Assembly (NCBI GenBank): GCA_046539285.1 | Contig: JBKHHH010000005.1 | Span: 1 to 30,992 of the forward strand | Length of the DNA stretch: 30,992 nt | Reading direction: 5' to 3' | From: Candidatus Aenigmatarchaeota archaeon | Lineage (GTDB): Archaea > Aenigmatarchaeota > Aenigmatarchaeia > PWEA01 | In this document: positions 1 through 30,992 of the stretch, in pieces | Numbering within the stretch: the stretch's first letter is position 1 | How the letters are laid out: every line of letters starts with the position of its first letter | Notes under the pieces: generated by a model | Database searches by the model: none | What the model was told of the DNA's origin: nothing | Seen by the model: the letters and a program-made list of their open reading frames with translations, nothing else | Made by a program: the position numbers and the translations under genes

Positions 1-93
1 GAGCTGGAGCTGGACGGACTCAAGCTCACTGTGGACAAGTTCGAGATCGAAATGTCCGGCGATGTCAGCCTGCGAATAAGAACCAAGGAATGA
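1..93 (+). CDS. 3' end of an upstream gene, hypothetical protein (partial)
   Basis: Frame +1 is open from the window edge (ELELDGLKLTVDKFEIEMSGDVSLRIRTKE*). The TGA at 91-93 overlaps the next ATG (ATGA, 90-93). No family recognised. Confidence 0.35.
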   Translation, partial: ELELDGLKLTVDKFEIEMSGDVSLRIRTKE

Positions 94-308
94 AAATGTC
101 GGAAGAGTTTGAGATCCACCGAGAGGGCGAGAAACTGGCCACTGTCCGGCTTAGCCAGGGCAAGATGGTTATCGAGCCCGAGGACCTGATGGCAGTCATC
201 CACCTGGCCAAGAAAGCAAAGTTATTTTTTCCTTTCCTCAAGAATCTGAACAGTTCTGAGACGGAGATAGTGGTCAAGAAAGGCGGCTTCCGGCTCAAAC
301 TAAACTAG
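90..308 (+). CDS. hypothetical 72-aa protein
   Basis: ATG ORF coupled by an ATGA overlap to the preceding frame. Its K/E-rich composition matches the other proteins here, whereas the overlapping minus ORF 65-298 is S/R/F-rich antisense-type sequence. No family recognised. Confidence 0.4.
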   Translation: MKMSEEFEIHREGEKLATVRLSQGKMVIEPEDLMAVIHLAKKAKLFFPFLKNLNSSETEIVVKKGGFRLKLN

Positions 309-893
309 AAGAAGACCTATCAGACCGACCGCAGGGGCCAGGACCAGCATCGACCAGAAGATAACATCCCAGACAATTATTTTTCTTCCTTCGAAGGGCG
401 GATACGGTATTAGCTGCGAGATGGCGAACCAGAAGTTTATCATCGCCCCCAGTCGGAAGACAGCTCCGCCGAATGTTTCTAAGAGAATCAGAAACAGGCC
501 TGCAAGACCCAGGTTACCGAGAACACCGGCCACCGGTCCGAGAGCAACGTCTTTGGCGTACATCTCTGTCTGTGACTTCTTCCACCTTTCTGTTTCCCTT
601 TCCTTTGAGATCGAAGTCAAAGGAACGGCTATGACGGCCAAACCGTTTGATAATAGAGCAGAAACTGCGGTAAAGACGAGGCCCAGGGGCCATAAATCGT
701 ACTTTGTATCTATTCCCTCGCTTCGGGCTGCAAAAACCTGGGTCAGAACCCTGGTAAACAGGGAAATGGATACAAGAATGAGAGTTTGAATAAGGAAAAT
801 AAAGGAGAATTTTTGCAAAGAGAAGGCAAAAGAAACAACTAAGATAGAAATTACTAGAGCTTTAGCTTCCTTTCTTTCCAGGTTGAGCATCAT
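300..893 (-). CDS. site-2-protease (peptidase M50)-like polytopic membrane protein with degenerate catalytic motifs
   Basis: 197 aa with several hydrophobic helices. MINFWFAISQLIPYPPFEGRKII resembles the NxxPxxxLDG helix of M50/S2P proteases. The position expected to hold HExxH reads SLFTRVLTQVFAA, and no HExxH occurs anywhere in the ORF. The ATG (893-891) overlaps the stop of the KH gene (ATGA). Confidence 0.45.
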   Translation of the reverse strand: MMLNLERKEAKALVISILVVSFAFSLQKFSFIFLIQTLILVSISLFTRVLTQVFAARSEGIDTKYDLWPLGLVFTAVSALLSNGLAVIAVPLTSISKERETERWKKSQTEMYAKDVALGPVAGVLGNLGLAGLFLILLETFGGAVFRLGAMINFWFAISQLIPYPPFEGRKIIVWDVIFWSMLVLAPAVGLIGLLLV

Positions 894-1126
894 TCTTCGT
901 CTTCTTTGATTACTTCAATCTTTTTGCCGATTATCTTCTCGGCTGCTCTGATGTTGGCACCGGCATGTCCTATCGCCTTGCCTATGTTCTCGGTGTCGAG
1001 GTCTAGATGAATTGTGTCGTCCTCTTCCTCAACAGCATTGATCTCTACATCGAGCATCTTCTCTAGCCTCTTCTTTAAATCATCTGCGATTGTATCACCC
1101 CTCGCGTATTTTTTATTGTCTTTCAC
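890..1126 (-). CDS. small KH-domain (GxxG loop) putative RNA-binding protein
   Basis: 78 aa. IGKAIGHAGANIRAAEKIIGKKIEV has a KH-type GxxG context. GTG start with a TTATATTAA box 23-31 nt upstream (leaderless-type promoter geometry). Confidence 0.5.
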   Translation of the reverse strand: MKDNKKYARGDTIADDLKKRLEKMLDVEINAVEEEDDTIHLDLDTENIGKAIGHAGANIRAAEKIIGKKIEVIKEDEE

Positions 1127-1174
1127 TTAAAACTTTGTGTCCCCCCGATTAATATAATTATGCCTTGGAAGGGC

Positions 1175-1798
1175 TTATTTTCCTGTTTTTTCGACGTCTA
1201 AGCCCTTCTTTTTTAAAAGATCGTACATTCCCGGTATATGTCCGACGCCGACTACGGCCAGTATTTTGTCGTACTTCTCCGAGAGCATCTCCAGCGATTC
1301 CGCCATGCTTTCATCCCTTTTCTCTACCAGGGCCCTGTAAATCTCCGGGGAATACTTTTTAAGGTGTCCTGTCACCTTGTTTACGATCTCCATCGAGGGA
1401 ACTTCATTTAAATCTATTTTAACCGGACTGATGAGTCCCAGAGAGGAGAAAACCAGTTTCAGCTTACCTTTGATCCCGATGCGGTTTATATCGTATAATG
1501 TCTCGCTGATAGGCTGGTCGATCAGATAGGAGTCTATGTCGTTTTTTTGGGCCGTTTCCACAGCAGTCAGCATCTCTTCGCCGGGAAAAACACCGGTCTT
1601 TTTCCCTAACCTCTTCTGGAGCCAGGAGAGGAGCTTGAAGAAAATGCCCCCTGAGCTTCGTCGTTCGCCCGATTTTAGAGCCTGGTAACGGGACATATCC
1701 AGTTCGACGGTTACACAGTCCGGTCCTCTGTCCATCTCCTCCTTTATCTGTTCTACCGATTCCGGCGAGATGTGCGATGTTCCTAGTAACCTGATCAT
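1175..1798 (-). CDS. TraB/PrgY (Tiki-like) family protein
   Basis: 207 aa. The N-terminal LLGTSHISPES and C-terminal AVVGVGHIPG match the GTxH ... GxGH landmarks I associate with the TraB family. Only 4 nt separate it from the upstream Lon-like gene. Confidence 0.55.
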   Translation of the reverse strand: MIRLLGTSHISPESVEQIKEEMDRGPDCVTVELDMSRYQALKSGERRSSGGIFFKLLSWLQKRLGKKTGVFPGEEMLTAVETAQKNDIDSYLIDQPISETLYDINRIGIKGKLKLVFSSLGLISPVKIDLNEVPSMEIVNKVTGHLKKYSPEIYRALVEKRDESMAESLEMLSEKYDKILAVVGVGHIPGMYDLLKKKGLDVEKTGK

Positions 1799-1802
1799 TC
1801 TA

Positions 1803-2573
1803 TCACTTGACTAAAAAATGTTCCAGACACTGTTTTATATTTTCGACTTCCACAACCTTGATCTCTACTTCCTGGCTTATATTTGTTCTCCTCGGTGTGT
1901 ACTCTGTCCTGCAGATATTGAACCTTCCGATCCTGTTGCAGACCTCTTCCCGGTAGTAGTCGGTCTCCACGTTCTGTCCTTCCGGTATCAGTATCTTCTT
2001 GAAGCCCTGTCTTTCCGCAGCCTTTACCTTCTCCAGTACAGATCCCACTCGTCCGATTCTCCCGTTCTCGGTCACGGACCCGGTCATGACCACGCTCTCG
2101 TTTAGAGTTCTGTTCTCGATGGCGGCGATGGTAGCCACAGTCATCGCCCCACCGGCGCTGGGACCACCGACAATGGAGGAGTTGGTGTGTATGGAGTAGA
2201 TTATATTGTACCTGTTGTTTGTGTTCACGTAACCACGGACCACGTAGCTGGCCAGCCTGATCGAGTACTGTGTGTCAACCCAGAAGAAGAGGTTTTCGAT
2301 ATCTACGAGAACCTTTCCTGCCCCAGGTTCGGCCTTGACCCAGATCGGGGTCGCTATCCCGCGCCCATCATCTGTGGCGGCGAGAAGATATGTCTGAACC
2401 GAGCCCGGAATCGTTGCGTTTGTTTCGGTTATTATAGGACCGGGACTGACGTTTTTCACCGTTTCTTCAGAAATCGAGATTGTCCCCAGCTGTGGTTGCA
2501 GCGCGTAGGAAAAGAGCAGACCTGAGAGAAACCCTATTCCTAGAATTGATACGAGAAGAATTTTCTCGCGCAT
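1803..2573 (-). CDS. membrane-anchored Lon-type (S16) serine protease domain protein
   Basis: An N-terminal TM helix (ILLVSILGIGFLSGLLF) is followed by SSIVGGPSAGGAMTVATIAAI (Lon catalytic-Ser motif GPSAG) and a downstream GSVLEKVKAAERQG (candidate Lys). ATG at 2573 is preceded by GTGATC, complementary to the 16S 3' end. The ORF-track start at 2582 is a GTG. Confidence 0.7.
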   Translation of the reverse strand: MREKILLVSILGIGFLSGLLFSYALQPQLGTISISEETVKNVSPGPIITETNATIPGSVQTYLLAATDDGRGIATPIWVKAEPGAGKVLVDIENLFFWVDTQYSIRLASYVVRGYVNTNNRYNIIYSIHTNSSIVGGPSAGGAMTVATIAAIENRTLNESVVMTGSVTENGRIGRVGSVLEKVKAAERQGFKKILIPEGQNVETDYYREEVCNRIGRFNICRTEYTPRRTNISQEVEIKVVEVENIKQCLEHFLVK

Positions 2574-2592
2574 AAGGATCACGTTATTTTTA

Positions 2593-2859
2593 GTGCGGGG
2601 AGGTCTGGGTCGACCGTCCGGCGGACAGGGTTGTCCTCTTATCGTCCTCCGTCCTGCTACCTCCCGAACATCGACGAGACCGGCTTAGGGCTGCTCCCGT
2701 CAAGGCCTGACCCGATTCACCGGCCCACCGATCCCGGAAGACAGGACTTCCACGTCGGATAAGCGGGCCCTCTCCGACAGATCGGCCTGGCCAGACTTTC
2801 GACCGCTCTATAGAGGATTTTGAGCTAGAGGCTACCCCTAACAGCCCGGTCTACCCCGC
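2593..2859 (-). ncRNA. signal recognition particle RNA (archaeal 7S-type SRP RNA); ends approximate
   Basis: GC-rich block with no ORF. The minus strand reads GGGUCAGGCCU-UGAC-GGGAGCAGCCCUAAGCC (plus coordinates 2682-2712), which matches the universal helix-8 motif (E. coli 4.5S GGUCAGGUCC-GGAA-GGAAGCAGCC). GGUAGCAGGAC lies further 3' (2651-2661). The 5' GCGGGG and 3' CCCCGC termini are complementary. CUGUUAG near the 5' end resembles the Alu-domain UGUAAU-type turn. A TATA box sits 21-28 nt upstream. Confidence 0.65.
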
Positions 2860-2879
2860 TTTTAAACTTATAAACATTT

Positions 2880-2887
2880 AATTTAAA
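2880..2887 (-). promoter_or_regulatory. TATA box for the SRP RNA
   Basis: The minus strand reads TTTAAATT at -28..-21 relative to the GCGGGG 5' end of the RNA. Confidence 0.4.
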
Positions 2888-2938
2888 GTAGTTTATGGAG
2901 CCCGTCAAGAATAAATAAAAACAAGTGATAGTGTTATT

Positions 2939-3148
2939 ATGGTTTCACACCTCAAAGCGAACCTTTTCTGGATAATTGGGACCCTTTCCTTATTTCTTGG
3001 TGCCCGGATAGCCGGCACGGTTGAAAGCTCGACCCTAGGTATGACGCCGTTCCGCTACTATTCCGCTCTGATAATAGCGTTCGTTCTGATTCTTGTTGGC
3101 GGACTGCTCTGGATTTCTGTCGCAGGAGCCATCCGAGAAGAAATTTAG
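2939..3148 (+). CDS. small two-helix membrane protein, hypothetical
   Basis: 69 aa with two hydrophobic segments (LFWIIGTLSLFLGARIAG; ALIIAFVLILVGGLLWISVAGA). ATG start with AATAAATAAAAA 19-30 nt upstream. Confidence 0.4.
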   Translation: MVSHLKANLFWIIGTLSLFLGARIAGTVESSTLGMTPFRYYSALIIAFVLILVGGLLWISVAGAIREEI

Positions 3149-3149
3149 C

Positions 3150-3794
3150 CTACTCGATCCAGGTACCTATCCTTTCTCCGTCGATCACTTTCTGTAGATT
3201 CTCTCCCTTTCTGCCGTTGATGATGGCTGTTCGGATTCTGTTTTCCTTGATGATATAGACGGCCAGGGGATCTAGAATTCCGTAGTCCATCGGTATTTTG
3301 TTGTTATCGATATCTTCCAGGTCCTCGAACTTTACCGTATCCATCTTTTCCGCGTCCTCGAACTCCTTCGGATCGCGGTCGTAGATGCCTTCTACGTCGG
3401 TCATCTTGACCAGGAGATCGGCCTTCATCTTGGCTGCGACCTCGGCTGCGTTGGCGTCGGTCGAGCGGCCCGGTCCCGTGCCGCTGACAATCACTTCCTC
3501 TCCTTTGTAGTCAGAGAGATCGAACTTCGGTTCCTTGTCCAGAAGATAGGAAAGGAAACGCACATTGGCCTTCATTATATCTACAAAACAGGTTTCCTTT
3601 TCCCGGTCGGAAAGGTTGAAGTTTTCAATGCTTTCGCCGTATTCTCTGACCAGTTCTCCGCCACCGACACAGATGGAGAGCTCGTGCTCTTCGTCGATCT
3701 CCTCCAGCTTTGGCAGCAGACTGGAGAGATAGTCGGAATCCGGTCCCGACCCCGTCATACAGAGCGAGCCGCCGATTTTGACGACAATTTTCAT
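3150..3794 (-). CDS. pyrH: archaeal-type uridylate (UMP) kinase
   Basis: Amino-acid-kinase fold motifs: MKIVVKIGGS, SICVGGGELVREY, SGTGPGRSTDANAAEVAAKMKADLLVKMTDVEGIYDRDP. Its size (about 215 aa) and C-terminus resemble archaeal PyrH. ATG at 3794 is preceded by GGTGA. The ORF-track start at 3821 is a TTG that would overlap dacZ. Confidence 0.75.
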   Translation of the reverse strand: MKIVVKIGGSLCMTGSGPDSDYLSSLLPKLEEIDEEHELSICVGGGELVREYGESIENFNLSDREKETCFVDIMKANVRFLSYLLDKEPKFDLSDYKGEEVIVSGTGPGRSTDANAAEVAAKMKADLLVKMTDVEGIYDRDPKEFEDAEKMDTVKFEDLEDIDNNKIPMDYGILDPLAVYIIKENRIRTAIINGRKGENLQKVIDGERIGTWIE

Positions 3795-3801
3795 AACATC
3801 T

Positions 3802-4623
3802 TCACCTGACTCTTTCTTCAAGTATTATTTTCCCGTCTCGAAACAGCCGCACCGTCCCGCTCTCGGAGACACAGACGGATATACAGTCGAGCCGCTGTGT
3901 CATGGCCGCACAGGAGTGATGCCTTGCTCCAAGACCCGGGAACTCGACTTCCGATGTATCGATATTGAGGTAGGTGCCGGCCGTGCGTACGAAGCCTTTG
4001 TCGTCCAGCACGAAAACCCCGTCTATCTGGGCAAACTCTTTGATAGTCTCGTTGATTTCCGGGTCCGAGACATTTCTTTTGTCCAGAGGCGAACCGGTGA
4101 AGGGATTGATCACAAGCTGCCGCCCATGTTCCAGTATTTTCTCGTGGTCACCGATTATGAAACCGGTGCCAATGGTCTTACCTTCCCTTCCTTCAGTGGC
4201 TATCTCCCTCGAGACGTTGAGCACTGCTTCCAGAACGGCCCGGTCGACGTCCTCTTCCAGACCGCGCGTCGTCTCTTTGATGAACTCGTCGTCTATCTCG
4301 AAGATCAGAAACAGCCCTTCGAAGCCTTTGCCCAGCGACTCGTCCGTGATGCAGAACACCTTGTCGCCCTGACACAGAAAGCCCTCGTTTACGGCCTCGA
4401 CAAGGATCTCCCGGATCTGGGTGATCGATGTCGGGGGAAGTCTTTTGACCTTGAGCGTCTTCTTGCTGCGAATTATCTTGTCCTCGGTTTCCCTTACTAT
4501 CCGCAGAGAGATCGTGACCTCTTCCTCTTCTTCAGACTCCTTCTTTCTGAGGAAGACTACACAACTCGTCTCCGTCTCCTTGGCTATTTCCGAGGCTGTG
4601 TCGGAAAGGAATCTTTCTAACAT
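3802..4623 (-). CDS. dacZ: diadenylate cyclase (c-di-AMP synthase), archaeal DacZ type
   Basis: The C-terminal DAC domain shows GTGFIIGD, IDGVFVLDDKGFVRTAG and PGLGARHHSCAAMT...SESGTVRLFRDG (the DGA and RHR-type motifs). The N-terminal regulatory domain is about 130 aa, as in DacZ. Confidence 0.75.
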   Translation of the reverse strand: MLERFLSDTASEIAKETETSCVVFLRKKESEEEEEVTISLRIVRETEDKIIRSKKTLKVKRLPPTSITQIREILVEAVNEGFLCQGDKVFCITDESLGKGFEGLFLIFEIDDEFIKETTRGLEEDVDRAVLEAVLNVSREIATEGREGKTIGTGFIIGDHEKILEHGRQLVINPFTGSPLDKRNVSDPEINETIKEFAQIDGVFVLDDKGFVRTAGTYLNIDTSEVEFPGLGARHHSCAAMTQRLDCISVCVSESGTVRLFRDGKIILEERVR

Positions 4624-4634
4624 CTAAACACCAG

Positions 4635-4886
4635 TCAATCCGTGTGGTATACTTCGTCACCCTCTCTGACTCTATCCGTCATCTTCATCCCTATACTCTG
4701 TCCTGCCCGGGCCTCTTTGATCTTTTCTTCTTCGATTTCCATCGATTCTACCTTCTGTTCGAAGTCTGTTGTCGCGCCCTTGACATGGATGGTGTCGCCG
4801 ACGGTGAGTTTGCCGCTGAGCTCGATGACGGCCACGGAGATATCGGTGAAAAAATGCGTTACCTCGCCAACTTTTTCTTCCGGCAT
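4635..4886 (-). CDS. small beta-barrel protein resembling translation-factor domain II (EF-Tu_D2-like)
   Basis: About 83 aa. VGEVTHFFTDISVAVIELSGKLTVGDTIHVKG ... AGQSIGMKMTDRVREGDEVY has the pattern of EF-Tu/IF2 domain II barrels. ATG at 4886 (the in-frame TTG at 4895 is the ORF-track start). 11 nt upstream of dacZ. Confidence 0.45.
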   Translation of the reverse strand: MPEEKVGEVTHFFTDISVAVIELSGKLTVGDTIHVKGATTDFEQKVESMEIEEEKIKEARAGQSIGMKMTDRVREGDEVYHTD

Positions 4887-4986
4887 GGGTATCAATTAAG
4901 ATATAGGCTCGATTCTATAAAAAATTAAATTTTAGGCACTACAGACGAATTTTAAATATTTTCCCGGGAAATGATAGATAGATAAG

Positions 4987-5604
4987 ATGCCGAAGAATAT
5001 AGCCCAGGGCGCCGAAGCCGTTCTCCGTAAGGACGAGTGGGACGGACTGGACAGTCTGGTCAAGGACAGGATCGAGAAGAGCTACAGAGTGGAACAGCTG
5101 GACGAAAAACTTCGCAAGAGCAGGACCAAGCAGGAAGGAAAGCTGCTTTCCGAGGCTCGGCGATCCGGTGTTCCCACACCACAGATCTACGAGATAAAGG
5201 AAACAGTCTTGACCATGGAGTATCTCGATGGCGAGAAAGTACGGGATATGGTCCCCGAGATAGATGCCGAAAGGCGGAAGCAGTTGGCGGAGGAGATCGG
5301 TGAGAAAATCGGGAGACTGCACGAAAGAGGCATCATCCACGGCGACCTGACTACTTCTAACCTGATATTCTGCGACGACGAGGTCTATTTCATCGACTTC
5401 GGACTGGGCTACTTCTCCGATTCGATCGAGGACAAGGCAGTCGACCTTCACCTGATCTGGGAGGTGCTGATCAGCACCCATTCCCGTTACTCGGAGGAGA
5501 TGTGGCAGGCTATCGTCGATGGCTACAAGAATTACAAGGAAGCGGAAAAGGTTCTGAAAAGAGTAAAACAGATAAAAAAGAGGGGTCGTTATGTCGATCG
5601 CTGA
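4987..5604 (+). CDS. bud32: Bud32/PRPK-type atypical kinase (KEOPS subunit), stand-alone
   Basis: 205 aa small kinase with GAEAVL (glycine-loop position), the catalytic loop IIHGDLTTSNLIF, and FIDFGL (DFG). Its size and C-terminal basic tail (KRGRYVDR) are typical of archaeal Bud32. Confidence 0.75.
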   Translation: MPKNIAQGAEAVLRKDEWDGLDSLVKDRIEKSYRVEQLDEKLRKSRTKQEGKLLSEARRSGVPTPQIYEIKETVLTMEYLDGEKVRDMVPEIDAERRKQLAEEIGEKIGRLHERGIIHGDLTTSNLIFCDDEVYFIDFGLGYFSDSIEDKAVDLHLIWEVLISTHSRYSEEMWQAIVDGYKNYKEAEKVLKRVKQIKKRGRYVDR

Positions 5605-6574
5605 CAAGATCCTTGGTAAGGAAAAACTGAAGCGGAAGATCGGAGTTCTCGAGGACAGACTCGAAAGCCTGAAAGAGGAGAAAGAAAGATTGAAGGAGCA
5701 GGCGGACAAGGATCGGAAACGAGCTAAGGAAGCGATATCAGAAAAACAGAACTTGCATGAGAAGATCAATCGCCAGCAGGACAAGATAGAATCACTGAAG
5801 GGAAGGTTAAACCAGGAAGAGATGGTGCGGAACGCCGTCGAAAGCAAGGAAGAGAGACATCGCCTGGGCCGAAAGGATCTCAGATCTTTACTGACTAAAC
5901 TCGGCTCGATGGGGAGCGACCGCGAGGACATGTTCAGCATCTACCTTCCTCCAGGCATGCCGCTGGGCAAACTGGACAGAGAAGGCAGCCTCCGTTCCGA
6001 GATGAAATTAAGCCAGCTGCAACGACTTAAGGACATCGATTCCCGGACAGGTAAGATCATGTTTTACTGCGAAGGACTAGTCGAGATACTGATCAAGCCG
6101 CCGCTCCCGATAGAGGAGGAGACCTGGAAGAGCGGAAACAGTTTTCTGGTTGAACCTCTGGAAGAGCAGCTGGAGGAAAGCGAGATAGGACTGGTTTTCC
6201 TTTCTGCCGGTGGCTCAGGCGTGGCCCGGTTCAACGGCGACGTGAAGACCGTGGTCGTCAAAAGCAGCATCAAGGGCAAGCACAGCAAGGGTGGCTTTAG
6301 CCAGGACCGTTTTTCTCGTCTGAGAGATGAACAGGTCGAAGAACATCTAGATGAAGTGGAAGAAGCGATGAAAGAGCTATGGAGCGAGACACCCGAATAC
6401 GTAGTCCTTTCCGGTTCACAGGAGATGAGAAAGAAGTTTCAGGACAGAAACGTCGAACTTTTTTCCGAGGCGGTGACCTTTGAGAAACCAATGGACTTTT
6501 CCAAGGTTACAAATCAGGAAGGAATGGAAAGGGTAGCCAGTTTCTTCTGGAAGACAGAAGTTACCCAGATCTAG
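5591..6574 (+). CDS. Vms1/ANKZF1-like release-factor (VLRF1, eRF1-fold) protein with N-terminal coiled coil
   Basis: Residues about 1-90 are heptad-like K/E-rich coiled coil. The C-terminal part has IGLVFLSAGGSGVARF followed by IKGKHSKGGFSQDRFSRLRDEQVEEHL. This is the eRF1 GGQ-loop context (GGQSxxRFxRLR) with the loop changed to a GxxQ form, as in Vms1. The ATG overlaps the bud32 stop by 14 nt. Confidence 0.5.
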   Translation: MSIADKILGKEKLKRKIGVLEDRLESLKEEKERLKEQADKDRKRAKEAISEKQNLHEKINRQQDKIESLKGRLNQEEMVRNAVESKEERHRLGRKDLRSLLTKLGSMGSDREDMFSIYLPPGMPLGKLDREGSLRSEMKLSQLQRLKDIDSRTGKIMFYCEGLVEILIKPPLPIEEETWKSGNSFLVEPLEEQLEESEIGLVFLSAGGSGVARFNGDVKTVVVKSSIKGKHSKGGFSQDRFSRLRDEQVEEHLDEVEEAMKELWSETPEYVVLSGSQEMRKKFQDRNVELFSEAVTFEKPMDFSKVTNQEGMERVASFFWKTEVTQI

Positions 6575-7821
6575 TCCTCGTCTATCTCCAGGTCTTTTTC
6601 CTTTCTCGGCTTTTTGACTCTTTTCTCTATGATGAAAACACCTAATGTCGAGATCACTGCAGTTCCGAGGATGATCGAGAAGACAACTTCCGGAAAGATT
6701 TCTGTCCCAGGGATGCCGTATTCGGCGGCCGGTATCGTGGCCAGAACTGCTGCGGCCAGACCACGGGGTGTCATAAAGGCCATAATGCTTCTTTCCAGTC
6801 GGTTGAAGCCCGAGCTTAGACTGGAAAGCTCCACGGAGACGAAGCGGGAGATCAAGATTATAACTGTGAAGACTAGGCCGTATATGAAGAGCTCGGGTTT
6901 ATGCAGCGTGATCAATCCTCCGAGGAACACGAAGAAAAACGTCTTGACGAAGAAGGATATCTGATCCTGGAAGGCCTTCGTTTTTTCCGTGAGTCCGAAA
7001 TACTTTTTCTCGATCTTGAACATGTCCCTGATTTTGCTGCCGTTGCCGAGAACAAGTCCGATCATAAACGAAGATATAGCACCGTTGCCCCCGATCATCT
7101 CGGCTGCCGCGTAGACGAAGAACAGATAGGCTAGGGTGATCATGTAGTGGTATTTCTCACCTTTGATGTGTTGTAATATCTCCAGCCAGAACAGACCCGA
7201 GACGAGTCCGACTACGATTGAAACCGAGAACATGGACACTATCCGGGCCACACCGGGGCTGAGCACTGAGGAGGAAAGACCGACACCGTTGGTACCGACG
7301 ATCAGGTCCATGATGACTATCGCCACAATAATGCATAGAGGGTCGGTGATCACCGATTCTATCTCCAGGGTAAGCCTCGAGTCCTCGGCAAAGCCTTCCA
7401 GTTCCGTCACCACCGGGATTACGATTGCCGAGGAGACGCCACCAACGATCGCACCCAACAACAGGGATTTGAGTGCGGATAAATTAAGCAAGAGGTAGGA
7501 GGCCGCTCCTGTTGATATCATAGCCAGACCGAAACCAGTGACAGCGAGGAGAACGGCCCGGGGCGCCTTTTTCATCATTTTGTAGAGATCTAGATTAAGT
7601 CCGCCATTGAACAGGATCATCAGCAGTGCTATCGATGATATAAAGGGCATCAGCGCTGTAAAATTTTCCCTTGGCAGGAGATTGAAGACCGGGCCCACAA
7701 GCACACCCAGCAGGAGCAAAATAACTATATCTGGAAACTTTGTTTTCCTGAACACGAGGTCGGCGAGGAATCCAATTGCGACAATCGAGGCTATGCTGAG
7801 GAACAGGACTTCCATTTCCAT
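6571..7821 (-). CDS. cation:proton antiporter (CPA1/NhaP-like Na+/H+ exchanger)
   Basis: 416 aa with about 11-12 TM helices, an exchanger-like N-terminus (IASIVAIGFLADLVFRKTKFPDIVILLLLGVLVGP) and a short acidic/basic cytoplasmic tail. Confidence 0.65.
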   Translation of the reverse strand: MEMEVLFLSIASIVAIGFLADLVFRKTKFPDIVILLLLGVLVGPVFNLLPRENFTALMPFISSIALLMILFNGGLNLDLYKMMKKAPRAVLLAVTGFGLAMISTGAASYLLLNLSALKSLLLGAIVGGVSSAIVIPVVTELEGFAEDSRLTLEIESVITDPLCIIVAIVIMDLIVGTNGVGLSSSVLSPGVARIVSMFSVSIVVGLVSGLFWLEILQHIKGEKYHYMITLAYLFFVYAAAEMIGGNGAISSFMIGLVLGNGSKIRDMFKIEKKYFGLTEKTKAFQDQISFFVKTFFFVFLGGLITLHKPELFIYGLVFTVIILISRFVSVELSSLSSGFNRLERSIMAFMTPRGLAAAVLATIPAAEYGIPGTEIFPEVVFSIILGTAVISTLGVFIIEKRVKKPRKEKDLEIDED

Positions 7822-7908
7822 ATTCTAATCTTGATACAGCGGGCATAAATACTATAGGGTTAATTTTAAAAGTCGGACCCAGAAATATCAATTAGAGTGT
7901 GATTTGTA

Positions 7909-8262
7909 ATGGAGGAAGGTGAGACATTCGAGATAGATGAACCGCATTTTCAATGTGTGGTCTGTGAAGAAGAGATCGAGTTCAGTTTTGACGAAGAAGA
8001 CGGTCTGGAACCCGGAGAGATTTCCGAAGAGGTCCGAGAAGAGATCGGCGACGAGTTTATTCCTTCCGAGGAAGACTTCGCCGAGAGCGATGTTGGAATG
8101 GAAGAACCCGGTGTCGAGGGCTCGGAGATGAAGATAATCTGTGACTGCGGAGCTGAATACATTGTCAGAAAGACGCCAGGTGTACCGGGGTTCGAGGTTA
8201 GTCATACCATAGAAAGTGAACCGGAACTGGCTGAGAAAGAGTTCGAGGACCTGGAAAGGTAG
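7909..8262 (+). CDS. extremely acidic split zinc-ribbon protein, hypothetical
   Basis: 117 aa. CVVC (residues 16-19) and CDC (78-80) are separated by a D/E-rich linker. ATG start. The stop abuts the stop of the convergent gene with no spacer. Confidence 0.45.
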   Translation: MEEGETFEIDEPHFQCVVCEEEIEFSFDEEDGLEPGEISEEVREEIGDEFIPSEEDFAESDVGMEEPGVEGSEMKIICDCGAEYIVRKTPGVPGFEVSHTIESEPELAEKEFEDLER

Positions 8263-8628
8263 TCAGGAAGAAAGCGCGACCACTTTGATCACGTTGTTCA
8301 TCTCGTTGACAGGTTGGAAGTTCCAGAGCACATCGGCATCAGTTTGTTCTGATATGCTATTGACTATTTCTGTTGATTTCCAGTAGAGGCCTCTTTCCGC
8401 TTTGATTATCAGGAAGATTCTCTTTGCCTGTCTGAGGTCCATGTTTAGGTTCTTGAGAATTCTTTCCGAACCTGCCGTGGGAAAGGTCTGAACAATGTGG
8501 CTCCGAATTCCATTTTCTATGAAGACGGACATCCTTTCCTGATCAAATTCGGCACCGTTGTTGAATAGACTTTCTACCTCCCTTTTTACTGCGGGATTAT
8601 CGATGTTTGCTAGGAATTCTTCTTTCAT
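8263..8628 (-). CDS. hypothetical protein, last gene of the GTPase array
   Basis: 121 aa from ATG 8628, which has AGGAG 7 nt upstream (the ORF-track start at 8646 is a GTG). No family recognised by eye. Confidence 0.45.
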   Translation of the reverse strand: MKEEFLANIDNPAVKREVESLFNNGAEFDQERMSVFIENGIRSHIVQTFPTAGSERILKNLNMDLRQAKRIFLIIKAERGLYWKSTEIVNSISEQTDADVLWNFQPVNEMNNVIKVVALSS

Positions 8629-8677
8629 AGTTGCTCCTCTCTTCACTCCGGAAGTTGGTGCTTTAAGACTTGGTTTC

Positions 8678-9082
8678 CTAGTCTTTTAAATCTTCCAGAG
8701 AAATAGACTTTTCCTTGCCCTTGGTGAACAGGGAAGGCAGATGGATGAAGTACTTACCATCTCTGATCTCGATGATCAACGGCACCTCTTCGAAAAGTTT
8801 TTTCAGATTTATCTCGTAGACCCCGTCCTCGACGATGCTTATCGATTCCAGATCGAACTCCGTCGCCTGTTTGATCCTCTGCTTGAACTCCTCCTTCTTC
8901 TCGATGTTGTCGATAAACTCTTCTACATCCTGGACCACTGCTTCCCTTTCGTCTTTGTCCATCCTTTTCTTCTTGTCGCTCTTGTACATGAACAGTTTGT
9001 AGCCACAGTTGTTGCAGCCGTCCATCAACTCGTCGGAGTCGTCGTCTATTACTTTACCGCAGTTTAAACATTCGTGGGGCAT
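8678..9082 (-). CDS. Zn-ribbon protein conserved in archaea (DUF2072-like, from memory)
   Basis: The N-terminal ribbon is HECLNCGKV...DGCNNCGYKLF, followed by a K/E-rich middle and a C-terminal globular part. 4 nt downstream of the preceding gene. Confidence 0.55.
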   Translation of the reverse strand: MPHECLNCGKVIDDDSDELMDGCNNCGYKLFMYKSDKKKRMDKDEREAVVQDVEEFIDNIEKKEEFKQRIKQATEFDLESISIVEDGVYEINLKKLFEEVPLIIEIRDGKYFIHLPSLFTKGKEKSISLEDLKD

Positions 9083-9086
9083 TTTA

Positions 9087-9470
9087 TCATTCCAGTTTGG
9101 CCAGAAGGGAGATCTCGTCTTTGTCCTCTTCCAGTTTTTCCATTATATCCGAAGAACCTACGATCAGGAGACCGTCCTTTTGTTTTCTGCCTGTTATAGC
9201 CTGGAACATCTTTTCAAACCAGTTCTGCTTGGGATCGAAACCCGAGAACTCGATGCCCGGGAAGTCGTCGTCGACTTCCTCCATCGACCTTTCGATCAGG
9301 CTTGCCTTCTCTTCAGGTCCGAGTGCTTCTTCCAGAACAAGAATGTTTTCGTCCCGGACCTTGTCCATGATCATCCCGAGCTTGTCGTCGAAGTTCTTTT
9401 CCTTCAGGTTCTCGCGGGAGAGAAACTCTATCTTTATGCCGTCCTTCTTTTTTTTAGCCAATTGATACAC
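9087..9470 (-). CDS. small acidic protein partnered with the GTPase (DUF2073-like, from memory)
   Basis: 127 aa. The GTG start directly abuts the GTPase stop (TAG-GTG, no spacer). I recall an archaeal gene neighbourhood of GTPase, DUF2073 and a Zn-ribbon protein. Confidence 0.5.
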   Translation of the reverse strand: MYQLAKKKKDGIKIEFLSRENLKEKNFDDKLGMIMDKVRDENILVLEEALGPEEKASLIERSMEEVDDDFPGIEFSGFDPKQNWFEKMFQAITGRKQKDGLLIVGSSDIMEKLEEDKDEISLLAKLE

Positions 9471-10091
9471 CTAAGCGACGTGTTTTATGATTTTTGAGTA
9501 TAGATCGGTTATGTTCTCGCCTTCCTTGGCCGAAATGCTGGTGAAGGCGTACTGTGGGAAGGCCTCTTCGATCTTCTCCGGCTCCGCGTCTTCCAGATCG
9601 GTCTTGTTGGCGACCAGGATGATCGGGATGTCTTTGGCCTCCAGGTTGCCGAGAATAGTGACGTTAACCTGAGTATATGGATTTTTGGTCGAATCAAAGA
9701 TAACCAGTACCGCGTCGACGTTGTCCAGCCACTTGATCGCCTCGACGATGCCCTTTGTTGCTTCCTTGCTGCGGACCTTGGCTTCGTCCTCTTCGATGTC
9801 ATGTTCCATGAACTCCTTGTAGTCGACCTTGGTAGAAATCCCCGGCATGTCAAGCAGGTTCATCGAGATCTCCTTGCCGTCGTGTTCCAGCACCACTCTT
9901 TCCTTTTTCTGAACAACTCTCGTTTCGTGGGGAACCTCGGATACGCTGCCCAGTTCTTCACCGGTGAACTCCTCGGAGATCTTGTTGGCGAGGGTCGTTT
10001 TGCCCGTGTTGGGCGGTCCGTAGATACCGAGTTTTATCTCGCCTTTACCGCGAAATAGCTTGCGAAAGAACTGCTTGAGCCAGTTGATCAT
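9471..10091 (-). CDS. P-loop GTPase of the TRAFAC class (Era/EngB-like), function unknown
   Basis: All G motifs are visible: G1 GPPNTGKT, G3 DMPG, G4 NKTD, G5 SAK. The N-terminal 16 aa (MINWLKQFFRKLFRGK) are amphipathic and basic. The region after G3 resembles EngB/Era rather than Ras/Arf. Confidence 0.75.
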   Translation of the reverse strand: MINWLKQFFRKLFRGKGEIKLGIYGPPNTGKTTLANKISEEFTGEELGSVSEVPHETRVVQKKERVVLEHDGKEISMNLLDMPGISTKVDYKEFMEHDIEEDEAKVRSKEATKGIVEAIKWLDNVDAVLVIFDSTKNPYTQVNVTILGNLEAKDIPIILVANKTDLEDAEPEKIEEAFPQYAFTSISAKEGENITDLYSKIIKHVA

Positions 10092-10115
10092 AACAGAATT
10101 AACTTCGAATCACAC

Positions 10116-10124
10116 ATATAAAAA
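10116..10124 (-). promoter_or_regulatory. TATA box for the GTPase module (leaderless-type spacing)
   Basis: The minus strand reads TTTTTATAT about 25-33 nt upstream of ATG 10091. Confidence 0.35.
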
Positions 10125-10128
10125 TCTT

Positions 10129-10623
10129 TTATCCTTTCAGGATCTTGGAATCTACGATGCTCCTCTCTCCGACTTCGAGAAGGAAACATGTCTTCCCGGA
10201 TCCGTCGGCTCCTGTAGCCGAGCCAGGGTTAAAGAGCACCAGGCCCTCCTTTTCGGTCCGGAACGGCTGGTGGCTATGTCCGGTGACGAGTACGTCCACT
10301 TTCATCAGCTCTCCCATCTCGACCAGGTCCTCGATCTCTTCGCCTTCTTCGCTCTCCAGCTGATGTCCGTGGATCATCCCGAACTTCAGGTCCTCAATCC
10401 GGGCGATGTCCTGTTCCGGTAGATCCAGGTAGTCCTCCTCACCGCGAACAATATGAAATTCTTCTGTCGAGTCCATCAGTTTTTCCAGAATCCGCTCGTC
10501 CACGAGGTCGCCCGTGCAGAGAATCACATCCGACTCCCGTGCCGCTTTCATGAACTCCTCCGGAATTTCGTCGCCTTTCCCGGTCAGATGAAAATCGCCG
10601 ATAAGAAGAACTTTCTGGGTCAT
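10129..10623 (-). CDS. MJ0936/YfcE-family metallophosphoesterase, Vps29-like
   Basis: LLIGDFHL, LCTGDL, FHIVRGEEDY, FGMIHGHQ, VLVTGHSHQPF, LFNPGSATGA. These are colinear with human VPS29 as I recall it (VHIVRGDFDEN, IGLIHGHQV, ISGHTHKFEAF, YINPGSATGA). Confidence 0.7.
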   Translation of the reverse strand: MTQKVLLIGDFHLTGKGDEIPEEFMKAARESDVILCTGDLVDERILEKLMDSTEEFHIVRGEEDYLDLPEQDIARIEDLKFGMIHGHQLESEEGEEIEDLVEMGELMKVDVLVTGHSHQPFRTEKEGLVLFNPGSATGADGSGKTCFLLEVGERSIVDSKILKG

Positions 10624-10655
10624 GGTTTACCTCAAGAAGCAATATTTATAATAGT

Positions 10656-11981
10656 TTACATCCCGAGCTTTTTCATCATATTCTGCAGGTTCTTCATCTT
10701 GCCTCTGCCACCACCCTTGAACATCTTCATCGCTTTCCGCGACTGCTTGAACAGCTTGAGCAACTCTGATATTTCCTGGATCTCGGTTCCCGAACCCCTG
10801 GCTATCCTCTCCTTGCGGGAGGAGTTGATCAGCTTGGGATCCTTCTTCTCTTCCTCGGTCATCGAGTTGATGATGTGCTTGAACTTGTGCATCTTTTCTT
10901 CCTGCATGTTGACGAAGCCGTCCGGCAGTTTGGCCATGCTCAGGCCGGGTATCTTGTCCATGACCTTGCTCATCGAGCCCATGGATTCCATCTGCTCGAT
11001 CTGCTCGTAGAAGTCGTCCAGTGTGAAGTCACCTTCCAACATCTTCTTGGCCGTCTCTTCGGCCTCCTCCTGGTCCACCCTTTCCAGCAGACCTTTCAGA
11101 TCGCCGTAGCCGATCAGCTGTGAGACAAACCGCTCGGACTCGTACTTCTCCAGGTCGCGCATCTTCTCTCCGGTTCCGATGAACTTGACCGGCGCGCCGG
11201 TCGCGGCGCAGGCGGAGAGGGCTCCACCACCCTTGGCAGTTCCGTCCATCTTCGTGACAACAACGCCCGTGATCTCCAGTTCCTCCTGGAAACGGCGGGC
11301 CTGTTTTCCGGCCTGTTGTCCCATGTCGGCCGGAATCACGAGAAGCCGTTCGTCGGCGTCCATTATTCTCTCCAGTTCTGTAATCTCGTCGATCATCTCC
11401 TCGTTCAGTGCGTCACGTCCGGACGAGTCGACGATGACCATCTCGAAGTCCTCGGCCTTCTTCATGCTTTCCTTGAGAACTTTGGCCGAATCCTCCTCGT
11501 CCGGGTCGCCGAAGACGGGAACGTCCAGTCTCTCGCCTATCTGTTCCAGCTGTTCGTAGGCCGCGGGTCGGTATGTATCACATGCTATCAGACACGTCTT
11601 CACGCCCCGGTTCTTGTAGTATCGGGCCAGCTTCCCGGCTGTTGTAGTCTTCCCGGAACCGAACGTTCCCATGAGCAAGATTCTGCCCTCCTCCCTCGGA
11701 ACTCCGCCGTCTTCCTTGCCCAGGAACTTGGTCAGCTCCTCATAGACGATGTTGACCACGTGTTCCTTTTCGGTCAATCCGCTCGGCGGTTCCTCCTTCA
11801 GGGCCCGATTCTTTATGGATTCGGTCAGGTCGAAGACCAGCTCCACGTCACAGTCCGCCTGCAAGAGGGCTCTCTGGATGTCTTTGTTCACGTTCTTGAC
11901 GGTTTTTTCATCTATAATACTCCTACCACTGAGCTTACGGACCGTGTCCTTCAGAGAATCGGACAGTTTGTTGAGGACCAT
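10656..11981 (-). CDS. srp54: signal recognition particle protein SRP54
   Basis: NG domain with GTFGSGKTTTAGKLA, DTYRPAA and TKMDGTAKGGGALS. The Met-rich M domain ends in GGGRGKMKNLQNMMKKLGM. Confidence 0.9.
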   Translation of the reverse strand: MVLNKLSDSLKDTVRKLSGRSIIDEKTVKNVNKDIQRALLQADCDVELVFDLTESIKNRALKEEPPSGLTEKEHVVNIVYEELTKFLGKEDGGVPREEGRILLMGTFGSGKTTTAGKLARYYKNRGVKTCLIACDTYRPAAYEQLEQIGERLDVPVFGDPDEEDSAKVLKESMKKAEDFEMVIVDSSGRDALNEEMIDEITELERIMDADERLLVIPADMGQQAGKQARRFQEELEITGVVVTKMDGTAKGGGALSACAATGAPVKFIGTGEKMRDLEKYESERFVSQLIGYGDLKGLLERVDQEEAEETAKKMLEGDFTLDDFYEQIEQMESMGSMSKVMDKIPGLSMAKLPDGFVNMQEEKMHKFKHIINSMTEEEKKDPKLINSSRKERIARGSGTEIQEISELLKLFKQSRKAMKMFKGGGRGKMKNLQNMMKKLGM

Positions 11982-12032
11982 AGTCTAAAGTTTGACCTAT
12001 GAAATTTAAAAGATTAACATAAATTGTACTGT

Positions 12033-12515
12033 ATGGATCTGAGCTTCCTCGCCCTCGAGTTGAGCACCTACCAGCTCTACGGGCTGTTCTTTCTGCTCGG
12101 TTCCCTGCTCGTCTCCTCAGCCAGCGATCTCAAGAGAATGGTCGCCCAGAGCGAGTTCTTCGAAATCTGGACGATCTTCACAGCGACGATGTTCGTCCTT
12201 GACTTCTATCCAGGAATCTTTAGCCTGGACTTTTCAGGCGGTAGCTTTCTCAAGTGGGGTCTTATTCTTGGCGTTTGTGTTTTCTCCTGGTCCAAGACGG
12301 GGATCATCTTCAGCGTGGCTCGGATGGATGTCGCGGCCATGGCGGCGGTGATGTCTCTGCTCAATCCCTACTCCCTGGTCCTCTTTGTCGTCCTTCTCAA
12401 AGTGATCGACCTCGTGGAAAGACCGCTACTCCGGTCCGGCGATAGATATCCCTTTTTGCCGGTTGTTCTGACCACGGTCCTCATCGTTCTCTCGACTAAC
12501 CTTTACTTTATTTAG
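12033..12515 (+). CDS. minimal A24-type (prepilin/preflagellin peptidase-like) membrane protein, motifs atypical
   Basis: About 160 aa with 5-6 TM helices. SSASDLKRMV resembles the first Asp motif (DxxxRxIP) and SVARMDVAAMAAV the second (GxGDxK) of A24 aspartyl peptidases. The flanking Gly residues are absent. ATG at 12033 (the ORF-track start at 12024 is a TTG). Confidence 0.35.
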   Translation: MDLSFLALELSTYQLYGLFFLLGSLLVSSASDLKRMVAQSEFFEIWTIFTATMFVLDFYPGIFSLDFSGGSFLKWGLILGVCVFSWSKTGIIFSVARMDVAAMAAVMSLLNPYSLVLFVVLLKVIDLVERPLLRSGDRYPFLPVVLTTVLIVLSTNLYFI

Positions 12516-12536
12516 TTTAAGGATCAAATTACAACC

Positions 12537-13019
12537 ATGAAGGTTGTGGGGATCGACCTGGCCGGGAAACCAGAGAACGATACAGGTTTCTGCGTTCTTG
12601 AAGACCATAAAGTAAGGGCGAAGACGCTGAAGAGCGACGAGGAGGTAATTGAATCCTTGGAGGAGGAAGAACCGGATCTGGTCGCGATCGACGCGCCCTT
12701 CAACTTCCCTGACTCCGGGCAGTACCGGGAGTCGGATATGTTACTCAAGAAGATGGGTTTCGACCCACTATCACCAACTTTTCCTGGAATGAAGATTCTT
12801 GTCCACAGGGCCAAAAAGCTGATCAAGGAACTGGAGAGGATCGACAGCCTGGAGATCATCGAGGTCTATTCTCGCGCCTCCGAGAAAATAATCCCGATCC
12901 AGCCGTCGGAAGACGCGAACGAAGATAAGTTCGATGCCCTGCTCTGCGCTCTGACCGGCAAAAGATATCTGGAAGGCGACTACGAGGACCTCTCGGGGAT
13001 AATTATCCCCAAGGGCTGA
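12537..13019 (+). CDS. DUF429-like predicted RNase-H-fold protein
   Basis: MKVVGIDLAGKPENDTGFCVL ... PDLVAIDAPF has the pattern of the DUF429/COG2410 family as I recall it. Confidence 0.45.
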   Translation: MKVVGIDLAGKPENDTGFCVLEDHKVRAKTLKSDEEVIESLEEEEPDLVAIDAPFNFPDSGQYRESDMLLKKMGFDPLSPTFPGMKILVHRAKKLIKELERIDSLEIIEVYSRASEKIIPIQPSEDANEDKFDALLCALTGKRYLEGDYEDLSGIIIPKG

Positions 13020-13081
13020 ACGACAGCCGGCTACCCTGTCCATGATCTCAGGAGTGAGGATAACCAGAAAAGAATATTGGA

Positions 13082-13159
13082 TGGCGGGCCTGTCGGGATT
13101 TGAACCCGAGATCTGTTGGTCCGCAACCAACCGTCCTGTCCAGACTAGACCACAGGCCC
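13082..13159 (-). tRNA. tRNA-Arg (anticodon GCG), CCA encoded
   Basis: The minus strand folds as a cloverleaf by hand: acceptor GGGCCUG/CAGGCCC, D stem GUCU/GGAC, anticodon stem GUUGG/CCAAC with loop UU-GCG-GA, T arm UCGGG-UUCAAAU-CCCGA, discriminator G and CCA. No intron. Confidence 0.9.
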
Positions 13160-13191
13160 TAATTGATGTTGAAAAGATAAAGTTAAAATAG

Positions 13192-13668
13192 TCACTGCTT
13201 TTTCTTGAAGAAGAGCCAGTTGTCCGGTTCCTCATCCGGTTTGAACCGGATCAGGACGTACTTTCCCGTTAACTTTTCGCCGTCTATATCTACGATGATC
13301 TCGTTCTCCTTCCACTTTTCTATCTTGAACGTTCCTCGATCCCAGACCTCGACCTCGCCGGCTCCGTAGTGACCTTCCTCGATAGTTCCTTCAAAGAAAG
13401 CGTAGGAAAGCGGGTGGTCCTCGGTCTGAACGGCCAGTCTCTTCACGCCTTCCTCCTGACTCGGCCCCTTTGGTATAGCCCAGCTTTTGAGAACACCACC
13501 CTTCTCCAGACGCAAATCGTAGTGCAGCCGCGAGGCGTCGTGTTTCTGGACGGAGTAGACCCTCTTTCCCTCTTCTCTGATCTTCTCTACTTCTTCCGAA
13601 TCGCTGTCTTTCGGTTCACCAGACTCTTCCAGATCCCGCTTGTCTTCGTAGTCTGTGAGATCTTTCAT
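13192..13668 (-). CDS. stand-alone LigD-type 3'-phosphoesterase (PE) domain protein
   Basis: [33 protein letters not shown] ... matches the PE-domain signature (QxHxAxxLHYDxRLE...KSWAVPKGP). It has an acidic N-terminal extension of about 35 aa. The ATG overlaps the rubrerythrin stop (ATGA). Confidence 0.75.
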
Positions 13669-14165
13669 TCGATCCGCTCGAACCTTTCCTTCGGTGCACC
13701 GCAGACCGGGCAGCGTTCCGGTGCCTCGTCTTCTTCCGTGTAGCCGCAGCCCCCGCAGACGAACATTTCTTTCTCTTCCAGATCTTCGTCTTTATCGACG
13801 GCCTTCTTGGCCTTCTTGTAGAGGAACTCGTGCTTTTCCTCGACCTCCTTGGCCCAGCGGAAGGACTGTTCGGCTTCACCATTTCCTTCCTGATGTGCTT
13901 TATCGATGAACTGGGGATACATCTTCGTGTGCTCGTAGTTCTCGCCTTCTATCGCATCCTTTAGGTTGCTCTCTGTGTCCTTGACCATGCCGAGAACTTT
14001 GGCGTGGTTACGAATGTGAACCTGCTCAGCTCGGGCGGCGGCCCTGAATACACGGGCTACCTGTTCCTTTCCTTCTTCTTCGGCCTTTTTGGCGTAGAGA
14101 AGGTATTTGCTCCGGGCCTGTGATTCCCCGGAAAAAGCCTCTTTTAAATTATCAACTGTTTCCAT
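13665..14165 (-). CDS. rubrerythrin
   Basis: Diiron four-helix-bundle ligand motifs (E...EQVH, EGENYEH, EEKH) plus a C-terminal rubredoxin-like CGGCG...CPVCG. GGTGAT Shine-Dalgarno 6 nt upstream of the ATG. Confidence 0.8.
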
Positions 14166-14204
14166 AATCTATCACCCCATGAATGCAAACTTTACGTTCC
14201 CACC

Positions 14205-14219
14205 TATAAAAATTTATAA
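14205..14219. promoter_or_regulatory. back-to-back TATA elements (TATAAA-AA-TTTATA) of a divergent promoter
   Basis: The inverted TATAAA/TTTATA pair lies 19-33 nt upstream of the carS ATG (leaderless geometry). On the other strand it lies about 40-55 nt upstream of the rubrerythrin ATG, whose short leader carries GGTGAT. Confidence 0.4.
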
Positions 14220-14237
14220 GATAGGTCAGTAATTTTA

Positions 14238-14783
14238 ATGGATAAGATGGAGATACTGACCGCGCTTTTGGTAGGGATCTGGATCTTTATTCCCGCCTAC
14301 GCCGCCAACCTTGCCGCCCCTCTACCTAAGGGCGAGAAGAGAATGGACTTCGGCAAGAAGTTAGGCAAGAAAGACCTGCTCGGCGCGGGCAAGACCTGGG
14401 AAGGATTTCTCTTCGCCGTTCTGCTCGGCACCCTGGCCGGTGTGATACAGGTCAGCGGCTATGAGTTCCTGAACGGCTATGCGCTTCAGGCCGGTTTCTC
14501 CCTGCCGCAGCTCAGCTATACTGCAGTATTTTTCATAGCCCTGGGTTCGATGTGCGGTGACGTGGTCGCCTCCTTTTTCAAACGGCGGGTCGGTTTTGAA
14601 AGAGGAAAGAGCGTGATCCTCCTCGACCAGCTTGACTTCATACTCGGCGGCCTGGTTGCTGCCTACTTTTTCCTGACGCTGCAGCCCTTGCCTCTGTTTT
14701 TGGTATTGGTGATTACACCCGTCCTCCACTACGGCTTCAACCTACTGGGCTATGAGCTCGGCTACAAGGAGGTACCCTGGTAA
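14238..14783 (+). CDS. carS: CDP-archaeol synthase
   Basis: 181 aa, 5 TM helices. IWIFIPAYAANLAAPL, LGAGKTWEGF and GDVVASFFKRRVGFERG ... LLDQLDF match the CarS (DUF46) family. Confidence 0.65.
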   Translation: MDKMEILTALLVGIWIFIPAYAANLAAPLPKGEKRMDFGKKLGKKDLLGAGKTWEGFLFAVLLGTLAGVIQVSGYEFLNGYALQAGFSLPQLSYTAVFFIALGSMCGDVVASFFKRRVGFERGKSVILLDQLDFILGGLVAAYFFLTLQPLPLFLVLVITPVLHYGFNLLGYELGYKEVPW

Positions 14784-15430
14784 TGAAGATAGATCTGCAT
14801 GTCCACAGCTCTTTCTCTGGCGACTCCTCGACTTCACCTCAGGATATGATAATTGAAGCCAAGAAGAAGGGACTGGACGGCCTGGCCTTTACGGACCACA
14901 ACATGATCGGGGCCTACGACCGGGCCAGGGAGTTTGCGGAGGCGAGAGACTTTCTGCTCATACCCGGTGTAGAAATAAGCACTGATCACGGCCACGTACT
15001 TCTGATCGGGGTCAACGACCTACCAGCCTCAAAGAAGTTCGAAGACGTTTTGAAGTTTGCTAAGGACAGTAATGCCGCCACTATAGCCGCCCATCCCTTT
15101 ACCCGGACCAGGCCCGGGATGGAGAAGGATTTCGTCCGCAGGACGGACGCAGTAGAGATAATCAACACCAGAACTCTGGCCAGATGCAACCGGAAGGCAG
15201 AGGAATACGTCCGAGAGAGGTCGTTGGTCGGGACGGCCGGATCCGACGCCCACCGGAAGGAGGAGCTGGGTCAGGTCTGGAACGAGATCGAAGCCAAGGA
15301 CTGGAGGGAGGTCGTGAAGAGGATAAAACAGGGTCAGGTGACCGTCGGAGGCGAGAACCCCAGCTTCTCGCAAGTTCTCGGTTCCCGTTCCCGCAGCTGG
15401 ATCCGGGAACTGAAGGAGGTTTTCAGATGA
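14783..15430 (+). CDS. PHP-domain metal-dependent phosphoesterase
   Basis: KIDLHVHSSFSGDS (HxH), FTDHN, PGVEIST, AAHPF and GSDAH give the PHP metal-ligand series. The start overlaps the carS stop (TAATG). Confidence 0.7.
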   Translation: MKIDLHVHSSFSGDSSTSPQDMIIEAKKKGLDGLAFTDHNMIGAYDRAREFAEARDFLLIPGVEISTDHGHVLLIGVNDLPASKKFEDVLKFAKDSNAATIAAHPFTRTRPGMEKDFVRRTDAVEIINTRTLARCNRKAEEYVRERSLVGTAGSDAHRKEELGQVWNEIEAKDWREVVKRIKQGQVTVGGENPSFSQVLGSRSRSWIRELKEVFR

Positions 15431-16233
15431 TCCAGGACTTCATCTACAGACACTTCATCGCCCTTTCGGGCAAGTACTACACGCTACCGTCCACCCTCAT
15501 CTATGCCCTGCTCTTCGCGATTACTGTTTTCCTGGTCTACAAGTACGTGCTCAAAAAGATGCCGTTTGAAGTCGATAAAAAGTTCCTCTACTCCCTGGCT
15601 CCTTTCATCGTTCTGGGTGGAATGACACGGGTCTTGAGAGACGCCGGTTTCTATGAAGGATTTTTCTTCGTCACACCCGGTGTCTACATAACCATCTTCT
15701 TTCTCGGCCTCGGTTCGCTGATAGCCTCACTCGGTCTCGAAAAATACCTGGAAAGGGACTGGAACCCCGGCTACCACGTCTGGATGTTCGCCTTCGGCTC
15801 GCTTTTCTCTCTGCTCAGCCTGGTTCAGATAATAAGGATCGGTCTGCCCAACCTGAGGGCTATGGGCATGGTGCTGGCTCTGGTCGCGGGCTGGAGCCTG
15901 GCCTTCTATCCGGTGACAAAATTCTTCCCTCGGTACCTGTCTCGCCTGAACTACTTCATCCTGATTTCACATCTCTTCGACGGGAGCTCGACCTTTGTAT
16001 CGCTCCAGTACTTCAACTACTTCGAGGAGCACGTCCTGCCCCGCTTCCTGATCGAATACACCGGGCCGTGGGTCATGTTCCCTCTCAAGATCGCCGTCAT
16101 CTGGTCCGTGCTCTACTCCGTGGACAGGTTGGTCGAAGAAGAAGACCTGAGAACCTGGCTGAAGATAGTGATTCTCGCACTGGGACTCGGTCTCGCCGTC
16201 CGGAATGTCTTCCGGGCCACGATGCTAGTCTAG
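15427..16233 (+). CDS. polytopic membrane protein (possibly DUF63-type), hypothetical
   Basis: 268 aa from ATG 15427, which overlaps the PHP stop (ATGA), with about 7 TM helices. The 81 codons upstream in the ORF track (15184-15426) are R/G-rich and overlap the PHP gene out of frame, so they are not counted. Confidence 0.55.
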   Translation: MIQDFIYRHFIALSGKYYTLPSTLIYALLFAITVFLVYKYVLKKMPFEVDKKFLYSLAPFIVLGGMTRVLRDAGFYEGFFFVTPGVYITIFFLGLGSLIASLGLEKYLERDWNPGYHVWMFAFGSLFSLLSLVQIIRIGLPNLRAMGMVLALVAGWSLAFYPVTKFFPRYLSRLNYFILISHLFDGSSTFVSLQYFNYFEEHVLPRFLIEYTGPWVMFPLKIAVIWSVLYSVDRLVEEEDLRTWLKIVILALGLGLAVRNVFRATMLV

Positions 16234-16806
16234 TTTTCTCACGCCCTTTACTGAATAGTACAGTCTTTGGAAGAAGGTGAAAATAGAAAGCCCGAAAATA
16301 ATCCAAATCCCGTAGTAGAGACTCTGACTGAAGAAAACGGTTCCTAAACTGAAAAACAGTAGTAGTATAATTCTATCGCTCCTTCCCAATAGACCTCCAT
16401 AGAGCCTTTCCTGGGTTATGGCCTGGTACTGCGTTCCTAGATAGGAAACAAGCAGGATGGAAATCACGGTTAGACTTCCCAGCCACAGAGGAACGGCCGG
16501 GTTCAGGGCGACTCCGAAGTAAACGGCGAAGTCGGCCAGTCTATCCAGCGTGTGGTCTAGAAAGTCGCCGAACTCTGTCGTCCGGTCGTACTCCTTGGCT
16601 ATCTGTCCGTCCAGGATGTCGAGAAATCCATTGAAAAAATAGAGCAGGCCGGCCAGAAGAATGTAGTCCCGGTAGAAGAAAAAACCCGAAGCCCCGGCCA
16701 CGAAGAAGGCCAGCAGGGATACGTAGTTCGGATCGATGTCGACCAGAAACGGCTTGAGTAACTTCTTCCTCAGATCCGGCTTCTTCTTTTCCAGGTCGTG
16801 GAGCAT
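16225..16806 (-). CDS. CDP-alcohol phosphatidyltransferase (archaetidyl-inositol-phosphate, -serine or -glycerophosphate synthase class)
   Basis: Exact signature D-x2-DG-x2-AR/K-x8-G-x3-D-x3-D in LDILDGQIAKEYDRTTEFGDFLDHTLDRLAD. 193 aa, 6 TM helices. The 3' end overlaps the convergent gene by 9 nt. Confidence 0.75.
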   Translation of the reverse strand: MLHDLEKKKPDLRKKLLKPFLVDIDPNYVSLLAFFVAGASGFFFYRDYILLAGLLYFFNGFLDILDGQIAKEYDRTTEFGDFLDHTLDRLADFAVYFGVALNPAVPLWLGSLTVISILLVSYLGTQYQAITQERLYGGLLGRSDRIILLLFFSLGTVFFSQSLYYGIWIIFGLSIFTFFQRLYYSVKGVRKLD

Positions 16807-16890
16807 AGTTATCCTTTTTTGGCCTTCTATTTATTATTTATCGGGTAGAATCTGTTAAGATTAAAATATCTAAAAGAAGAAAGAGTCAGT

Positions 16891-17292
16891 ATGAAGCAGA
16901 TAGATATCGAGGATCCTGCCGTGGAGAAGGTCAGACGTAAAGTAGAGGATGACCGAGGAGCCTCGGCTCTACTTCTCTTCGGGAGCCGGGCCCGGGGAAC
17001 GGAATCGGAAGGCAGCGACATAGATCTCTGCGTGGTTCTCAATCCGGACCTAAAGAAAGACGAAGTCTTCGATAAGACTTTGGAGTACCTATCTCTCGAA
17101 ACGGAGAAAATCGATATCTCTATCTTCCAGAACCTTCCTGTTGTCGTCAAGAAGAAGATCTTTGAGGAAGGGGACATAGTTTTTTCCAAGGACATCGACC
17201 TGGTCTACGATCTGGCCTTCCAGACCATCAAGGAGTATGACGACTTCCGCAAGTATTACGAGGACTACCTCGAGGGTGTTAAAAATGCCTGA
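16891..17292 (+). CDS. MNT-type nucleotidyltransferase antitoxin
   Basis: LLLFGSRARGTESEGSDIDLCVV is the GSxxxG...SDxD minimal nucleotidyltransferase motif. ATTAAAATATC box about 21-31 nt upstream of the ATG. Confidence 0.75.
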   Translation: MKQIDIEDPAVEKVRRKVEDDRGASALLLFGSRARGTESEGSDIDLCVVLNPDLKKDEVFDKTLEYLSLETEKIDISIFQNLPVVVKKKIFEEGDIVFSKDIDLVYDLAFQTIKEYDDFRKYYEDYLEGVKNA

Positions 17293-17695
17293 AAAGAGAG
17301 TACTTGAGAAGATCGATAAACTTGAAGGCTATTTAGACGAGATAGAAGGAGCCATGCCCCTTACCTTTGAGGAATATCGAAAGGGGTATAGAAAAAGAGC
17401 TCTGGAAAGACTCCTTCAGGTGTCGATTGAAACTATTATAGATGTCTGCAACCTCATTCTAAAGGAAGAGAAGTTCGGTGTTCCCAGCGATGAAGAAGAT
17501 GTATTCTCAAAGCTATCTCAAGAGGAGGTTCTGAACGAGTCTCTGGCCGATGCATTGAGGAAGATGAGAGGTTTCAGAAACATCCTAGTTCATAGATACG
17601 GCGAGGTCGATGACAGAAAGGTTTTTAAGTTTTTAGAAAACGAGTTGGATGATTTCTCACTCTTTATATCAAAAATAAAATCCTATCTGAACTAG
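17285..17695 (+). CDS. HepT (DUF86, HEPN-domain) RNase toxin
   Basis: FRNILVHRYGEVD contains the Rx4HxY HEPN motif. ATG 17285 overlaps the MNT gene by 8 nt (the ORF-track start at 17237 lies inside the MNT gene). Confidence 0.75.
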   Translation: MPEKRVLEKIDKLEGYLDEIEGAMPLTFEEYRKGYRKRALERLLQVSIETIIDVCNLILKEEKFGVPSDEEDVFSKLSQEEVLNESLADALRKMRGFRNILVHRYGEVDDRKVFKFLENELDDFSLFISKIKSYLN

Positions 17696-17755
17696 GGGCA
17701 TTTTGTTTGTCCGGTTTGGATAAGATTATAAACTTCGCTCCTATATACTTTTTCC

Positions 17756-18100
17756 ATGATGAAACAGGTTATCGTCGTCAGAAAGGACCTCGGTCTTTCG
17801 GCTGGAAAGCTGGCTGCTCAGGCCTGCCATGCCTCCCTCAAAGCCTGGAAAAAGGTGGAAAAGGATAAGAGAAACGATTGGGAGAGTAGTGGTGGGAAGA
17901 AAGTAATTCTCGCGGCGAAGGACGAAGAAGAGCTGATCGAGATCAAGCGTAATGCGGACCGGGCTCGGTTGCCCAACGCCCTGATCCGAGACGCCGGACT
18001 GACCGAGATAGAGCCGGGAACGAAGACGGCCCTGGCCATCGGACCGGAAAGGGAAGAAAAACTGAACAAGGTAACCGGACACCTCCCGCTCTTGAAGTAA
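17756..18100 (+). CDS. pth2: peptidyl-tRNA hydrolase, archaeal/eukaryotic Pth2 type
   Basis: VIVVRKDLGLSAGKLAAQACHAS ... GGKKVIL ... IRDAGLTEIEPGTKTALAIGP ... VTGHLPLL matches Pth2 throughout. GATTATAAAC box 24-33 nt upstream. Confidence 0.85.
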   Translation: MMKQVIVVRKDLGLSAGKLAAQACHASLKAWKKVEKDKRNDWESSGGKKVILAAKDEEELIEIKRNADRARLPNALIRDAGLTEIEPGTKTALAIGPEREEKLNKVTGHLPLLK

Positions 18101-18110
18101 CCACGACTTC

Positions 18111-18120
18111 TATTTTTTGG
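18111..18120 (+). terminator. oligo-T tract downstream of pth2
   Basis: The sequence tattttttgg begins 11 nt after the pth2 stop. Archaeal termination typically uses T runs. Confidence 0.3.
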
Positions 18121-18140
18121 ATCTGACGTGCAAAATTTTA

Positions 18141-18155
18141 AGTATTGTAAATACT
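18141..18155. promoter_or_regulatory. perfect 6-3-6 palindrome AGTATT-gta-AATACT in the RelE-module promoter (candidate operator)
   Basis: Read directly from the sequence. It lies between an AAATTTTAAG TATA-like box (18132-18141) and the antitoxin start. Confidence 0.35.
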
Positions 18156-18167
18156 ATAACTATTTAC

Positions 18168-18359
18168 GTGACACAGAAAACCAAACGGGTTCCAGTTTCC
18201 AAGGAAATTTGGCAGGATTTGGGTAGAATGAAAGAGGCTGGTGAAACCTACGATGAACTTTTGAAGAAGATGATCAGAGATTATCAGAGGCATAAACTTG
18301 CTGAAAAGGCCAGAGAGGCCAGAAAAGGAAAGGGCAAATGGATCAAGCTAGATGATTAG
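18168..18359 (+). CDS. putative antitoxin of the RelE-like module
   Basis: A small basic/helical protein (…TQKTKRVPVSKEIWQDLGRMKEAGETYDELLKKMIRDYQ…) ending 3 nt before the toxin ATG. The start is uncertain: in-frame GTG at 18168, or ATG at 18117, which would run through the promoter-like A/T region. Confidence 0.45.
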   Translation: MTQKTKRVPVSKEIWQDLGRMKEAGETYDELLKKMIRDYQRHKLAEKAREARKGKGKWIKLDD

Positions 18360-18362
18360 AAG

Positions 18363-18653
18363 ATGCCGGGTTATGAAGTCTATTTATCTGAAGATGCAGA
18401 TGATTTTTTAAGTTCTGTGGATGCTAAAAGTCAGAGGATTTGCAAAAATAATCTCAAAAAGTTAAAGTCAGATCCTTATCCTGGTCGAGGTAGTGGAGAT
18501 AAAGAGAAAATAATTGTTGAGGGAGAAGAGGTCTATAGGTTGCATATAGGAAGAAGTTATACAGCTTTTTACGTAATAGTTGAAAAGGATAATGTTGTCC
18601 GAGTTTTGGAAATCATGACTATAGATGAGGCACACAAAAAATATGGTTATTGA
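18363..18653 (+). CDS. RelE/ParE-superfamily toxin
   Basis: 96 aa. …KKLKSDPYPG…YRLHIGRSYTAFYVIVEKDNVVRVLEIMTIDEAHKKY follows the RelE/StbE pattern (YRxRIGdYRaiY…v.v..i.hR…Y). Confidence 0.6.
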   Translation: MPGYEVYLSEDADDFLSSVDAKSQRICKNNLKKLKSDPYPGRGSGDKEKIIVEGEEVYRLHIGRSYTAFYVIVEKDNVVRVLEIMTIDEAHKKYGY

Positions 18654-18694
18654 TTCGTCAAATGAGTTATTTTTGAGGTTTTCATGTGATTTCT

Positions 18695-19858
18695 ATGAAC
18701 AGGGGAGAACTGTGTGGGATGAGAGCCTATACTACCGAAGAGATGGACCTCTCCGGAACTGTAAAGTCCAGGCCGGACGACTTCCAGGTCGAAGAGATCC
18801 CGACCGACTTCTCCCTGGGAAACAAGTTCGGCATCTATCGTCTCGAGAAGACGAACTTGACCACCTGGCAGGCCGTCAACCAAATCAGCAGCAAGCTCAA
18901 TATTTCTTCAAGAAGGATCGGTTACGCCGGCCTCAAAGACCGGAGAGCAATCACAAAACAACATATCTCGATCCGGGGCTTCCAGAAGCAAGACGTCGTG
19001 ATAGACGACGATAAAATAGAACTGTCCTTTGTCTGTACTTCTTCAAAACCGATTAAATCAGGCGACCTGAAGGGGAACAAGTTCATCGTAACTATACGGG
19101 ATATAGATAAGTCGGAAAGAAAATGTAGGAAACTTCTTGAGAGAAAAAGGAAACAGATAAAGAAGGAAGGAATACCTAACTTCTACGGAACGCAGCGTTT
19201 CGGCGGAAAAAGAGCTGTGACCCACTTGTTGGGAAAGGAACTCCTGAAGAGAAACTACAAAGAAGCCATCATGGCCTATCTAACCGAGACCTCGGAAAGG
19301 GAGAACGATAGAACCCAGAAGGCAAGAGATAGACTCAAAGACGAAGAAGATTTTGAAGAAGCAACGGACTACTTTCCCCGTAACCTGGACTACGAAAGAA
19401 AGCTCATTAAGCGAATAGTGGATAGCTCGCCCCAATGGAATGAGGACTGGCTAAAGGTTCTCCAGGCCCTGCCCAAGAACCTCCGCCGTTTGTTCGTCCA
19501 CGCCTATCAGTCCTACATCTTCAACCTCTCCCTCTCCGACCTGATCCGCGACACCAACATAAACAACTTCCCGGCCAAGGTGGTCGGCTACACGACCAAG
19601 CTGAAGGAAGACAAATTCGATCGGATGATCAAGAAAAATCTGAAGAAGGATGGAATCGAGCCCAAGGATTTCAAGTTCAAGTCGATGCCCGAGCTGTCCT
19701 CGGAGGGAGCGGTAAGGGCAGCTCTGATCAAGCCAGAGATAAAAATAGAAGATGTAAGTGAAGATAAAGCTAATCCAGGTAAAGCAGAAGCAACAGTAAG
19801 CTTTAGTCTCAAACCGGGCCGCTACGCGACCGTCGTCCTCCGCGAACTTCTAGTCTAA
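18695..19858 (+). CDS. truD: tRNA pseudouridine synthase TruD/Pus7 family
   Basis: PDDFQVEEI near the N-terminus, the catalytic-Asp motif YAGLKDRRAITKQ, and NFYGTQRFG. The start is uncertain: ATG at 18695 or 18719. The ORF-track start at 18686 is a GTG. Confidence 0.8.
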   Translation: MNRGELCGMRAYTTEEMDLSGTVKSRPDDFQVEEIPTDFSLGNKFGIYRLEKTNLTTWQAVNQISSKLNISSRRIGYAGLKDRRAITKQHISIRGFQKQDVVIDDDKIELSFVCTSSKPIKSGDLKGNKFIVTIRDIDKSERKCRKLLERKRKQIKKEGIPNFYGTQRFGGKRAVTHLLGKELLKRNYKEAIMAYLTETSERENDRTQKARDRLKDEEDFEEATDYFPRNLDYERKLIKRIVDSSPQWNEDWLKVLQALPKNLRRLFVHAYQSYIFNLSLSDLIRDTNINNFPAKVVGYTTKLKEDKFDRMIKKNLKKDGIEPKDFKFKSMPELSSEGAVRAALIKPEIKIEDVSEDKANPGKAEATVSFSLKPGRYATVVLRELLV

Positions 19859-20170
19859 CCGGCTGACTATGGTTTCTCCTTCGCCGGTCTCGACGACCGA
19901 GACCTTGGTCGTGTTGTTGTTCTTTACGCTGTTGCAGTTGCAATAACACTTGCCTTCGACATCAGTCTTGTTCTTCAGTTTGTCCGGGACGAAGTCCGTT
20001 GGGTAGCATTCACATTCTATACCTTCCTTCTGGTTTAGTTCATCTTCGAGTTCGTTGCATTCGCCGTCCAGAAGTTCGTCGGCGACGCCACCTATCTTGC
20101 TGATGCAACCGCTGCTAAATACGATAAGAGAAACCAACAGTACGGCCAGAACCACTCCTTTCTGTTTCAT
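19850..20170 (-). CDS. small secreted Cys-rich lipoprotein-like protein
   Basis: Signal peptide MKQKGVVLAVLLVSLIVFSSGC (lipobox-like SSGC), then an acidic domain with seven more Cys residues (GEC, ECECY, KCYCNC). ATG at 20170 (the ORF-track start at 20179 is a GTG). Confidence 0.5.
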   Translation of the reverse strand: MKQKGVVLAVLLVSLIVFSSGCISKIGGVADELLDGECNELEDELNQKEGIECECYPTDFVPDKLKNKTDVEGKCYCNCNSVKNNNTTKVSVVETGEGETIVSRLD

Positions 20171-20201
20171 ACTATTCACTTTAACGTCTTTTCTTTTAAA
20201 G

Positions 20202-20816
20202 TTAAAGTGTTTCCCTGAGCGTCTCTCTATTGAACTTGGTGTTCGAACACCCGTTCTTGAGAAGCGGAACGCCCTGGTAGCTGATATCCTTGCCCTCGAG
20301 CTTCTTGATGGCCAGCATGATCTCCTCGGAGCAGGCGATCCCGACCACGCCTCCGTAGTTGTTCTTCCTCATTATCTTCGGGATGCAGGAACTACCCGGG
20401 ACGATATACACATCATAGTTGTTCTCCTCACCCAGTTCGCTCGCCGCTCTGGCCGAACAGTTTTCAGAACATTTTTTACAGATGTAGGAAGACGTCTCCT
20501 GGTCGAACTCCGCCTCGCATTTGTTGTCCATGTGTTTCCGCACGCAGTGCGGAACGAACAGTGCCCTCCTATCCGTCTCCTCGAACCTGTCCTTCTCGGC
20601 CAGATTTTTGACGTGGATCTCGGCCATGTCCTCAAGCAACTGTATCGATTCCTCCATCGGCAGGCCGGTTATCTCCTTGATCCTTGTCTTCTTGACCAGC
20701 ATCTTGGCCGCCTCCCCCGCCCTATGGTGGAGGTCTTTGCTCTCGGTAAACCGGGCCACGTCCTTGAAGAAGGACTTGGAGATCTTGGTCAGGTCGAAGT
20801 CGAAGGAGTATGACAT
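20202..20816 (-). CDS. DUF116-like cysteine-rich protein
   Basis: FVPHCVRKHMDNKCEAEF...YICKKCSENC ... VYIVPGSSCIP ... GVVGIACSEE matches my recollection of the DUF116 cysteine pattern. Confidence 0.5.
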   Translation of the reverse strand: MSYSFDFDLTKISKSFFKDVARFTESKDLHHRAGEAAKMLVKKTRIKEITGLPMEESIQLLEDMAEIHVKNLAEKDRFEETDRRALFVPHCVRKHMDNKCEAEFDQETSSYICKKCSENCSARAASELGEENNYDVYIVPGSSCIPKIMRKNNYGGVVGIACSEEIMLAIKKLEGKDISYQGVPLLKNGCSNTKFNRETLRETL

Positions 20817-20885
20817 TTCTATCAGAGAAACCCTTCGAAGTTGAGCTAAATAAAACTATCCCCAGCTGTCGCTAGGCGTTGTCAG

Positions 20886-20936
20886 ATAAATAAAAAGAAA
20901 AAGGGAGGGTGAGACTAGCCTATCAAGCTAGTTCTC
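20886..20936 (-). terminator. hairpin plus T-rich tract after the S-layer gene
   Basis: Stem gagactagc (20911-20919) pairs with gctagt-tctc (20927-20936) around a 7-nt loop, 8 nt after the stop. On the minus strand it is followed by CCCUCCCUUUUUCUUUUUAUUUAU. Confidence 0.45.
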
Positions 20937-20943
20937 AGTGGTT

Positions 20944-23505
20944 CTAAACGTCCAAGACTCCTTCGTCAGGCAGTGTGTCGATGTCCTGAAGTGCAGCTGC
21001 AGCATCTCGAGTGTCTTCCTTCTCCAGACCAGCAACAATCAGTGCCGTCTGACCGTCTTTGAACGCGTCTTCGACCAGCTGGATCTCGGGTGTGTCCTCG
21101 TTCCACTGTTCGAGACATTCTGTTGCGTTCGTGTCGACACCTTCCATTTCGCTGCCCTTCTCGTCGATCAGTGTCTGGACATGTGTGTTGACACATGGTC
21201 CACCGACCAAAATCAGGTCCTGATCGATGTCAGAAGGCTCTGCTACTTCAGTGTCCAACTTGGCAACGGACGATGTGATCGGAGCGGCCTCGTTGTACGT
21301 TACCTCTCCACCGGCAGTTGCGGAAAGCTCTCCGTCAGCACCGGTCACAGCCATCCCGACATTGGACTCGTGGCTCGGGAAGCTGATGTCGATTTCTCCT
21401 TCGTCGCTGGAACTGTCAACTTCGAAGTAGGTTCCGTAGTAGCTGTAAGAAGCTTCTACGTCATCGTCCTCTTCGAAAGTTGCGAAATCGAAACCAGCAT
21501 CACTAACACCTGCTACATCGCCTGTGACATCTACTTCGTCGTCGCCGTCAGCTTCAGGTGTAACGGTGAACGCGTGCTCTGTGTCTTCGTTGTCTTCAGG
21601 CTGGATAACCAGAGCTGAAGGTCCCTCGACGTCTGCCTCGACTGTGACATCTTCATCCCAGTTGTCATCTGTGTCTACGCTTGCTGTGATGTCGAAGATG
21701 TCTTCGTCGTACTCGCCGTCGATATCTCCGTTTTCGTCGATCGTGACAACTGTGTCACCTGAAGACTTCGTGCTCGGTAGTCTGACCTTGATTTCTTCTG
21801 CGTCATCTCCGTCGTTAGCCAGAACGACTTCTTCCTCGTTGAGGAACGAAACTGCTGAGTCCGTCTCCGTGTAGACGTTCGGGAAGACGACTTCTTCGTC
21901 AGAACCTTCTCTCTCTACTGTAAGACTGTCGTCGTCCTCTACTGTGACGATGTAGGTTTCTCTGTTCAACCTGAATTCAGCTTCCTGAGAACCAGATGAA
22001 TCTGAGACAAATTCGAAGTCATCTTCCTCTAGGTCGATTGTCTCACCTGTGAACTTGTTCTCTAACTCGACAACTGAGTTAGCTTCGTCATCACTGTCAT
22101 CATATTCAACGTCTGTGACTTCGTACATGTTGGCTCTTTCATCGTAGTTCAGGACGATGAAGTCATCCATTTCTACTGTTTCGCCTTCGTGGGTAGCGAT
22201 CCTACCGTCAGAGTCTCCTAGTCTATCTATGGATCCCTCGTCGTCAGGGCTGTACGCGAACTCGATTTCAGCTTCGTCGCCTGAGTCGTCTGTCATTCTG
22301 AGTATTGCTTCTTCTGTTCCACCGTCGATCTCGACGGTCTCTGCGGCGTCTTCGGCTGCATCGGGACTTATTCCACCGTAGTGGAACTCGATTCCGAAGA
22401 GCGGGTCTTCGTAACTCTCGCCTGCTTCTATGAATCTGCTGTCTCTGTCCAGTGCTCCGAATTCGATTGTGATTCCTTCCAAATTTTCTACATCGTCTAA
22501 ATTTTCTACATCGTCTTGTTCGAACTCAACGTTTGTTGCATCTACGTCTTCTCCGTCTATCTCTACTGGGTCACCGTCTGAGAGAACCATCTCTTCGGAT
22601 CCGATTCCGAACTGGACGATACCTTCTCCGTCACCGAACGGATAAACGTTGCTTACTCTGACTTCCTGATCGCCTACGTCGAAGGTTTCTCCTTCTTTGA
22701 GCTTCTTCGTCTCGCCGTCTACCGTGAAGGTTGCGGAGTCTTCTTCTTCCGGAACGAACCTCACATCGATCTCTGCTTCCTCGCCTCCTGCTTCTATCGT
22801 CTTTGCTTCGCCTCTCTCGATCTCTACCGTTTCCGAGTCTCCGAAGAGTACCAGTTCACCTGCGTCTGCGTCAGTGTCCGGTGAGACTTCGTAGGTTCTT
22901 CCGAACATTTCAACTTCTTCGTTTTCCATGTCTTCGTGTGCGAAGTCGACATCTTCATCGAAGAATGATTCGATGCTGAAGAGTTCTCCATCATCTACAT
23001 CGTCTGGTAGTCCGATGTAAAGTCCGACCTCGTCCTGGTTTCTCTTCTCTGCGTCGAATCTTTGGCTTCTACCAGCGATCGAGATCTCGTTCTCGACCTC
23101 TACTTCTTCGTCTTCGTATTCATCTGTGAACGTCTGGACATCAAGCATGTGAAGGTCTCCCTCTACAAGTGCGTCGATTCCATCGTTCGTTTCACTGTTC
23201 AGGTAAAGGTTGCTGTTTGGTTTGTTCAGTGTAATTCCTTCTTCGGATGTCCACTGTGCAGCACCTTCGGTTTCTGCTGTTTTTTCGACTGTTGGTTGAC
23301 CACCCAGTGTGACTGCGACGTCAATCGCAGAAGCTACGTCCGCTACGTCGGCGTTTGAACCGACTACCATGGAGAAATTCGAGTCTCCATCCTGAACGAA
23401 CGGTGCTGGATAGTCCGCTAAGGAAGCAGCTGCGGCAGGAAATGCCAGAGTTGCTCCCGTCATTAGAGCTCCTAATGCAGAAGCTGCTAATTTTCTAAGT
23501 TGCAT
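20944..23505 (-). CDS. highly acidic S-layer-type surface (glyco)protein
   Basis: From ATG 23505 (GGTGAT 7 nt upstream) there is a signal peptide MQLRKLAASALGALMTGATLAFPAAAAS. The N-terminal LADYPAPFVQDGDSNFSMVVGSNADVADVASAIDVA and the C-terminal DLILVGGPCVNTHVQTLI ... TALIVAGLEKEDTRDAAAAL resemble the S-layer N/C domains of Methanococcales/Thermococcales. The body is very D/E/T-rich. No C-terminal TM or PGF-type anchor. Confidence 0.7.
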   Translation of the reverse strand: MQLRKLAASALGALMTGATLAFPAAAASLADYPAPFVQDGDSNFSMVVGSNADVADVASAIDVAVTLGGQPTVEKTAETEGAAQWTSEEGITLNKPNSNLYLNSETNDGIDALVEGDLHMLDVQTFTDEYEDEEVEVENEISIAGRSQRFDAEKRNQDEVGLYIGLPDDVDDGELFSIESFFDEDVDFAHEDMENEEVEMFGRTYEVSPDTDADAGELVLFGDSETVEIERGEAKTIEAGGEEAEIDVRFVPEEEDSATFTVDGETKKLKEGETFDVGDQEVRVSNVYPFGDGEGIVQFGIGSEEMVLSDGDPVEIDGEDVDATNVEFEQDDVENLDDVENLEGITIEFGALDRDSRFIEAGESYEDPLFGIEFHYGGISPDAAEDAAETVEIDGGTEEAILRMTDDSGDEAEIEFAYSPDDEGSIDRLGDSDGRIATHEGETVEMDDFIVLNYDERANMYEVTDVEYDDSDDEANSVVELENKFTGETIDLEEDDFEFVSDSSGSQEAEFRLNRETYIVTVEDDDSLTVEREGSDEEVVFPNVYTETDSAVSFLNEEEVVLANDGDDAEEIKVRLPSTKSSGDTVVTIDENGDIDGEYDEDIFDITASVDTDDNWDEDVTVEADVEGPSALVIQPEDNEDTEHAFTVTPEADGDDEVDVTGDVAGVSDAGFDFATFEEDDDVEASYSYYGTYFEVDSSSDEGEIDISFPSHESNVGMAVTGADGELSATAGGEVTYNEAAPITSSVAKLDTEVAEPSDIDQDLILVGGPCVNTHVQTLIDEKGSEMEGVDTNATECLEQWNEDTPEIQLVEDAFKDGQTALIVAGLEKEDTRDAAAALQDIDTLPDEGVLDV
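22481..22516. repeat. perfect 18-nt tandem duplication inside the S-layer gene
   Basis: aaattttctacatcgtct occurs twice in tandem (22481-22498 and 22499-22516). It encodes DDVENL-DDVENL. Confidence 0.9.
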
Positions 23506-23538
23506 GTTGTAATCACCTAAATTGTGTGTTTTTTTGGA

Positions 23539-23591
23539 TTCTTCGGTTCCGAAAGGGTTTGGTGGAACCAAAGAATGGTCCATGATGGACC
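23539..23591 (-). promoter_or_regulatory. two adjacent hairpins in the S-layer gene 5' leader
   Basis: The minus-strand RNA reads UUCUUUGGUUCC-(13 nt)-GGAACCGAAGAA, a 12-bp stem with one G-U (plus coordinates 23539-23575). The next hairpin is GGUCC-AUCAU-GGACC (23577-23591). The G-U would be a C-A mismatch on the other strand. Confidence 0.4.
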
Positions 23592-23630
23592 TATTTTTGA
23601 ATTTCCTATCCATTAATTACCCCCAAGGGG

Positions 23631-23638
23631 TATATAAA
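23631..23638 (-). promoter_or_regulatory. TATA box (TTTATATA) upstream of the S-layer gene
   Basis: Consensus-like TTTATATA on the minus strand, about 125 nt upstream of ATG 23505, implying a leader of roughly 100 nt. A second TATATAAAT lies at 23695-23703. Confidence 0.4.
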
Positions 23639-23782
23639 AGTGACTTGAAACCGTTTCACGCCGCATCCCGGTTAGGACATCAAACCCTTTGTAGTATATA
23701 AATAGTGATTATAGAACATCTAATTGTTACATCGGACTATTGAAACCTTTAATAGGAAAATAAAGCATTTTAAGACAATTTT

Positions 23783-24451
23783 CTATTCTCCGGCCTTCTC
23801 GAGCTCCTCAGCGACGATTTCTCTTACTTTCTCGTGGTTCTGGAATCCATGGTGAACCTGGTCGTTGACAACCAATGTTGGAGTCTCGGTCACGTTGTAC
23901 CTCTCCTTGAGGATGGTTATCATGTTTTCCTCTATTTCCATGTCCAGCGGGAAGACCCAGACCTTCTTGTCGTAGGTCTTTCTGATCTGAGTCAGAATGA
24001 AGCCCTGCGTCGGACAGGAGCCGCATCCTTCCTCGTGAAAGTAGAGGACCCAGATGTCGTCGTTGTCACAGAGCTCGTTCGACTTCCTGAGAAGCATCCA
24101 GTAGCGGAGGTTGGCTATCGTGTAGTCCCTCTTCAGGTCCAGGTATTCTTCTTTGCTGAAGTCACTGCTCTTTTGATAGTCACTGAGCTGATCAAGGAGA
24201 CCTTTCAGTCGCACCAGACTTTTCTTTATCGTCTGATCCGATATGCGGCAGAAGTCTTCCGGTGATACCTCGGAGAGGTAGAAGTACTGTGTCTGGAGAT
24301 CTTTGTAGTCTATCCTTTCCTCCTCGAGACTGTTCTGCAGATAGTTCAACCGCATCGTGTCCATGAATTCCCCGGCGGCCAGACCTGAGAAGATTATGGC
24401 CATGGTCAAAGCCCCGGCGAAGAGGTAGCGTCTTTTCTTGATCTCTCGCAT
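23783..24451 (-). CDS. membrane-anchored extracytoplasmic thioredoxin-fold protein with CGSC active site (paralogue 1)
   Basis: From ATG 24451 (TTTTATAT box 28-35 nt upstream; the ORF-track start at 24496 is a TTG). Basic N-terminus MREIKKRR plus one TM helix, then a helical region, then VLYFHEEGCGSCPTQ ... TETPTLVV (CxxC plus a cis-Pro-type TP). Confidence 0.6.
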   Translation of the reverse strand: MREIKKRRYLFAGALTMAIIFSGLAAGEFMDTMRLNYLQNSLEEERIDYKDLQTQYFYLSEVSPEDFCRISDQTIKKSLVRLKGLLDQLSDYQKSSDFSKEEYLDLKRDYTIANLRYWMLLRKSNELCDNDDIWVLYFHEEGCGSCPTQGFILTQIRKTYDKKVWVFPLDMEIEENMITILKERYNVTETPTLVVNDQVHHGFQNHEKVREIVAEELEKAGE

Positions 24452-24536
24452 CTTATCTAAAACTAACTTCTGGTCCAAATATAAAACATTTTCCAATCCG
24501 ACAAAGCTTTTATTGCCTCGTCGTAATAGTTTAGGT

Positions 24537-25607
24537 ATGGACTATTCCGTTGTCGTCCCTACCTACAACGAACGGGAGAACGTGGAGGAGCTAGTCGAGA
24601 GAATCTCAAGTTCTCTTGAGAACATGGACTACGAGATAATCATCGTCGACGACGACTCGCCCGATAAGACCTGGGAACTGGCCGGAAAACTGGCCGAAAG
24701 CAGAAATGACTTGCGGGTCATCCGCCGGAGGAAGGAAAAGGGACTGGCCACGGCCGTGGTCCGCGGCTTTGAGGAAGCGAAAGGTGAGAGACTGGCCGTG
24801 ATAGACTCCGACCTCCAGCATCCCCCGGAGAAGCTCAGGGAACTTTACGAGGCACTGGACGACAACGACATTGCTATCGGATCCAGGAAAGTCGAAGGTG
24901 GTGGCATCGAGGACTGGCCCTTCTACCGCAAGATAATTTCAAAGGGTGCCGAGCTGATAGGCAAGGTCTTCGTCAAGGAGGTTCGCGAAGTCAAGGACCC
25001 GCTGTCCGGGTTTTTTGCCCTGCGAAGAGAAGTCATTGAAGACGTTGAGCTGGATCCCGAAGGCTACAAAATATTAATCGAGATACTGGTTCGAGGTGAG
25101 TACAATGATGTGGAAGAAATGCCTTTCACCTTTGTGGATCGCGAGAAGGGGGAAAGCTCACTTGGACTGAAGCAGAACTGGAACTACCTGAAGCATATCT
25201 TCCGCCTTTCCAAGGACACAGGAGAGATGTTTCGTTTCTTCAAGTTCTGTCTTGTCGGTCTCAGCGGCGTCTTCGTCAACATGGGCGTTCTCTACGTCTT
25301 GACGGAACTGGCCGGACTTTTCTACCTCATTTCCGGTTTCTTCGCCGTCGAATCGGCGATAGTTTCCAACTTCGTTCTCAACGAACTGTGGACGTTTAAC
25401 GATCGAACCGGGAAGACGATTCTTCACCGTTTCGGCAAGTTCAACCTGATCTCCTTCGGAGGACTGGCCATCAACATGGCCTTTCTCTACGGCCTGACTG
25501 AATTTGTCGGACTGTATTACCTCCTCTCCAACCTGATCGGTATCGCCGCGGCCACAGCCTGGAACTTCTCCCTCAACACTCTCTTTACCTGGCACGAGGA
25601 CAAGTGA
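24537..25607 (+). CDS. dolichyl-phosphate hexose synthase (DPM1/AglD-like GT2) fused to a GtrA-like 4-TM domain
   Basis: VVVPTYNERENV, IIIVDDDSPDKT and AVIDSDLQHPP are the DPM1-type GT2 motifs. The C-terminal 130 aa carry four helices of the GtrA pattern. CTTTTATTG box 22-30 nt upstream of ATG 24537 (the ORF-track start at 24438 overlaps the divergent gene). Confidence 0.8.
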   Translation: MDYSVVVPTYNERENVEELVERISSSLENMDYEIIIVDDDSPDKTWELAGKLAESRNDLRVIRRRKEKGLATAVVRGFEEAKGERLAVIDSDLQHPPEKLRELYEALDDNDIAIGSRKVEGGGIEDWPFYRKIISKGAELIGKVFVKEVREVKDPLSGFFALRREVIEDVELDPEGYKILIEILVRGEYNDVEEMPFTFVDREKGESSLGLKQNWNYLKHIFRLSKDTGEMFRFFKFCLVGLSGVFVNMGVLYVLTELAGLFYLISGFFAVESAIVSNFVLNELWTFNDRTGKTILHRFGKFNLISFGGLAINMAFLYGLTEFVGLYYLLSNLIGIAAATAWNFSLNTLFTWHEDK

Positions 25608-25640
25608 GACTTTTATATCTGTTTATCCAATTTTTTACCG

Positions 25641-27044
25641 ATGCTCGAAGAAAAACTGGAAGGACTGGAAGAGAAACACTATATTGCGATAATTCTTACC
25701 GTCTTCTTCGCGGCCGAGCTTATCGTTATCTATAAGATATGGAACCGACCGCCGATCTGGGACTCGGCCGTTTACATCGGCATGGGCAAAGCCCTTTTCT
25801 CTGCCGGCGAAGCCGGTCTCTGGGAGAACTTTCGCCCGCCCCTGATGCCTGTTCTTCTGGGTTTCGTGGACCTTGTTACTGATAACATATCTTCCGTCTC
25901 CAGACTGTTGAGCCTGACGATCTCGACGCTCGGAGCCGGTCTCATCTATGTATTAAGCAAACGAAGCTTCGACCGGGAGACGGCCTTTTACACGGCCTCG
26001 CTTGTCCTCGGAACCGGTATATTTTTCCTCTACACGAACCATGTCCTGACCGGGATACTGGCCTCCGTTCTTGTCTTTACATCCCTCTGCCTTGCCCGGG
26101 AAGAACGCTACTTTTTGTCCGGTCTTGTTGTTGCCTTGGCCTTTTTGACAAGATTCCCGGCCGCCCTGGTCGGTGCCGCGGTCTTTATCTATATTGTCTT
26201 TAAGTCCTATCAGGAAAAGAAGTGGAAAGAAGGCCTTGAAGACACGGTCTTTTTGATCCTGGGTTTCGCCCTGATCGCAGGACCTTACTTTCTGCTCAAC
26301 CAGCTCTTCTACGGTGACTTCCTGTTCCCGATAACCCGAGGCCTGGCCGTCCCACAGGCCGTTGCCTCGACCGACTTCATGTACGGTCTGTACTTTTATC
26401 TCGGGTCTCTGGCCTCCAACCCGTTCCTGGCCCTCTTCCCGCTGGGGATATACTTTACAATCAAGAAAAAGGAATCGAAATACGCACCGTTCCTGATCGC
26501 CCTCCTACTGTTCTACGGCTTTTTCACTGCTTTCTCGCACAAGGAGGTGCGCTTCGCTCTACTGTTCCTCCCCTTAATGTCACTCTTGACGGCCCGCGTT
26601 CTCAAGGAGATCAGGGAAAGAGAGATAGTTTCCAAACGGATGCTTCAGTTCGGCTTCAGCTTCGTCGTAGTTTTCCTGATTCTCTCGGCGACGATGGTCA
26701 ACCTCCAGACACGCGCCTACGACAATCCAGGCCAGGACGCCTTCTACTCGGAAGCATCGGAACTGGAGGGAACGGTCGCGGCCAACGATCCCCTGGTCAT
26801 GGTCTACGGTGACTTCCGCTACGCAGAGCTACCACCGGGCCGACTGGAGGAGTATTACGAGAGAAACATCAACGAAACTGACTACGTGGCGATCAACAGT
26901 TGTAACTGGTACTGTCCGAGAGAGATGAGCGAGGAGGAGTGTGAGGAAGAGAGGAACGACCTGAGAAACTGGATCGAGACAGACCTCCAAGAACATTTTA
27001 ATCTGAGCCAGGATGACTGTCAATACCTCATCTATAAGAGGTGA
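25641..27044 (+). CDS. GT-C fold glycosyltransferase (GT39/GT83, ArnT/PMT/AglS-like), Dol-P-sugar dependent
   Basis: 467 aa with about 10 TM helices in the first 350 aa. The first external loop, RPPIWDSAVYIGMGKAL, has the Asp typical of GT-C enzymes. The C-terminal acidic soluble domain has 4 Cys (NSCNWYCP...EEECEEE...DDCQY). Confidence 0.65.
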   Translation: MLEEKLEGLEEKHYIAIILTVFFAAELIVIYKIWNRPPIWDSAVYIGMGKALFSAGEAGLWENFRPPLMPVLLGFVDLVTDNISSVSRLLSLTISTLGAGLIYVLSKRSFDRETAFYTASLVLGTGIFFLYTNHVLTGILASVLVFTSLCLAREERYFLSGLVVALAFLTRFPAALVGAAVFIYIVFKSYQEKKWKEGLEDTVFLILGFALIAGPYFLLNQLFYGDFLFPITRGLAVPQAVASTDFMYGLYFYLGSLASNPFLALFPLGIYFTIKKKESKYAPFLIALLLFYGFFTAFSHKEVRFALLFLPLMSLLTARVLKEIREREIVSKRMLQFGFSFVVVFLILSATMVNLQTRAYDNPGQDAFYSEASELEGTVAANDPLVMVYGDFRYAELPPGRLEEYYERNINETDYVAINSCNWYCPREMSEEECEEERNDLRNWIETDLQEHFNLSQDDCQYLIYKR

Positions 27045-27691
27045 AAACCATCGAGAAATACAAGTATTTCGGTCTCGCGATCTTTGCGATAGTTATCTTT
27101 GTTCTCGGTATGGTCTTCGCTAACTCTCTCTGGAAAAACGAGATTATCGACACCGAGACCGACCTGGATCGCGACACCACCGAGCTGAGATCGATGGAGC
27201 TTCAGCTGATCTACCTGCAGTCCGAAAGTGTCAAGTCCTGTGACCTGCTCGAACTCGGTCTCCAGGATACGATGAGCGACTACAACGAGAACCTGAAGAA
27301 AGTCCAGAACTATAACTCCACTTTCAACCGTGAGCGCTACCGGTTACTGAAGAAAAGGTACGTCCTCTCCGGTATAATGTACTGGATATTTGCCGAGGAT
27401 CTCCGGGAGAAGTGCGATTTCAACGCCACGACAGCCCTCTTCTTTACCGAAAGCCTGGACGAGGAGTCCAGAAACGAATGCGAGAGCAAGGTCACTGATA
27501 ATCTGGACTCCCTGAAGGAGGACTATGGAGATGGCCTGCTGGTGTTCACAGTTCCCATGGAGATGGATCTCGGCATGGCCGATGTGCTCGAGAAGCAGTA
27601 CGAGGTGGAAGACGTTCCTCTCCTGGTTTTCAATGGAAACAATACTATTTCCGGCTGTCCGGACCGGGAAGAGATAGAAGCCGAACTCTAG
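27041..27691 (+). CDS. membrane-anchored thioredoxin-fold paralogue lacking the CxxC site (paralogue 2)
   Basis: The GTG start overlaps the GT-C stop (GTGA). It has the same length class and landmarks as 23783-24451: an N-terminal TM, YL…C, Y..LKKRY…MYW…EKCD, LFF.E, VF…ME…L….Y.V…P.LV.N, and an EL C-terminus. However, CGSC is replaced by DEES. Confidence 0.55.
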   Translation: MKTIEKYKYFGLAIFAIVIFVLGMVFANSLWKNEIIDTETDLDRDTTELRSMELQLIYLQSESVKSCDLLELGLQDTMSDYNENLKKVQNYNSTFNRERYRLLKKRYVLSGIMYWIFAEDLREKCDFNATTALFFTESLDEESRNECESKVTDNLDSLKEDYGDGLLVFTVPMEMDLGMADVLEKQYEVEDVPLLVFNGNNTISGCPDREEIEAEL

Positions 27692-28921
27692 CTACCATTT
27701 CTTTTCTTTGCCTGTGATCACTTCCCAGATTACCACTATGCAGACCGCTCCGATTAGTAAAAAATAGAAAAACATGTAGGGGACCAGAGCCATCTTTTTC
27801 TTCAGGCCTATGCTTTCGTTTGTGATCTTATGGGATATCCAGATCAGGACCATGGTCACCAGTCCGAGACATCCGAGCACCATGTAGTTCTTGGCGTTAA
27901 GGTTGAGCAGTATTTCCAGAATATTGAGATCAAAGCTCATGGTGCTTATCAGCGGACCAACCTGAAAACCGACGGCGCTCAAATTGAGAATAAGCTCGTA
28001 GATCGGAGTCAGGGTGAACTTTCCGATCATGACCAGGACTATCGCGGCCAGGAAGACCTGGATTACACTGACCGGCATCTGAAACATTCCGAAGTCGCCG
28101 TACTCCCGGTGGAATACCATTTCCTTGTAGCGAATGGCGTTGAACAGCGAGCCCTTGTACCATCTATTCCTCTGGTGGTAGAACTCCTTCAGAGTCGAGG
28201 GCGCATTGGTGTAGACGTCTCCTTCGTAGCAGTTTCTTATCTTCTCGTGATGCTTCTGGAATCGATGGGCTATCTCCTTGTCCTCGACCAGACTATCGGT
28301 GTCGAAACCGCCCACTTCCTCCAGTACGCTTCTCCTGTAGAGAGAGAAGGGTCCGGGTGTAACAAAGATACAGTTTATCTTTTCCATCATCTCCTTGAGA
28401 AAGATGCCCAGGATGTACTCGAACCACTGCATCAGCTGAAGCAGGTTGTCGGGCTTGTTGACTTTCATAGCCGGGGTCACGGCGGCCGTATCGTCGTCCA
28501 TCAGTCTCAACATCTTCTTCAGCGTCCCGGGTGCCGGGAAAGAGTCGGCGTCCAGGCAAGCGACGAACTCGCCGCTTGTTTCTTCGAGTCCACGGTTGAG
28601 AGCCGCACCCTTGCCCTGGTTTTCCTGGTTGATCAGCTTTATTTCGTCTTCGTATTTCTCGGCTATTTCTCTGGTTCTGTCCTGGGAGCCGTCGTTGACG
28701 ACCACGACCTCGAGCTTGTCTTCCGGGTAGTCCAGATCCAGGGCCCCTTCGATCGTGTCGGCGATCCCTTCTTCTTCGTTGTAGGCCGGGATCACGATCG
28801 AGACGGAGGGCCATTCCTCGTAGTCAATTTTTTCCTTGGTTGTGCCCCGGTTCTCAATGAACAGGATCAGAAAGAAGATCGTGATATAGAGAATAGGAAA
28901 GTAGAGCAAGAGGCGGATCAT
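27692..28921 (-). CDS. processive family-2 glycosyltransferase (NodC/PgaC/chitin- or cellulose-synthase-like)
   Basis: VSIVIPAYNEE, VVVVNDGSQD, ACLDADS, LVEDKEIA and the processivity motif HQRNRWYKG (QxxRW). TM helices at both ends. Confidence 0.8.
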   Translation of the reverse strand: MIRLLLYFPILYITIFFLILFIENRGTTKEKIDYEEWPSVSIVIPAYNEEEGIADTIEGALDLDYPEDKLEVVVVNDGSQDRTREIAEKYEDEIKLINQENQGKGAALNRGLEETSGEFVACLDADSFPAPGTLKKMLRLMDDDTAAVTPAMKVNKPDNLLQLMQWFEYILGIFLKEMMEKINCIFVTPGPFSLYRRSVLEEVGGFDTDSLVEDKEIAHRFQKHHEKIRNCYEGDVYTNAPSTLKEFYHQRNRWYKGSLFNAIRYKEMVFHREYGDFGMFQMPVSVIQVFLAAIVLVMIGKFTLTPIYELILNLSAVGFQVGPLISTMSFDLNILEILLNLNAKNYMVLGCLGLVTMVLIWISHKITNESIGLKKKMALVPYMFFYFLLIGAVCIVVIWEVITGKEKKW

Positions 28922-28923
28922 AG

Positions 28924-29820
28924 CTATTCCTCCCTGTACTTGATGCGGTTTGTCCGGCCGACCTTTTTCACTTCTATCAGACCCCTTTCCTTGAGGTCGC
29001 GGATCAGGCGCGAGACCTTGGCCTTGGAGAAATCGACCTGACTGACGATCCTTTTCTGTTTGATCTCGTTACCCGAAGCTTTGATAATTTCAAGTATCTT
29101 TCTTTCGTCCTCTTTCAGGGCCTGAGGCAGCTTGTCTTCGTCACCGCTGCTTGTCCTTAGAGCCAGGAAGAGTAGCAGTACGATCAGCAATGAACCCAGT
29201 CCTATCACGTAGAGGTTGCTGGTATCAGGTTCCTCTTCTCCCGCCTCTTCGAAGGAGACCGAGGGGCTAATACCTTCCCCTTCTGTAACGTCTTCCCTAG
29301 TCCAGTATACATATATTCGGCGACCGTCCGATCCCTTTTCACCGTTCCGTGGCGAGTAGCTGGAAAAGGGACTGGTTTCGTTTTCAGGTATCAGGACCAG
29401 GCCGCTGTCGAGGTTGCTGGTATAGACGAGGCGGTTGGTGTCCATAGGAACTTTGAGGTTGTCTTCGAAGGAGTAGTGTGCTTCCCTTCTCTTTGTCAGG
29501 CTGTTGGTTCTGAACTCAAATGTCAGTCTCCCCCTTTCGTTTTCCGGAAGATCGCAGTCGATCAGGGATCCGTAATCCCTTTCCTCTATGGTACAGCTTG
29601 AGTTTGCTACCGTCGATCTGAAGTTGAAATCTTGGCTTGGGAAGAGCAGTGGTATCTTTAATCTGTCGGGCATGGATGTGAATATCAGAGTGTCCTCGGC
29701 TTCCACCGTGGTCTTGTCTATAAATACCTCCCTCTTGTAGAAATCGAGCTCCGCGGCGGAAGCAAAGCTGGTCAAAAGGAGGCTACTGAGTAATGTTATC
29801 ACTAAGACCTTCTTGAACAT
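28924..29820 (-). CDS. bitopic protein: signal/anchor, about 215-aa extracytoplasmic domain, TM helix, cytoplasmic winged-helix DNA-binding domain
   Basis: From ATG 29820: MFKKVLVITLLSSLLLTSFASA, then a beta-rich domain, then LYVIGLGSLLIVLLLFLAL, then DERKILEIIKASGNEIKQKRIVSQVDFSKAKVSRLIRDLKERGLIEVKKVGRTNRIKY (MarR/TrmB-like wHTH). The stop lies 2 nt from the GT2 ATG. Confidence 0.6.
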   Translation of the reverse strand: MFKKVLVITLLSSLLLTSFASAAELDFYKREVFIDKTTVEAEDTLIFTSMPDRLKIPLLFPSQDFNFRSTVANSSCTIEERDYGSLIDCDLPENERGRLTFEFRTNSLTKRREAHYSFEDNLKVPMDTNRLVYTSNLDSGLVLIPENETSPFSSYSPRNGEKGSDGRRIYVYWTREDVTEGEGISPSVSFEEAGEEEPDTSNLYVIGLGSLLIVLLLFLALRTSSGDEDKLPQALKEDERKILEIIKASGNEIKQKRIVSQVDFSKAKVSRLIRDLKERGLIEVKKVGRTNRIKYREE

Positions 29821-29851
29821 GATTAGTCTTACTCCGGGAGAGATAAATATT

Positions 29852-30307
29852 TTAATCCGGTGACGTAACAATTCCGCCGGCTCCCTGGGATGCGTACTGA
29901 TGGACCAGGGCTGCGACTGTATTGGAGATGTCCTGTAGCTCGCCGACACCGAGCTTGACGTTCTTCGGTTCGAGAACTTCGACGGAAGAAGGACCGTACA
30001 AGAAGGAAAACTTGACTAGGTTCTTGACCGAATTGATCATGAACTCGATCTCTGCGATCTGAGAATAGGCCTCGGGGACTCTGTTCGATATGTTCTCGAC
30101 CTTTTCCGGTTCATCCATCTCCTCTTTGTAAATTTCTATGCCGTCCTGGTCTTCTATCTTCTCGATATGTTTCTTCAGAGCCCTTTCCGTTACCTCCCGG
30201 TTCACAGCCATTACTTCGACGAAGGCCCGGGCCCGGATCCAGCCGTCTGATATCTTTTTCCTGATCTCTTCCTCGTCCATTTTATCACATAGAATCTCAT
30301 CGGCCAT
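29852..30307 (-). CDS. hypothetical 151-aa acidic protein
   Basis: ATG ORF overlapping the upstream radical SAM gene by 11 nt. No family recognised. Confidence 0.45.
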   Translation of the reverse strand: MADEILCDKMDEEEIRKKISDGWIRARAFVEVMAVNREVTERALKKHIEKIEDQDGIEIYKEEMDEPEKVENISNRVPEAYSQIAEIEFMINSVKNLVKFSFLYGPSSVEVLEPKNVKLGVGELQDISNTVAALVHQYASQGAGGIVTSPD

Positions 30308-30992
30308 CTTTAAATAAGTTGTCCGGAATCCAGTTCCGCCCTTTGATGTGGACTTCCCGACCGCAGTGCGGGCATTTAAGGTTCCGGTCCAGCTTGAACT
30401 CGGTTATTTCGAATCCTTTCCGCTTGATCACGACCCTTCCGCAGCCCGGGCAGAAGGTCGACTCCTTTTCGTGGCCGGGCACGTTTCCCGCGTAGGCGTA
30501 GAACATGCCTTTCTTGTAGGCGACGTCCACGGCTCTCTCCAGCGTGTCAACGGGCGTCGGTGGTGTCCGTTTCATCTCCAGGTGCGGCTGGAAACGGGAG
30601 AAATGGATCGGAGTCTCACGACCGAGGTTTTCCCTGACCCAGTCGACGGTCTTCTCGATGTGATAGTTACTGTCGTTCTCGCCAGGTATGATCAGGTTGG
30701 TCACCTCGATCCAGACGTCGTGTTTCTTCAGCTCTTTCATCGCTTCGTATATCGGTTCCGGATCCTTTATCTGGCAGTGTTCCCTGTAGAAGTTTACGTC
30801 GCCCTTGATGTCCACGTTTATCGCGTCCAGATGCGGGCCGATCTTTTTTACCGTTTCCTTGGTCATGTAGCCGTTGGAGACGAAGACGTTGTAGAGTTCG
30901 GTTTCGGCCTCGGTCATCGTGTCCAGGGCGTATTCCAGGAAGACGGTCGGTTCCGTGTATGTATAGGCAATGCCCTGGCACTGGTAGCCCCT
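30297..30992 (-). CDS. radical SAM enzyme of the AmmeMemoRadiSam / PflA-like (COG1180) type, N-terminus outside the window
   Basis: The frame is open to the window edge (RGYQCQGIAYTYTEPTVFLEYALDT…). The C-terminal part has …FSRFQPHLEM…YAYAGNVPGHEKESTFCPGCGRVVIKR…CPHCG…, typical of this family. The CxxxCxxC cluster would lie upstream of the window. Confidence 0.65.
   Translation of the reverse strand, partial: RGYQCQGIAYTYTEPTVFLEYALDTMTEAETELYNVFVSNGYMTKETVKKIGPHLDAINVDIKGDVNFYREHCQIKDPEPIYEAMKELKKHDVWIEVTNLIIPGENDSNYHIEKTVDWVRENLGRETPIHFSRFQPHLEMKRTPPTPVDTLERAVDVAYKKGMFYAYAGNVPGHEKESTFCPGCGRVVIKRKGFEITEFKLDRNLKCPHCGREVHIKGRNWIPDNLFKDGR

Follow-up and report, generated by a model that had tools for sequence, protein, structure and literature searches.

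In Haloferax volcanii (H. volcanii), the small GTPase ArvA (HVO_3014) drives the formation of extracellular vesicles, which ArvB (HVO_3013) promotes and ArvC (HVO_3012) restrains (Mills et al., PNAS 2024, PMC10927574). Knockout of arvA yields ~2.9-fold fewer vesicles and its overexpression 3.5-fold more; an arvB knockout forms 3.1-fold fewer and an arvC knockout 1.65-fold more (PMC10927574). That ArvB and ArvC act as GEF/GAP-type regulators is a published hypothesis. The 1,666 ArvA homologues are spread over 14 archaeal phyla, 7 of them DPANN; the vesicle role was seen in a single haloarchaeon, and whether it extends to the whole family is left undecided by Mills et al. (PMC10927574).

We analyzed a 30,992-nt stretch of DNA (the window) from an archaeon of the Aenigmatarchaeota (GTDB PWEA01). 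The first-pass annotation had placed four genes in a row here, and sequence reading confirmed the position of all four, on the minus strand. We read the region 8678-10124 as the orthologue of arvA-arvB-arvC (oapABC) in a halophilic DPANN archaeon and, taking this together with the mechanism, the mode of transcription and the view of the fourth gene set out below, assign it a probability of roughly 0.8. The earlier statement that this neighbourhood has no assigned function is superseded, as the module is OapABC, since renamed ArvABC, and both its knockout and its overexpression are on record as altering the formation of extracellular vesicles (PMC10927574). The accompanying guess that the small partners are GAP/GEF-type proteins coincides with the published hypothesis for ArvB and ArvC. 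The module is therefore already known and characterised in H. volcanii, and the sole new element is the fourth gene (g4).

With the mechanism carried over from H. volcanii, ArvA would be a molecular switch of the Arf-like kind. Its N-terminal amphipathic helix, freed in the GTP state, would insert into the cytoplasmic membrane, and this insertion would favour curvature and the budding of extracellular vesicles. ArvB would serve as a positive factor, a proposed GEF or adaptor, and the zinc-ribbon protein ArvC as a negative factor, a proposed GAP.

Gene identities, junctions and neighbourhood

The first gene, arvA (oapA; 9471-10091, minus strand), encodes a single-domain small GTPase whose 206 aa fall inside the ~200-215 aa expected of the ArvA family. 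As the first-pass annotation had reported, the G motifs are intact: G1 is GPPNTGKT (residues 25-32), G3 DMPG (81-84), G4 NKTD (162-165) and G5 SAK (187-189). The amphipathic N-terminal helix that it described is also present; residues 1-14 (MINWLKQFFRKLFR) have a helical hydrophobic moment of 0.85, the maximum of the whole protein, and L12 and F13 are invariant among 14 homologues. Profile searches matched the protein to Pfam MMR_HSR1 and to TIGR00231 small_GTP (62.9 bits, cut-off 42.5).

Orthology to HVO_3014, for which Mills et al. use an alignment-score ratio, is probable by way of a chain through a catalogued genome, GCA_003550625.1. ArvA of the window is 83-84% identical to the GTPase of that genome (locus L008), which is catalogued as ArvA-bearing with adjacent ArvA and ArvB genes, _92 and _93 (PMC10927574, Datasets S10/S11). 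The MAGs that carry the closest homologues bear the labels Aenigmatarchaeota, Nanohaloarchaea and MSBL1. Across DPANN phyla, ArvA retains 52-77% identity, whereas its two partners drift.

The second gene, arvB (oapB, formerly DUF2073), encodes an acidic protein that matches Pfam PF09846 OapB with an E-value of 8.4e-22 (77.5 bits against a gathering cut-off of 27, profile positions 2-101 of 104). All 90 ArvB homologues (90/90) carry the same domain, and UniRef names one of them 'OapB/ArvB family protein'. The longest open reading frame (9087-9470) starts at a GTG at 9470 and specifies 127 aa with a pI of 4.7. In five of six relatives, arvB begins with M/L-AKK, 9-10 nt past the arvA stop, and a conserved (A/G)GTG motif precedes the start in L002, L004, L008, L011 and L014; L006, the most distant of the six, has a GTG start 1 nt past the arvA stop. 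The equivalent position in the window is a TTG at 9461, 6 nt downstream of a Shine-Dalgarno-like AGGTG (9468-9472, minus strand) that overlaps the arvA stop. Initiation there gives 124 aa (9087-9461, minus strand), as in entry P0130 of the protein collection. Because the relatives start arvB at the equivalent site behind the (A/G)GTG motif, their alignment with the window makes TTG 9461, 9 nt after arvA, most likely the start, rather than GTG 9470. The 0-nt junction and the 127-aa length given earlier are, on this comparison, artefacts of choosing the longest frame.

At the level of structure, a Foldseek search of the PDB with the ArvB model (pLDDT 78.8) gave no significant match, the best E-value being 0.025. 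SepF chains 7al1, 3zie and 6sat appeared at ranks 4, 7 and 18, and these are weak matches (E 0.14-0.35, target-normalised TM ~0.44). A SepF-like fold has been published for H. volcanii ArvB.

The third gene, arvC (oapC, formerly DUF2072; 8678-9082, minus strand), encodes a 134-aa protein that matches Pfam PF09845 OapC over the whole profile (E 3.3e-27, 95.8 bits against a gathering cut-off of 23). It opens with the CxxC...CxxC zinc ribbon noted in the first pass, the cysteines being C5-x2-C8 and C23-x2-C26.

The gene order is arvA, then arvB directly, then arvC, with spacers of 9 nt (given the TTG 9461 start) and 4 nt; the latter, TAAA, had been recorded correctly. A single TATA-like element, TTTTTATAT, lies upstream of these short junctions at 10116-10124 (minus strand), 24 nt before the arvA ATG, where the module had been said to have its own TATA box. 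The sequence TTTTATAT occurs in 5 copies in the window against 0.52 expected, and two of the other copies sit ~18-22 nt upstream of start codons, which makes a promoter for a leaderless transcript at 10116-10124 credible. Judged by this spacing, a leaderless or near-leaderless transcript is a credible consequence of the element. The three arv genes would probably be transcribed from it as a leaderless mRNA, with arvB and arvC translated by coupling across their 9-nt and 4-nt spacers. A search for repeats and RNA families in 7800-10700 returned nothing meaningful.

To gauge conservation, we counted neighbours in the 75 DPANN species loci whose downstream sequence was long enough; the best 80 loci of the scan were all from DPANN. 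ArvB was encoded immediately downstream of ArvA in 65/75 of these loci and ArvC within 2.5 kb of ArvA in 70/75, in line with the first-pass statement that a GTPase, DUF2073 and DUF2072 form a conserved archaeal neighbourhood.

The reported colinearity with srp54 and a Vps29-like gene stands for the closest (PWEA01) relatives (L002-L010, L014, L018 and L019) and fails elsewhere, as it was seen in none of the remaining species loci; we regard it as lineage-specific synteny. Both srp54 and the Vps29-like gene have a TATA-like upstream element of their own. We therefore rejected a functional srp54-Vps29-arvABC unit as a general rule. The Vps29-like upstream neighbour (10129-10623) scores 112.5 bits against TIGR00040 (cut-off 56.25) and 91 bits against Metallophos_2, and its best solved relatives are eukaryotic Vps29 proteins (E 1.4e-20). 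Its GDxH, GD, HGH and GHxH motifs are present. The canonical motif III of the MJ0936/Vps29 phosphoesterase family is GN[HC]D, and in the whole clade of the neighbour it reads GE(E/N/K)D. Yip1-domain neighbours occur in relatives. It is tempting to view the Vps29-like and Yip1-domain neighbours as eukaryote-like trafficking genes; this is clade-level synteny and is not to be over-read.

The fourth gene

The product of g4 (8263-8628, minus strand) is a protein of 121 aa whose family is tiny and unannotated. As described in the first pass, it follows arvC after 49 nt and is led by a Shine-Dalgarno-like sequence, GAGGAG (8634-8639, minus strand), with a 5-nt spacer before the ATG. Reading the 49-nt spacer by eye, we saw no strong TATA-like element. 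g4 is probably co-transcribed with arvABC, and its product is predicted to be a stand-alone domain resembling the C-terminal domain of FtsZ.

The family comprises 2 proteins by word-index search and 7 representatives among 1.84 billion by full HMMER search. In 7 of 11 distinct contexts, g4 lies directly after arvC on the same strand (the window, L001, L011, L014, L015/16, L017 and L102), and only 3-12 nt separate the two genes in the three members that diverge most (22-29% identity). In the other four (L012/L013/L100, L098, L099 and L101/L103) it does not adjoin arvC, and three of these keep a downstream block of XPD, p117, a Na/H exchanger, VLRF1 and Bud32. No similarity was found between p117 and ArvC, and we discarded the idea that they are paralogues.

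The AF2 model of the g4 protein is confident (pLDDT 90.2, pTM 0.83). Its top 50 Foldseek matches in the PDB were all FtsZ (E 1.4e-5, probability 1.00, query-normalised TM 0.60-0.68, 100-121 columns). As Foldseek gives no aligned FtsZ region, we assigned the match to the C-terminal domain by its length and by the succession of secondary-structure elements, which presumably corresponds to H7/H8-S7-H9-S8-H10-S9-S10 of FtsZ. The fold is thus predicted, from the model, to resemble the FtsZ/tubulin C-terminal domain.

Homology at the sequence level was sought in three ways, each with a non-significant outcome. A profile search of g4 against the PDB retrieved no FtsZ at E <= 10. Aligning g4 by hhalign with an approximate E. 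coli FtsZ C-domain sequence gave an E-value of 0.39 and a probability of 0.15%, the best local match falling in the topologically equivalent S8-S10 segment. A permissive Pfam scan of 9 family members matched PF12327 FtsZ_C in 1/9, at E 0.12. We set aside matches to YhbY/CRM (E 0.35 in the PDB, 0.15 in Pfam) as chance. No FtsZ gene was found in the fetched loci.

We considered whether g4 belongs to the Arv system of this lineage as a genuine fourth component, its FtsZ-C-terminal-like domain regulating or tethering ArvA. The repeated same-strand placement directly after arvC in seven distinct contexts, the 3-12-nt gaps in divergent members, the Shine-Dalgarno-led start without an evident separate promoter in the window, and the confident FtsZ-like model, with a secondary-structure order that presumably fits the FtsZ topology and an hhalign match in S8-S10, all point in this direction. 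However, four contexts lack the adjacency, three of them retaining the downstream block from XPD to Bud32, and g4 is absent from the +/-7 kb around each of the 80 species-representative ArvA loci. In close relatives, HisRS takes its place after arvC. Taken together, the non-adjacent contexts and the absence from the 80 loci mean that inherited gene order in a narrow clade could suffice to explain the adjacency. The likeness to FtsZ is, moreover, confined to the fold, and the loop corresponding to T7 is semi-conserved, with Q47 as the sole invariant residue. We hold a true fourth component to be possible and, on balance, doubtful. The first-pass annotation had counted the 121-aa gene into the module; by the 0/80 result, it is no general member of the neighbourhood.

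We instead retain the reading of an arvABC orthologue to which g4 is possibly a lineage-specific accessory of the operon. If it resembles the T7 loop of FtsZ in its action, the protein might be a trans-acting GTPase activator; alternatively, it might be a partner of the weakly SepF-like ArvB. A more specific scenario, which strikes us as improbable, is that the Arv switch of some halophilic PWEA01-type DPANN archaea gained an FtsZ-C-terminal-like fourth subunit acting on ArvA. If this were true, g4 may supply catalytic residues in trans, like the FtsZ T7 loop, or dock on ArvB, and tubulin-family and Ras-family GTPase regulation would be linked in one membrane-remodelling machine.

Ribosome assembly and replication as alternatives

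Several observations invite the reading that the GTPase is a ribosome-assembly factor of the Era/EngB/Der type whose small downstream genes are unrelated to it or linked to translation. Its best Pfam family, MMR_HSR1, is described as '50S ribosome-binding GTPase', its best sequence matches among solved structures are Der/EngA (E 3.7e-7), NCBI names homologues 'Era-like GTP-binding protein', and its neighbours in this lineage include the translation and secretion genes SRP54, HisRS, VLRF1-like and Bud32. We nonetheless rejected membership on the NCBIfam cut-offs: the protein scores 51.8 against a cut-off of 237 for Era, 51.0 against 306.7 for Der and 22.2 against 124.45 for YsxC/EngB, 4-6 fold under every equivalog cut-off. 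Era and Der families carry a KH domain or a second G domain, whereas ArvA is a bare 206-aa G domain with neither, and it bears a membrane-type amphipathic helix. Its linkage across DPANN phyla is to OapB and OapC and not to ribosomal genes, and H. volcanii cells lacking the gene remain viable, grow a little faster and show a vesicle phenotype (PMC10927574). We consider a ribosome-assembly role very unlikely.

Least probable of all is that the module is an 'origin-associated' (Oap) system acting in chromosome replication: Pfam still describes the small proteins as origin-associated OapB and OapC and the H. volcanii genes adjoin the main replication origin (PMC10927574), but context largely refutes this, since the scanned ORFs of the 31-kb window include no Orc1/Cdc6 or other replication-initiation gene, the spacers surrounding the module are <=49 nt, so that an origin cannot abut it, relatives carry it in varied non-origin contexts, and characterisation of the H. 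volcanii mutant assigned no replication function (PMC10927574).

Significance and comparison with known systems

The core result, an experimentally characterised ArvABC system placed at this locus, adds little on its own. The strong retention of ArvA while its partners drift suggests, as far as sequence comparison goes, that the switch matters to small-genome DPANN archaea, and the high conservation of ArvA across DPANN phyla could mean a role more basic than vesicle release. Many DPANN archaea live attached to hosts, and for such organisms the budding of membrane or the exchange of vesicles could be a central part of the lifestyle. With the g4 family, the Arv system has a specific candidate for a regulator or effector that has so far been missing. 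We see the window locus as one more instance of a known system, joined by what may be an accessory gene particular to the lineage.

Among eukaryotic systems, Arv has been said to work like Arf/Sar1, in which GTP would free an N-terminal amphipathic helix that then contacts the membrane and sets off vesicle budding (PMC10927574), and the zinc-binding negative regulator ArvC recalls the zinc-finger ArfGAPs. The similarity of the window ArvA to Pfam Arf (PF00025) is, however, marginal: 22.8 bits where the cut-off is 22.3 (E 7.2e-5), covering residues 121-175 only with no stretch significant alone. Neither ArvB nor ArvC is homologous to Sec7 GEF or ArfGAP domains (PMC10927574), and, unlike Arf/Sar1, the Arv system is not known to involve coat proteins.

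With Era/EngB/Der, the window ArvA has in common a TRAFAC-class, MMR_HSR1-type G domain, and it differs in lacking accessory domains and in its conserved gene partners. MglA/MglB likewise pairs a small prokaryotic Ras-superfamily GTPase with small regulatory partners encoded beside it. The first-pass annotation had drawn this analogy and raised Roadblock/LC7 or longin folds for its 127-aa and 121-aa proteins; in contrast, none of Roadblock, LC7, MglB or longin is among the top 50 Foldseek matches of either the ArvB or the g4 model, ArvB having no significant PDB match and g4 matching only FtsZ. The g4 model is similar to the C-terminal, GTPase-activating domain of FtsZ/tubulin. Unlike FtsZ, the g4 protein stands alone at 121 aa, has no nucleotide-binding N-terminal domain, and does not clearly conserve the acidic residues of the T7 loop.

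The closest system is H. volcanii ArvABC. The window differs from it in its DPANN host, in the position of the module away from the replication origin and in the extra gene after arvC, and the system is predicted here from its genes. The two share the same three families in the same order with tight spacing in both: a ~200-aa GTPase with an N-terminal amphipathic helix, a PF09846 ArvB and a PF09845 ribbon ArvC, the GTPase having a close orthologue in a genome of the Mills et al. catalogue.

Layout, promoter and translation starts of the module

Six colinear ORFs occupy positions 8263-11981 of the minus strand: SRP54 (10656-11981), an MJ0936/Vps29-type phosphoesterase-like gene (10129-10623), arvA, encoding a 206-aa GTPase (9471-10091), arvB, encoding an acidic protein (longest ORF 9087-9470), arvC (8678-9082; 134 aa, C5-x2-C8...C23-x2-C26), and a fourth gene of 121 aa (8263-8628). 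ArvA retains G1 (GPPNTGKT), G3 (DMPG), G4 (NKTD), and G5 (SAK), and its residues 1-14 (MINWLKQFFRKLFR) have a helical hydrophobic moment of 0.85, the maximum for the whole protein, bearing out the first-pass annotation of intact G motifs and an amphipathic N-terminal helix. Assignment to Era, Der, or YsxC was rejected, with NCBIfam scores of 51.8, 51, and 22.2 versus equivalog cut-offs of 237, 306.7, and 124, respectively. The solved structures nearest in sequence are Der/EngA, at just E 3.7e-7, and the Pfam Arf match is marginal.

The TATA-like element previously ascribed to the module, TTTTTATAT, is present 24 nt before the arvA ATG, at 10116-10124. We found five copies of TTTTATAT in the window (1833-1840, 10116-10123, 23632-23639, 24479-24486, and 25611-25618) versus 0.52 expected, a ~10-fold excess, and three of the five (10116, 23632, and 25611) precede start codons by 18-24 nt. 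Such placement fits promoters of leaderless transcripts, and the over-representation together with the spacing suggests that transcripts in this genome are as a rule leaderless.

Of the junctions annotated earlier, the 4-nt gap before arvC (TAAA) and the 49-nt gap before the fourth gene, which has GAGGAG 5 nt upstream of its ATG, stand, whereas the 0-nt arvA-arvB junction does not. In five of six relatives, a conserved (A/G)GTG motif precedes an arvB start that reads M/L-AKK and lies 9-10 nt past the arvA stop; the remaining relative (L006) uses a GTG 1 nt past the stop. The start of those five maps in the window to TTG 9461, preceded by AGGTG, for a protein of 124 aa, and the 0-nt junction is therefore an artifact of choosing the longest ORF. 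This corrected start is new to this analysis.

Conservation and clade-restricted neighbors

An ArvA alignment scanned against GTDB species representatives returned at least 577 relatives, of which we examined the best 80 loci. All 80 are DPANN, with ArvA 52-77% identical to the window protein. We ran the window proteins by tblastn on these loci, 75 of which have 1.2 kb or more of downstream sequence: ArvB immediately follows ArvA in 65/75, and ArvC is no more than 2.5 kb away in 70/75, in agreement with the conserved archaeal neighborhood of GTPase, DUF2073, and DUF2072 proposed at first pass. Across the 80 loci, ArvA is unusually conserved over DPANN phyla, and ArvB (23-74%) and ArvC (20-58%) diverge much faster. 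The property "origin-associated" was not found to apply to the module here, no Orc1/Cdc6 gene being present among the window ORFs scanned.

The reported colinearity with SRP54 and the Vps29-like gene is present in the window but is not a general linkage. Both genes adjoin arvA just in the closest relatives (L002-L010, L014, L018, and L019), in the order SRP54, Yip1-domain gene (opposite strand), Metallophos_2, ArvA, ArvB, ArvC, HisRS; neither is found at the locus in the closed 875-kb genome of a relative with 67% identity. Because these neighbors are restricted to the closest relatives and each has its own TATA-like element, the colinearity is lineage-level synteny. This clade restriction is likewise new.

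The Yip1-domain (PF04893) membrane-protein gene of close relatives lies between SRP54 and the Vps29-like gene, on the strand opposite to arv (L002 4731-5348, L004 4708-5328, and L008 6069-6644). No such gene is found in the window between 10623 and 10656; the spacer is just 32 nt, so the gene either was lost here or had never been inserted. Assembly GCA_003553585.1 carries two different complete SRP54-Yip1-Vps29-arvABC-HisRS loci (L002, PWEQ01000030.1, and L009, PWEQ01000028.1), with ArvA 80% and 84% identical to that of the window, and this bin probably mixes two related populations. Eukaryotic Vps29 is the best match among solved structures for the window phosphoesterase-like protein (E 1.4e-20), and no MJ0936 or YfcE chain is named among its 19 matches at E <= 1e-5. 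Canonical phosphoesterase motif III is GN[HC]D; here it is GEED, and the G-E substitution, kept in the clade, resembles the degenerate site of Vps29.

Elsewhere in the window, ~8 kb separate the SRP54 gene from an archaeal SRP RNA (2593-2861, minus strand; Rfam RF01857, 113.9 bits), and a tRNA gene is found at 13085-13159 (minus; RF00005, 63.4 bits). An ORF at 16891-17292, upstream of and overlapping a HepT-like ribonuclease toxin gene (17237-17695, plus), may be its antitoxin partner.

The fourth gene

The fourth-gene family is tiny, yielding two proteins among 5.8 billion in a word-index search and seven representatives among 1.84 billion in a full HMMER search (22-41% identity, 98-131 aa), with no Pfam match for its members. 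The gene lies directly downstream of arvC on the same strand in seven contexts (window, L001, L011, L014, L015/16, L017, and L102) and apart from it in four (L012/13/100, L098, L099, and L101/103); none of the 80 species-representative ArvA loci has it in its flanks. In the three long contigs where it is apart from arvC, it follows a divergent GHMP kinase or deoxyhypusine synthase, and the downstream block of XPD, p117, Na/H exchanger, VLRF1-like, and Bud32 is retained. Given these exceptions and the co-conserved block, its adjacency to arvC may be inherited gene order, although the three members that diverge most have gaps of just 3-12 nt, which favors a genuine operon link in some of the lineages. 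We consider it doubtful that the gene is functionally part of the arv module.

Converging on the fourth gene with abutting stop codons, p117 (7909-8262, plus) is a very acidic 117-aa protein (pI 4.05; Cys16-x2-Cys19 ... Cys78-x-Cys80) with no Pfam or NCBIfam match and no similarity to ArvC. Its homologs accompany the fourth gene in 7/7 contexts with enough downstream sequence (those listed being L001, L011, L012, L014, L098, and L099), and none occurs in the 80 loci selected by ArvA. The VLRF1-like gene (5591-6574, plus) encodes 327 aa that include a coiled coil at the N terminus and a release-factor domain resembling VLRF1/aRF1, and it overlaps by 14 nt the end of the gene for the KEOPS kinase Bud32 (4987-5604, plus); the two genes keep this synteny in every related contig.

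The AF2 model of the fourth protein (nine sequences; pLDDT 90.2, pTM 0.83) gave only FtsZ among its top 50 Foldseek matches (E from 1.4e-5, probability 1.00; query-normalised TM 0.60-0.68 over 100-121 columns). Its predicted elements (H12-23, H30-39, E42-48, H54-61, E70-77, H79-95, E99-106, and E114-120) fit the FtsZ order H7/H8-S7-H9-S8-H10-S9-S10 of the C-terminal GTPase-activating domain. No sequence evidence for the FtsZ link emerged: a PDB profile search did not find FtsZ, hhalign against an E. coli FtsZ C-domain gave the equivalent S8-S10 register at 0.15% probability, and Pfam FtsZ_C reached E 0.12 in one of nine family members. The predicted likeness is thus at fold level, with homology unproven. 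This putative FtsZ-C-like gene is a new item, no such gene being described in the literature searched.

Membership of the ArvABC families

The module had been called uncharacterised, which is out of date. ArvB matches PF09846 OapB, the former DUF2073 (77.5 bits versus a cut-off of 27), and ArvC matches PF09845 OapC, the former DUF2072 (95.8 versus 23); one ArvB homolog is named "OapB/ArvB family protein" in UniRef. Window ArvA has 3,063 relatives, the closest of which, 64-83% identical, belong to MAGs with Aenigmatarchaeota, Nanohaloarchaea, or MSBL1 labels. Genome GCA_003550625.1 (L008; GTDB Aenigmatarchaeota, order PWEA01) holds an ArvA ortholog 83-84% identical to that of the window; this genome appears in Dataset S10 of Mills et al. 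(PNAS 2024; PMC10927574), and its genes _92/_93 are paired as adjacent ArvA/ArvB in Dataset S11. Orthology to the type protein HVO_3014 is indirect, through this catalogued genome. For the window module, what is directly observed is that the proteins belong to these families, that the motifs are intact, and that the operon structure and its conservation hold; the system is a known one, with near relatives of the locus already catalogued.

For this organism, function is inferred by homology at each step. Most likely, transcription would start from the TATA element at 10116-10124, translation of ArvA, ArvB, and ArvC would be coupled, and ArvA in its GTP form would bind the membrane through its exposed amphipathic helix and promote budding, with ArvB as a positive and ArvC as a negative factor.

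A diadenylate cyclase (DAC domain) gene (3802-4623, minus) adjoins an amino-acid-kinase-family gene in the window, and L001 has the same pair after Bud32. Diadenylate cyclase is among the vesicle-associated proteins of H. volcanii (PMC10927574), which is probably a coincidence.

The ArvB model (AF2, 44 sequences, pLDDT 78.8) has no significant PDB match (best E 0.025). H. volcanii ArvB was published as "best aligns with SepF", which the window model echoes weakly (SepF chains at ranks 4, 7, and 18; E 0.14-0.35). The suggested Roadblock or longin folds did not emerge: no Roadblock, MglB, or longin structure is among the top 50 PDB matches of ArvB, and those of the 121-aa protein are all FtsZ.

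In H. volcanii, OapA/B/C (HVO_3014/3013/3012) were renamed ArvA/B/C; deletion of arvA lowers extracellular-vesicle yield ~2.9-fold and its overexpression raises it 3.5-fold, whereas deletion of arvB lowers yield 3.1-fold and deletion of arvC raises it 1.65-fold (PMC10927574). The same study counts 1,666 ArvA homologs in 14 archaeal phyla, seven of them DPANN; ArvB is the next gene downstream in 93%, and ArvC is at most two genes away in 78%. Its authors propose that ArvA works as an Arf-like switch by means of its amphipathic N-terminal helix, that ArvB may be a GEF, and that ArvC, a zinc-finger protein, may be a GAP (PMC10927574), a hypothesis with which the first-pass guess of GAP/GEF-type partners agrees.

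Follow-up and report, generated by a model that had tools for sequence, protein, structure and literature searches.

Which enzyme removes the terminal phosphate from the head group of an archaeal phospholipid, and could it be the PHP-family phosphoesterase whose gene lies between carS, the gene for CDP-archaeol synthase, and a membrane protein gene in a small DPANN genome? An earlier note on this DNA had proposed so, and had held that the phosphatases acting on archaetidylinositol phosphate (AIP) and archaetidylglycerophosphate (AGP), the products of CDP-alcohol phosphatidyltransferases (CAPTs), are not assigned in archaea. This holds for the inositol lipid, whose AIP phosphatase is still called unidentified (PMC9385802), but not quite for the glycerol lipid, as a control search found PgpA-family candidates for that step in some methanogens. 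Our literature search yielded no report of a PHP protein being assigned to lipid head-group dephosphorylation; one paper mentions a PHP in a UbiA-linked neighbourhood (PMC12419801).

Gene content and layout of the locus

The window, that is, the whole analysed stretch of 30,992 nucleotides, comes from an Aenigmatarchaeota (DPANN) genome of 557 kb in 41 contigs that is 90.5% complete. All four genes and all three overlaps claimed in the first reading were confirmed from the open-reading-frame coordinates and the sequence (Table 1): carS and PHP share TAATG (14781-14785), PHP and aliA share ATGA (15427-15430), and aliA and the CAPT gene overlap convergently by 9 nt (16225-16233). Together with AGGAGGT sites placed 9 nt upstream of the PHP start and 6 nt upstream of the aliA start, the overlaps are consistent with carS-PHP-aliA being one translationally coupled unit, while the CAPT gene, on the opposite strand, would be transcribed separately. 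A longer 349-aa reading frame that opens at 15184 in the aliA frame was rejected as the start because homologues measure ~265 aa. Beyond the cluster (16891-20816) lie a nucleotidyltransferase pair, pth2, truD and a small lipoprotein gene; pth2 and truD are kept beside aliA across the phylum.

Table 1. Features of the carS-PHP-aliA/CAPT locus, in window coordinates.
Feature	Position	Strand	Length	Basis
carS, CDP-archaeol synthase	14238..14783	+	181 aa	PF01864, NF003114
AGGAGGT ribosome-binding-like site upstream of PHP, within carS	14767..14773	+		sequence
PHP metallophosphoesterase, small stand-alone; candidate lipid head-group phosphatase	14783..15430	+	215 aa	PF02811, PF13263
AGGAGGT site upstream of aliA, within the PHP gene	15414..15420	+		sequence
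aliA, DUF63/AliA_AliB archaeal lipoprotein lipidation protein	15427..16233	+	268 aa	PF01889
CDP-alcohol phosphatidyltransferase (CAPT), most likely AGP synthase	16225..16806	-	193 aa	PF01066, neighbour-labelled tree
Small predicted lipoprotein, lipobox-like cysteine	19850..20179	-		simple lipobox scan

CarS matched PF01864 with 136 bits and NF003114 with 166.6 bits, above the equivalog cut-off of 148; the function of this family, the activation of DGGGP with CTP to give CDP-archaeol, is established. No CarS loci were found in the viral contigs searched. The rest of the ether-lipid route is represented in the genome by EgsA, GGGP synthase and a DGGGP-synthase-like UbiA, and the CAPT of the window was the sole one found. 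A DUF368 polyprenyl-phosphate translocase-like gene occurs in two clusters and at G000:C12:6464-7168.

The membrane protein, which the earlier note had regarded as a possible partner or flippase with seven transmembrane segments, is by its profile match a DUF63/AliA protein, of the lipoprotein lipidation family (PF01889, now named AliA_AliB in Pfam; 202 bits against a cut-off of 25). We hence rejected the flippase role for this gene; the flippase-like gene of related clusters is a separate neighbour of the VTT/DedA type. The count of seven segments is approximate, since the AlphaFold2 model of the protein has eight helices of at least 22 residues and hydropathy gave five strong segments. In Haloferax volcanii, AliA is HVO_2859, a DUF63 protein of arCOG02177 (PMC12462473, PMC13631571), and it is needed, as reported for H. 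volcanii alone, for thioether-linked archaeol on lipobox proteins (PMC12462473). AliA is recognized by two conserved arginines, which are histidines in AliB, the latter being limited to halobacteria (PMC12462473), and R68 and R259 of the window protein were invariant in 30 aligned sequences, HVO_2859 lying outside that alignment. The AliA family has been reported in DPANN archaea including Aenigmarchaeota. A fold search, in which we looked for a match to Lgt, returned generic helical matches only. By a simple lipobox scan, the genome encodes two lipobox-like proteins, one of which, the small lipoprotein of Table 1, lies near the cluster in relatives too (cluster c10, 12 loci) and is a plausible AliA substrate.

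Linkage of PHP to lipid genes across archaea

The case for a lipid role of PHP rests on gene linkage. We surveyed 161 Aenigmatarchaeota genomes, 104 of which have CarS, and counted as adjacent any PHP gene less than 150 bp from carS. Adjacency was found in at least 25 of the 104, from nine families among the matches listed, with 22 pairs co-directional, two convergent and one divergent, and at least two further genomes have the pair within 3.5 kb. Given one to three PHP genes per genome of ~1 Mb, we estimate that chance would place one beside carS in well below 1% of genomes, compared to 25 of 104 observed, a count in which kin are not independent; we regard the linkage as far above chance. 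PHP was also present in 89 of the 104 carS-positive genomes and in 15 of the 57 carS-negative ones, a co-loss that may also reflect a general reduction of the genomes. The closest PHP homologue (47%) lies in the gene order ino1-carS-PHP-aliA, and related carS clusters contain CAPTs, ino1, egsA, a PadR regulator, a VTT/DedA gene and aliA, as well as the non-lipid genes pth2 and truD. The VTT/DedA gene and the PadR regulator recur beside carS together with ino1 (loci L136, L138, L139 and L405-L421).

The linkage extends beyond this phylum. At 12 of 25 loci in a second DPANN phylum, that of a Nanohalarchaeota genome, PHP lies less than 1.5 kb from carS, often converging on carS-CAPT, and in Methanobacteria it precedes aliA co-directionally at 27 of 29 loci; in M. 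marburgensis, the PHP gene MTBMA_RS00305 overlaps aliA by 11 nt (supplement, 10.1101/2024.08.27.609747). For M. thermautotrophicus (NC_000916.1:1335470-1336412), the supplement lists no gene between MTH_RS07055 and the aliA gene MTH_RS07065, the position that PHP takes in M. marburgensis, possibly due to an annotation gap or a broken gene. The earlier note had held that its proposal would fail if PHP were not linked to lipid genes elsewhere. As such a link, to carS, CAPT or aliA, exists in three lineages of phylum or class rank, PHP survives as a candidate lipid head-group phosphatase, by guilt by association.

The tight PHP-aliA link in Methanobacteria would also fit a PHP that serves lipid metabolism by acting on a soluble phosphomonoester, be it inositol 1-phosphate, a CMP/CDP by-product or the glycerol phosphate that AliA would release. 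PHP has no membrane segment, AliA is often flanked by an inositol-monophosphatase (IMPase)-family gene (PMC12462473), and, as no IMPase was found in the 90.5%-complete source genome, PHP could replace it. However, in DPANN the association of PHP with carS and CAPT is tighter than that with aliA, and the hydrolysis of glycerol 1-phosphate or inositol phosphate would be expected to drain the CAPT of its substrate, and we find a soluble substrate rather unlikely.

Not every PHP has lipid neighbours. A sister genus keeps carS-aliA-CAPT without PHP, and its PHP homologue instead precedes an LPG-synthase-like gene. In the source genome, where the window PHP is the single copy found (at 90.5% completeness), a GT2 gene starts at G000:C40:2960-3185 in the glyS-divergent position that holds a PHP in the sister genus; as a contig ends there, a second PHP could be unassembled. 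Across ~160 loci of other lineages, lipid neighbours are a minority and the gene most often found upstream of PHP codes for an aminoacyl-tRNA synthetase (68 loci; metG in those with an annotation), while the three top-scoring PHP representatives have contexts that are non-lipid or unreadable.

Other relatives of PHP are encoded immediately behind decaprenyl-phosphate phosphoribosyltransferase-like genes or occur in fusion with GT4 domains, the latter accounting for most long PHP forms. Such arrangements fit a logic of transfer followed by dephosphorylation, for which the mycobacterial step from DPPR to DPR offers a parallel. On archaeal-looking contigs (L316:3117-4636, L341, L240 and L149), a decaprenyl-phosphate phosphoribosyltransferase-like gene, above the cut-off in one case, is followed by PHP. 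Related PHPs that flank UbiA/DPPR-synthase-like, AglH-like and LPG-synthase-like genes could suggest that the window PHP acts on another isoprenoid lipid phosphate, converting archaetidic acid to archaeol or cleaving dolichyl (pyro)phosphate or polyprenyl-phosphoribose phosphate. Yet these PHPs belong mostly to a separate branch, cleavage of DGGGP would oppose the adjacent CarS, and polyprenyl pyrophosphates are usually recycled by PAP2 enzymes, all of which makes such a substrate very unlikely.

The PHP protein and its possible substrates

The protein itself is a PHP enzyme of small size. Its profile matches were to PHP families alone (PF02811, PF13263), with none to PgpA, PAP2 (PgpB) or HAD (PgpC), and it carries H6, H8, D14, H39, E64, H71, H104, D155 and H157 in invariant alignment columns. 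The AlphaFold2 model (pLDDT 95.5) matched PHP barrels in a fold search, such that both the metal-binding motifs and the barrel of the superfamily are present. These it has in common with TrpH/YciV (RNase AM, 7ug9, 9etk), the Chromobacterium enzyme 2yb1, TM0559 (2anu) and histidinol phosphatase, whereas it is ~70-90 residues shorter than the RNase AM types, misses their insert, and adds a basic C-terminal amphipathic helix (residues 195-214). We do not take this tail to demonstrate a lipid substrate, since it occurs family-wide, equally in metG-linked homologues, and is missing from two complete carS-linked PHPs.

These likenesses also allow for PHP being a housekeeping nucleotide or RNA phosphoesterase, akin to pAp phosphatase or RNase AM, whose gene is carried along in a conserved block, the lipids being completed by PAP2 or HAD enzymes. 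Its orthologous group, arCOG00302, is labelled TrpH/YciV, RNase AM and 2yb1 are among its closest matches in sequence and fold, metG is its main neighbour elsewhere, and an 887-aa protein (P0205) fuses MetRS domains with a PHP of the window type; pth2 and truD belong to this block as well. PAP2 was found in 33 of 41 related genomes, and the one PAP2 and three HAD hits of the source genome could do the step. On the other hand, PAP2 is never adjacent to carS in those genomes, and the window PHP scores below the equivalog cut-offs, far below those of RNase RNM (45 against 375 bits) and pAp phosphatase (55 against 400) and also below that of HisJ (32 against 90), with the ~100-residue insert of 3e0f absent. 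A nucleotide or RNA role would moreover leave the recurrent linkage to carS, CAPT and aliA, in varied geometries and lineages, unexplained. While several observations speak for it, we consider such a role unlikely.

The phylogeny of PHP was less settled. A placement of the window PHP inside the main carS-linked clade was neither supported nor rejected (AU p = 0.22), and in two larger trees the starred positions of the protein disagreed, for which reason we claim no origin story for PHP. The carS-adjacent PHPs are spread over several separate branches of a tree whose backbone is poorly settled, making independent recruitment of PHPs beside carS plausible. No PHP-CAPT fusion was found among the top 150 representatives; the searches covered sizes of up to 377 aa and of 416-2000 aa, between which a ~400-aa fusion would fall. 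Overall, we find it somewhat more probable than the contrary that PHP acts on a lipid head-group phosphate of some kind.

The head group and a proposed route to the lipoprotein anchor

Which head group this would be depends on the CAPT. It matched PF01066 with 53.7 bits (cut-off 22) and carries the motif D63-x2-D66G-x2-AK-x8-G80-x3-D84-x3-D88 that the earlier note had read, with a Lys where Arg is usual. The note had named AIP or AGP as the substrate, and of the two AGP fits the genome better. In a CAPT tree with neighbour labels, the window CAPT fell in a starred clade of 11, apart from the clade of CAPTs that follow ino1, and in four genomes an orthologue of it comes right after egsA. Ino1 was not found in the source genome, in an assembly that is 90.5% complete, and occurs in one of eight genomes of the same family and in none of eight of family f4, where carS-PHP is tight. 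The egsA-linked clade and the missing Ino1 point to AGP as the likelier product of the window CAPT.

Conversely, the best NCBIfam match of the CAPT was to AIP synthase, NF040950, at 132.8 bits and short of the cut-off of 180, a weak test since Ino1-linked CAPT relatives also fall below it and HMM scores do not split the CAPT types; the score against the bacterial-type TIGR00560 was 30 bits (cut-off 109). The CAPT could thus be an AIP synthase and PHP the AIP phosphatase, with inositol phosphate supplied by an unassembled ino1 or by the host, as ino1 and an Ino1-linked CAPT stand next to PHP in many related clusters. Since the NF040950 score is blind to the CAPT clade and both the clade and the Ino1 counts favour glycerol, we judge the inositol version to be distinctly unlikely. 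At G023:C7:119372-121108 and G032:C14:16183-17919, some 1.4 kb, possibly an intein, separate the parts of the Ino1 match inside a single open frame of ~845 aa. Family f4 loci (L133:8485-10228, L125:8092-9925 and L134:1426-3271) contain, inside the archaeal lipid cluster, a DXP reductoisomerase gene co-transcribed with a bacterial-type pgsA, above the TIGR00243 and TIGR00560 cut-offs, respectively. To our knowledge, an enzyme of the MEP pathway is unexpected in archaea, and it might supply an unusual head group.

With AGP as the preferred product, we suggest that this DPANN archaeon of small genome uses the locus for the later part of the path that leads from archaetidic acid to the lipoprotein anchor. 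CarS would activate DGGGP with CTP, and the convergent CAPT, judged by its clade and context, would exchange CMP for glycerol phosphate to yield AGP. In the key step, PHP, as a metal-dependent phosphomonoesterase probably held at the membrane face by its amphipathic helix, would strip the terminal phosphate to give archaetidylglycerol. AliA would finally attach archaeol to lipobox cysteines, if the family role known from Haloferax applies, with archaetidylglycerol as its lipid donor by analogy with Lgt and phosphatidylglycerol. We regard this full sequence, up to archaetidylglycerol as the AliA donor, as quite possible though short of probable. More tentatively, small stand-alone PHPs of the arCOG00302 type, usually labelled RNase AM-like, may constitute a widespread fourth fold of head-group phosphatase that supplies AGP or AIP dephosphorylation in DPANN, Methanobacteria and possibly CPR bacteria and feeds the AliA anchor.

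All four gene families were already known, which limits the surprise; new are the assignment and linkage of AliA, the glycerol reading of the transferase, and a PHP homologue in a cultured methanogen (MTBMA_RS00305 of M. marburgensis). PgpA was found neither in the source genome, as far as its 90.5% completeness allows, nor in any of 41 related genomes, and for the glycerol step of these DPANN relatives the linkage offers a candidate, a soluble enzyme of 215 residues that is easily expressed and assayed. The cluster also hints at the identity of the AliA lipid donor and suggests that a 0.56-Mb DPANN genome retains a core route from ether lipid to lipoprotein.

Compared with known systems, CarS is unremarkable as a CDP-archaeol synthase above the equivalog cut-off, and only its context is informative. 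The window AliA shares with Haloferax AliA the Pfam family, the two invariant arginines and a multi-helix membrane architecture, while it has 268 aa where HVO_2859 has ~379 aa by gene length, and its gene neighbours carS, PHP and CAPT, whereas the neighbours highlighted for AliA are IMPase, GldA and SpoIIM (PMC12462473). The proposed succession of a CAPT and a phosphatase is shared with archaeal AIP synthase and AIP phosphatase and with PgsA and Pgp of E. coli. In the latter, the CAPT PgsA transfers a phosphorylated head group and PgpA, PgpB or PgpC trims the phosphate. The difference lies in the fold of the candidate phosphatase, as PHP is unrelated to PgpA, to PAP2 (PgpB) and to HAD (PgpC).

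Follow-up and report, generated by a model that had tools for sequence, protein, structure and literature searches.

Thioredoxin-fold membrane proteins as probable partners of a cell-surface glycan synthase in DPANN archaea

We analyzed a stretch of 30,992 nucleotides of DNA from a Candidatus Aenigmatarchaeota archaeon (hereafter the window) and found in it two homologous thioredoxin-like (Trx-like) genes, Par1 and Par2, whose products are members of an as yet unannotated membrane-protein family of DPANN archaea, probably of type II. Judging from sequence and gene neighborhood, the family most likely serves a surface-glycan synthase as an extracytoplasmic subunit, usually a redox-active one. 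The model as a whole, in which the protein is a dedicated partner of a membrane GT2 glycosyltransferase, carries in most members a redox head, and has sub-functionalized in the window into Par1 and Par2, has in our estimate a probability of about 0.5. The features that we discuss are listed in Table 1.

Table 1. Features of the glycosylation cluster and its surroundings in the window.
Feature	Positions	Strand	Description	Basis
S-layer-type protein, very acidic	20944-23613	-	889 aa	Pfam S_layer_C, E 9.5e-23
Par1 gene	23783-24451	-	222 aa; ATG at 24451, stop at 23783	ORF call
Par1/DPMS divergent spacer	24452-24536	.	85 nt	Direct sequence reading
DPMS-type GT2 with C-terminal GtrA/DPMS four-helix membrane domain	24537-25607	+	356 aa	Pfam, 5mlz
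GT-C fold glycosyltransferase, Alg9/PMT_2-like	25641-27044	+	467 aa	Pfam
Par2 gene	27041-27691	+	216 aa; GTG at 27041	ORF call
Cellulose-synthase-like membrane GT2	27692-28921	-	409 aa; TM segments: one N-terminal, three C-terminal	Pfam/NCBIfam
Membrane protein with ectodomain (two Cys) and cytoplasmic DUF7343 winged-helix	28924-29820	-		Pfam DUF7343, E 1e-16

BLASTP aligned Par1 and Par2 over their full lengths (E 6e-16, 25% identity), which as sequence evidence puts their homology far beyond chance, and the family profile recovered both proteins (E 2e-70 for Par1 and 3e-48 for Par2). Par1 shares 30-39% identity with the family copy at 66 genome loci from DPANN archaea, and the closest relative of Par2 is the copy P0019 of a Nanohalobium operon, with 40-43% identity. 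Both belong to the same 7-member four-Cys clade, yet they are not sisters. The GTG start of Par2 is favored because its N-terminus can be aligned with those of homologues from residue 1 onward; this codon (27041-27043) shares bases with the TGA stop codon of the GT-C gene (27042-27044), as read directly in 'aGGTGAaa'. The divergent spacer holds two TATA-like A/T-rich elements, AAATATAAAA and CTTTTATTG, located approximately 25-30 nt from each start codon, which are putative promoters. An earlier, sequence-only reading of this DNA had described four ORFs, the paralogy of Par1 and Par2, the divergent region with two TATA boxes and the GTGA coupling of Par2 to the GT-C gene, and each of these was found again. 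All four ORFs were also placed at the correct coordinates, but the reading left out the minus-strand GT2 gene next to Par2, which proved to be the constant partner of the family.

The AlphaFold models of Par1 (pLDDT 77.5) and Par2 (pLDDT 91.4) consist of a transmembrane (TM) segment with a long helix, two more helices and a beta-alpha-beta-alpha-beta-beta-alpha domain. The best Foldseek matches of both models are thioredoxins (E approximately 1e-5 to 1e-4, target TM-score 0.65-0.8), and a search of the PDB with the family profile matched PfTrx2 at positions 130-216 only (E 7.5e-9), with BdbD as a weak match. Par1 has the full family active site, CGSC (C143-C146), together with a stalk Cys pair (C68/C128) and the cis-Pro P191. 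The stalk pair (C67/C125) and the cis-Pro (P193) are retained in Par2, in which R-N-E-C147 lies opposite the C-R-K-C of its nearest relatives in the alignment, so that the first, nucleophilic Cys is gone and the second is kept. The DEES that had previously been assigned to this position instead lies a few residues upstream, within a 3-residue insertion. According to its model, Par2 is intact and confidently folded despite the incomplete site. The charges flanking the TM segment (K+R 3.7 versus D+E 0.8 on the N-terminal side; K+R 1.9 versus D+E 2.7 on the C-terminal side) point to an N-in/C-out topology with an outward-facing head, and topology prediction found no second TM segment in family members.

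The family is large: 1290 representatives pass E<=1e-3 and 972 cluster representatives pass E<=1e-10, and almost all are 210-240 aa long. Every one of 150 full-length members has the stalk Cys pair and the cis-Pro (150/150), and 134 keep the CxxC (89%; 89-94% of members over two counts). Conservation peaks at the stalk Cys pair, Y110, W118 and the cis-Pro rather than at the CxxC. The dipeptide inside the CxxC is highly variable (CPDC, CPEC, CGSC and others), which suggests selection on the two Cys themselves and is compatible with either a structural or a catalytic disulfide. CxxC-less members are the sole local copy behind the GT2 in four loci (L074, L082, L132 and L146); given that they hold the canonical slot, redox chemistry is arguably not the indispensable part. 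No curated Pfam model covers the family, and 66 members gave only sub-threshold matches to the Trx clan, most commonly to TraF (22 of the 66). A search of NCBIfam gave nothing significant, and we found no published description of the family in the literature. The earlier reading had correctly recognized the thioredoxin fold of both proteins, the single N-terminal anchor, the two conserved Cys of the helical region with the cis-Pro, and the CGSC of Par1.

The GT2 is the constant neighbor of the family. Its motifs (D77, D124xD126, E213-D214 and Q250-R-x-R-W254) are at least 95% conserved in 110 homologues. Its best NCBIfam match is PgaC_IcaA (E 8e-48), at 163 bits below the equivalog cut-off of 422, and its PDB sequence matches include chondroitin synthase, BcsA and the structurally similar archaeal GT2 6yv7, the non-processive PcManGT. 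The GT2 gene lies directly upstream of the Trx-like gene on the same strand in 61/61 genome loci; tblastn finds it in 60 of these, missing only L005, where the called GT2 ends 10 nt upstream. In the reciprocal search from the GT2 in metagenome contigs, the Trx-like gene was directly downstream in 65/65 eligible loci. The adjacency therefore totals 126/126 loci in woese-, nano-, aenigmat- and nanohalo-archaeal lineages, although the loci were retrieved by the stalk motif or by the GT2 itself, which may have favored canonical clusters. With few exceptions, the two genes adjoin, run in the same direction and lie 0-20 nt apart. This arrangement implies co-translation, and from it we infer a physical complex.

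Other neighbors are less regular. Downstream of the Trx-like gene, a GT-C homologue is present in 35/55 genome loci, and 10/32 loci of a second set also have one; the other 20/55 and 22/32 have none within 3 kb. Strong DPMS matches lie near the Trx-like gene in only a handful of loci, and two further multi-TM proteins are encoded upstream in 33/49. The gene set as a whole does recur, as the sequence-only reading had expected: a Nanohalobium MAG has a tight operon of GT2, GT-C, Trx and DPMS genes with a single CxxC-bearing copy. However, the proposal that the module consists of the DPMS/GT-C pair does not agree with these frequencies, which single out the GT2 instead. Nor is the pairing of an active with an inactive copy a conserved design, since two family copies occur in only 1/142 loci, namely in the window.

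The remaining genes of the cluster are consistent with glycosylation at the cell surface. In Pfam, the DPMS-type enzyme hits both Glycos_transf_2 (E 2.5e-36) and the domain GtrA_DPMS_TM (E 1e-26). It also aligns from end to end with 5mlz, the DPMS of Pyrococcus furiosus (E 1.2e-111), so that its identification as a dolichyl/polyprenyl-phosphate mannose synthase type is solid. The GT-C enzyme scores above the Pfam cut-offs for both GT22 (69.7 bits) and PMT_2 (49.6 bits). Its W40-D41 is conserved in 42 homologues, in which the four Cys of its C-terminal soluble domain (C421, C425, C434 and C460) are 76-95% conserved. Both enzyme identities and the 4-Cys domain had been anticipated from the sequence. 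The DUF7343 gene is 2 nt upstream of the GT2 gene on the same strand, and its homologues adjoin the cluster at two further loci, L009 and Nanohalobium L072; tethered to the membrane, its product may regulate the cluster. The S-layer-type gene lies directly downstream of Par1 and has a homologue near the cluster in one other locus only (L027). Its product contains only two Cys (C807 and C833) and is a possible client.

PgaD, IcaD and BcsB are membrane-anchored accessories of PgaC, IcaA and BcsA, encoded directly after a D,DxD,ED,QxxRW GT2, and the alpha/beta domain of BcsB lies outside, over the channel exit. The Trx-like protein is likewise membrane-anchored and encoded immediately downstream of such a GT2, whereas these accessories lack a thioredoxin fold and a CxxC and are unrelated to it in sequence and fold. 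The family could by this analogy be a purely structural co-synthase subunit, its thioredoxin fold serving as a scaffold to guide or cap the growing polymer or to stabilize the synthase, and its CxxC as one more structural disulfide. The obligate, tight pairing with the GT2, the repeated loss of the CxxC with the slot kept, the concentration of conservation outside the CxxC and the well-folded Par2 would all suit this explanation. Nevertheless, the CxxC is retained in most members at the canonical helix N-terminus and with a cis-Pro, which is the signature of a catalytic thioredoxin, and we consider the purely structural explanation rather unlikely. CxxC-less and CxxC-bearing thioredoxin-like paralogues also serve one envelope machine in TraF and TrbB of the F plasmid. 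This resembles the pair in the window; however, TraF and TrbB are soluble periplasmic proteins of a conjugation system, without a stalk domain or a glycosyltransferase link. The family further shares an N-terminal anchor, an outward CxxC thioredoxin fold and a cis-Pro with TlpA, ResA, CcmG and BdbD/DsbA, which lack the invariant disulfide-locked three-helix stalk and the glycosyltransferase linkage. A general DsbA-like oxidase of many exported DPANN envelope proteins, hitch-hiking in a cell-surface neighborhood, would fit this architecture, the many exported cluster proteins with Cys pairs and the lack of any other Dsb-type gene in the window. We nonetheless regard it as improbable: close coupling to one GT2 at every locus is unexpected for a housekeeping role, as is loss of the CxxC in place, and the helical domain is N-terminal to the fold rather than inserted as in DsbA.

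A functional parallel is found in Ost3p/Ost6p and TUSC3/MagT1, paralogous thioredoxin-domain subunits of the eukaryotic oligosaccharyltransferase (OST) with a CxxC on the non-cytoplasmic side (PMC4137057, PMC8191290), which also place a membrane-bound CxxC thioredoxin fold in a lipid-linked-sugar glycosylation machine. By this parallel, which comes near to the proposal of the earlier reading, the Trx head would transiently trap Cys-containing acceptors, the S-layer protein for example, in mixed disulfides and keep them unfolded for outside mannosylation by the GT-C enzyme from Dol-P-Man, and the partner would be GT-C/DPMS. The solid DPMS and GT-C identities, the coupling of Par2 to the GT-C gene, the Trx gene after GT-C in Nanohalobium and the S-layer gene beside Par1 speak for it, and in eukaryotes the thioredoxin-homologue OST subunit is needed for cysteine-proximal sites (PMC4137057). 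The DPMS/GtrA-domain enzyme and GT-C of the window are in keeping with three-component extracytoplasmic glycosylation, in which a polyprenyl-P-sugar synthase of the GtrB type (PMC4728340 for the GtrB/DPMS class), a flippase-like GtrA domain and a GT-C transferase act together, and may be analogous to AglD/AglS of Haloferax; however, neither the three-component systems nor AglD/AglS is known to have a thioredoxin component or a linked QxxRW synthase. We consider the OST-like explanation unlikely: GT-C and strong DPMS genes are often missing where the GT2 is always present, CxxC-less members still hold the canonical slot, the GT-C-coupled copy of the window is the one without the nucleophilic Cys, and the S-layer linkage recurs just once. 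In addition, Ost3p/Ost6p have an N-terminal Trx domain followed by four TMs, the reverse of the family's anchor, stalk and C-terminal head; their partner is STT3/AglB rather than a GT2 synthase, the present lineage is archaeal DPANN, and we found no sequence-family match between the two.

We therefore prefer the dedicated GT2 partner, usually with a redox head. Each member would begin with a short, basic N-terminal stretch in the cytoplasm and a single TM helix, continue with a three-helix stalk that the invariant Cys pair probably locks, and end in an outward thioredoxin-fold head. The TM helix would pack against the synthase, as PgaD/IcaD and BcsB do, so that the head would sit above the glycan exit site, near the GT-C enzymes that use Dol-P-Man from DPMS. 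The CxxC/cis-Pro groove of most members is most likely a site of thiol-disulfide exchange with Cys-bearing ectodomains nearby; candidates are the 4-Cys domain of GT-C, further proteins of the cluster, and acceptors. Several points count against this model. The canonical GT2-to-Trx order is broken in the window, where Par2 is convergent with the GT2, tail-to-tail at zero spacing as read directly at the junction, and Par1 is 3.2 kb off. A non-processive enzyme (6yv7) is among the sequence matches of the GT2. Among the window's membrane ORFs we see no DsbB, VKOR, CcdA or other electron donor or acceptor, and if the product is a polysaccharide without thiols, a redox head on the synthase partner has no explanation.

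The second copy in the window genome may have arisen by duplication or acquisition within a halophile sub-clade. Par2, still in the glycosylation cluster and translationally coupled to GT-C, would have kept a scaffold or binding role because its nucleophilic Cys is lost, and Par1, with its CGSC, its putative promoter and the S-layer gene beside it, would have kept the redox role. Among the 142 loci, such a pair, in which one active site is damaged, occurs only in the window genome. In DPANN archaea, which are tiny symbionts, the Trx-like protein itself probably assists a cell-surface glycan machine as its dedicated partner, and disulfide chemistry may possibly be coupled to glycosylation of S-layer or Cys-rich proteins, with Ost3/Ost6/MagT1 as the precedent.

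Par1 and Par2, the two membrane-anchored thioredoxin-like (Trx-like) proteins of the window, were found to be homologous over their full length (BLASTP, E 6e-16). The AlphaFold models of both proteins (pLDDT 77.5 for Par1; pLDDT 91.4 and pTM 0.80 for Par2) consist of a long helix containing the transmembrane (TM) segment, two further helices and then a beta-alpha-beta-alpha-beta-beta-alpha domain. We refer to the three-helix segment between the TM anchor and the thioredoxin head as the stalk. Thioredoxins were the top Foldseek matches for both Par1 and Par2, and a profile of the family matched thioredoxin chains in the PDB (4o32/3ul3, E 7.5e-9), although only over positions 130-216. Both copies thus have the core of the thioredoxin-fold superfamily according to the models, the structure search and the profile comparison, while the Pfam thioredoxin-clan matches to Par1 and Par2 were all below threshold. 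The same profile search of the PDB, in which the thioredoxin matches covered positions 130-216 only, yielded no recognizable relative of the stalk. The best solved structure for the head domain, 4o32/3ul3, is labelled ‘a malarial protein’ in the PDB; we take it to be Plasmodium thioredoxin 2, which is reported to have an accessory role in the membrane translocon PTEX.

The two copies differ in their active sites. Par1 carries CGSC at residues 143-146, with a helix beginning at 146, whereas in Par2 the sequence R-N-E-C147 lies opposite the C-R-K-C of its closest relatives, so that only the second Cys is left. The sequence-only reading had described the Par2 site as lost and read it as DEES; the loss is borne out for the first Cys, but DEES is not the aligned position and belongs to a short insertion that precedes it. 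The cis-proline position, assigned from the sequence, is P191 in Par1 and P193 in Par2, and is Pro in all 150 full-length members analyzed. We also considered the possibility that Par2 is a pseudogene and rejected it, as its ORF is intact and encodes all of the invariant residues, and the model has a pLDDT of 91. Across the 150 members, the flank of the TM segment is basic on the N-terminal side and acidic on the C-terminal side and a second TM segment is absent, so that the head is predicted to face outside by the positive-inside rule.

Word-indexed searches, in which Par1 had just four relatives and Par2 had none, gave the impression of a rare family, and a 66-sequence profile searched in the same way still found just nine relatives. 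This impression was overturned by an exhaustive profile search, which detected 1290 representatives at E<=1e-3, of which 972 also passed E<=1e-10; almost all of them are full-length proteins of 210-240 aa. The Cys pair of the stalk was present in 150 of 150 full-length members and CxxC in 134, while the remainder had either neither active-site Cys (10 members) or the second Cys alone (six). Most non-halophile members have two extra C-terminal Cys. The family is not covered by any model in Pfam (run on 66 members) or NCBIfam, and its proteins are named ‘hypothetical’ or ‘thioredoxin family’ in the source records. A literature search, whose coverage excluded most subscription journals, yielded no paper describing either the family or the gene pair discussed below.

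Next, we analyzed the genes surrounding members of the family. In all of the first three contigs inspected, a homologue of the window gene for a membrane glycosyltransferase with a QxxRW motif (hereafter GT2) was directly upstream of the Trx-like gene. Scanning of GTDB species genomes with a 12-sequence family alignment gave 66 loci, and those carrying a taxonomic label were mostly from DPANN-type metagenome-assembled genomes (MAGs; Woesearchaeota, Nanoarchaeia and Aenigmatarchaeota). By tblastn, GT2 was directly upstream on the same strand in 60 of the 61 loci whose flank was long enough; the gap was 0-90 nt and in most cases <=18 nt. At the sole tblastn miss, L005, a called GT2 gene ends 10 nt upstream of the Trx-like gene. 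The reciprocal search from GT2 in metagenome contigs found a Trx-like gene directly downstream in 65 of 65 eligible loci, for which we required the complete 3' end of GT2 followed by at least 400 nt of sequence. The main finding of this analysis is an unannotated family with a thioredoxin fold whose genes are obligately paired with that of a cellulose-synthase-like GT2 across the DPANN archaea, and it lies just outside the region to which the sequence-only reading had drawn attention. Many of the records bearing the cluster are titled ‘uncultured Methanosarcinales’ and one ‘Candidatus Binatia bacterium’ (together, loci L011, L020-L023, L030, L035, L043, L044, L049-L052, L056-L058, L061 and L070); these titles are probably taxonomic mislabels or result from mis-binned contigs.

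Other neighbours were less constant. A homologue of the window GT-C enzyme was located within 3 kb downstream in 35 of 55 genome loci and 10 of 32 metagenome loci, strong matches to the window dolichyl-phosphate mannose synthase (DPMS) were rare, and linkage to an S-layer gene as a general trait was rejected, given that it occurred at one other locus only. Two paralogous multi-TM proteins of ~420-500 aa are encoded upstream of GT2 in 33 of 49 genome loci. They have no significant Pfam match, match the chlor_Arch_YYY domain weakly and look GT-C-like. These proteins, found at most non-halophile loci, have C-terminal soluble domains, one of which ends in a conserved Cys pair. Their identification as homologues of the window GT-C was not adopted, since the similarity is marginal (E 0.008); they are absent from the window.

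Features of the window and of related loci
Locus	Feature	Position	Strand	Remark
Window	Small ORF	7909-8262	+	CxxC near N-terminus; extremely acidic (36% Asp+Glu, 5% Lys+Arg)
Window	CDP-archaeol synthase (CarS-like)	14238-14783	+	E 1.6e-39
Window	CDP-alcohol phosphatidyltransferase	16225-16806	-	
Window	Candidate PTH2	17756-18100		Size and position match Nanohalobium gene
Window	Candidate TruD	18695-19858		Size and position match Nanohalobium gene
Window	DUF116 protein	20202-20816	-	E 4.6e-29
Window	Acidic S-layer-type gene	20944-23613	-	28% Asp+Glu, 4% Lys+Arg
Window	Par1	23783-24451	-	
Window	DPMS-type enzyme (GT2 + GtrA domain)	24537-25607	+	356 aa
Window	GT-C enzyme	25641-27044	+	
Window	Par2	27041-27691	+	
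Window	QxxRW membrane GT2	27692-28921	-	
Window	DUF7343 membrane/winged-helix protein	28924-29820	-	2 nt upstream of GT2
L001	Upstream multi-TM pair	5844-7343 and 7276-8736		
L005	Upstream multi-TM pair	3996-5474 and 5476-6735		
L009 (DPANN MAG)	DUF7343 gene	about 12718-13377		By cluster
L072 (Nanohalobium MAG)	DUF7343 gene	12217-13113		By cluster
L072 (Nanohalobium MAG)	DUF87-type gene, 1137 aa	2069-5482		Matches to Intein_splicing and LAGLIDADG_3

To characterize the partner, we compared the window GT2 with 110 homologues, in which the motifs D77, D124xD126, E213-D214 and Q250-R-x-R-W254 are conserved at >=95%. Together with one N-terminal and three C-terminal hydrophobic segments, these correspond to the D, DxD, (T)ED and QxxRW motifs and flanking TM segments of the processive membrane GT2 synthases (BcsA/PgaC/NodC/HAS type). 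PgaC/IcaA was the best curated match, and chondroitin synthase, BcsA and the archaeal membrane GT2 6yv7 are among the matches in the PDB. Therefore, from the motifs, the TM segments and these matches, the enzyme is predicted to be a cellulose-synthase-like membrane GT2. It scored 163.3 bits against the TIGR03937 equivalog model, for which the cut-off is 422.3; judged by its sequence, it is related to PgaC and is not an orthologue. A conserved external Cys that might be a redox target was sought in GT2 by conservation among the homologues, and none was found. The DPMS-type gene matched the Pyrococcus furiosus Dol-P-Man synthase 5mlz at full length (residues 2-352, E 1.2e-111) and carries the Pfam domains Glycos_transf_2 and GtrA_DPMS_TM, as in type III dolichyl-phosphate mannose synthases. 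The GT-C enzyme belongs to the GT-C class: it matched the Pfam families GT22 (69.7 bits; cut-off 23.8) and PMT_2 (49.6 bits; cut-off 26.1), its W40-D41, in keeping with the conserved acidic residue that the class has in the first external loop, is >=95% conserved in 42 homologues, and its C-terminal soluble domain has four conserved Cys. Matches to the haloarchaeal Agl models (AglJ, AglG and DPhHxTase_Halo) were all far below the NCBIfam cut-offs. The DUF7343 protein combines an ectodomain with two Cys, a second TM segment and a cytoplasmic winged-helix domain, and its gene is found again by the cluster in two other MAGs, one from Nanohalobium and one from another DPANN archaeon; the protein may regulate the glycan cluster from the membrane to which it is tethered.

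The arrangement in the window, whose source contig belongs to an NCBI MAG labelled Candidatus Aenigmatarchaeota, is unusual. The sequence-only reading had two diverged paralogues, one redox-active and one inactive, bracketing the DPMS and GT-C genes and serving external glycosylation. With the Par2 site corrected, the observation stands; the interpretation holds in part, as the obligate partner is the GT2 beyond the block. Its junctions were likewise found as described, with an 85-nt divergent spacer containing two TATA-like boxes and a GTGA overlap between the GT-C and Par2 genes, while Par2 and GT2 adjoin stop-to-stop. Among 142 loci with a Trx-like gene, two copies occur in the window only, so that a pair of copies, one with an intact and one with a degraded site, is peculiar to this locus. 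Par2 is closest, at 40-43% identity, to the only copy of the Nanohalobium MAG, which bears CxxC. In that MAG, a tight operon of GT2, GT-C, Trx and DPMS follows PTH2 and TruD, and the DUF7343 gene is close by. Among the loci, this one provides the best match to the window GT-C and the second best to the window DPMS. Par1 is nearer to the bulk of the family, and a rough neighbour-joining tree places Par1 and Par2 in one seven-member, four-Cys clade, not as sisters. The window thus holds the same gene set as Nanohalobium, rearranged, plus the extra copy Par1. Two window ORFs are read as candidate PTH2 and TruD genes from their sequence and the Nanohalobium parallel; the DUF116 gene, between the TruD-like and S-layer genes, is part of the stretch that separates the candidate PTH2 and TruD genes from the glycan cluster relative to Nanohalobium. 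In the Nanohalobium MAG, a DUF87-type gene with intein matches lies a few kb upstream of the cluster.

Most soluble ORFs of the window are strongly acidic. An acidic proteome is a signature of salt-in halophiles, though the MAG is labelled Aenigmatarchaeota, and the best matches of the glycan cluster are nanohaloarchaeal. The two lipid head-group genes, for CDP-archaeol synthase and CDP-alcohol phosphatidyltransferase, also stand out on a DPANN-type contig; lipid biosynthesis is thought to be missing from many DPANN.

Among known thioredoxin-fold systems, DsbA has its helical domain inserted in the fold, whereas in the Trx-like family the helices precede it; there was no match to the DSBA Pfam family, and weak Thioredoxin_4 matches were seen in just three of 66 members. 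For TraF/TrbB (PF13728), 22 of the 66 members gave a match (best E 3e-6), but Par1 scored 19.4 bits against a cut-off of 23. The closest functional precedent is the thioredoxin subunit (Ost3/Ost6/TUSC3/MagT1) of eukaryotic oligosaccharyltransferase (PMC4137057, PMC8191290). However, the two are unlike in architecture, in sequence family and in partner enzyme: Ost3/Ost6 have an N-terminal luminal thioredoxin domain followed by four TM segments and act in the STT3 complex, whereas the Par family has a single N-terminal TM segment and a C-terminal head, none of 66 members matched the OST3_OST6 Pfam family, and the neighbour is GT2 rather than AglB/STT3.

We propose that the Trx-like protein is most likely a partner subunit of the synthase, because the gene pairing is strict and closely spaced. 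PgaC-PgaD, IcaA-IcaD and BcsA-BcsB show a similar arrangement. With the Cys pair as a lock, the stalk would keep the thioredoxin head on the outer side, near the exit of the glycan and the site where GT-C enzymes use Dol-P-Man. Conservation of CxxC and the cis-proline in about 90% of members argues that thiol-disulfide chemistry is real, and the Cys-bearing ectodomains encoded nearby are plausible clients. A search of the window's membrane ORFs for DsbB, VKOR and CcdA found none of them. The non-redox partnership appears to be the indispensable part, because the sole local copy behind GT2 lacks CxxC at L074, L082, L132 and L146. The window pair looks sub-functionalized, with Par2 degraded and coupled to GT-C, and Par1 retaining CGSC beside the S-layer gene with what would be its own promoter. 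If we extend this proposal, DPANN archaea would have a surface-glycan synthase not recognized before, a two-component machine in which GT2 works obligatorily with an outward, disulfide-locked Trx subunit. The CxxC of this subunit would gate or couple the export of the polymer by its chemistry; it might, for instance, pass the glycan machinery, or what that machinery makes, covalently to envelope or host-contact proteins that bear Cys. We consider this full version unlikely, at a probability of roughly 15%.

The DPANN archaea, which live on hosts and have very small genomes, assemble their surface in ways that are largely obscure. Here, a family of about a thousand 50%-identity clusters, which has neither a Pfam nor an NCBIfam model and whose members are labelled ‘hypothetical protein’, is kept strictly together with a cellulose-synthase-like enzyme in woese-, nano-, aenigmat- and nanohaloarchaeal lineages. 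This pairing opens a concrete and testable way into a conserved machine for surface glycans. The window pair, one copy with CGSC and one with the second Cys only, offers a ready-made separation-of-function experiment. The Trx-like family would also be a prokaryotic counterpart of the thioredoxin subunits of eukaryotic oligosaccharyltransferase and, if the gating proposal is true, redox state would be a control point in building the attachment surface of a symbiont.

Follow-up and report, generated by a model that had tools for sequence, protein, structure and literature searches.

On balance, and with moderate confidence, we favour the reading that the 298-residue protein encoded on the minus strand near the end of the window (the whole analysed stretch of 30,992 nucleotides) is a transcription factor of type-I topology which a single pass anchors in the membrane and which acts on the S-layer gene, while the membrane GT2 enzyme encoded directly behind it is a passenger. 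Its binding to DNA, the direction in which it regulates and the signal which it senses are what we infer from the features described in the following. The gene and its upstream surroundings comprise:

28924..29820, minus strand: coding sequence of the winged helix-turn-helix (wHTH) protein, 298 aa (ORF, Pfam, AF2, 44 full-length homologs)
29752..29820, minus strand: signal peptide, residues 1-23 (sequence, hydropathy, AF2 helix 2-15, conserved in the family)
29227..29751, minus strand: extracytoplasmic beta-sandwich domain, residues 24-198 (alignment, AF2 strands, Foldseek)
29146..29226, minus strand: single TM helix, residues 199-225 (hydropathy 199-226, AF2 helix 200-224)
28939..29115, minus strand: cytoplasmic wHTH, residues 236-294 (Pfam DUF7343, HTH_27, HTH_24)
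29843..29854, minus strand: TATA-like TAAAATATTTAT in the 31-nt spacer ahead of the wHTH ATG (sequence)
29852..30307, minus strand: MJ0538-family (PF27325) cytoplasmic protein, 151 aa (synteny, Pfam assignment)
30297..30992, minus strand: radical SAM enzyme gene, ending at the window edge (Pfam Radical_SAM, synteny)

According to ORF and sequence the gene starts with the ATG at 29820 and stops with the TAG at 28926-28924; a longer ORF which begins with GTG and extends to 29949 is unlikely since it runs into the upstream gene. The layout of the protein was drawn from hydropathy, the AF2 model (pLDDT 90.8) and the Pfam DUF7343 match. Its signal peptide, MFKKVLVITLLSSLLLTSFASA followed by AE, consists of an n-region with KK, a hydrophobic core and a cleavage motif between ASA and AE. 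The beta-rich region comprises residues 24-192 and contains a GSDGRRIxVxW motif as well as two invariant cysteines, C76 and C89, which face each other across a beta-hairpin in the AF2 model; no Pfam family matches this outside domain, even at E<=10. Lysine and arginine are absent from the 15 residues preceding the TM helix but occur three times in the segment behind it, which indicates an N-out, C-in topology, and a linker of about 12 residues connects the TM helix to the wHTH. The initial annotation had described a signal or anchor, a beta-rich outside domain of about 215 residues and one TM helix, and both this layout and the proposed topology, which AF2 and hydropathy do not invert, hold good, except that the outside domain measures about 175 residues. 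The TATA-like TAAAATATTTAT, whose centre lies about 28 nt 5' of the ATG, is possibly the gene's own promoter and would then yield a near-leaderless mRNA. The MJ0538-family gene, which occupies position -1 in 31/77 loci, is the most conserved upstream neighbour of the ortholog group. Its product is modelled by AF2 with a pLDDT of 87.6 as a generic ferredoxin-like fold, for which Foldseek yields a best E of 0.01 and no significant PDB match. The radical SAM gene, whose homologs are about 345 aa long, overlaps it by 11 nt.

The C-terminal wHTH claimed earlier is readily found in profile searches: DUF7343 (PF24034) covers residues 236-294 with 61.2 bits compared to a cutoff of 27.6 (E 8.4e-17), and it is matched by 36 of 36 aligned family members. 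The generic HTH_27 and HTH_24 models also score above their cutoffs, but as regards the further assignment to a MarR/TrmB-like type, the curated Pfam cutoffs of MarR (21.4 < 24.6), MarR_2 (23.0 < 27) and TrmB (17.0 < 25.6) are missed. Throughout the family the recognition helix, FSKAKVSR, hardly varies, the wing reads GRTN, and the alignment reveals S265, K266, V269, S270, G288 and R289 to be invariant. When PDB sequences were searched with a profile of the family, only a weak match to an Lrs14-like wHTH emerged (PDB 6cmv, E 0.059). The family, which counts 295 loci among species genomes and forms 873 clusters if grouped at 50% identity, is centred on, and almost restricted to, the Aenigmatarchaeota (DPANN). 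Since a profile of the ectodomain alone retrieves these 873 clusters and DUF7343 is present in 10/10 of those sampled, ectodomain and wHTH form an obligate combination. Our literature searches, which covered DUF7343, COG2512 and the union of ribophorin and a winged helix in archaea, returned no paper on this protein family.

To delineate the conserved surroundings of the gene, we compared 80 related loci from about 80 related archaeal genomes. An S-layer gene is found nearby in 24/27 orthologous loci, and in most orthologous loci it is the gene directly 3' of the regulator. In the window it lies further away:

20944..23505, minus strand: coding sequence of the S-layer protein, 853 aa, the predicted regulatory target (Pfam S_layer_C, homolog starts, sequence features)
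23631..23639, minus strand: the S-layer promoter's TATA box TTTTATATA, 6 nt 3' of the operator (sequence; layout repeated in related loci)
23646..23658, no strand assigned: candidate operator TGAAAC-G-GTTTCA in minus-strand reading, sole copy in the window (exact match)

The S_layer_C match scores 81.2 bits (cutoff 23.9). Homologous sequences set in only at residues 36-37 of this long ORF, and the start is likely the ATG at 23505 (MQLRKLAAS...), from which the protein has a signal peptide, two sequons and no TM anchor.

The candidate operator belongs to a palindrome, TGAAAC-N(0-1)-GTTTCA, of which 50 exact copies are present in 794,665 nt of related loci where 1.37 are expected, an excess of about 36-fold; the maximum reached in 200 shuffles was five. 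As many as 43 of the 50 copies precede a gene start by no more than 260 nt, and almost all of these are in front of S-layer genes or the family's own genes. Counted by gene, the palindrome precedes 20/30 S-layer genes, all of which had been sampled by their nearness to a wHTH gene, 20/79 wHTH, 2/24 GT2, 0/18 thioredoxin-like and 0/26 radical SAM genes; both copies on the GT2 side are common to a divergent S-layer gene. At S-layer promoters it is always found 6-9 nt ahead of the TATA box (20 loci), and this spacing is fixed in 21 otherwise diverged promoters if that of the window is counted. Such a position is the place of an archaeal activator site or of a site occluding the BRE. Half-sites are 7.5-fold enriched at -160 to +30 of wHTH starts, and the palindrome lies upstream of the wHTH gene in 4/4 synteny groups, to which the wHTH gene is the only common gene. 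It also recurs in independent metagenome contigs. An RNA hairpin was rejected as an explanation because a loop of 0-1 nt cannot fold and the site is upstream of the TATA box. Moreover, the exchange of KVSR for KVSK in the recognition helix tracks a change of the outer operator base from T to A or G (70/82 versus 0/20 half-sites), although this covariation probably reflects a single clade-level switch and is therefore not statistically independent. Judged from sequence, the conserved palindromic operator and the covariation of helix and operator lend indirect support to a one-component action on DNA from the membrane. Synteny and the placement of the operator suggest that the conserved regulatory partner of the wHTH protein is the S-layer gene.

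Following the reading we favour, the signal peptide would be cleaved, leaving a disulfide-stabilised beta-sandwich outside the cell, while a single helix would span the membrane and hold the wHTH, about 12 residues on, at the cytoplasmic face. The wHTH, presumably as a dimer, would bind TGAAAC-N(0-1)-GTTTCA, which precedes the TATA box of S-layer promoters by 6-9 nt, and in most relatives a palindrome copy at the promoter or the start codon of the regulator gene itself suggests autoregulation. In the window the sole copy is in front of the S-layer gene, with 5.3 kb between it and the regulator gene. The outside domain might, speculatively, report the state of the envelope, e.g. S-layer assembly, its glycan or peptide, and S-layer transcription would be adjusted at a locus which is already membrane-held through co-translational secretion. 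In the lineage of the window the GT2 gene would have been put into the regulator operon and its product would be made along with the regulator; it is set in a cluster for the S-layer, the synthesis of polyprenyl-phosphate sugar, a GT-C transferase and thiol-disulfide chemistry outside the cytoplasm. Several points count against this reading. A linker as short as about 12 residues obliges the DNA to lie very near to the membrane, and the wHTH stays below the MarR, MarR_2 and TrmB cutoffs. Furthermore, an autoregulatory copy ahead of the window's own wHTH gene is absent at up to one mismatch, the 13-mer being absent there at up to two mismatches as well, and GAAACGTTTC is absent from the entire window at up to one mismatch. 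An unrelated cytoplasmic factor could also bind the palindrome and co-regulate S-layer and wHTH genes.

The fold of the outside domain leads to an alternative which we consider unlikely, namely that the wHTH protein serves primarily as a membrane subunit with a structural or accessory role. It would either resemble Ost1/ribophorin I and accompany the GT2 or a machinery for glycosylation or secretion, or be a SlaB-like membrane stalk for the anchorless S-layer; its wHTH would dock a protein, the ribosome or nucleic acid, and some other factor would bind the palindrome. This view draws on Foldseek, which, searched with the AF2 model, yields as top matches ribophorin I with E 1e-8 and yeast Ost1 with E 4e-6, albeit at a TM-score of about 0.4. 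Ribophorin I/Ost1, found in the OST of eukaryotes and Asgard/TACK, likewise combine a signal peptide, an N-out beta-sandwich and one TM helix with a cytosolic nucleic-acid-binding module, the cytosolic domain of ribophorin I binding the ribosome (PMC11417166). The nearly invariant recognition helix would suit one conserved non-DNA ligand, and enzymes of dolichol-type glycosylation as well as a redox-active membrane thioredoxin (CGSC) which recalls Ost3/6 are encoded nearby:

23783..24496, minus strand: membrane-anchored thioredoxin-like protein, CGSC (weak Pfam Thioredoxin_3 and Thioredoxin)
24537..25607, plus strand: GT2 with GtrA-type TM region, polyprenyl-phosphate sugar synthase type (Pfam Glycos_transf_2, GtrA_DPMS_TM)
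25641..27044, plus strand: GT-C glycosyltransferase, Alg9-like/PMT_2 (Pfam Glyco_transf_22 E 3.6e-19, PMT_2)
27041..27691, plus strand: second membrane-anchored thioredoxin-like paralog, without CxxC (ORF, Pfam, hydropathy, sequence)

The first of these has one TM segment and its CxxC at residues 158-161, and its family is present in 17/27 orthologous loci; about nine TM segments are indicated by hydropathy for the GT-C enzyme. A homologous relationship between the outside domain and ribophorin I/Ost1 was nevertheless rejected. Ribophorin_I (PF04597) matches none of 36 full-length and 20 ectodomain sequences at E<=10, and hhalign assigns probabilities of 2% and 0.5% to the comparison with human RPN1 and with a shallow profile built from vertebrate RPN1 sequences only, respectively. 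M1-aminopeptidase N-domains follow ribophorin I and Ost1 in the same search (1e-5), which marks the fold as generic. The modelled likeness appears to exist at the level of the fold only. Ribophorin I/Ost1 possess two outside domains, not one, and their cytosolic part is a four-helix bundle instead of a wHTH. An AglB/STT3 gene, i.e. the OST catalytic subunit, is missing from the window, where no ORF of AglB size is present. In addition, paralogs of the wHTH protein adjoin genes for ribosomal proteins, tRNA synthetases and CDC48, with no GT2 or glycosylation genes nearby, and the palindrome at the family's own promoters together with the covariation of helix and operator favours DNA binding.

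The gene pair which had given rise to this study consists of the regulator and the membrane GT2:

27692..28921, minus strand: coding sequence of the membrane GT2, cellulose-synthase/PgaC type, 409 aa (Pfam, NCBIfam, PDB sequence matches, motif conservation)
28929..28933, minus strand: Shine-Dalgarno GGAGG within the end of the wHTH gene (read from the sequence)

The coupling of both genes by a gap of 2 nt was confirmed on the minus strand, where the TAG of the wHTH gene is followed by CT and the ATG of the GT2 at 28921. The GGAGG at 28933-28929 lies 7 nt ahead of this ATG, and together with the narrow gap it implies co-transcription into a single mRNA. At its 3' side the GT2 gene directly abuts the convergent gene of the second thioredoxin-like paralog. 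The enzyme, matched by Pfam Glycos_transf_2 with E 1.7e-39, had been called NodC/PgaC/chitin-synthase-like on account of its DAD, ED and QRNRW motifs. These are indeed present as D124-A-D126, E213-D214 and Q250-R-N-R-W254, along with D77, and among 23 orthologs all of them vary little or not at all. Hydropathy predicts one hydrophobic segment at the N-terminus and three to four at the C-terminus, and the matches among PDB sequences include BcsA, HAS1, chitin synthase and PcManGT. D, DxD, (T)ED, QRxRW and, by prediction, flanking TM helices are features which the GT2 has in common with BcsA, PgaC/IcaA, NodC, hyaluronan and chitin synthases and the minimal PcManGT of archaea (PDB 6yv7). It thus appears to carry the hallmarks of a processive synthase, although its 163.3 bits are far under the cutoff of the PgaC/IcaA equivalog (TIGR03937, 422.3). 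As far as the account of PcManGT cited in PMC8993221 goes, such folds can also act in N-glycan assembly and do not have to produce an exopolysaccharide.

Co-transcription and the full motif set are what speaks for the idea, put forward in the initial annotation, that both genes form a self-contained unit for sensing the exterior and making a polysaccharide, e.g. an attachment matrix, with the regulator controlling the GT2 by transcription or contact. We regard this as rather improbable. Five close relatives do keep the order of wHTH and GT2, and in another relative the regulator is followed by a Wzx/polymerase/GT4 glycan cluster, so that a connection of some kind with surface glycans is seen repeatedly. 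In the closest relative (53% identity), however, a Wzx-like flippase takes the place of the GT2 downstream of the regulator. Apart from the window, a GT2 gene is directly downstream and codirectional in only 5/34 orthologous loci; it is found elsewhere in the neighbourhood in 18/27 loci and near the wHTH gene in 0/38 paralog loci. Its more constant partner is a thioredoxin-like gene. The GT2 was rejected as conserved partner of the regulator on the basis of the synteny counts. With the pairing largely not conserved and the operator placed at S-layer and wHTH promoters, away from those of GT2 genes, a self-contained exopolysaccharide unit is not supported, and the same evidence disfavours the wHTH protein as co-subunit of the synthase. 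The GT2 is best read as a lineage-specific passenger in the regulator operon. Mere operon packing without functional coupling, with a generic MarR/TrmB-like regulator of unrelated targets, would agree with the compactness of DPANN genomes and with the housekeeping neighbours of the paralogs, but is highly improbable in view of the S-layer gene's constancy in orthologous loci and the strict placement of the over-represented motif at S-layer and wHTH promoters.

Building on the reading of a membrane-tethered S-layer regulator, we tentatively put forward, as a doubtful extension, that the family constitutes a feedback sensor of S-layer biogenesis. Its Ost1/ribophorin I-fold outside domain would monitor S-layer protein which is unassembled or unglycosylated, or else the lattice from its inner side, and would switch the S-layer promoter via TGAAAC-N-GTTTCA through the very short tether. 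S-layer proteins are typically among the most abundant proteins of a cell. No paper in the literature searched described a regulator dedicated to the S-layer gene of an archaeon; if true, the proposed sensor would be the first of its kind. It would then mirror ToxR-like receptors in a type-I arrangement and might represent a prokaryotic relation of the ribophorin fold, with a tail which binds nucleic acid. Protein family, 13-bp candidate operator and target promoter represent a testable triplet which is conserved throughout an uncultivated DPANN phylum that meets its hosts at the cell surface, and protein domain and DNA site are small enough for in vitro tests without culture. Recognising the coupling to a polysaccharide synthase as a lineage-specific operon arrangement guards against over-annotation of such pairs.

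Compared to known systems, the recognition helix and wing are of the same kind as in archaeal wHTH regulators of the Lrs14/MarR/TrmB type, among which PDB 6cmv is the best sequence match of solved structure; these are, however, soluble, whereas the wHTH protein is membrane-anchored. With a predicted DNA-binding domain and a TM segment within one polypeptide it displays the layout by which transmembrane transcription regulators (TTRs) are defined. TM regulators are common, and TTRs, like ToxR, CadC and TcpP of bacteria, are one-component proteins with a single TM helix between DNA-binding domain and sensor, which work from the membrane, often on genes close by (Demey et al. 2023, PMC10269533). 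ToxR and CadC are of type II, with an N-terminal cytoplasmic wHTH of the OmpR type and a C-terminal periplasmic sensor. In the present protein this order is reversed: a cleavable signal peptide and an N-terminal outside domain are followed by a C-terminal DUF7343/MarR-like wHTH behind a linker of about 12 residues. ArnR of Sulfolobus acidocaldarius differs by its N-terminal HTH, cytoplasmic HAMP and sensing domains and two C-terminal TM helices, and it lacks a sizeable outside domain (PMC6396743); the wHTH protein lacks HAMP, crosses the membrane with one helix and carries a large domain on the outside. The two are unrelated in sequence, and ArnR targets archaellum and pili, not the S-layer. 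Yet ArnR/ArnR1 establish that membrane-bound one-component regulators of archaea bind inverted repeats, in their case TCGAC-N5-GTCGA at the promoter of flaB, a gene for a cell-surface structure (PMC6396743).

The gene of the membrane-bound winged-helix (wHTH) protein, to which we refer as the regulator, directly precedes that of a family-2 glycosyltransferase (GT2) in the window.

Features of the gene pair and its surroundings
29820 (ATG) to 28926-28924 (TAG), minus strand: regulator gene, 298 aa
28933-28929: GGAGG, 7 nt ahead of the GT2 ATG
28921 (ATG) to 27692 (end), minus strand: GT2 gene, 409 aa
20.9-30.9 kb: envelope gene neighbourhood

Merely two bases, CT, separate the regulator stop from the ATG at 28921. 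This 2-nt coupling is real and implies that both genes would share one mRNA. A longer GTG ORF reaching to 29949 was rejected as the regulator start since it would run into the preceding gene and homologs do not use it. The 31-nt spacer 5' of the regulator gene harbours a TATA-like TAAAATATTTAT whose centre lies about 28 nt before the ATG.

According to hydropathy the regulator has a signal segment at its N-terminus and a single TM segment (199-226). Its AlphaFold2 model, for which 36 family members were used (mean pLDDT 90.8), comprises a helix (2-15), fourteen beta-strands within 24-192, a second helix (200-224), a linker of low confidence (225-230) and a winged helix of three helices and two strands (237-295). 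In Pfam, residues 236-294 match DUF7343 (E 8.4e-17; 61 bits vs a cutoff of 27.6); matches of the wHTH to MarR, MarR_2 and TrmB stay below threshold and those to HTH_27 and HTH_24 barely pass their cutoffs. The TM segment is flanked by an acidic N-side with 0 K/R and a C-side with three K/R. The transmembrane wHTH layout and topology proposed in the initial annotation are thus borne out by hydropathy, model, DUF7343 match and K/R flanks alike, as is the presence of a beta-rich outside domain which, however, measures about 175 aa instead of 215. Within this domain C76 and C89 are invariant across the family alignment and, in the model, sit face to face on the two strands (75-81 and 84-90) of a beta-hairpin, as would be expected of an extracytoplasmic disulfide.

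A word-indexed search returned 44 full-length homologs of about 300 aa, and the three with an organism given are all Aenigmatarchaeota MAG proteins labelled helix-turn-helix transcriptional regulator. A scan of one genome per species yielded 295 confirmed loci; among the best 80 of these, nearly all for which a phylum is given belong to Aenigmatarchaeota. With a profile of the ectodomain (outside domain plus TM helix, wHTH left out) we obtained 873 clusters at 50% identity. Among the best 150 of them the size is about 300 aa almost throughout, and in all ten clusters sampled, the longest member included, DUF7343 follows behind the TM helix; hence, the two halves are an obligate combination. 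The outside domain matched no Pfam family, even at E 10, and literature searches with the DUF7343 Pfam name and COG number gave nothing relevant. The family is large yet uncharacterised.

The glycosyltransferase is assigned to family 2 with E 1.7e-39, and its top NCBIfam match, PgaC/IcaA, scores 163 bits, far under the equivalog cutoff of 422. Sequence searches align residues 8-275 with bacterial cellulose synthase BcsA and further match hyaluronan synthase, chitin synthase and the minimal, cellulose-synthase-like archaeal mannosyltransferase 6yv7. The motifs D77, D124xD126, E213-D214 and Q250-R-x-R-W254 are present and (near-)invariant in 23 orthologs, most of which have TED as the third, while according to hydropathy the catalytic domain has one hydrophobic segment on its N-terminal side and three to four on its C-terminal side. 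With this motif set and these segments GT2 bears the hallmarks of a processive membrane synthase, in agreement with the initial annotation. The 6yv7 precedent (Gandini et al. 2020, as cited in PMC8993221) indicates that enzymes of this kind can serve N-glycan assembly, too.

To assess the neighbourhood, the window proteins were compared with 80 loci by tblastn and all neighbouring ORFs were clustered, whereby the loci fall into four synteny groups. The window's ortholog group (42 loci) is characterised by a radical-SAM gene and a 150-aa MJ0538-family gene (PF27325) immediately upstream of the regulator. The MJ0538-family gene occupies position -1 in 31/77 loci and encodes the most constant neighbour in the ortholog group. 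The other 38 loci are paralogs amid ribosomal-protein, RNase P, tRNA-synthetase, CDC48 and NurA genes, and GT2 was found in none of them.

Gene content of the 27 orthologous loci having at least 5 kb downstream
S-layer-like gene within the locus: 24/27
GT2 ortholog within the locus: 18/27
membrane thioredoxin-like (Trx-like) gene within the locus: 17/27

GT2 adjoins the regulator downstream and codirectionally in only 5 of 34 orthologous loci, and position +1 is taken by the S-layer gene (17/76 loci) far oftener than by GT2. From these counts the tight regulator-GT2 coupling is lineage-specific and the gene pair as such is not conserved. Of the proposed exopolysaccharide sense-and-synthesise unit, the transmembrane wHTH one-component protein therefore stands, whereas the unit itself fails on the conservation of the pairing, which the initial annotation had named as a test. 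Judged from gene order, the conserved feature is the regulator's place in an S-layer/envelope gene neighbourhood. In the window the latter comprises the S-layer gene, a Trx-like gene with a CGSC motif, a GtrA-domain GT2 of the polyprenyl-phosphate sugar synthase-like kind, a GT-C transferase and a further Trx-like gene that lacks CxxC; GT2, the regulator, the MJ0538-family gene and the radical-SAM gene complete it. In the closest relative among metagenome contigs (53% identity) a Wzx-like flippase gene lies downstream, followed by O-antigen-polymerase-like and GT4 genes; in another, a Trx-GT2 pair is convergent to the regulator.

Several further observations concern these surroundings. The MJ0538 family was defined recently; its 151-aa member in the window (29852-30307, minus strand; relative at L001:5479-5937) is modelled by AF2 (pLDDT 87.6) as a ferredoxin-like beta-alpha-beta fold with a long C-terminal helix, for which the PDB gave no significant match. 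Both Trx-like paralogs (23783-24496, minus strand; 27041-27691, plus strand) are membrane-anchored, CGSC being intact in one and absent in the other, and in related loci the codirectional order GT2, Trx-like gene is more constant than the order regulator, GT2. In some genomes two DUF7343 proteins are encoded no more than a few kb apart. The second one at L081:14214-14900 shows a weak CW_binding_2 match and is preceded by an O-antigen-polymerase/GT4 cluster; in L029 the additional wHTH-family match at 2861-3568 (tblastn E 9e-10) is weaker than the main one and lies about 3 kb upstream of it, while L068 shares the local gene order of L029 but has no such second match. The gene that comes immediately after the S-layer gene (20205-20816, minus strand) encodes a DUF116 protein (E 4.6e-29); in many related loci its slot is taken by the gene of an unrelated 198-aa TM protein that matches no Pfam family, after which comes that of a DUF63 membrane protein. 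Two small adjacent ORF pairs (16891-17695 and 18117-18653, both plus strand) resemble toxin-antitoxin modules as judged by the ORF listing alone; one opens with a nucleotidyltransferase-like motif, GSRARG...DIDL, and the second ORF of the other is RelE/ParE-like.

A strong and unanticipated result is a candidate operator, the palindrome TGAAAC-N(0-1)-GTTTCA. The six closest genomes have in common the perfectly palindromic GAAACGTTTC in the spacer 5' of the regulator gene, where it is located at the stop codon of the preceding gene. This 10-mer is present as a single copy in each of 12 of the 80 loci, nearly always just 5' of the regulator gene, and in many other loci this position is occupied by TGAAAC-N-GTTTCA or by several half-sites (TGAAACA/TGTTTCA). 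Across the 80 loci half-sites are 7.5-fold enriched at -160 to +30 of the regulator start (73 in the -100..0 bin vs about 6 per background bin), at least two being located near this start in 34 loci. Exact GAAAC-N(0-1)-GTTTC occurs 50 times in 794,665 nt vs 1.37 expected from 200 block shuffles (shuffle maximum 5), and 43 of these 50 palindromes lie no more than 260 nt upstream of a gene start.

Genes with the palindrome upstream, by gene kind
S-layer: 20/30
regulator (wHTH): 20/79
GT2: 2/24, both shared with a divergent S-layer gene
MJ0538 family: 2/36
Trx-like: 0/18
radical SAM: 0/26

At S-layer promoters the palindrome always ends 6-9 nt ahead of the TATA box while the flanks are otherwise diverged. 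The window contains exactly one palindrome (23646-23658), and no further one was found in it with up to two mismatches. It sits upstream of the S-layer gene, the likely start of which is ATG 23505 with GGTGA before it; on the coding strand this promoter reads TGAAACGGTTTCA, then AGTCAC, then TTTTATATA. Independent metagenome contigs show this layout as well. An RNA element can be dismissed because a centre of 0-1 nt cannot form a hairpin and the site is located upstream of the TATA box; the palindrome is thus a candidate DNA-level protein-binding site.

In the window's clade (L001-L006, L081-L084) the spacer-0 form in the regulator promoter overlaps the preceding gene's TGA stop and lies about 25 nt ahead of the TATA box, and the S-layer promoter has the spacer-1 form directly before the TATA box. 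The window has lost its spacer-0 copy, its spacer 5' of the regulator measuring 31 nt vs about 67 in the clade. In L007, L026, L053, L055 and L073 the palindrome overlaps the regulator start codon, ATGAAACGTTTCA encoding M-K-R-F, so that the first codons of the regulator double as a candidate operator.

Each of the four synteny groups has the palindrome 5' of the regulator gene, which is the sole gene common to them all; this placement would be typical of autoregulation. Recognition helix and wing (F/Y-S-K-A-K-V-S-R/K ... G-R-x-N) hardly vary between proteins otherwise only 25-50% identical, which matches the near-invariance of the DNA target. One common helix variant, KVSK in place of KVSR, is present in 16 loci, where the outer base of the half-site is A or G throughout (T in 0/20), while KVSR loci have T in 70/82 (Fisher p 3e-13). 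Such covariation is the pattern expected of direct read-out, yet it probably reflects a single clade-level event and is not independent evidence. In the window a KVSR regulator coincides with a T...A site. Taken together, excess and placement of the palindrome, the invariant helix and the covariation make its binding by the regulator the best-supported mechanism. We lean slightly towards a model in which a regulator dimer would bind the palindrome, activate or repress the S-layer promoter from this site immediately ahead of BRE/TATA and, in the majority of genomes, also act on its own promoter. Archaeal sites that precede the TATA box commonly activate; where the copy overlaps the regulator start codon, as in several genomes, it would repress.

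That the regulator might instead be an accessory or anchor subunit draws on the fold of its outside domain. In a Foldseek search of the PDB the model is closest to human ribophorin I (E 1e-8 to 1e-7) and yeast Ost1 (4e-6), followed by the N-terminal beta domains of M1 aminopeptidases and leukotriene A4 hydrolase (about 1e-5), with TM-scores of about 0.4. Ribophorin I, of which homologs are reported from eukaryotes, Asgard and TACK archaea only, has a signal peptide, beta-sandwich domains outside, one TM helix and a ribosome-binding cytosolic domain (PMC11417166), a layout strikingly like that of the regulator. It possesses, however, two outside domains where the regulator has one. Compared by hhalign with human ribophorin I (sequence checked against 6s7o_E) and with a vertebrate ribophorin I profile, the regulator family gave probabilities of 2% and 0.5%, hence no profile signal; Pfam scans of the family contained no Ribophorin_I match, and no AglB gene was found near the regulator in the window. 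Membership in ribophorin I/Ost1 was rejected on these grounds, and we regard the predicted resemblance as a fold-level lead.

The S-layer protein (20944-23505, minus strand, 853 aa) has a signal peptide, no C-terminal TM anchor, two N-x-S/T sequons only and two cysteines near its C-terminus. Given this anchorless protein and the redox-active membrane thioredoxin conserved near the regulator, it is a reasonable guess that the outside domain contacts the S-layer protein or senses its maturation state.

The proposed regulator, operator and target form a specific, testable prediction, and the operator makes regulation of S-layer synthesis directly testable in an uncultivated phylum. A literature search turned up no publication that describes a regulator dedicated to the S-layer gene of an archaeon. 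One-component regulators bound to the membrane form a recognised class that is common among bacteria and archaea (PMC10269533); the class is thus already known, and the function of the present member is wholly one that we infer. In Sulfolobus, a surface-structure gene has inverted repeats in its promoter to which ArnR/ArnR1 bind (PMC6396743). The regulator family would work like such proteins, yet it stands outside both the ToxR/CadC and the ArnR families: its order is reversed, with the sensor first behind a cleavable signal peptide and the wHTH last, the wHTH is of the MarR/Lrs14 type, the tether comprises only about 12 residues, and its predicted target is the S-layer gene.
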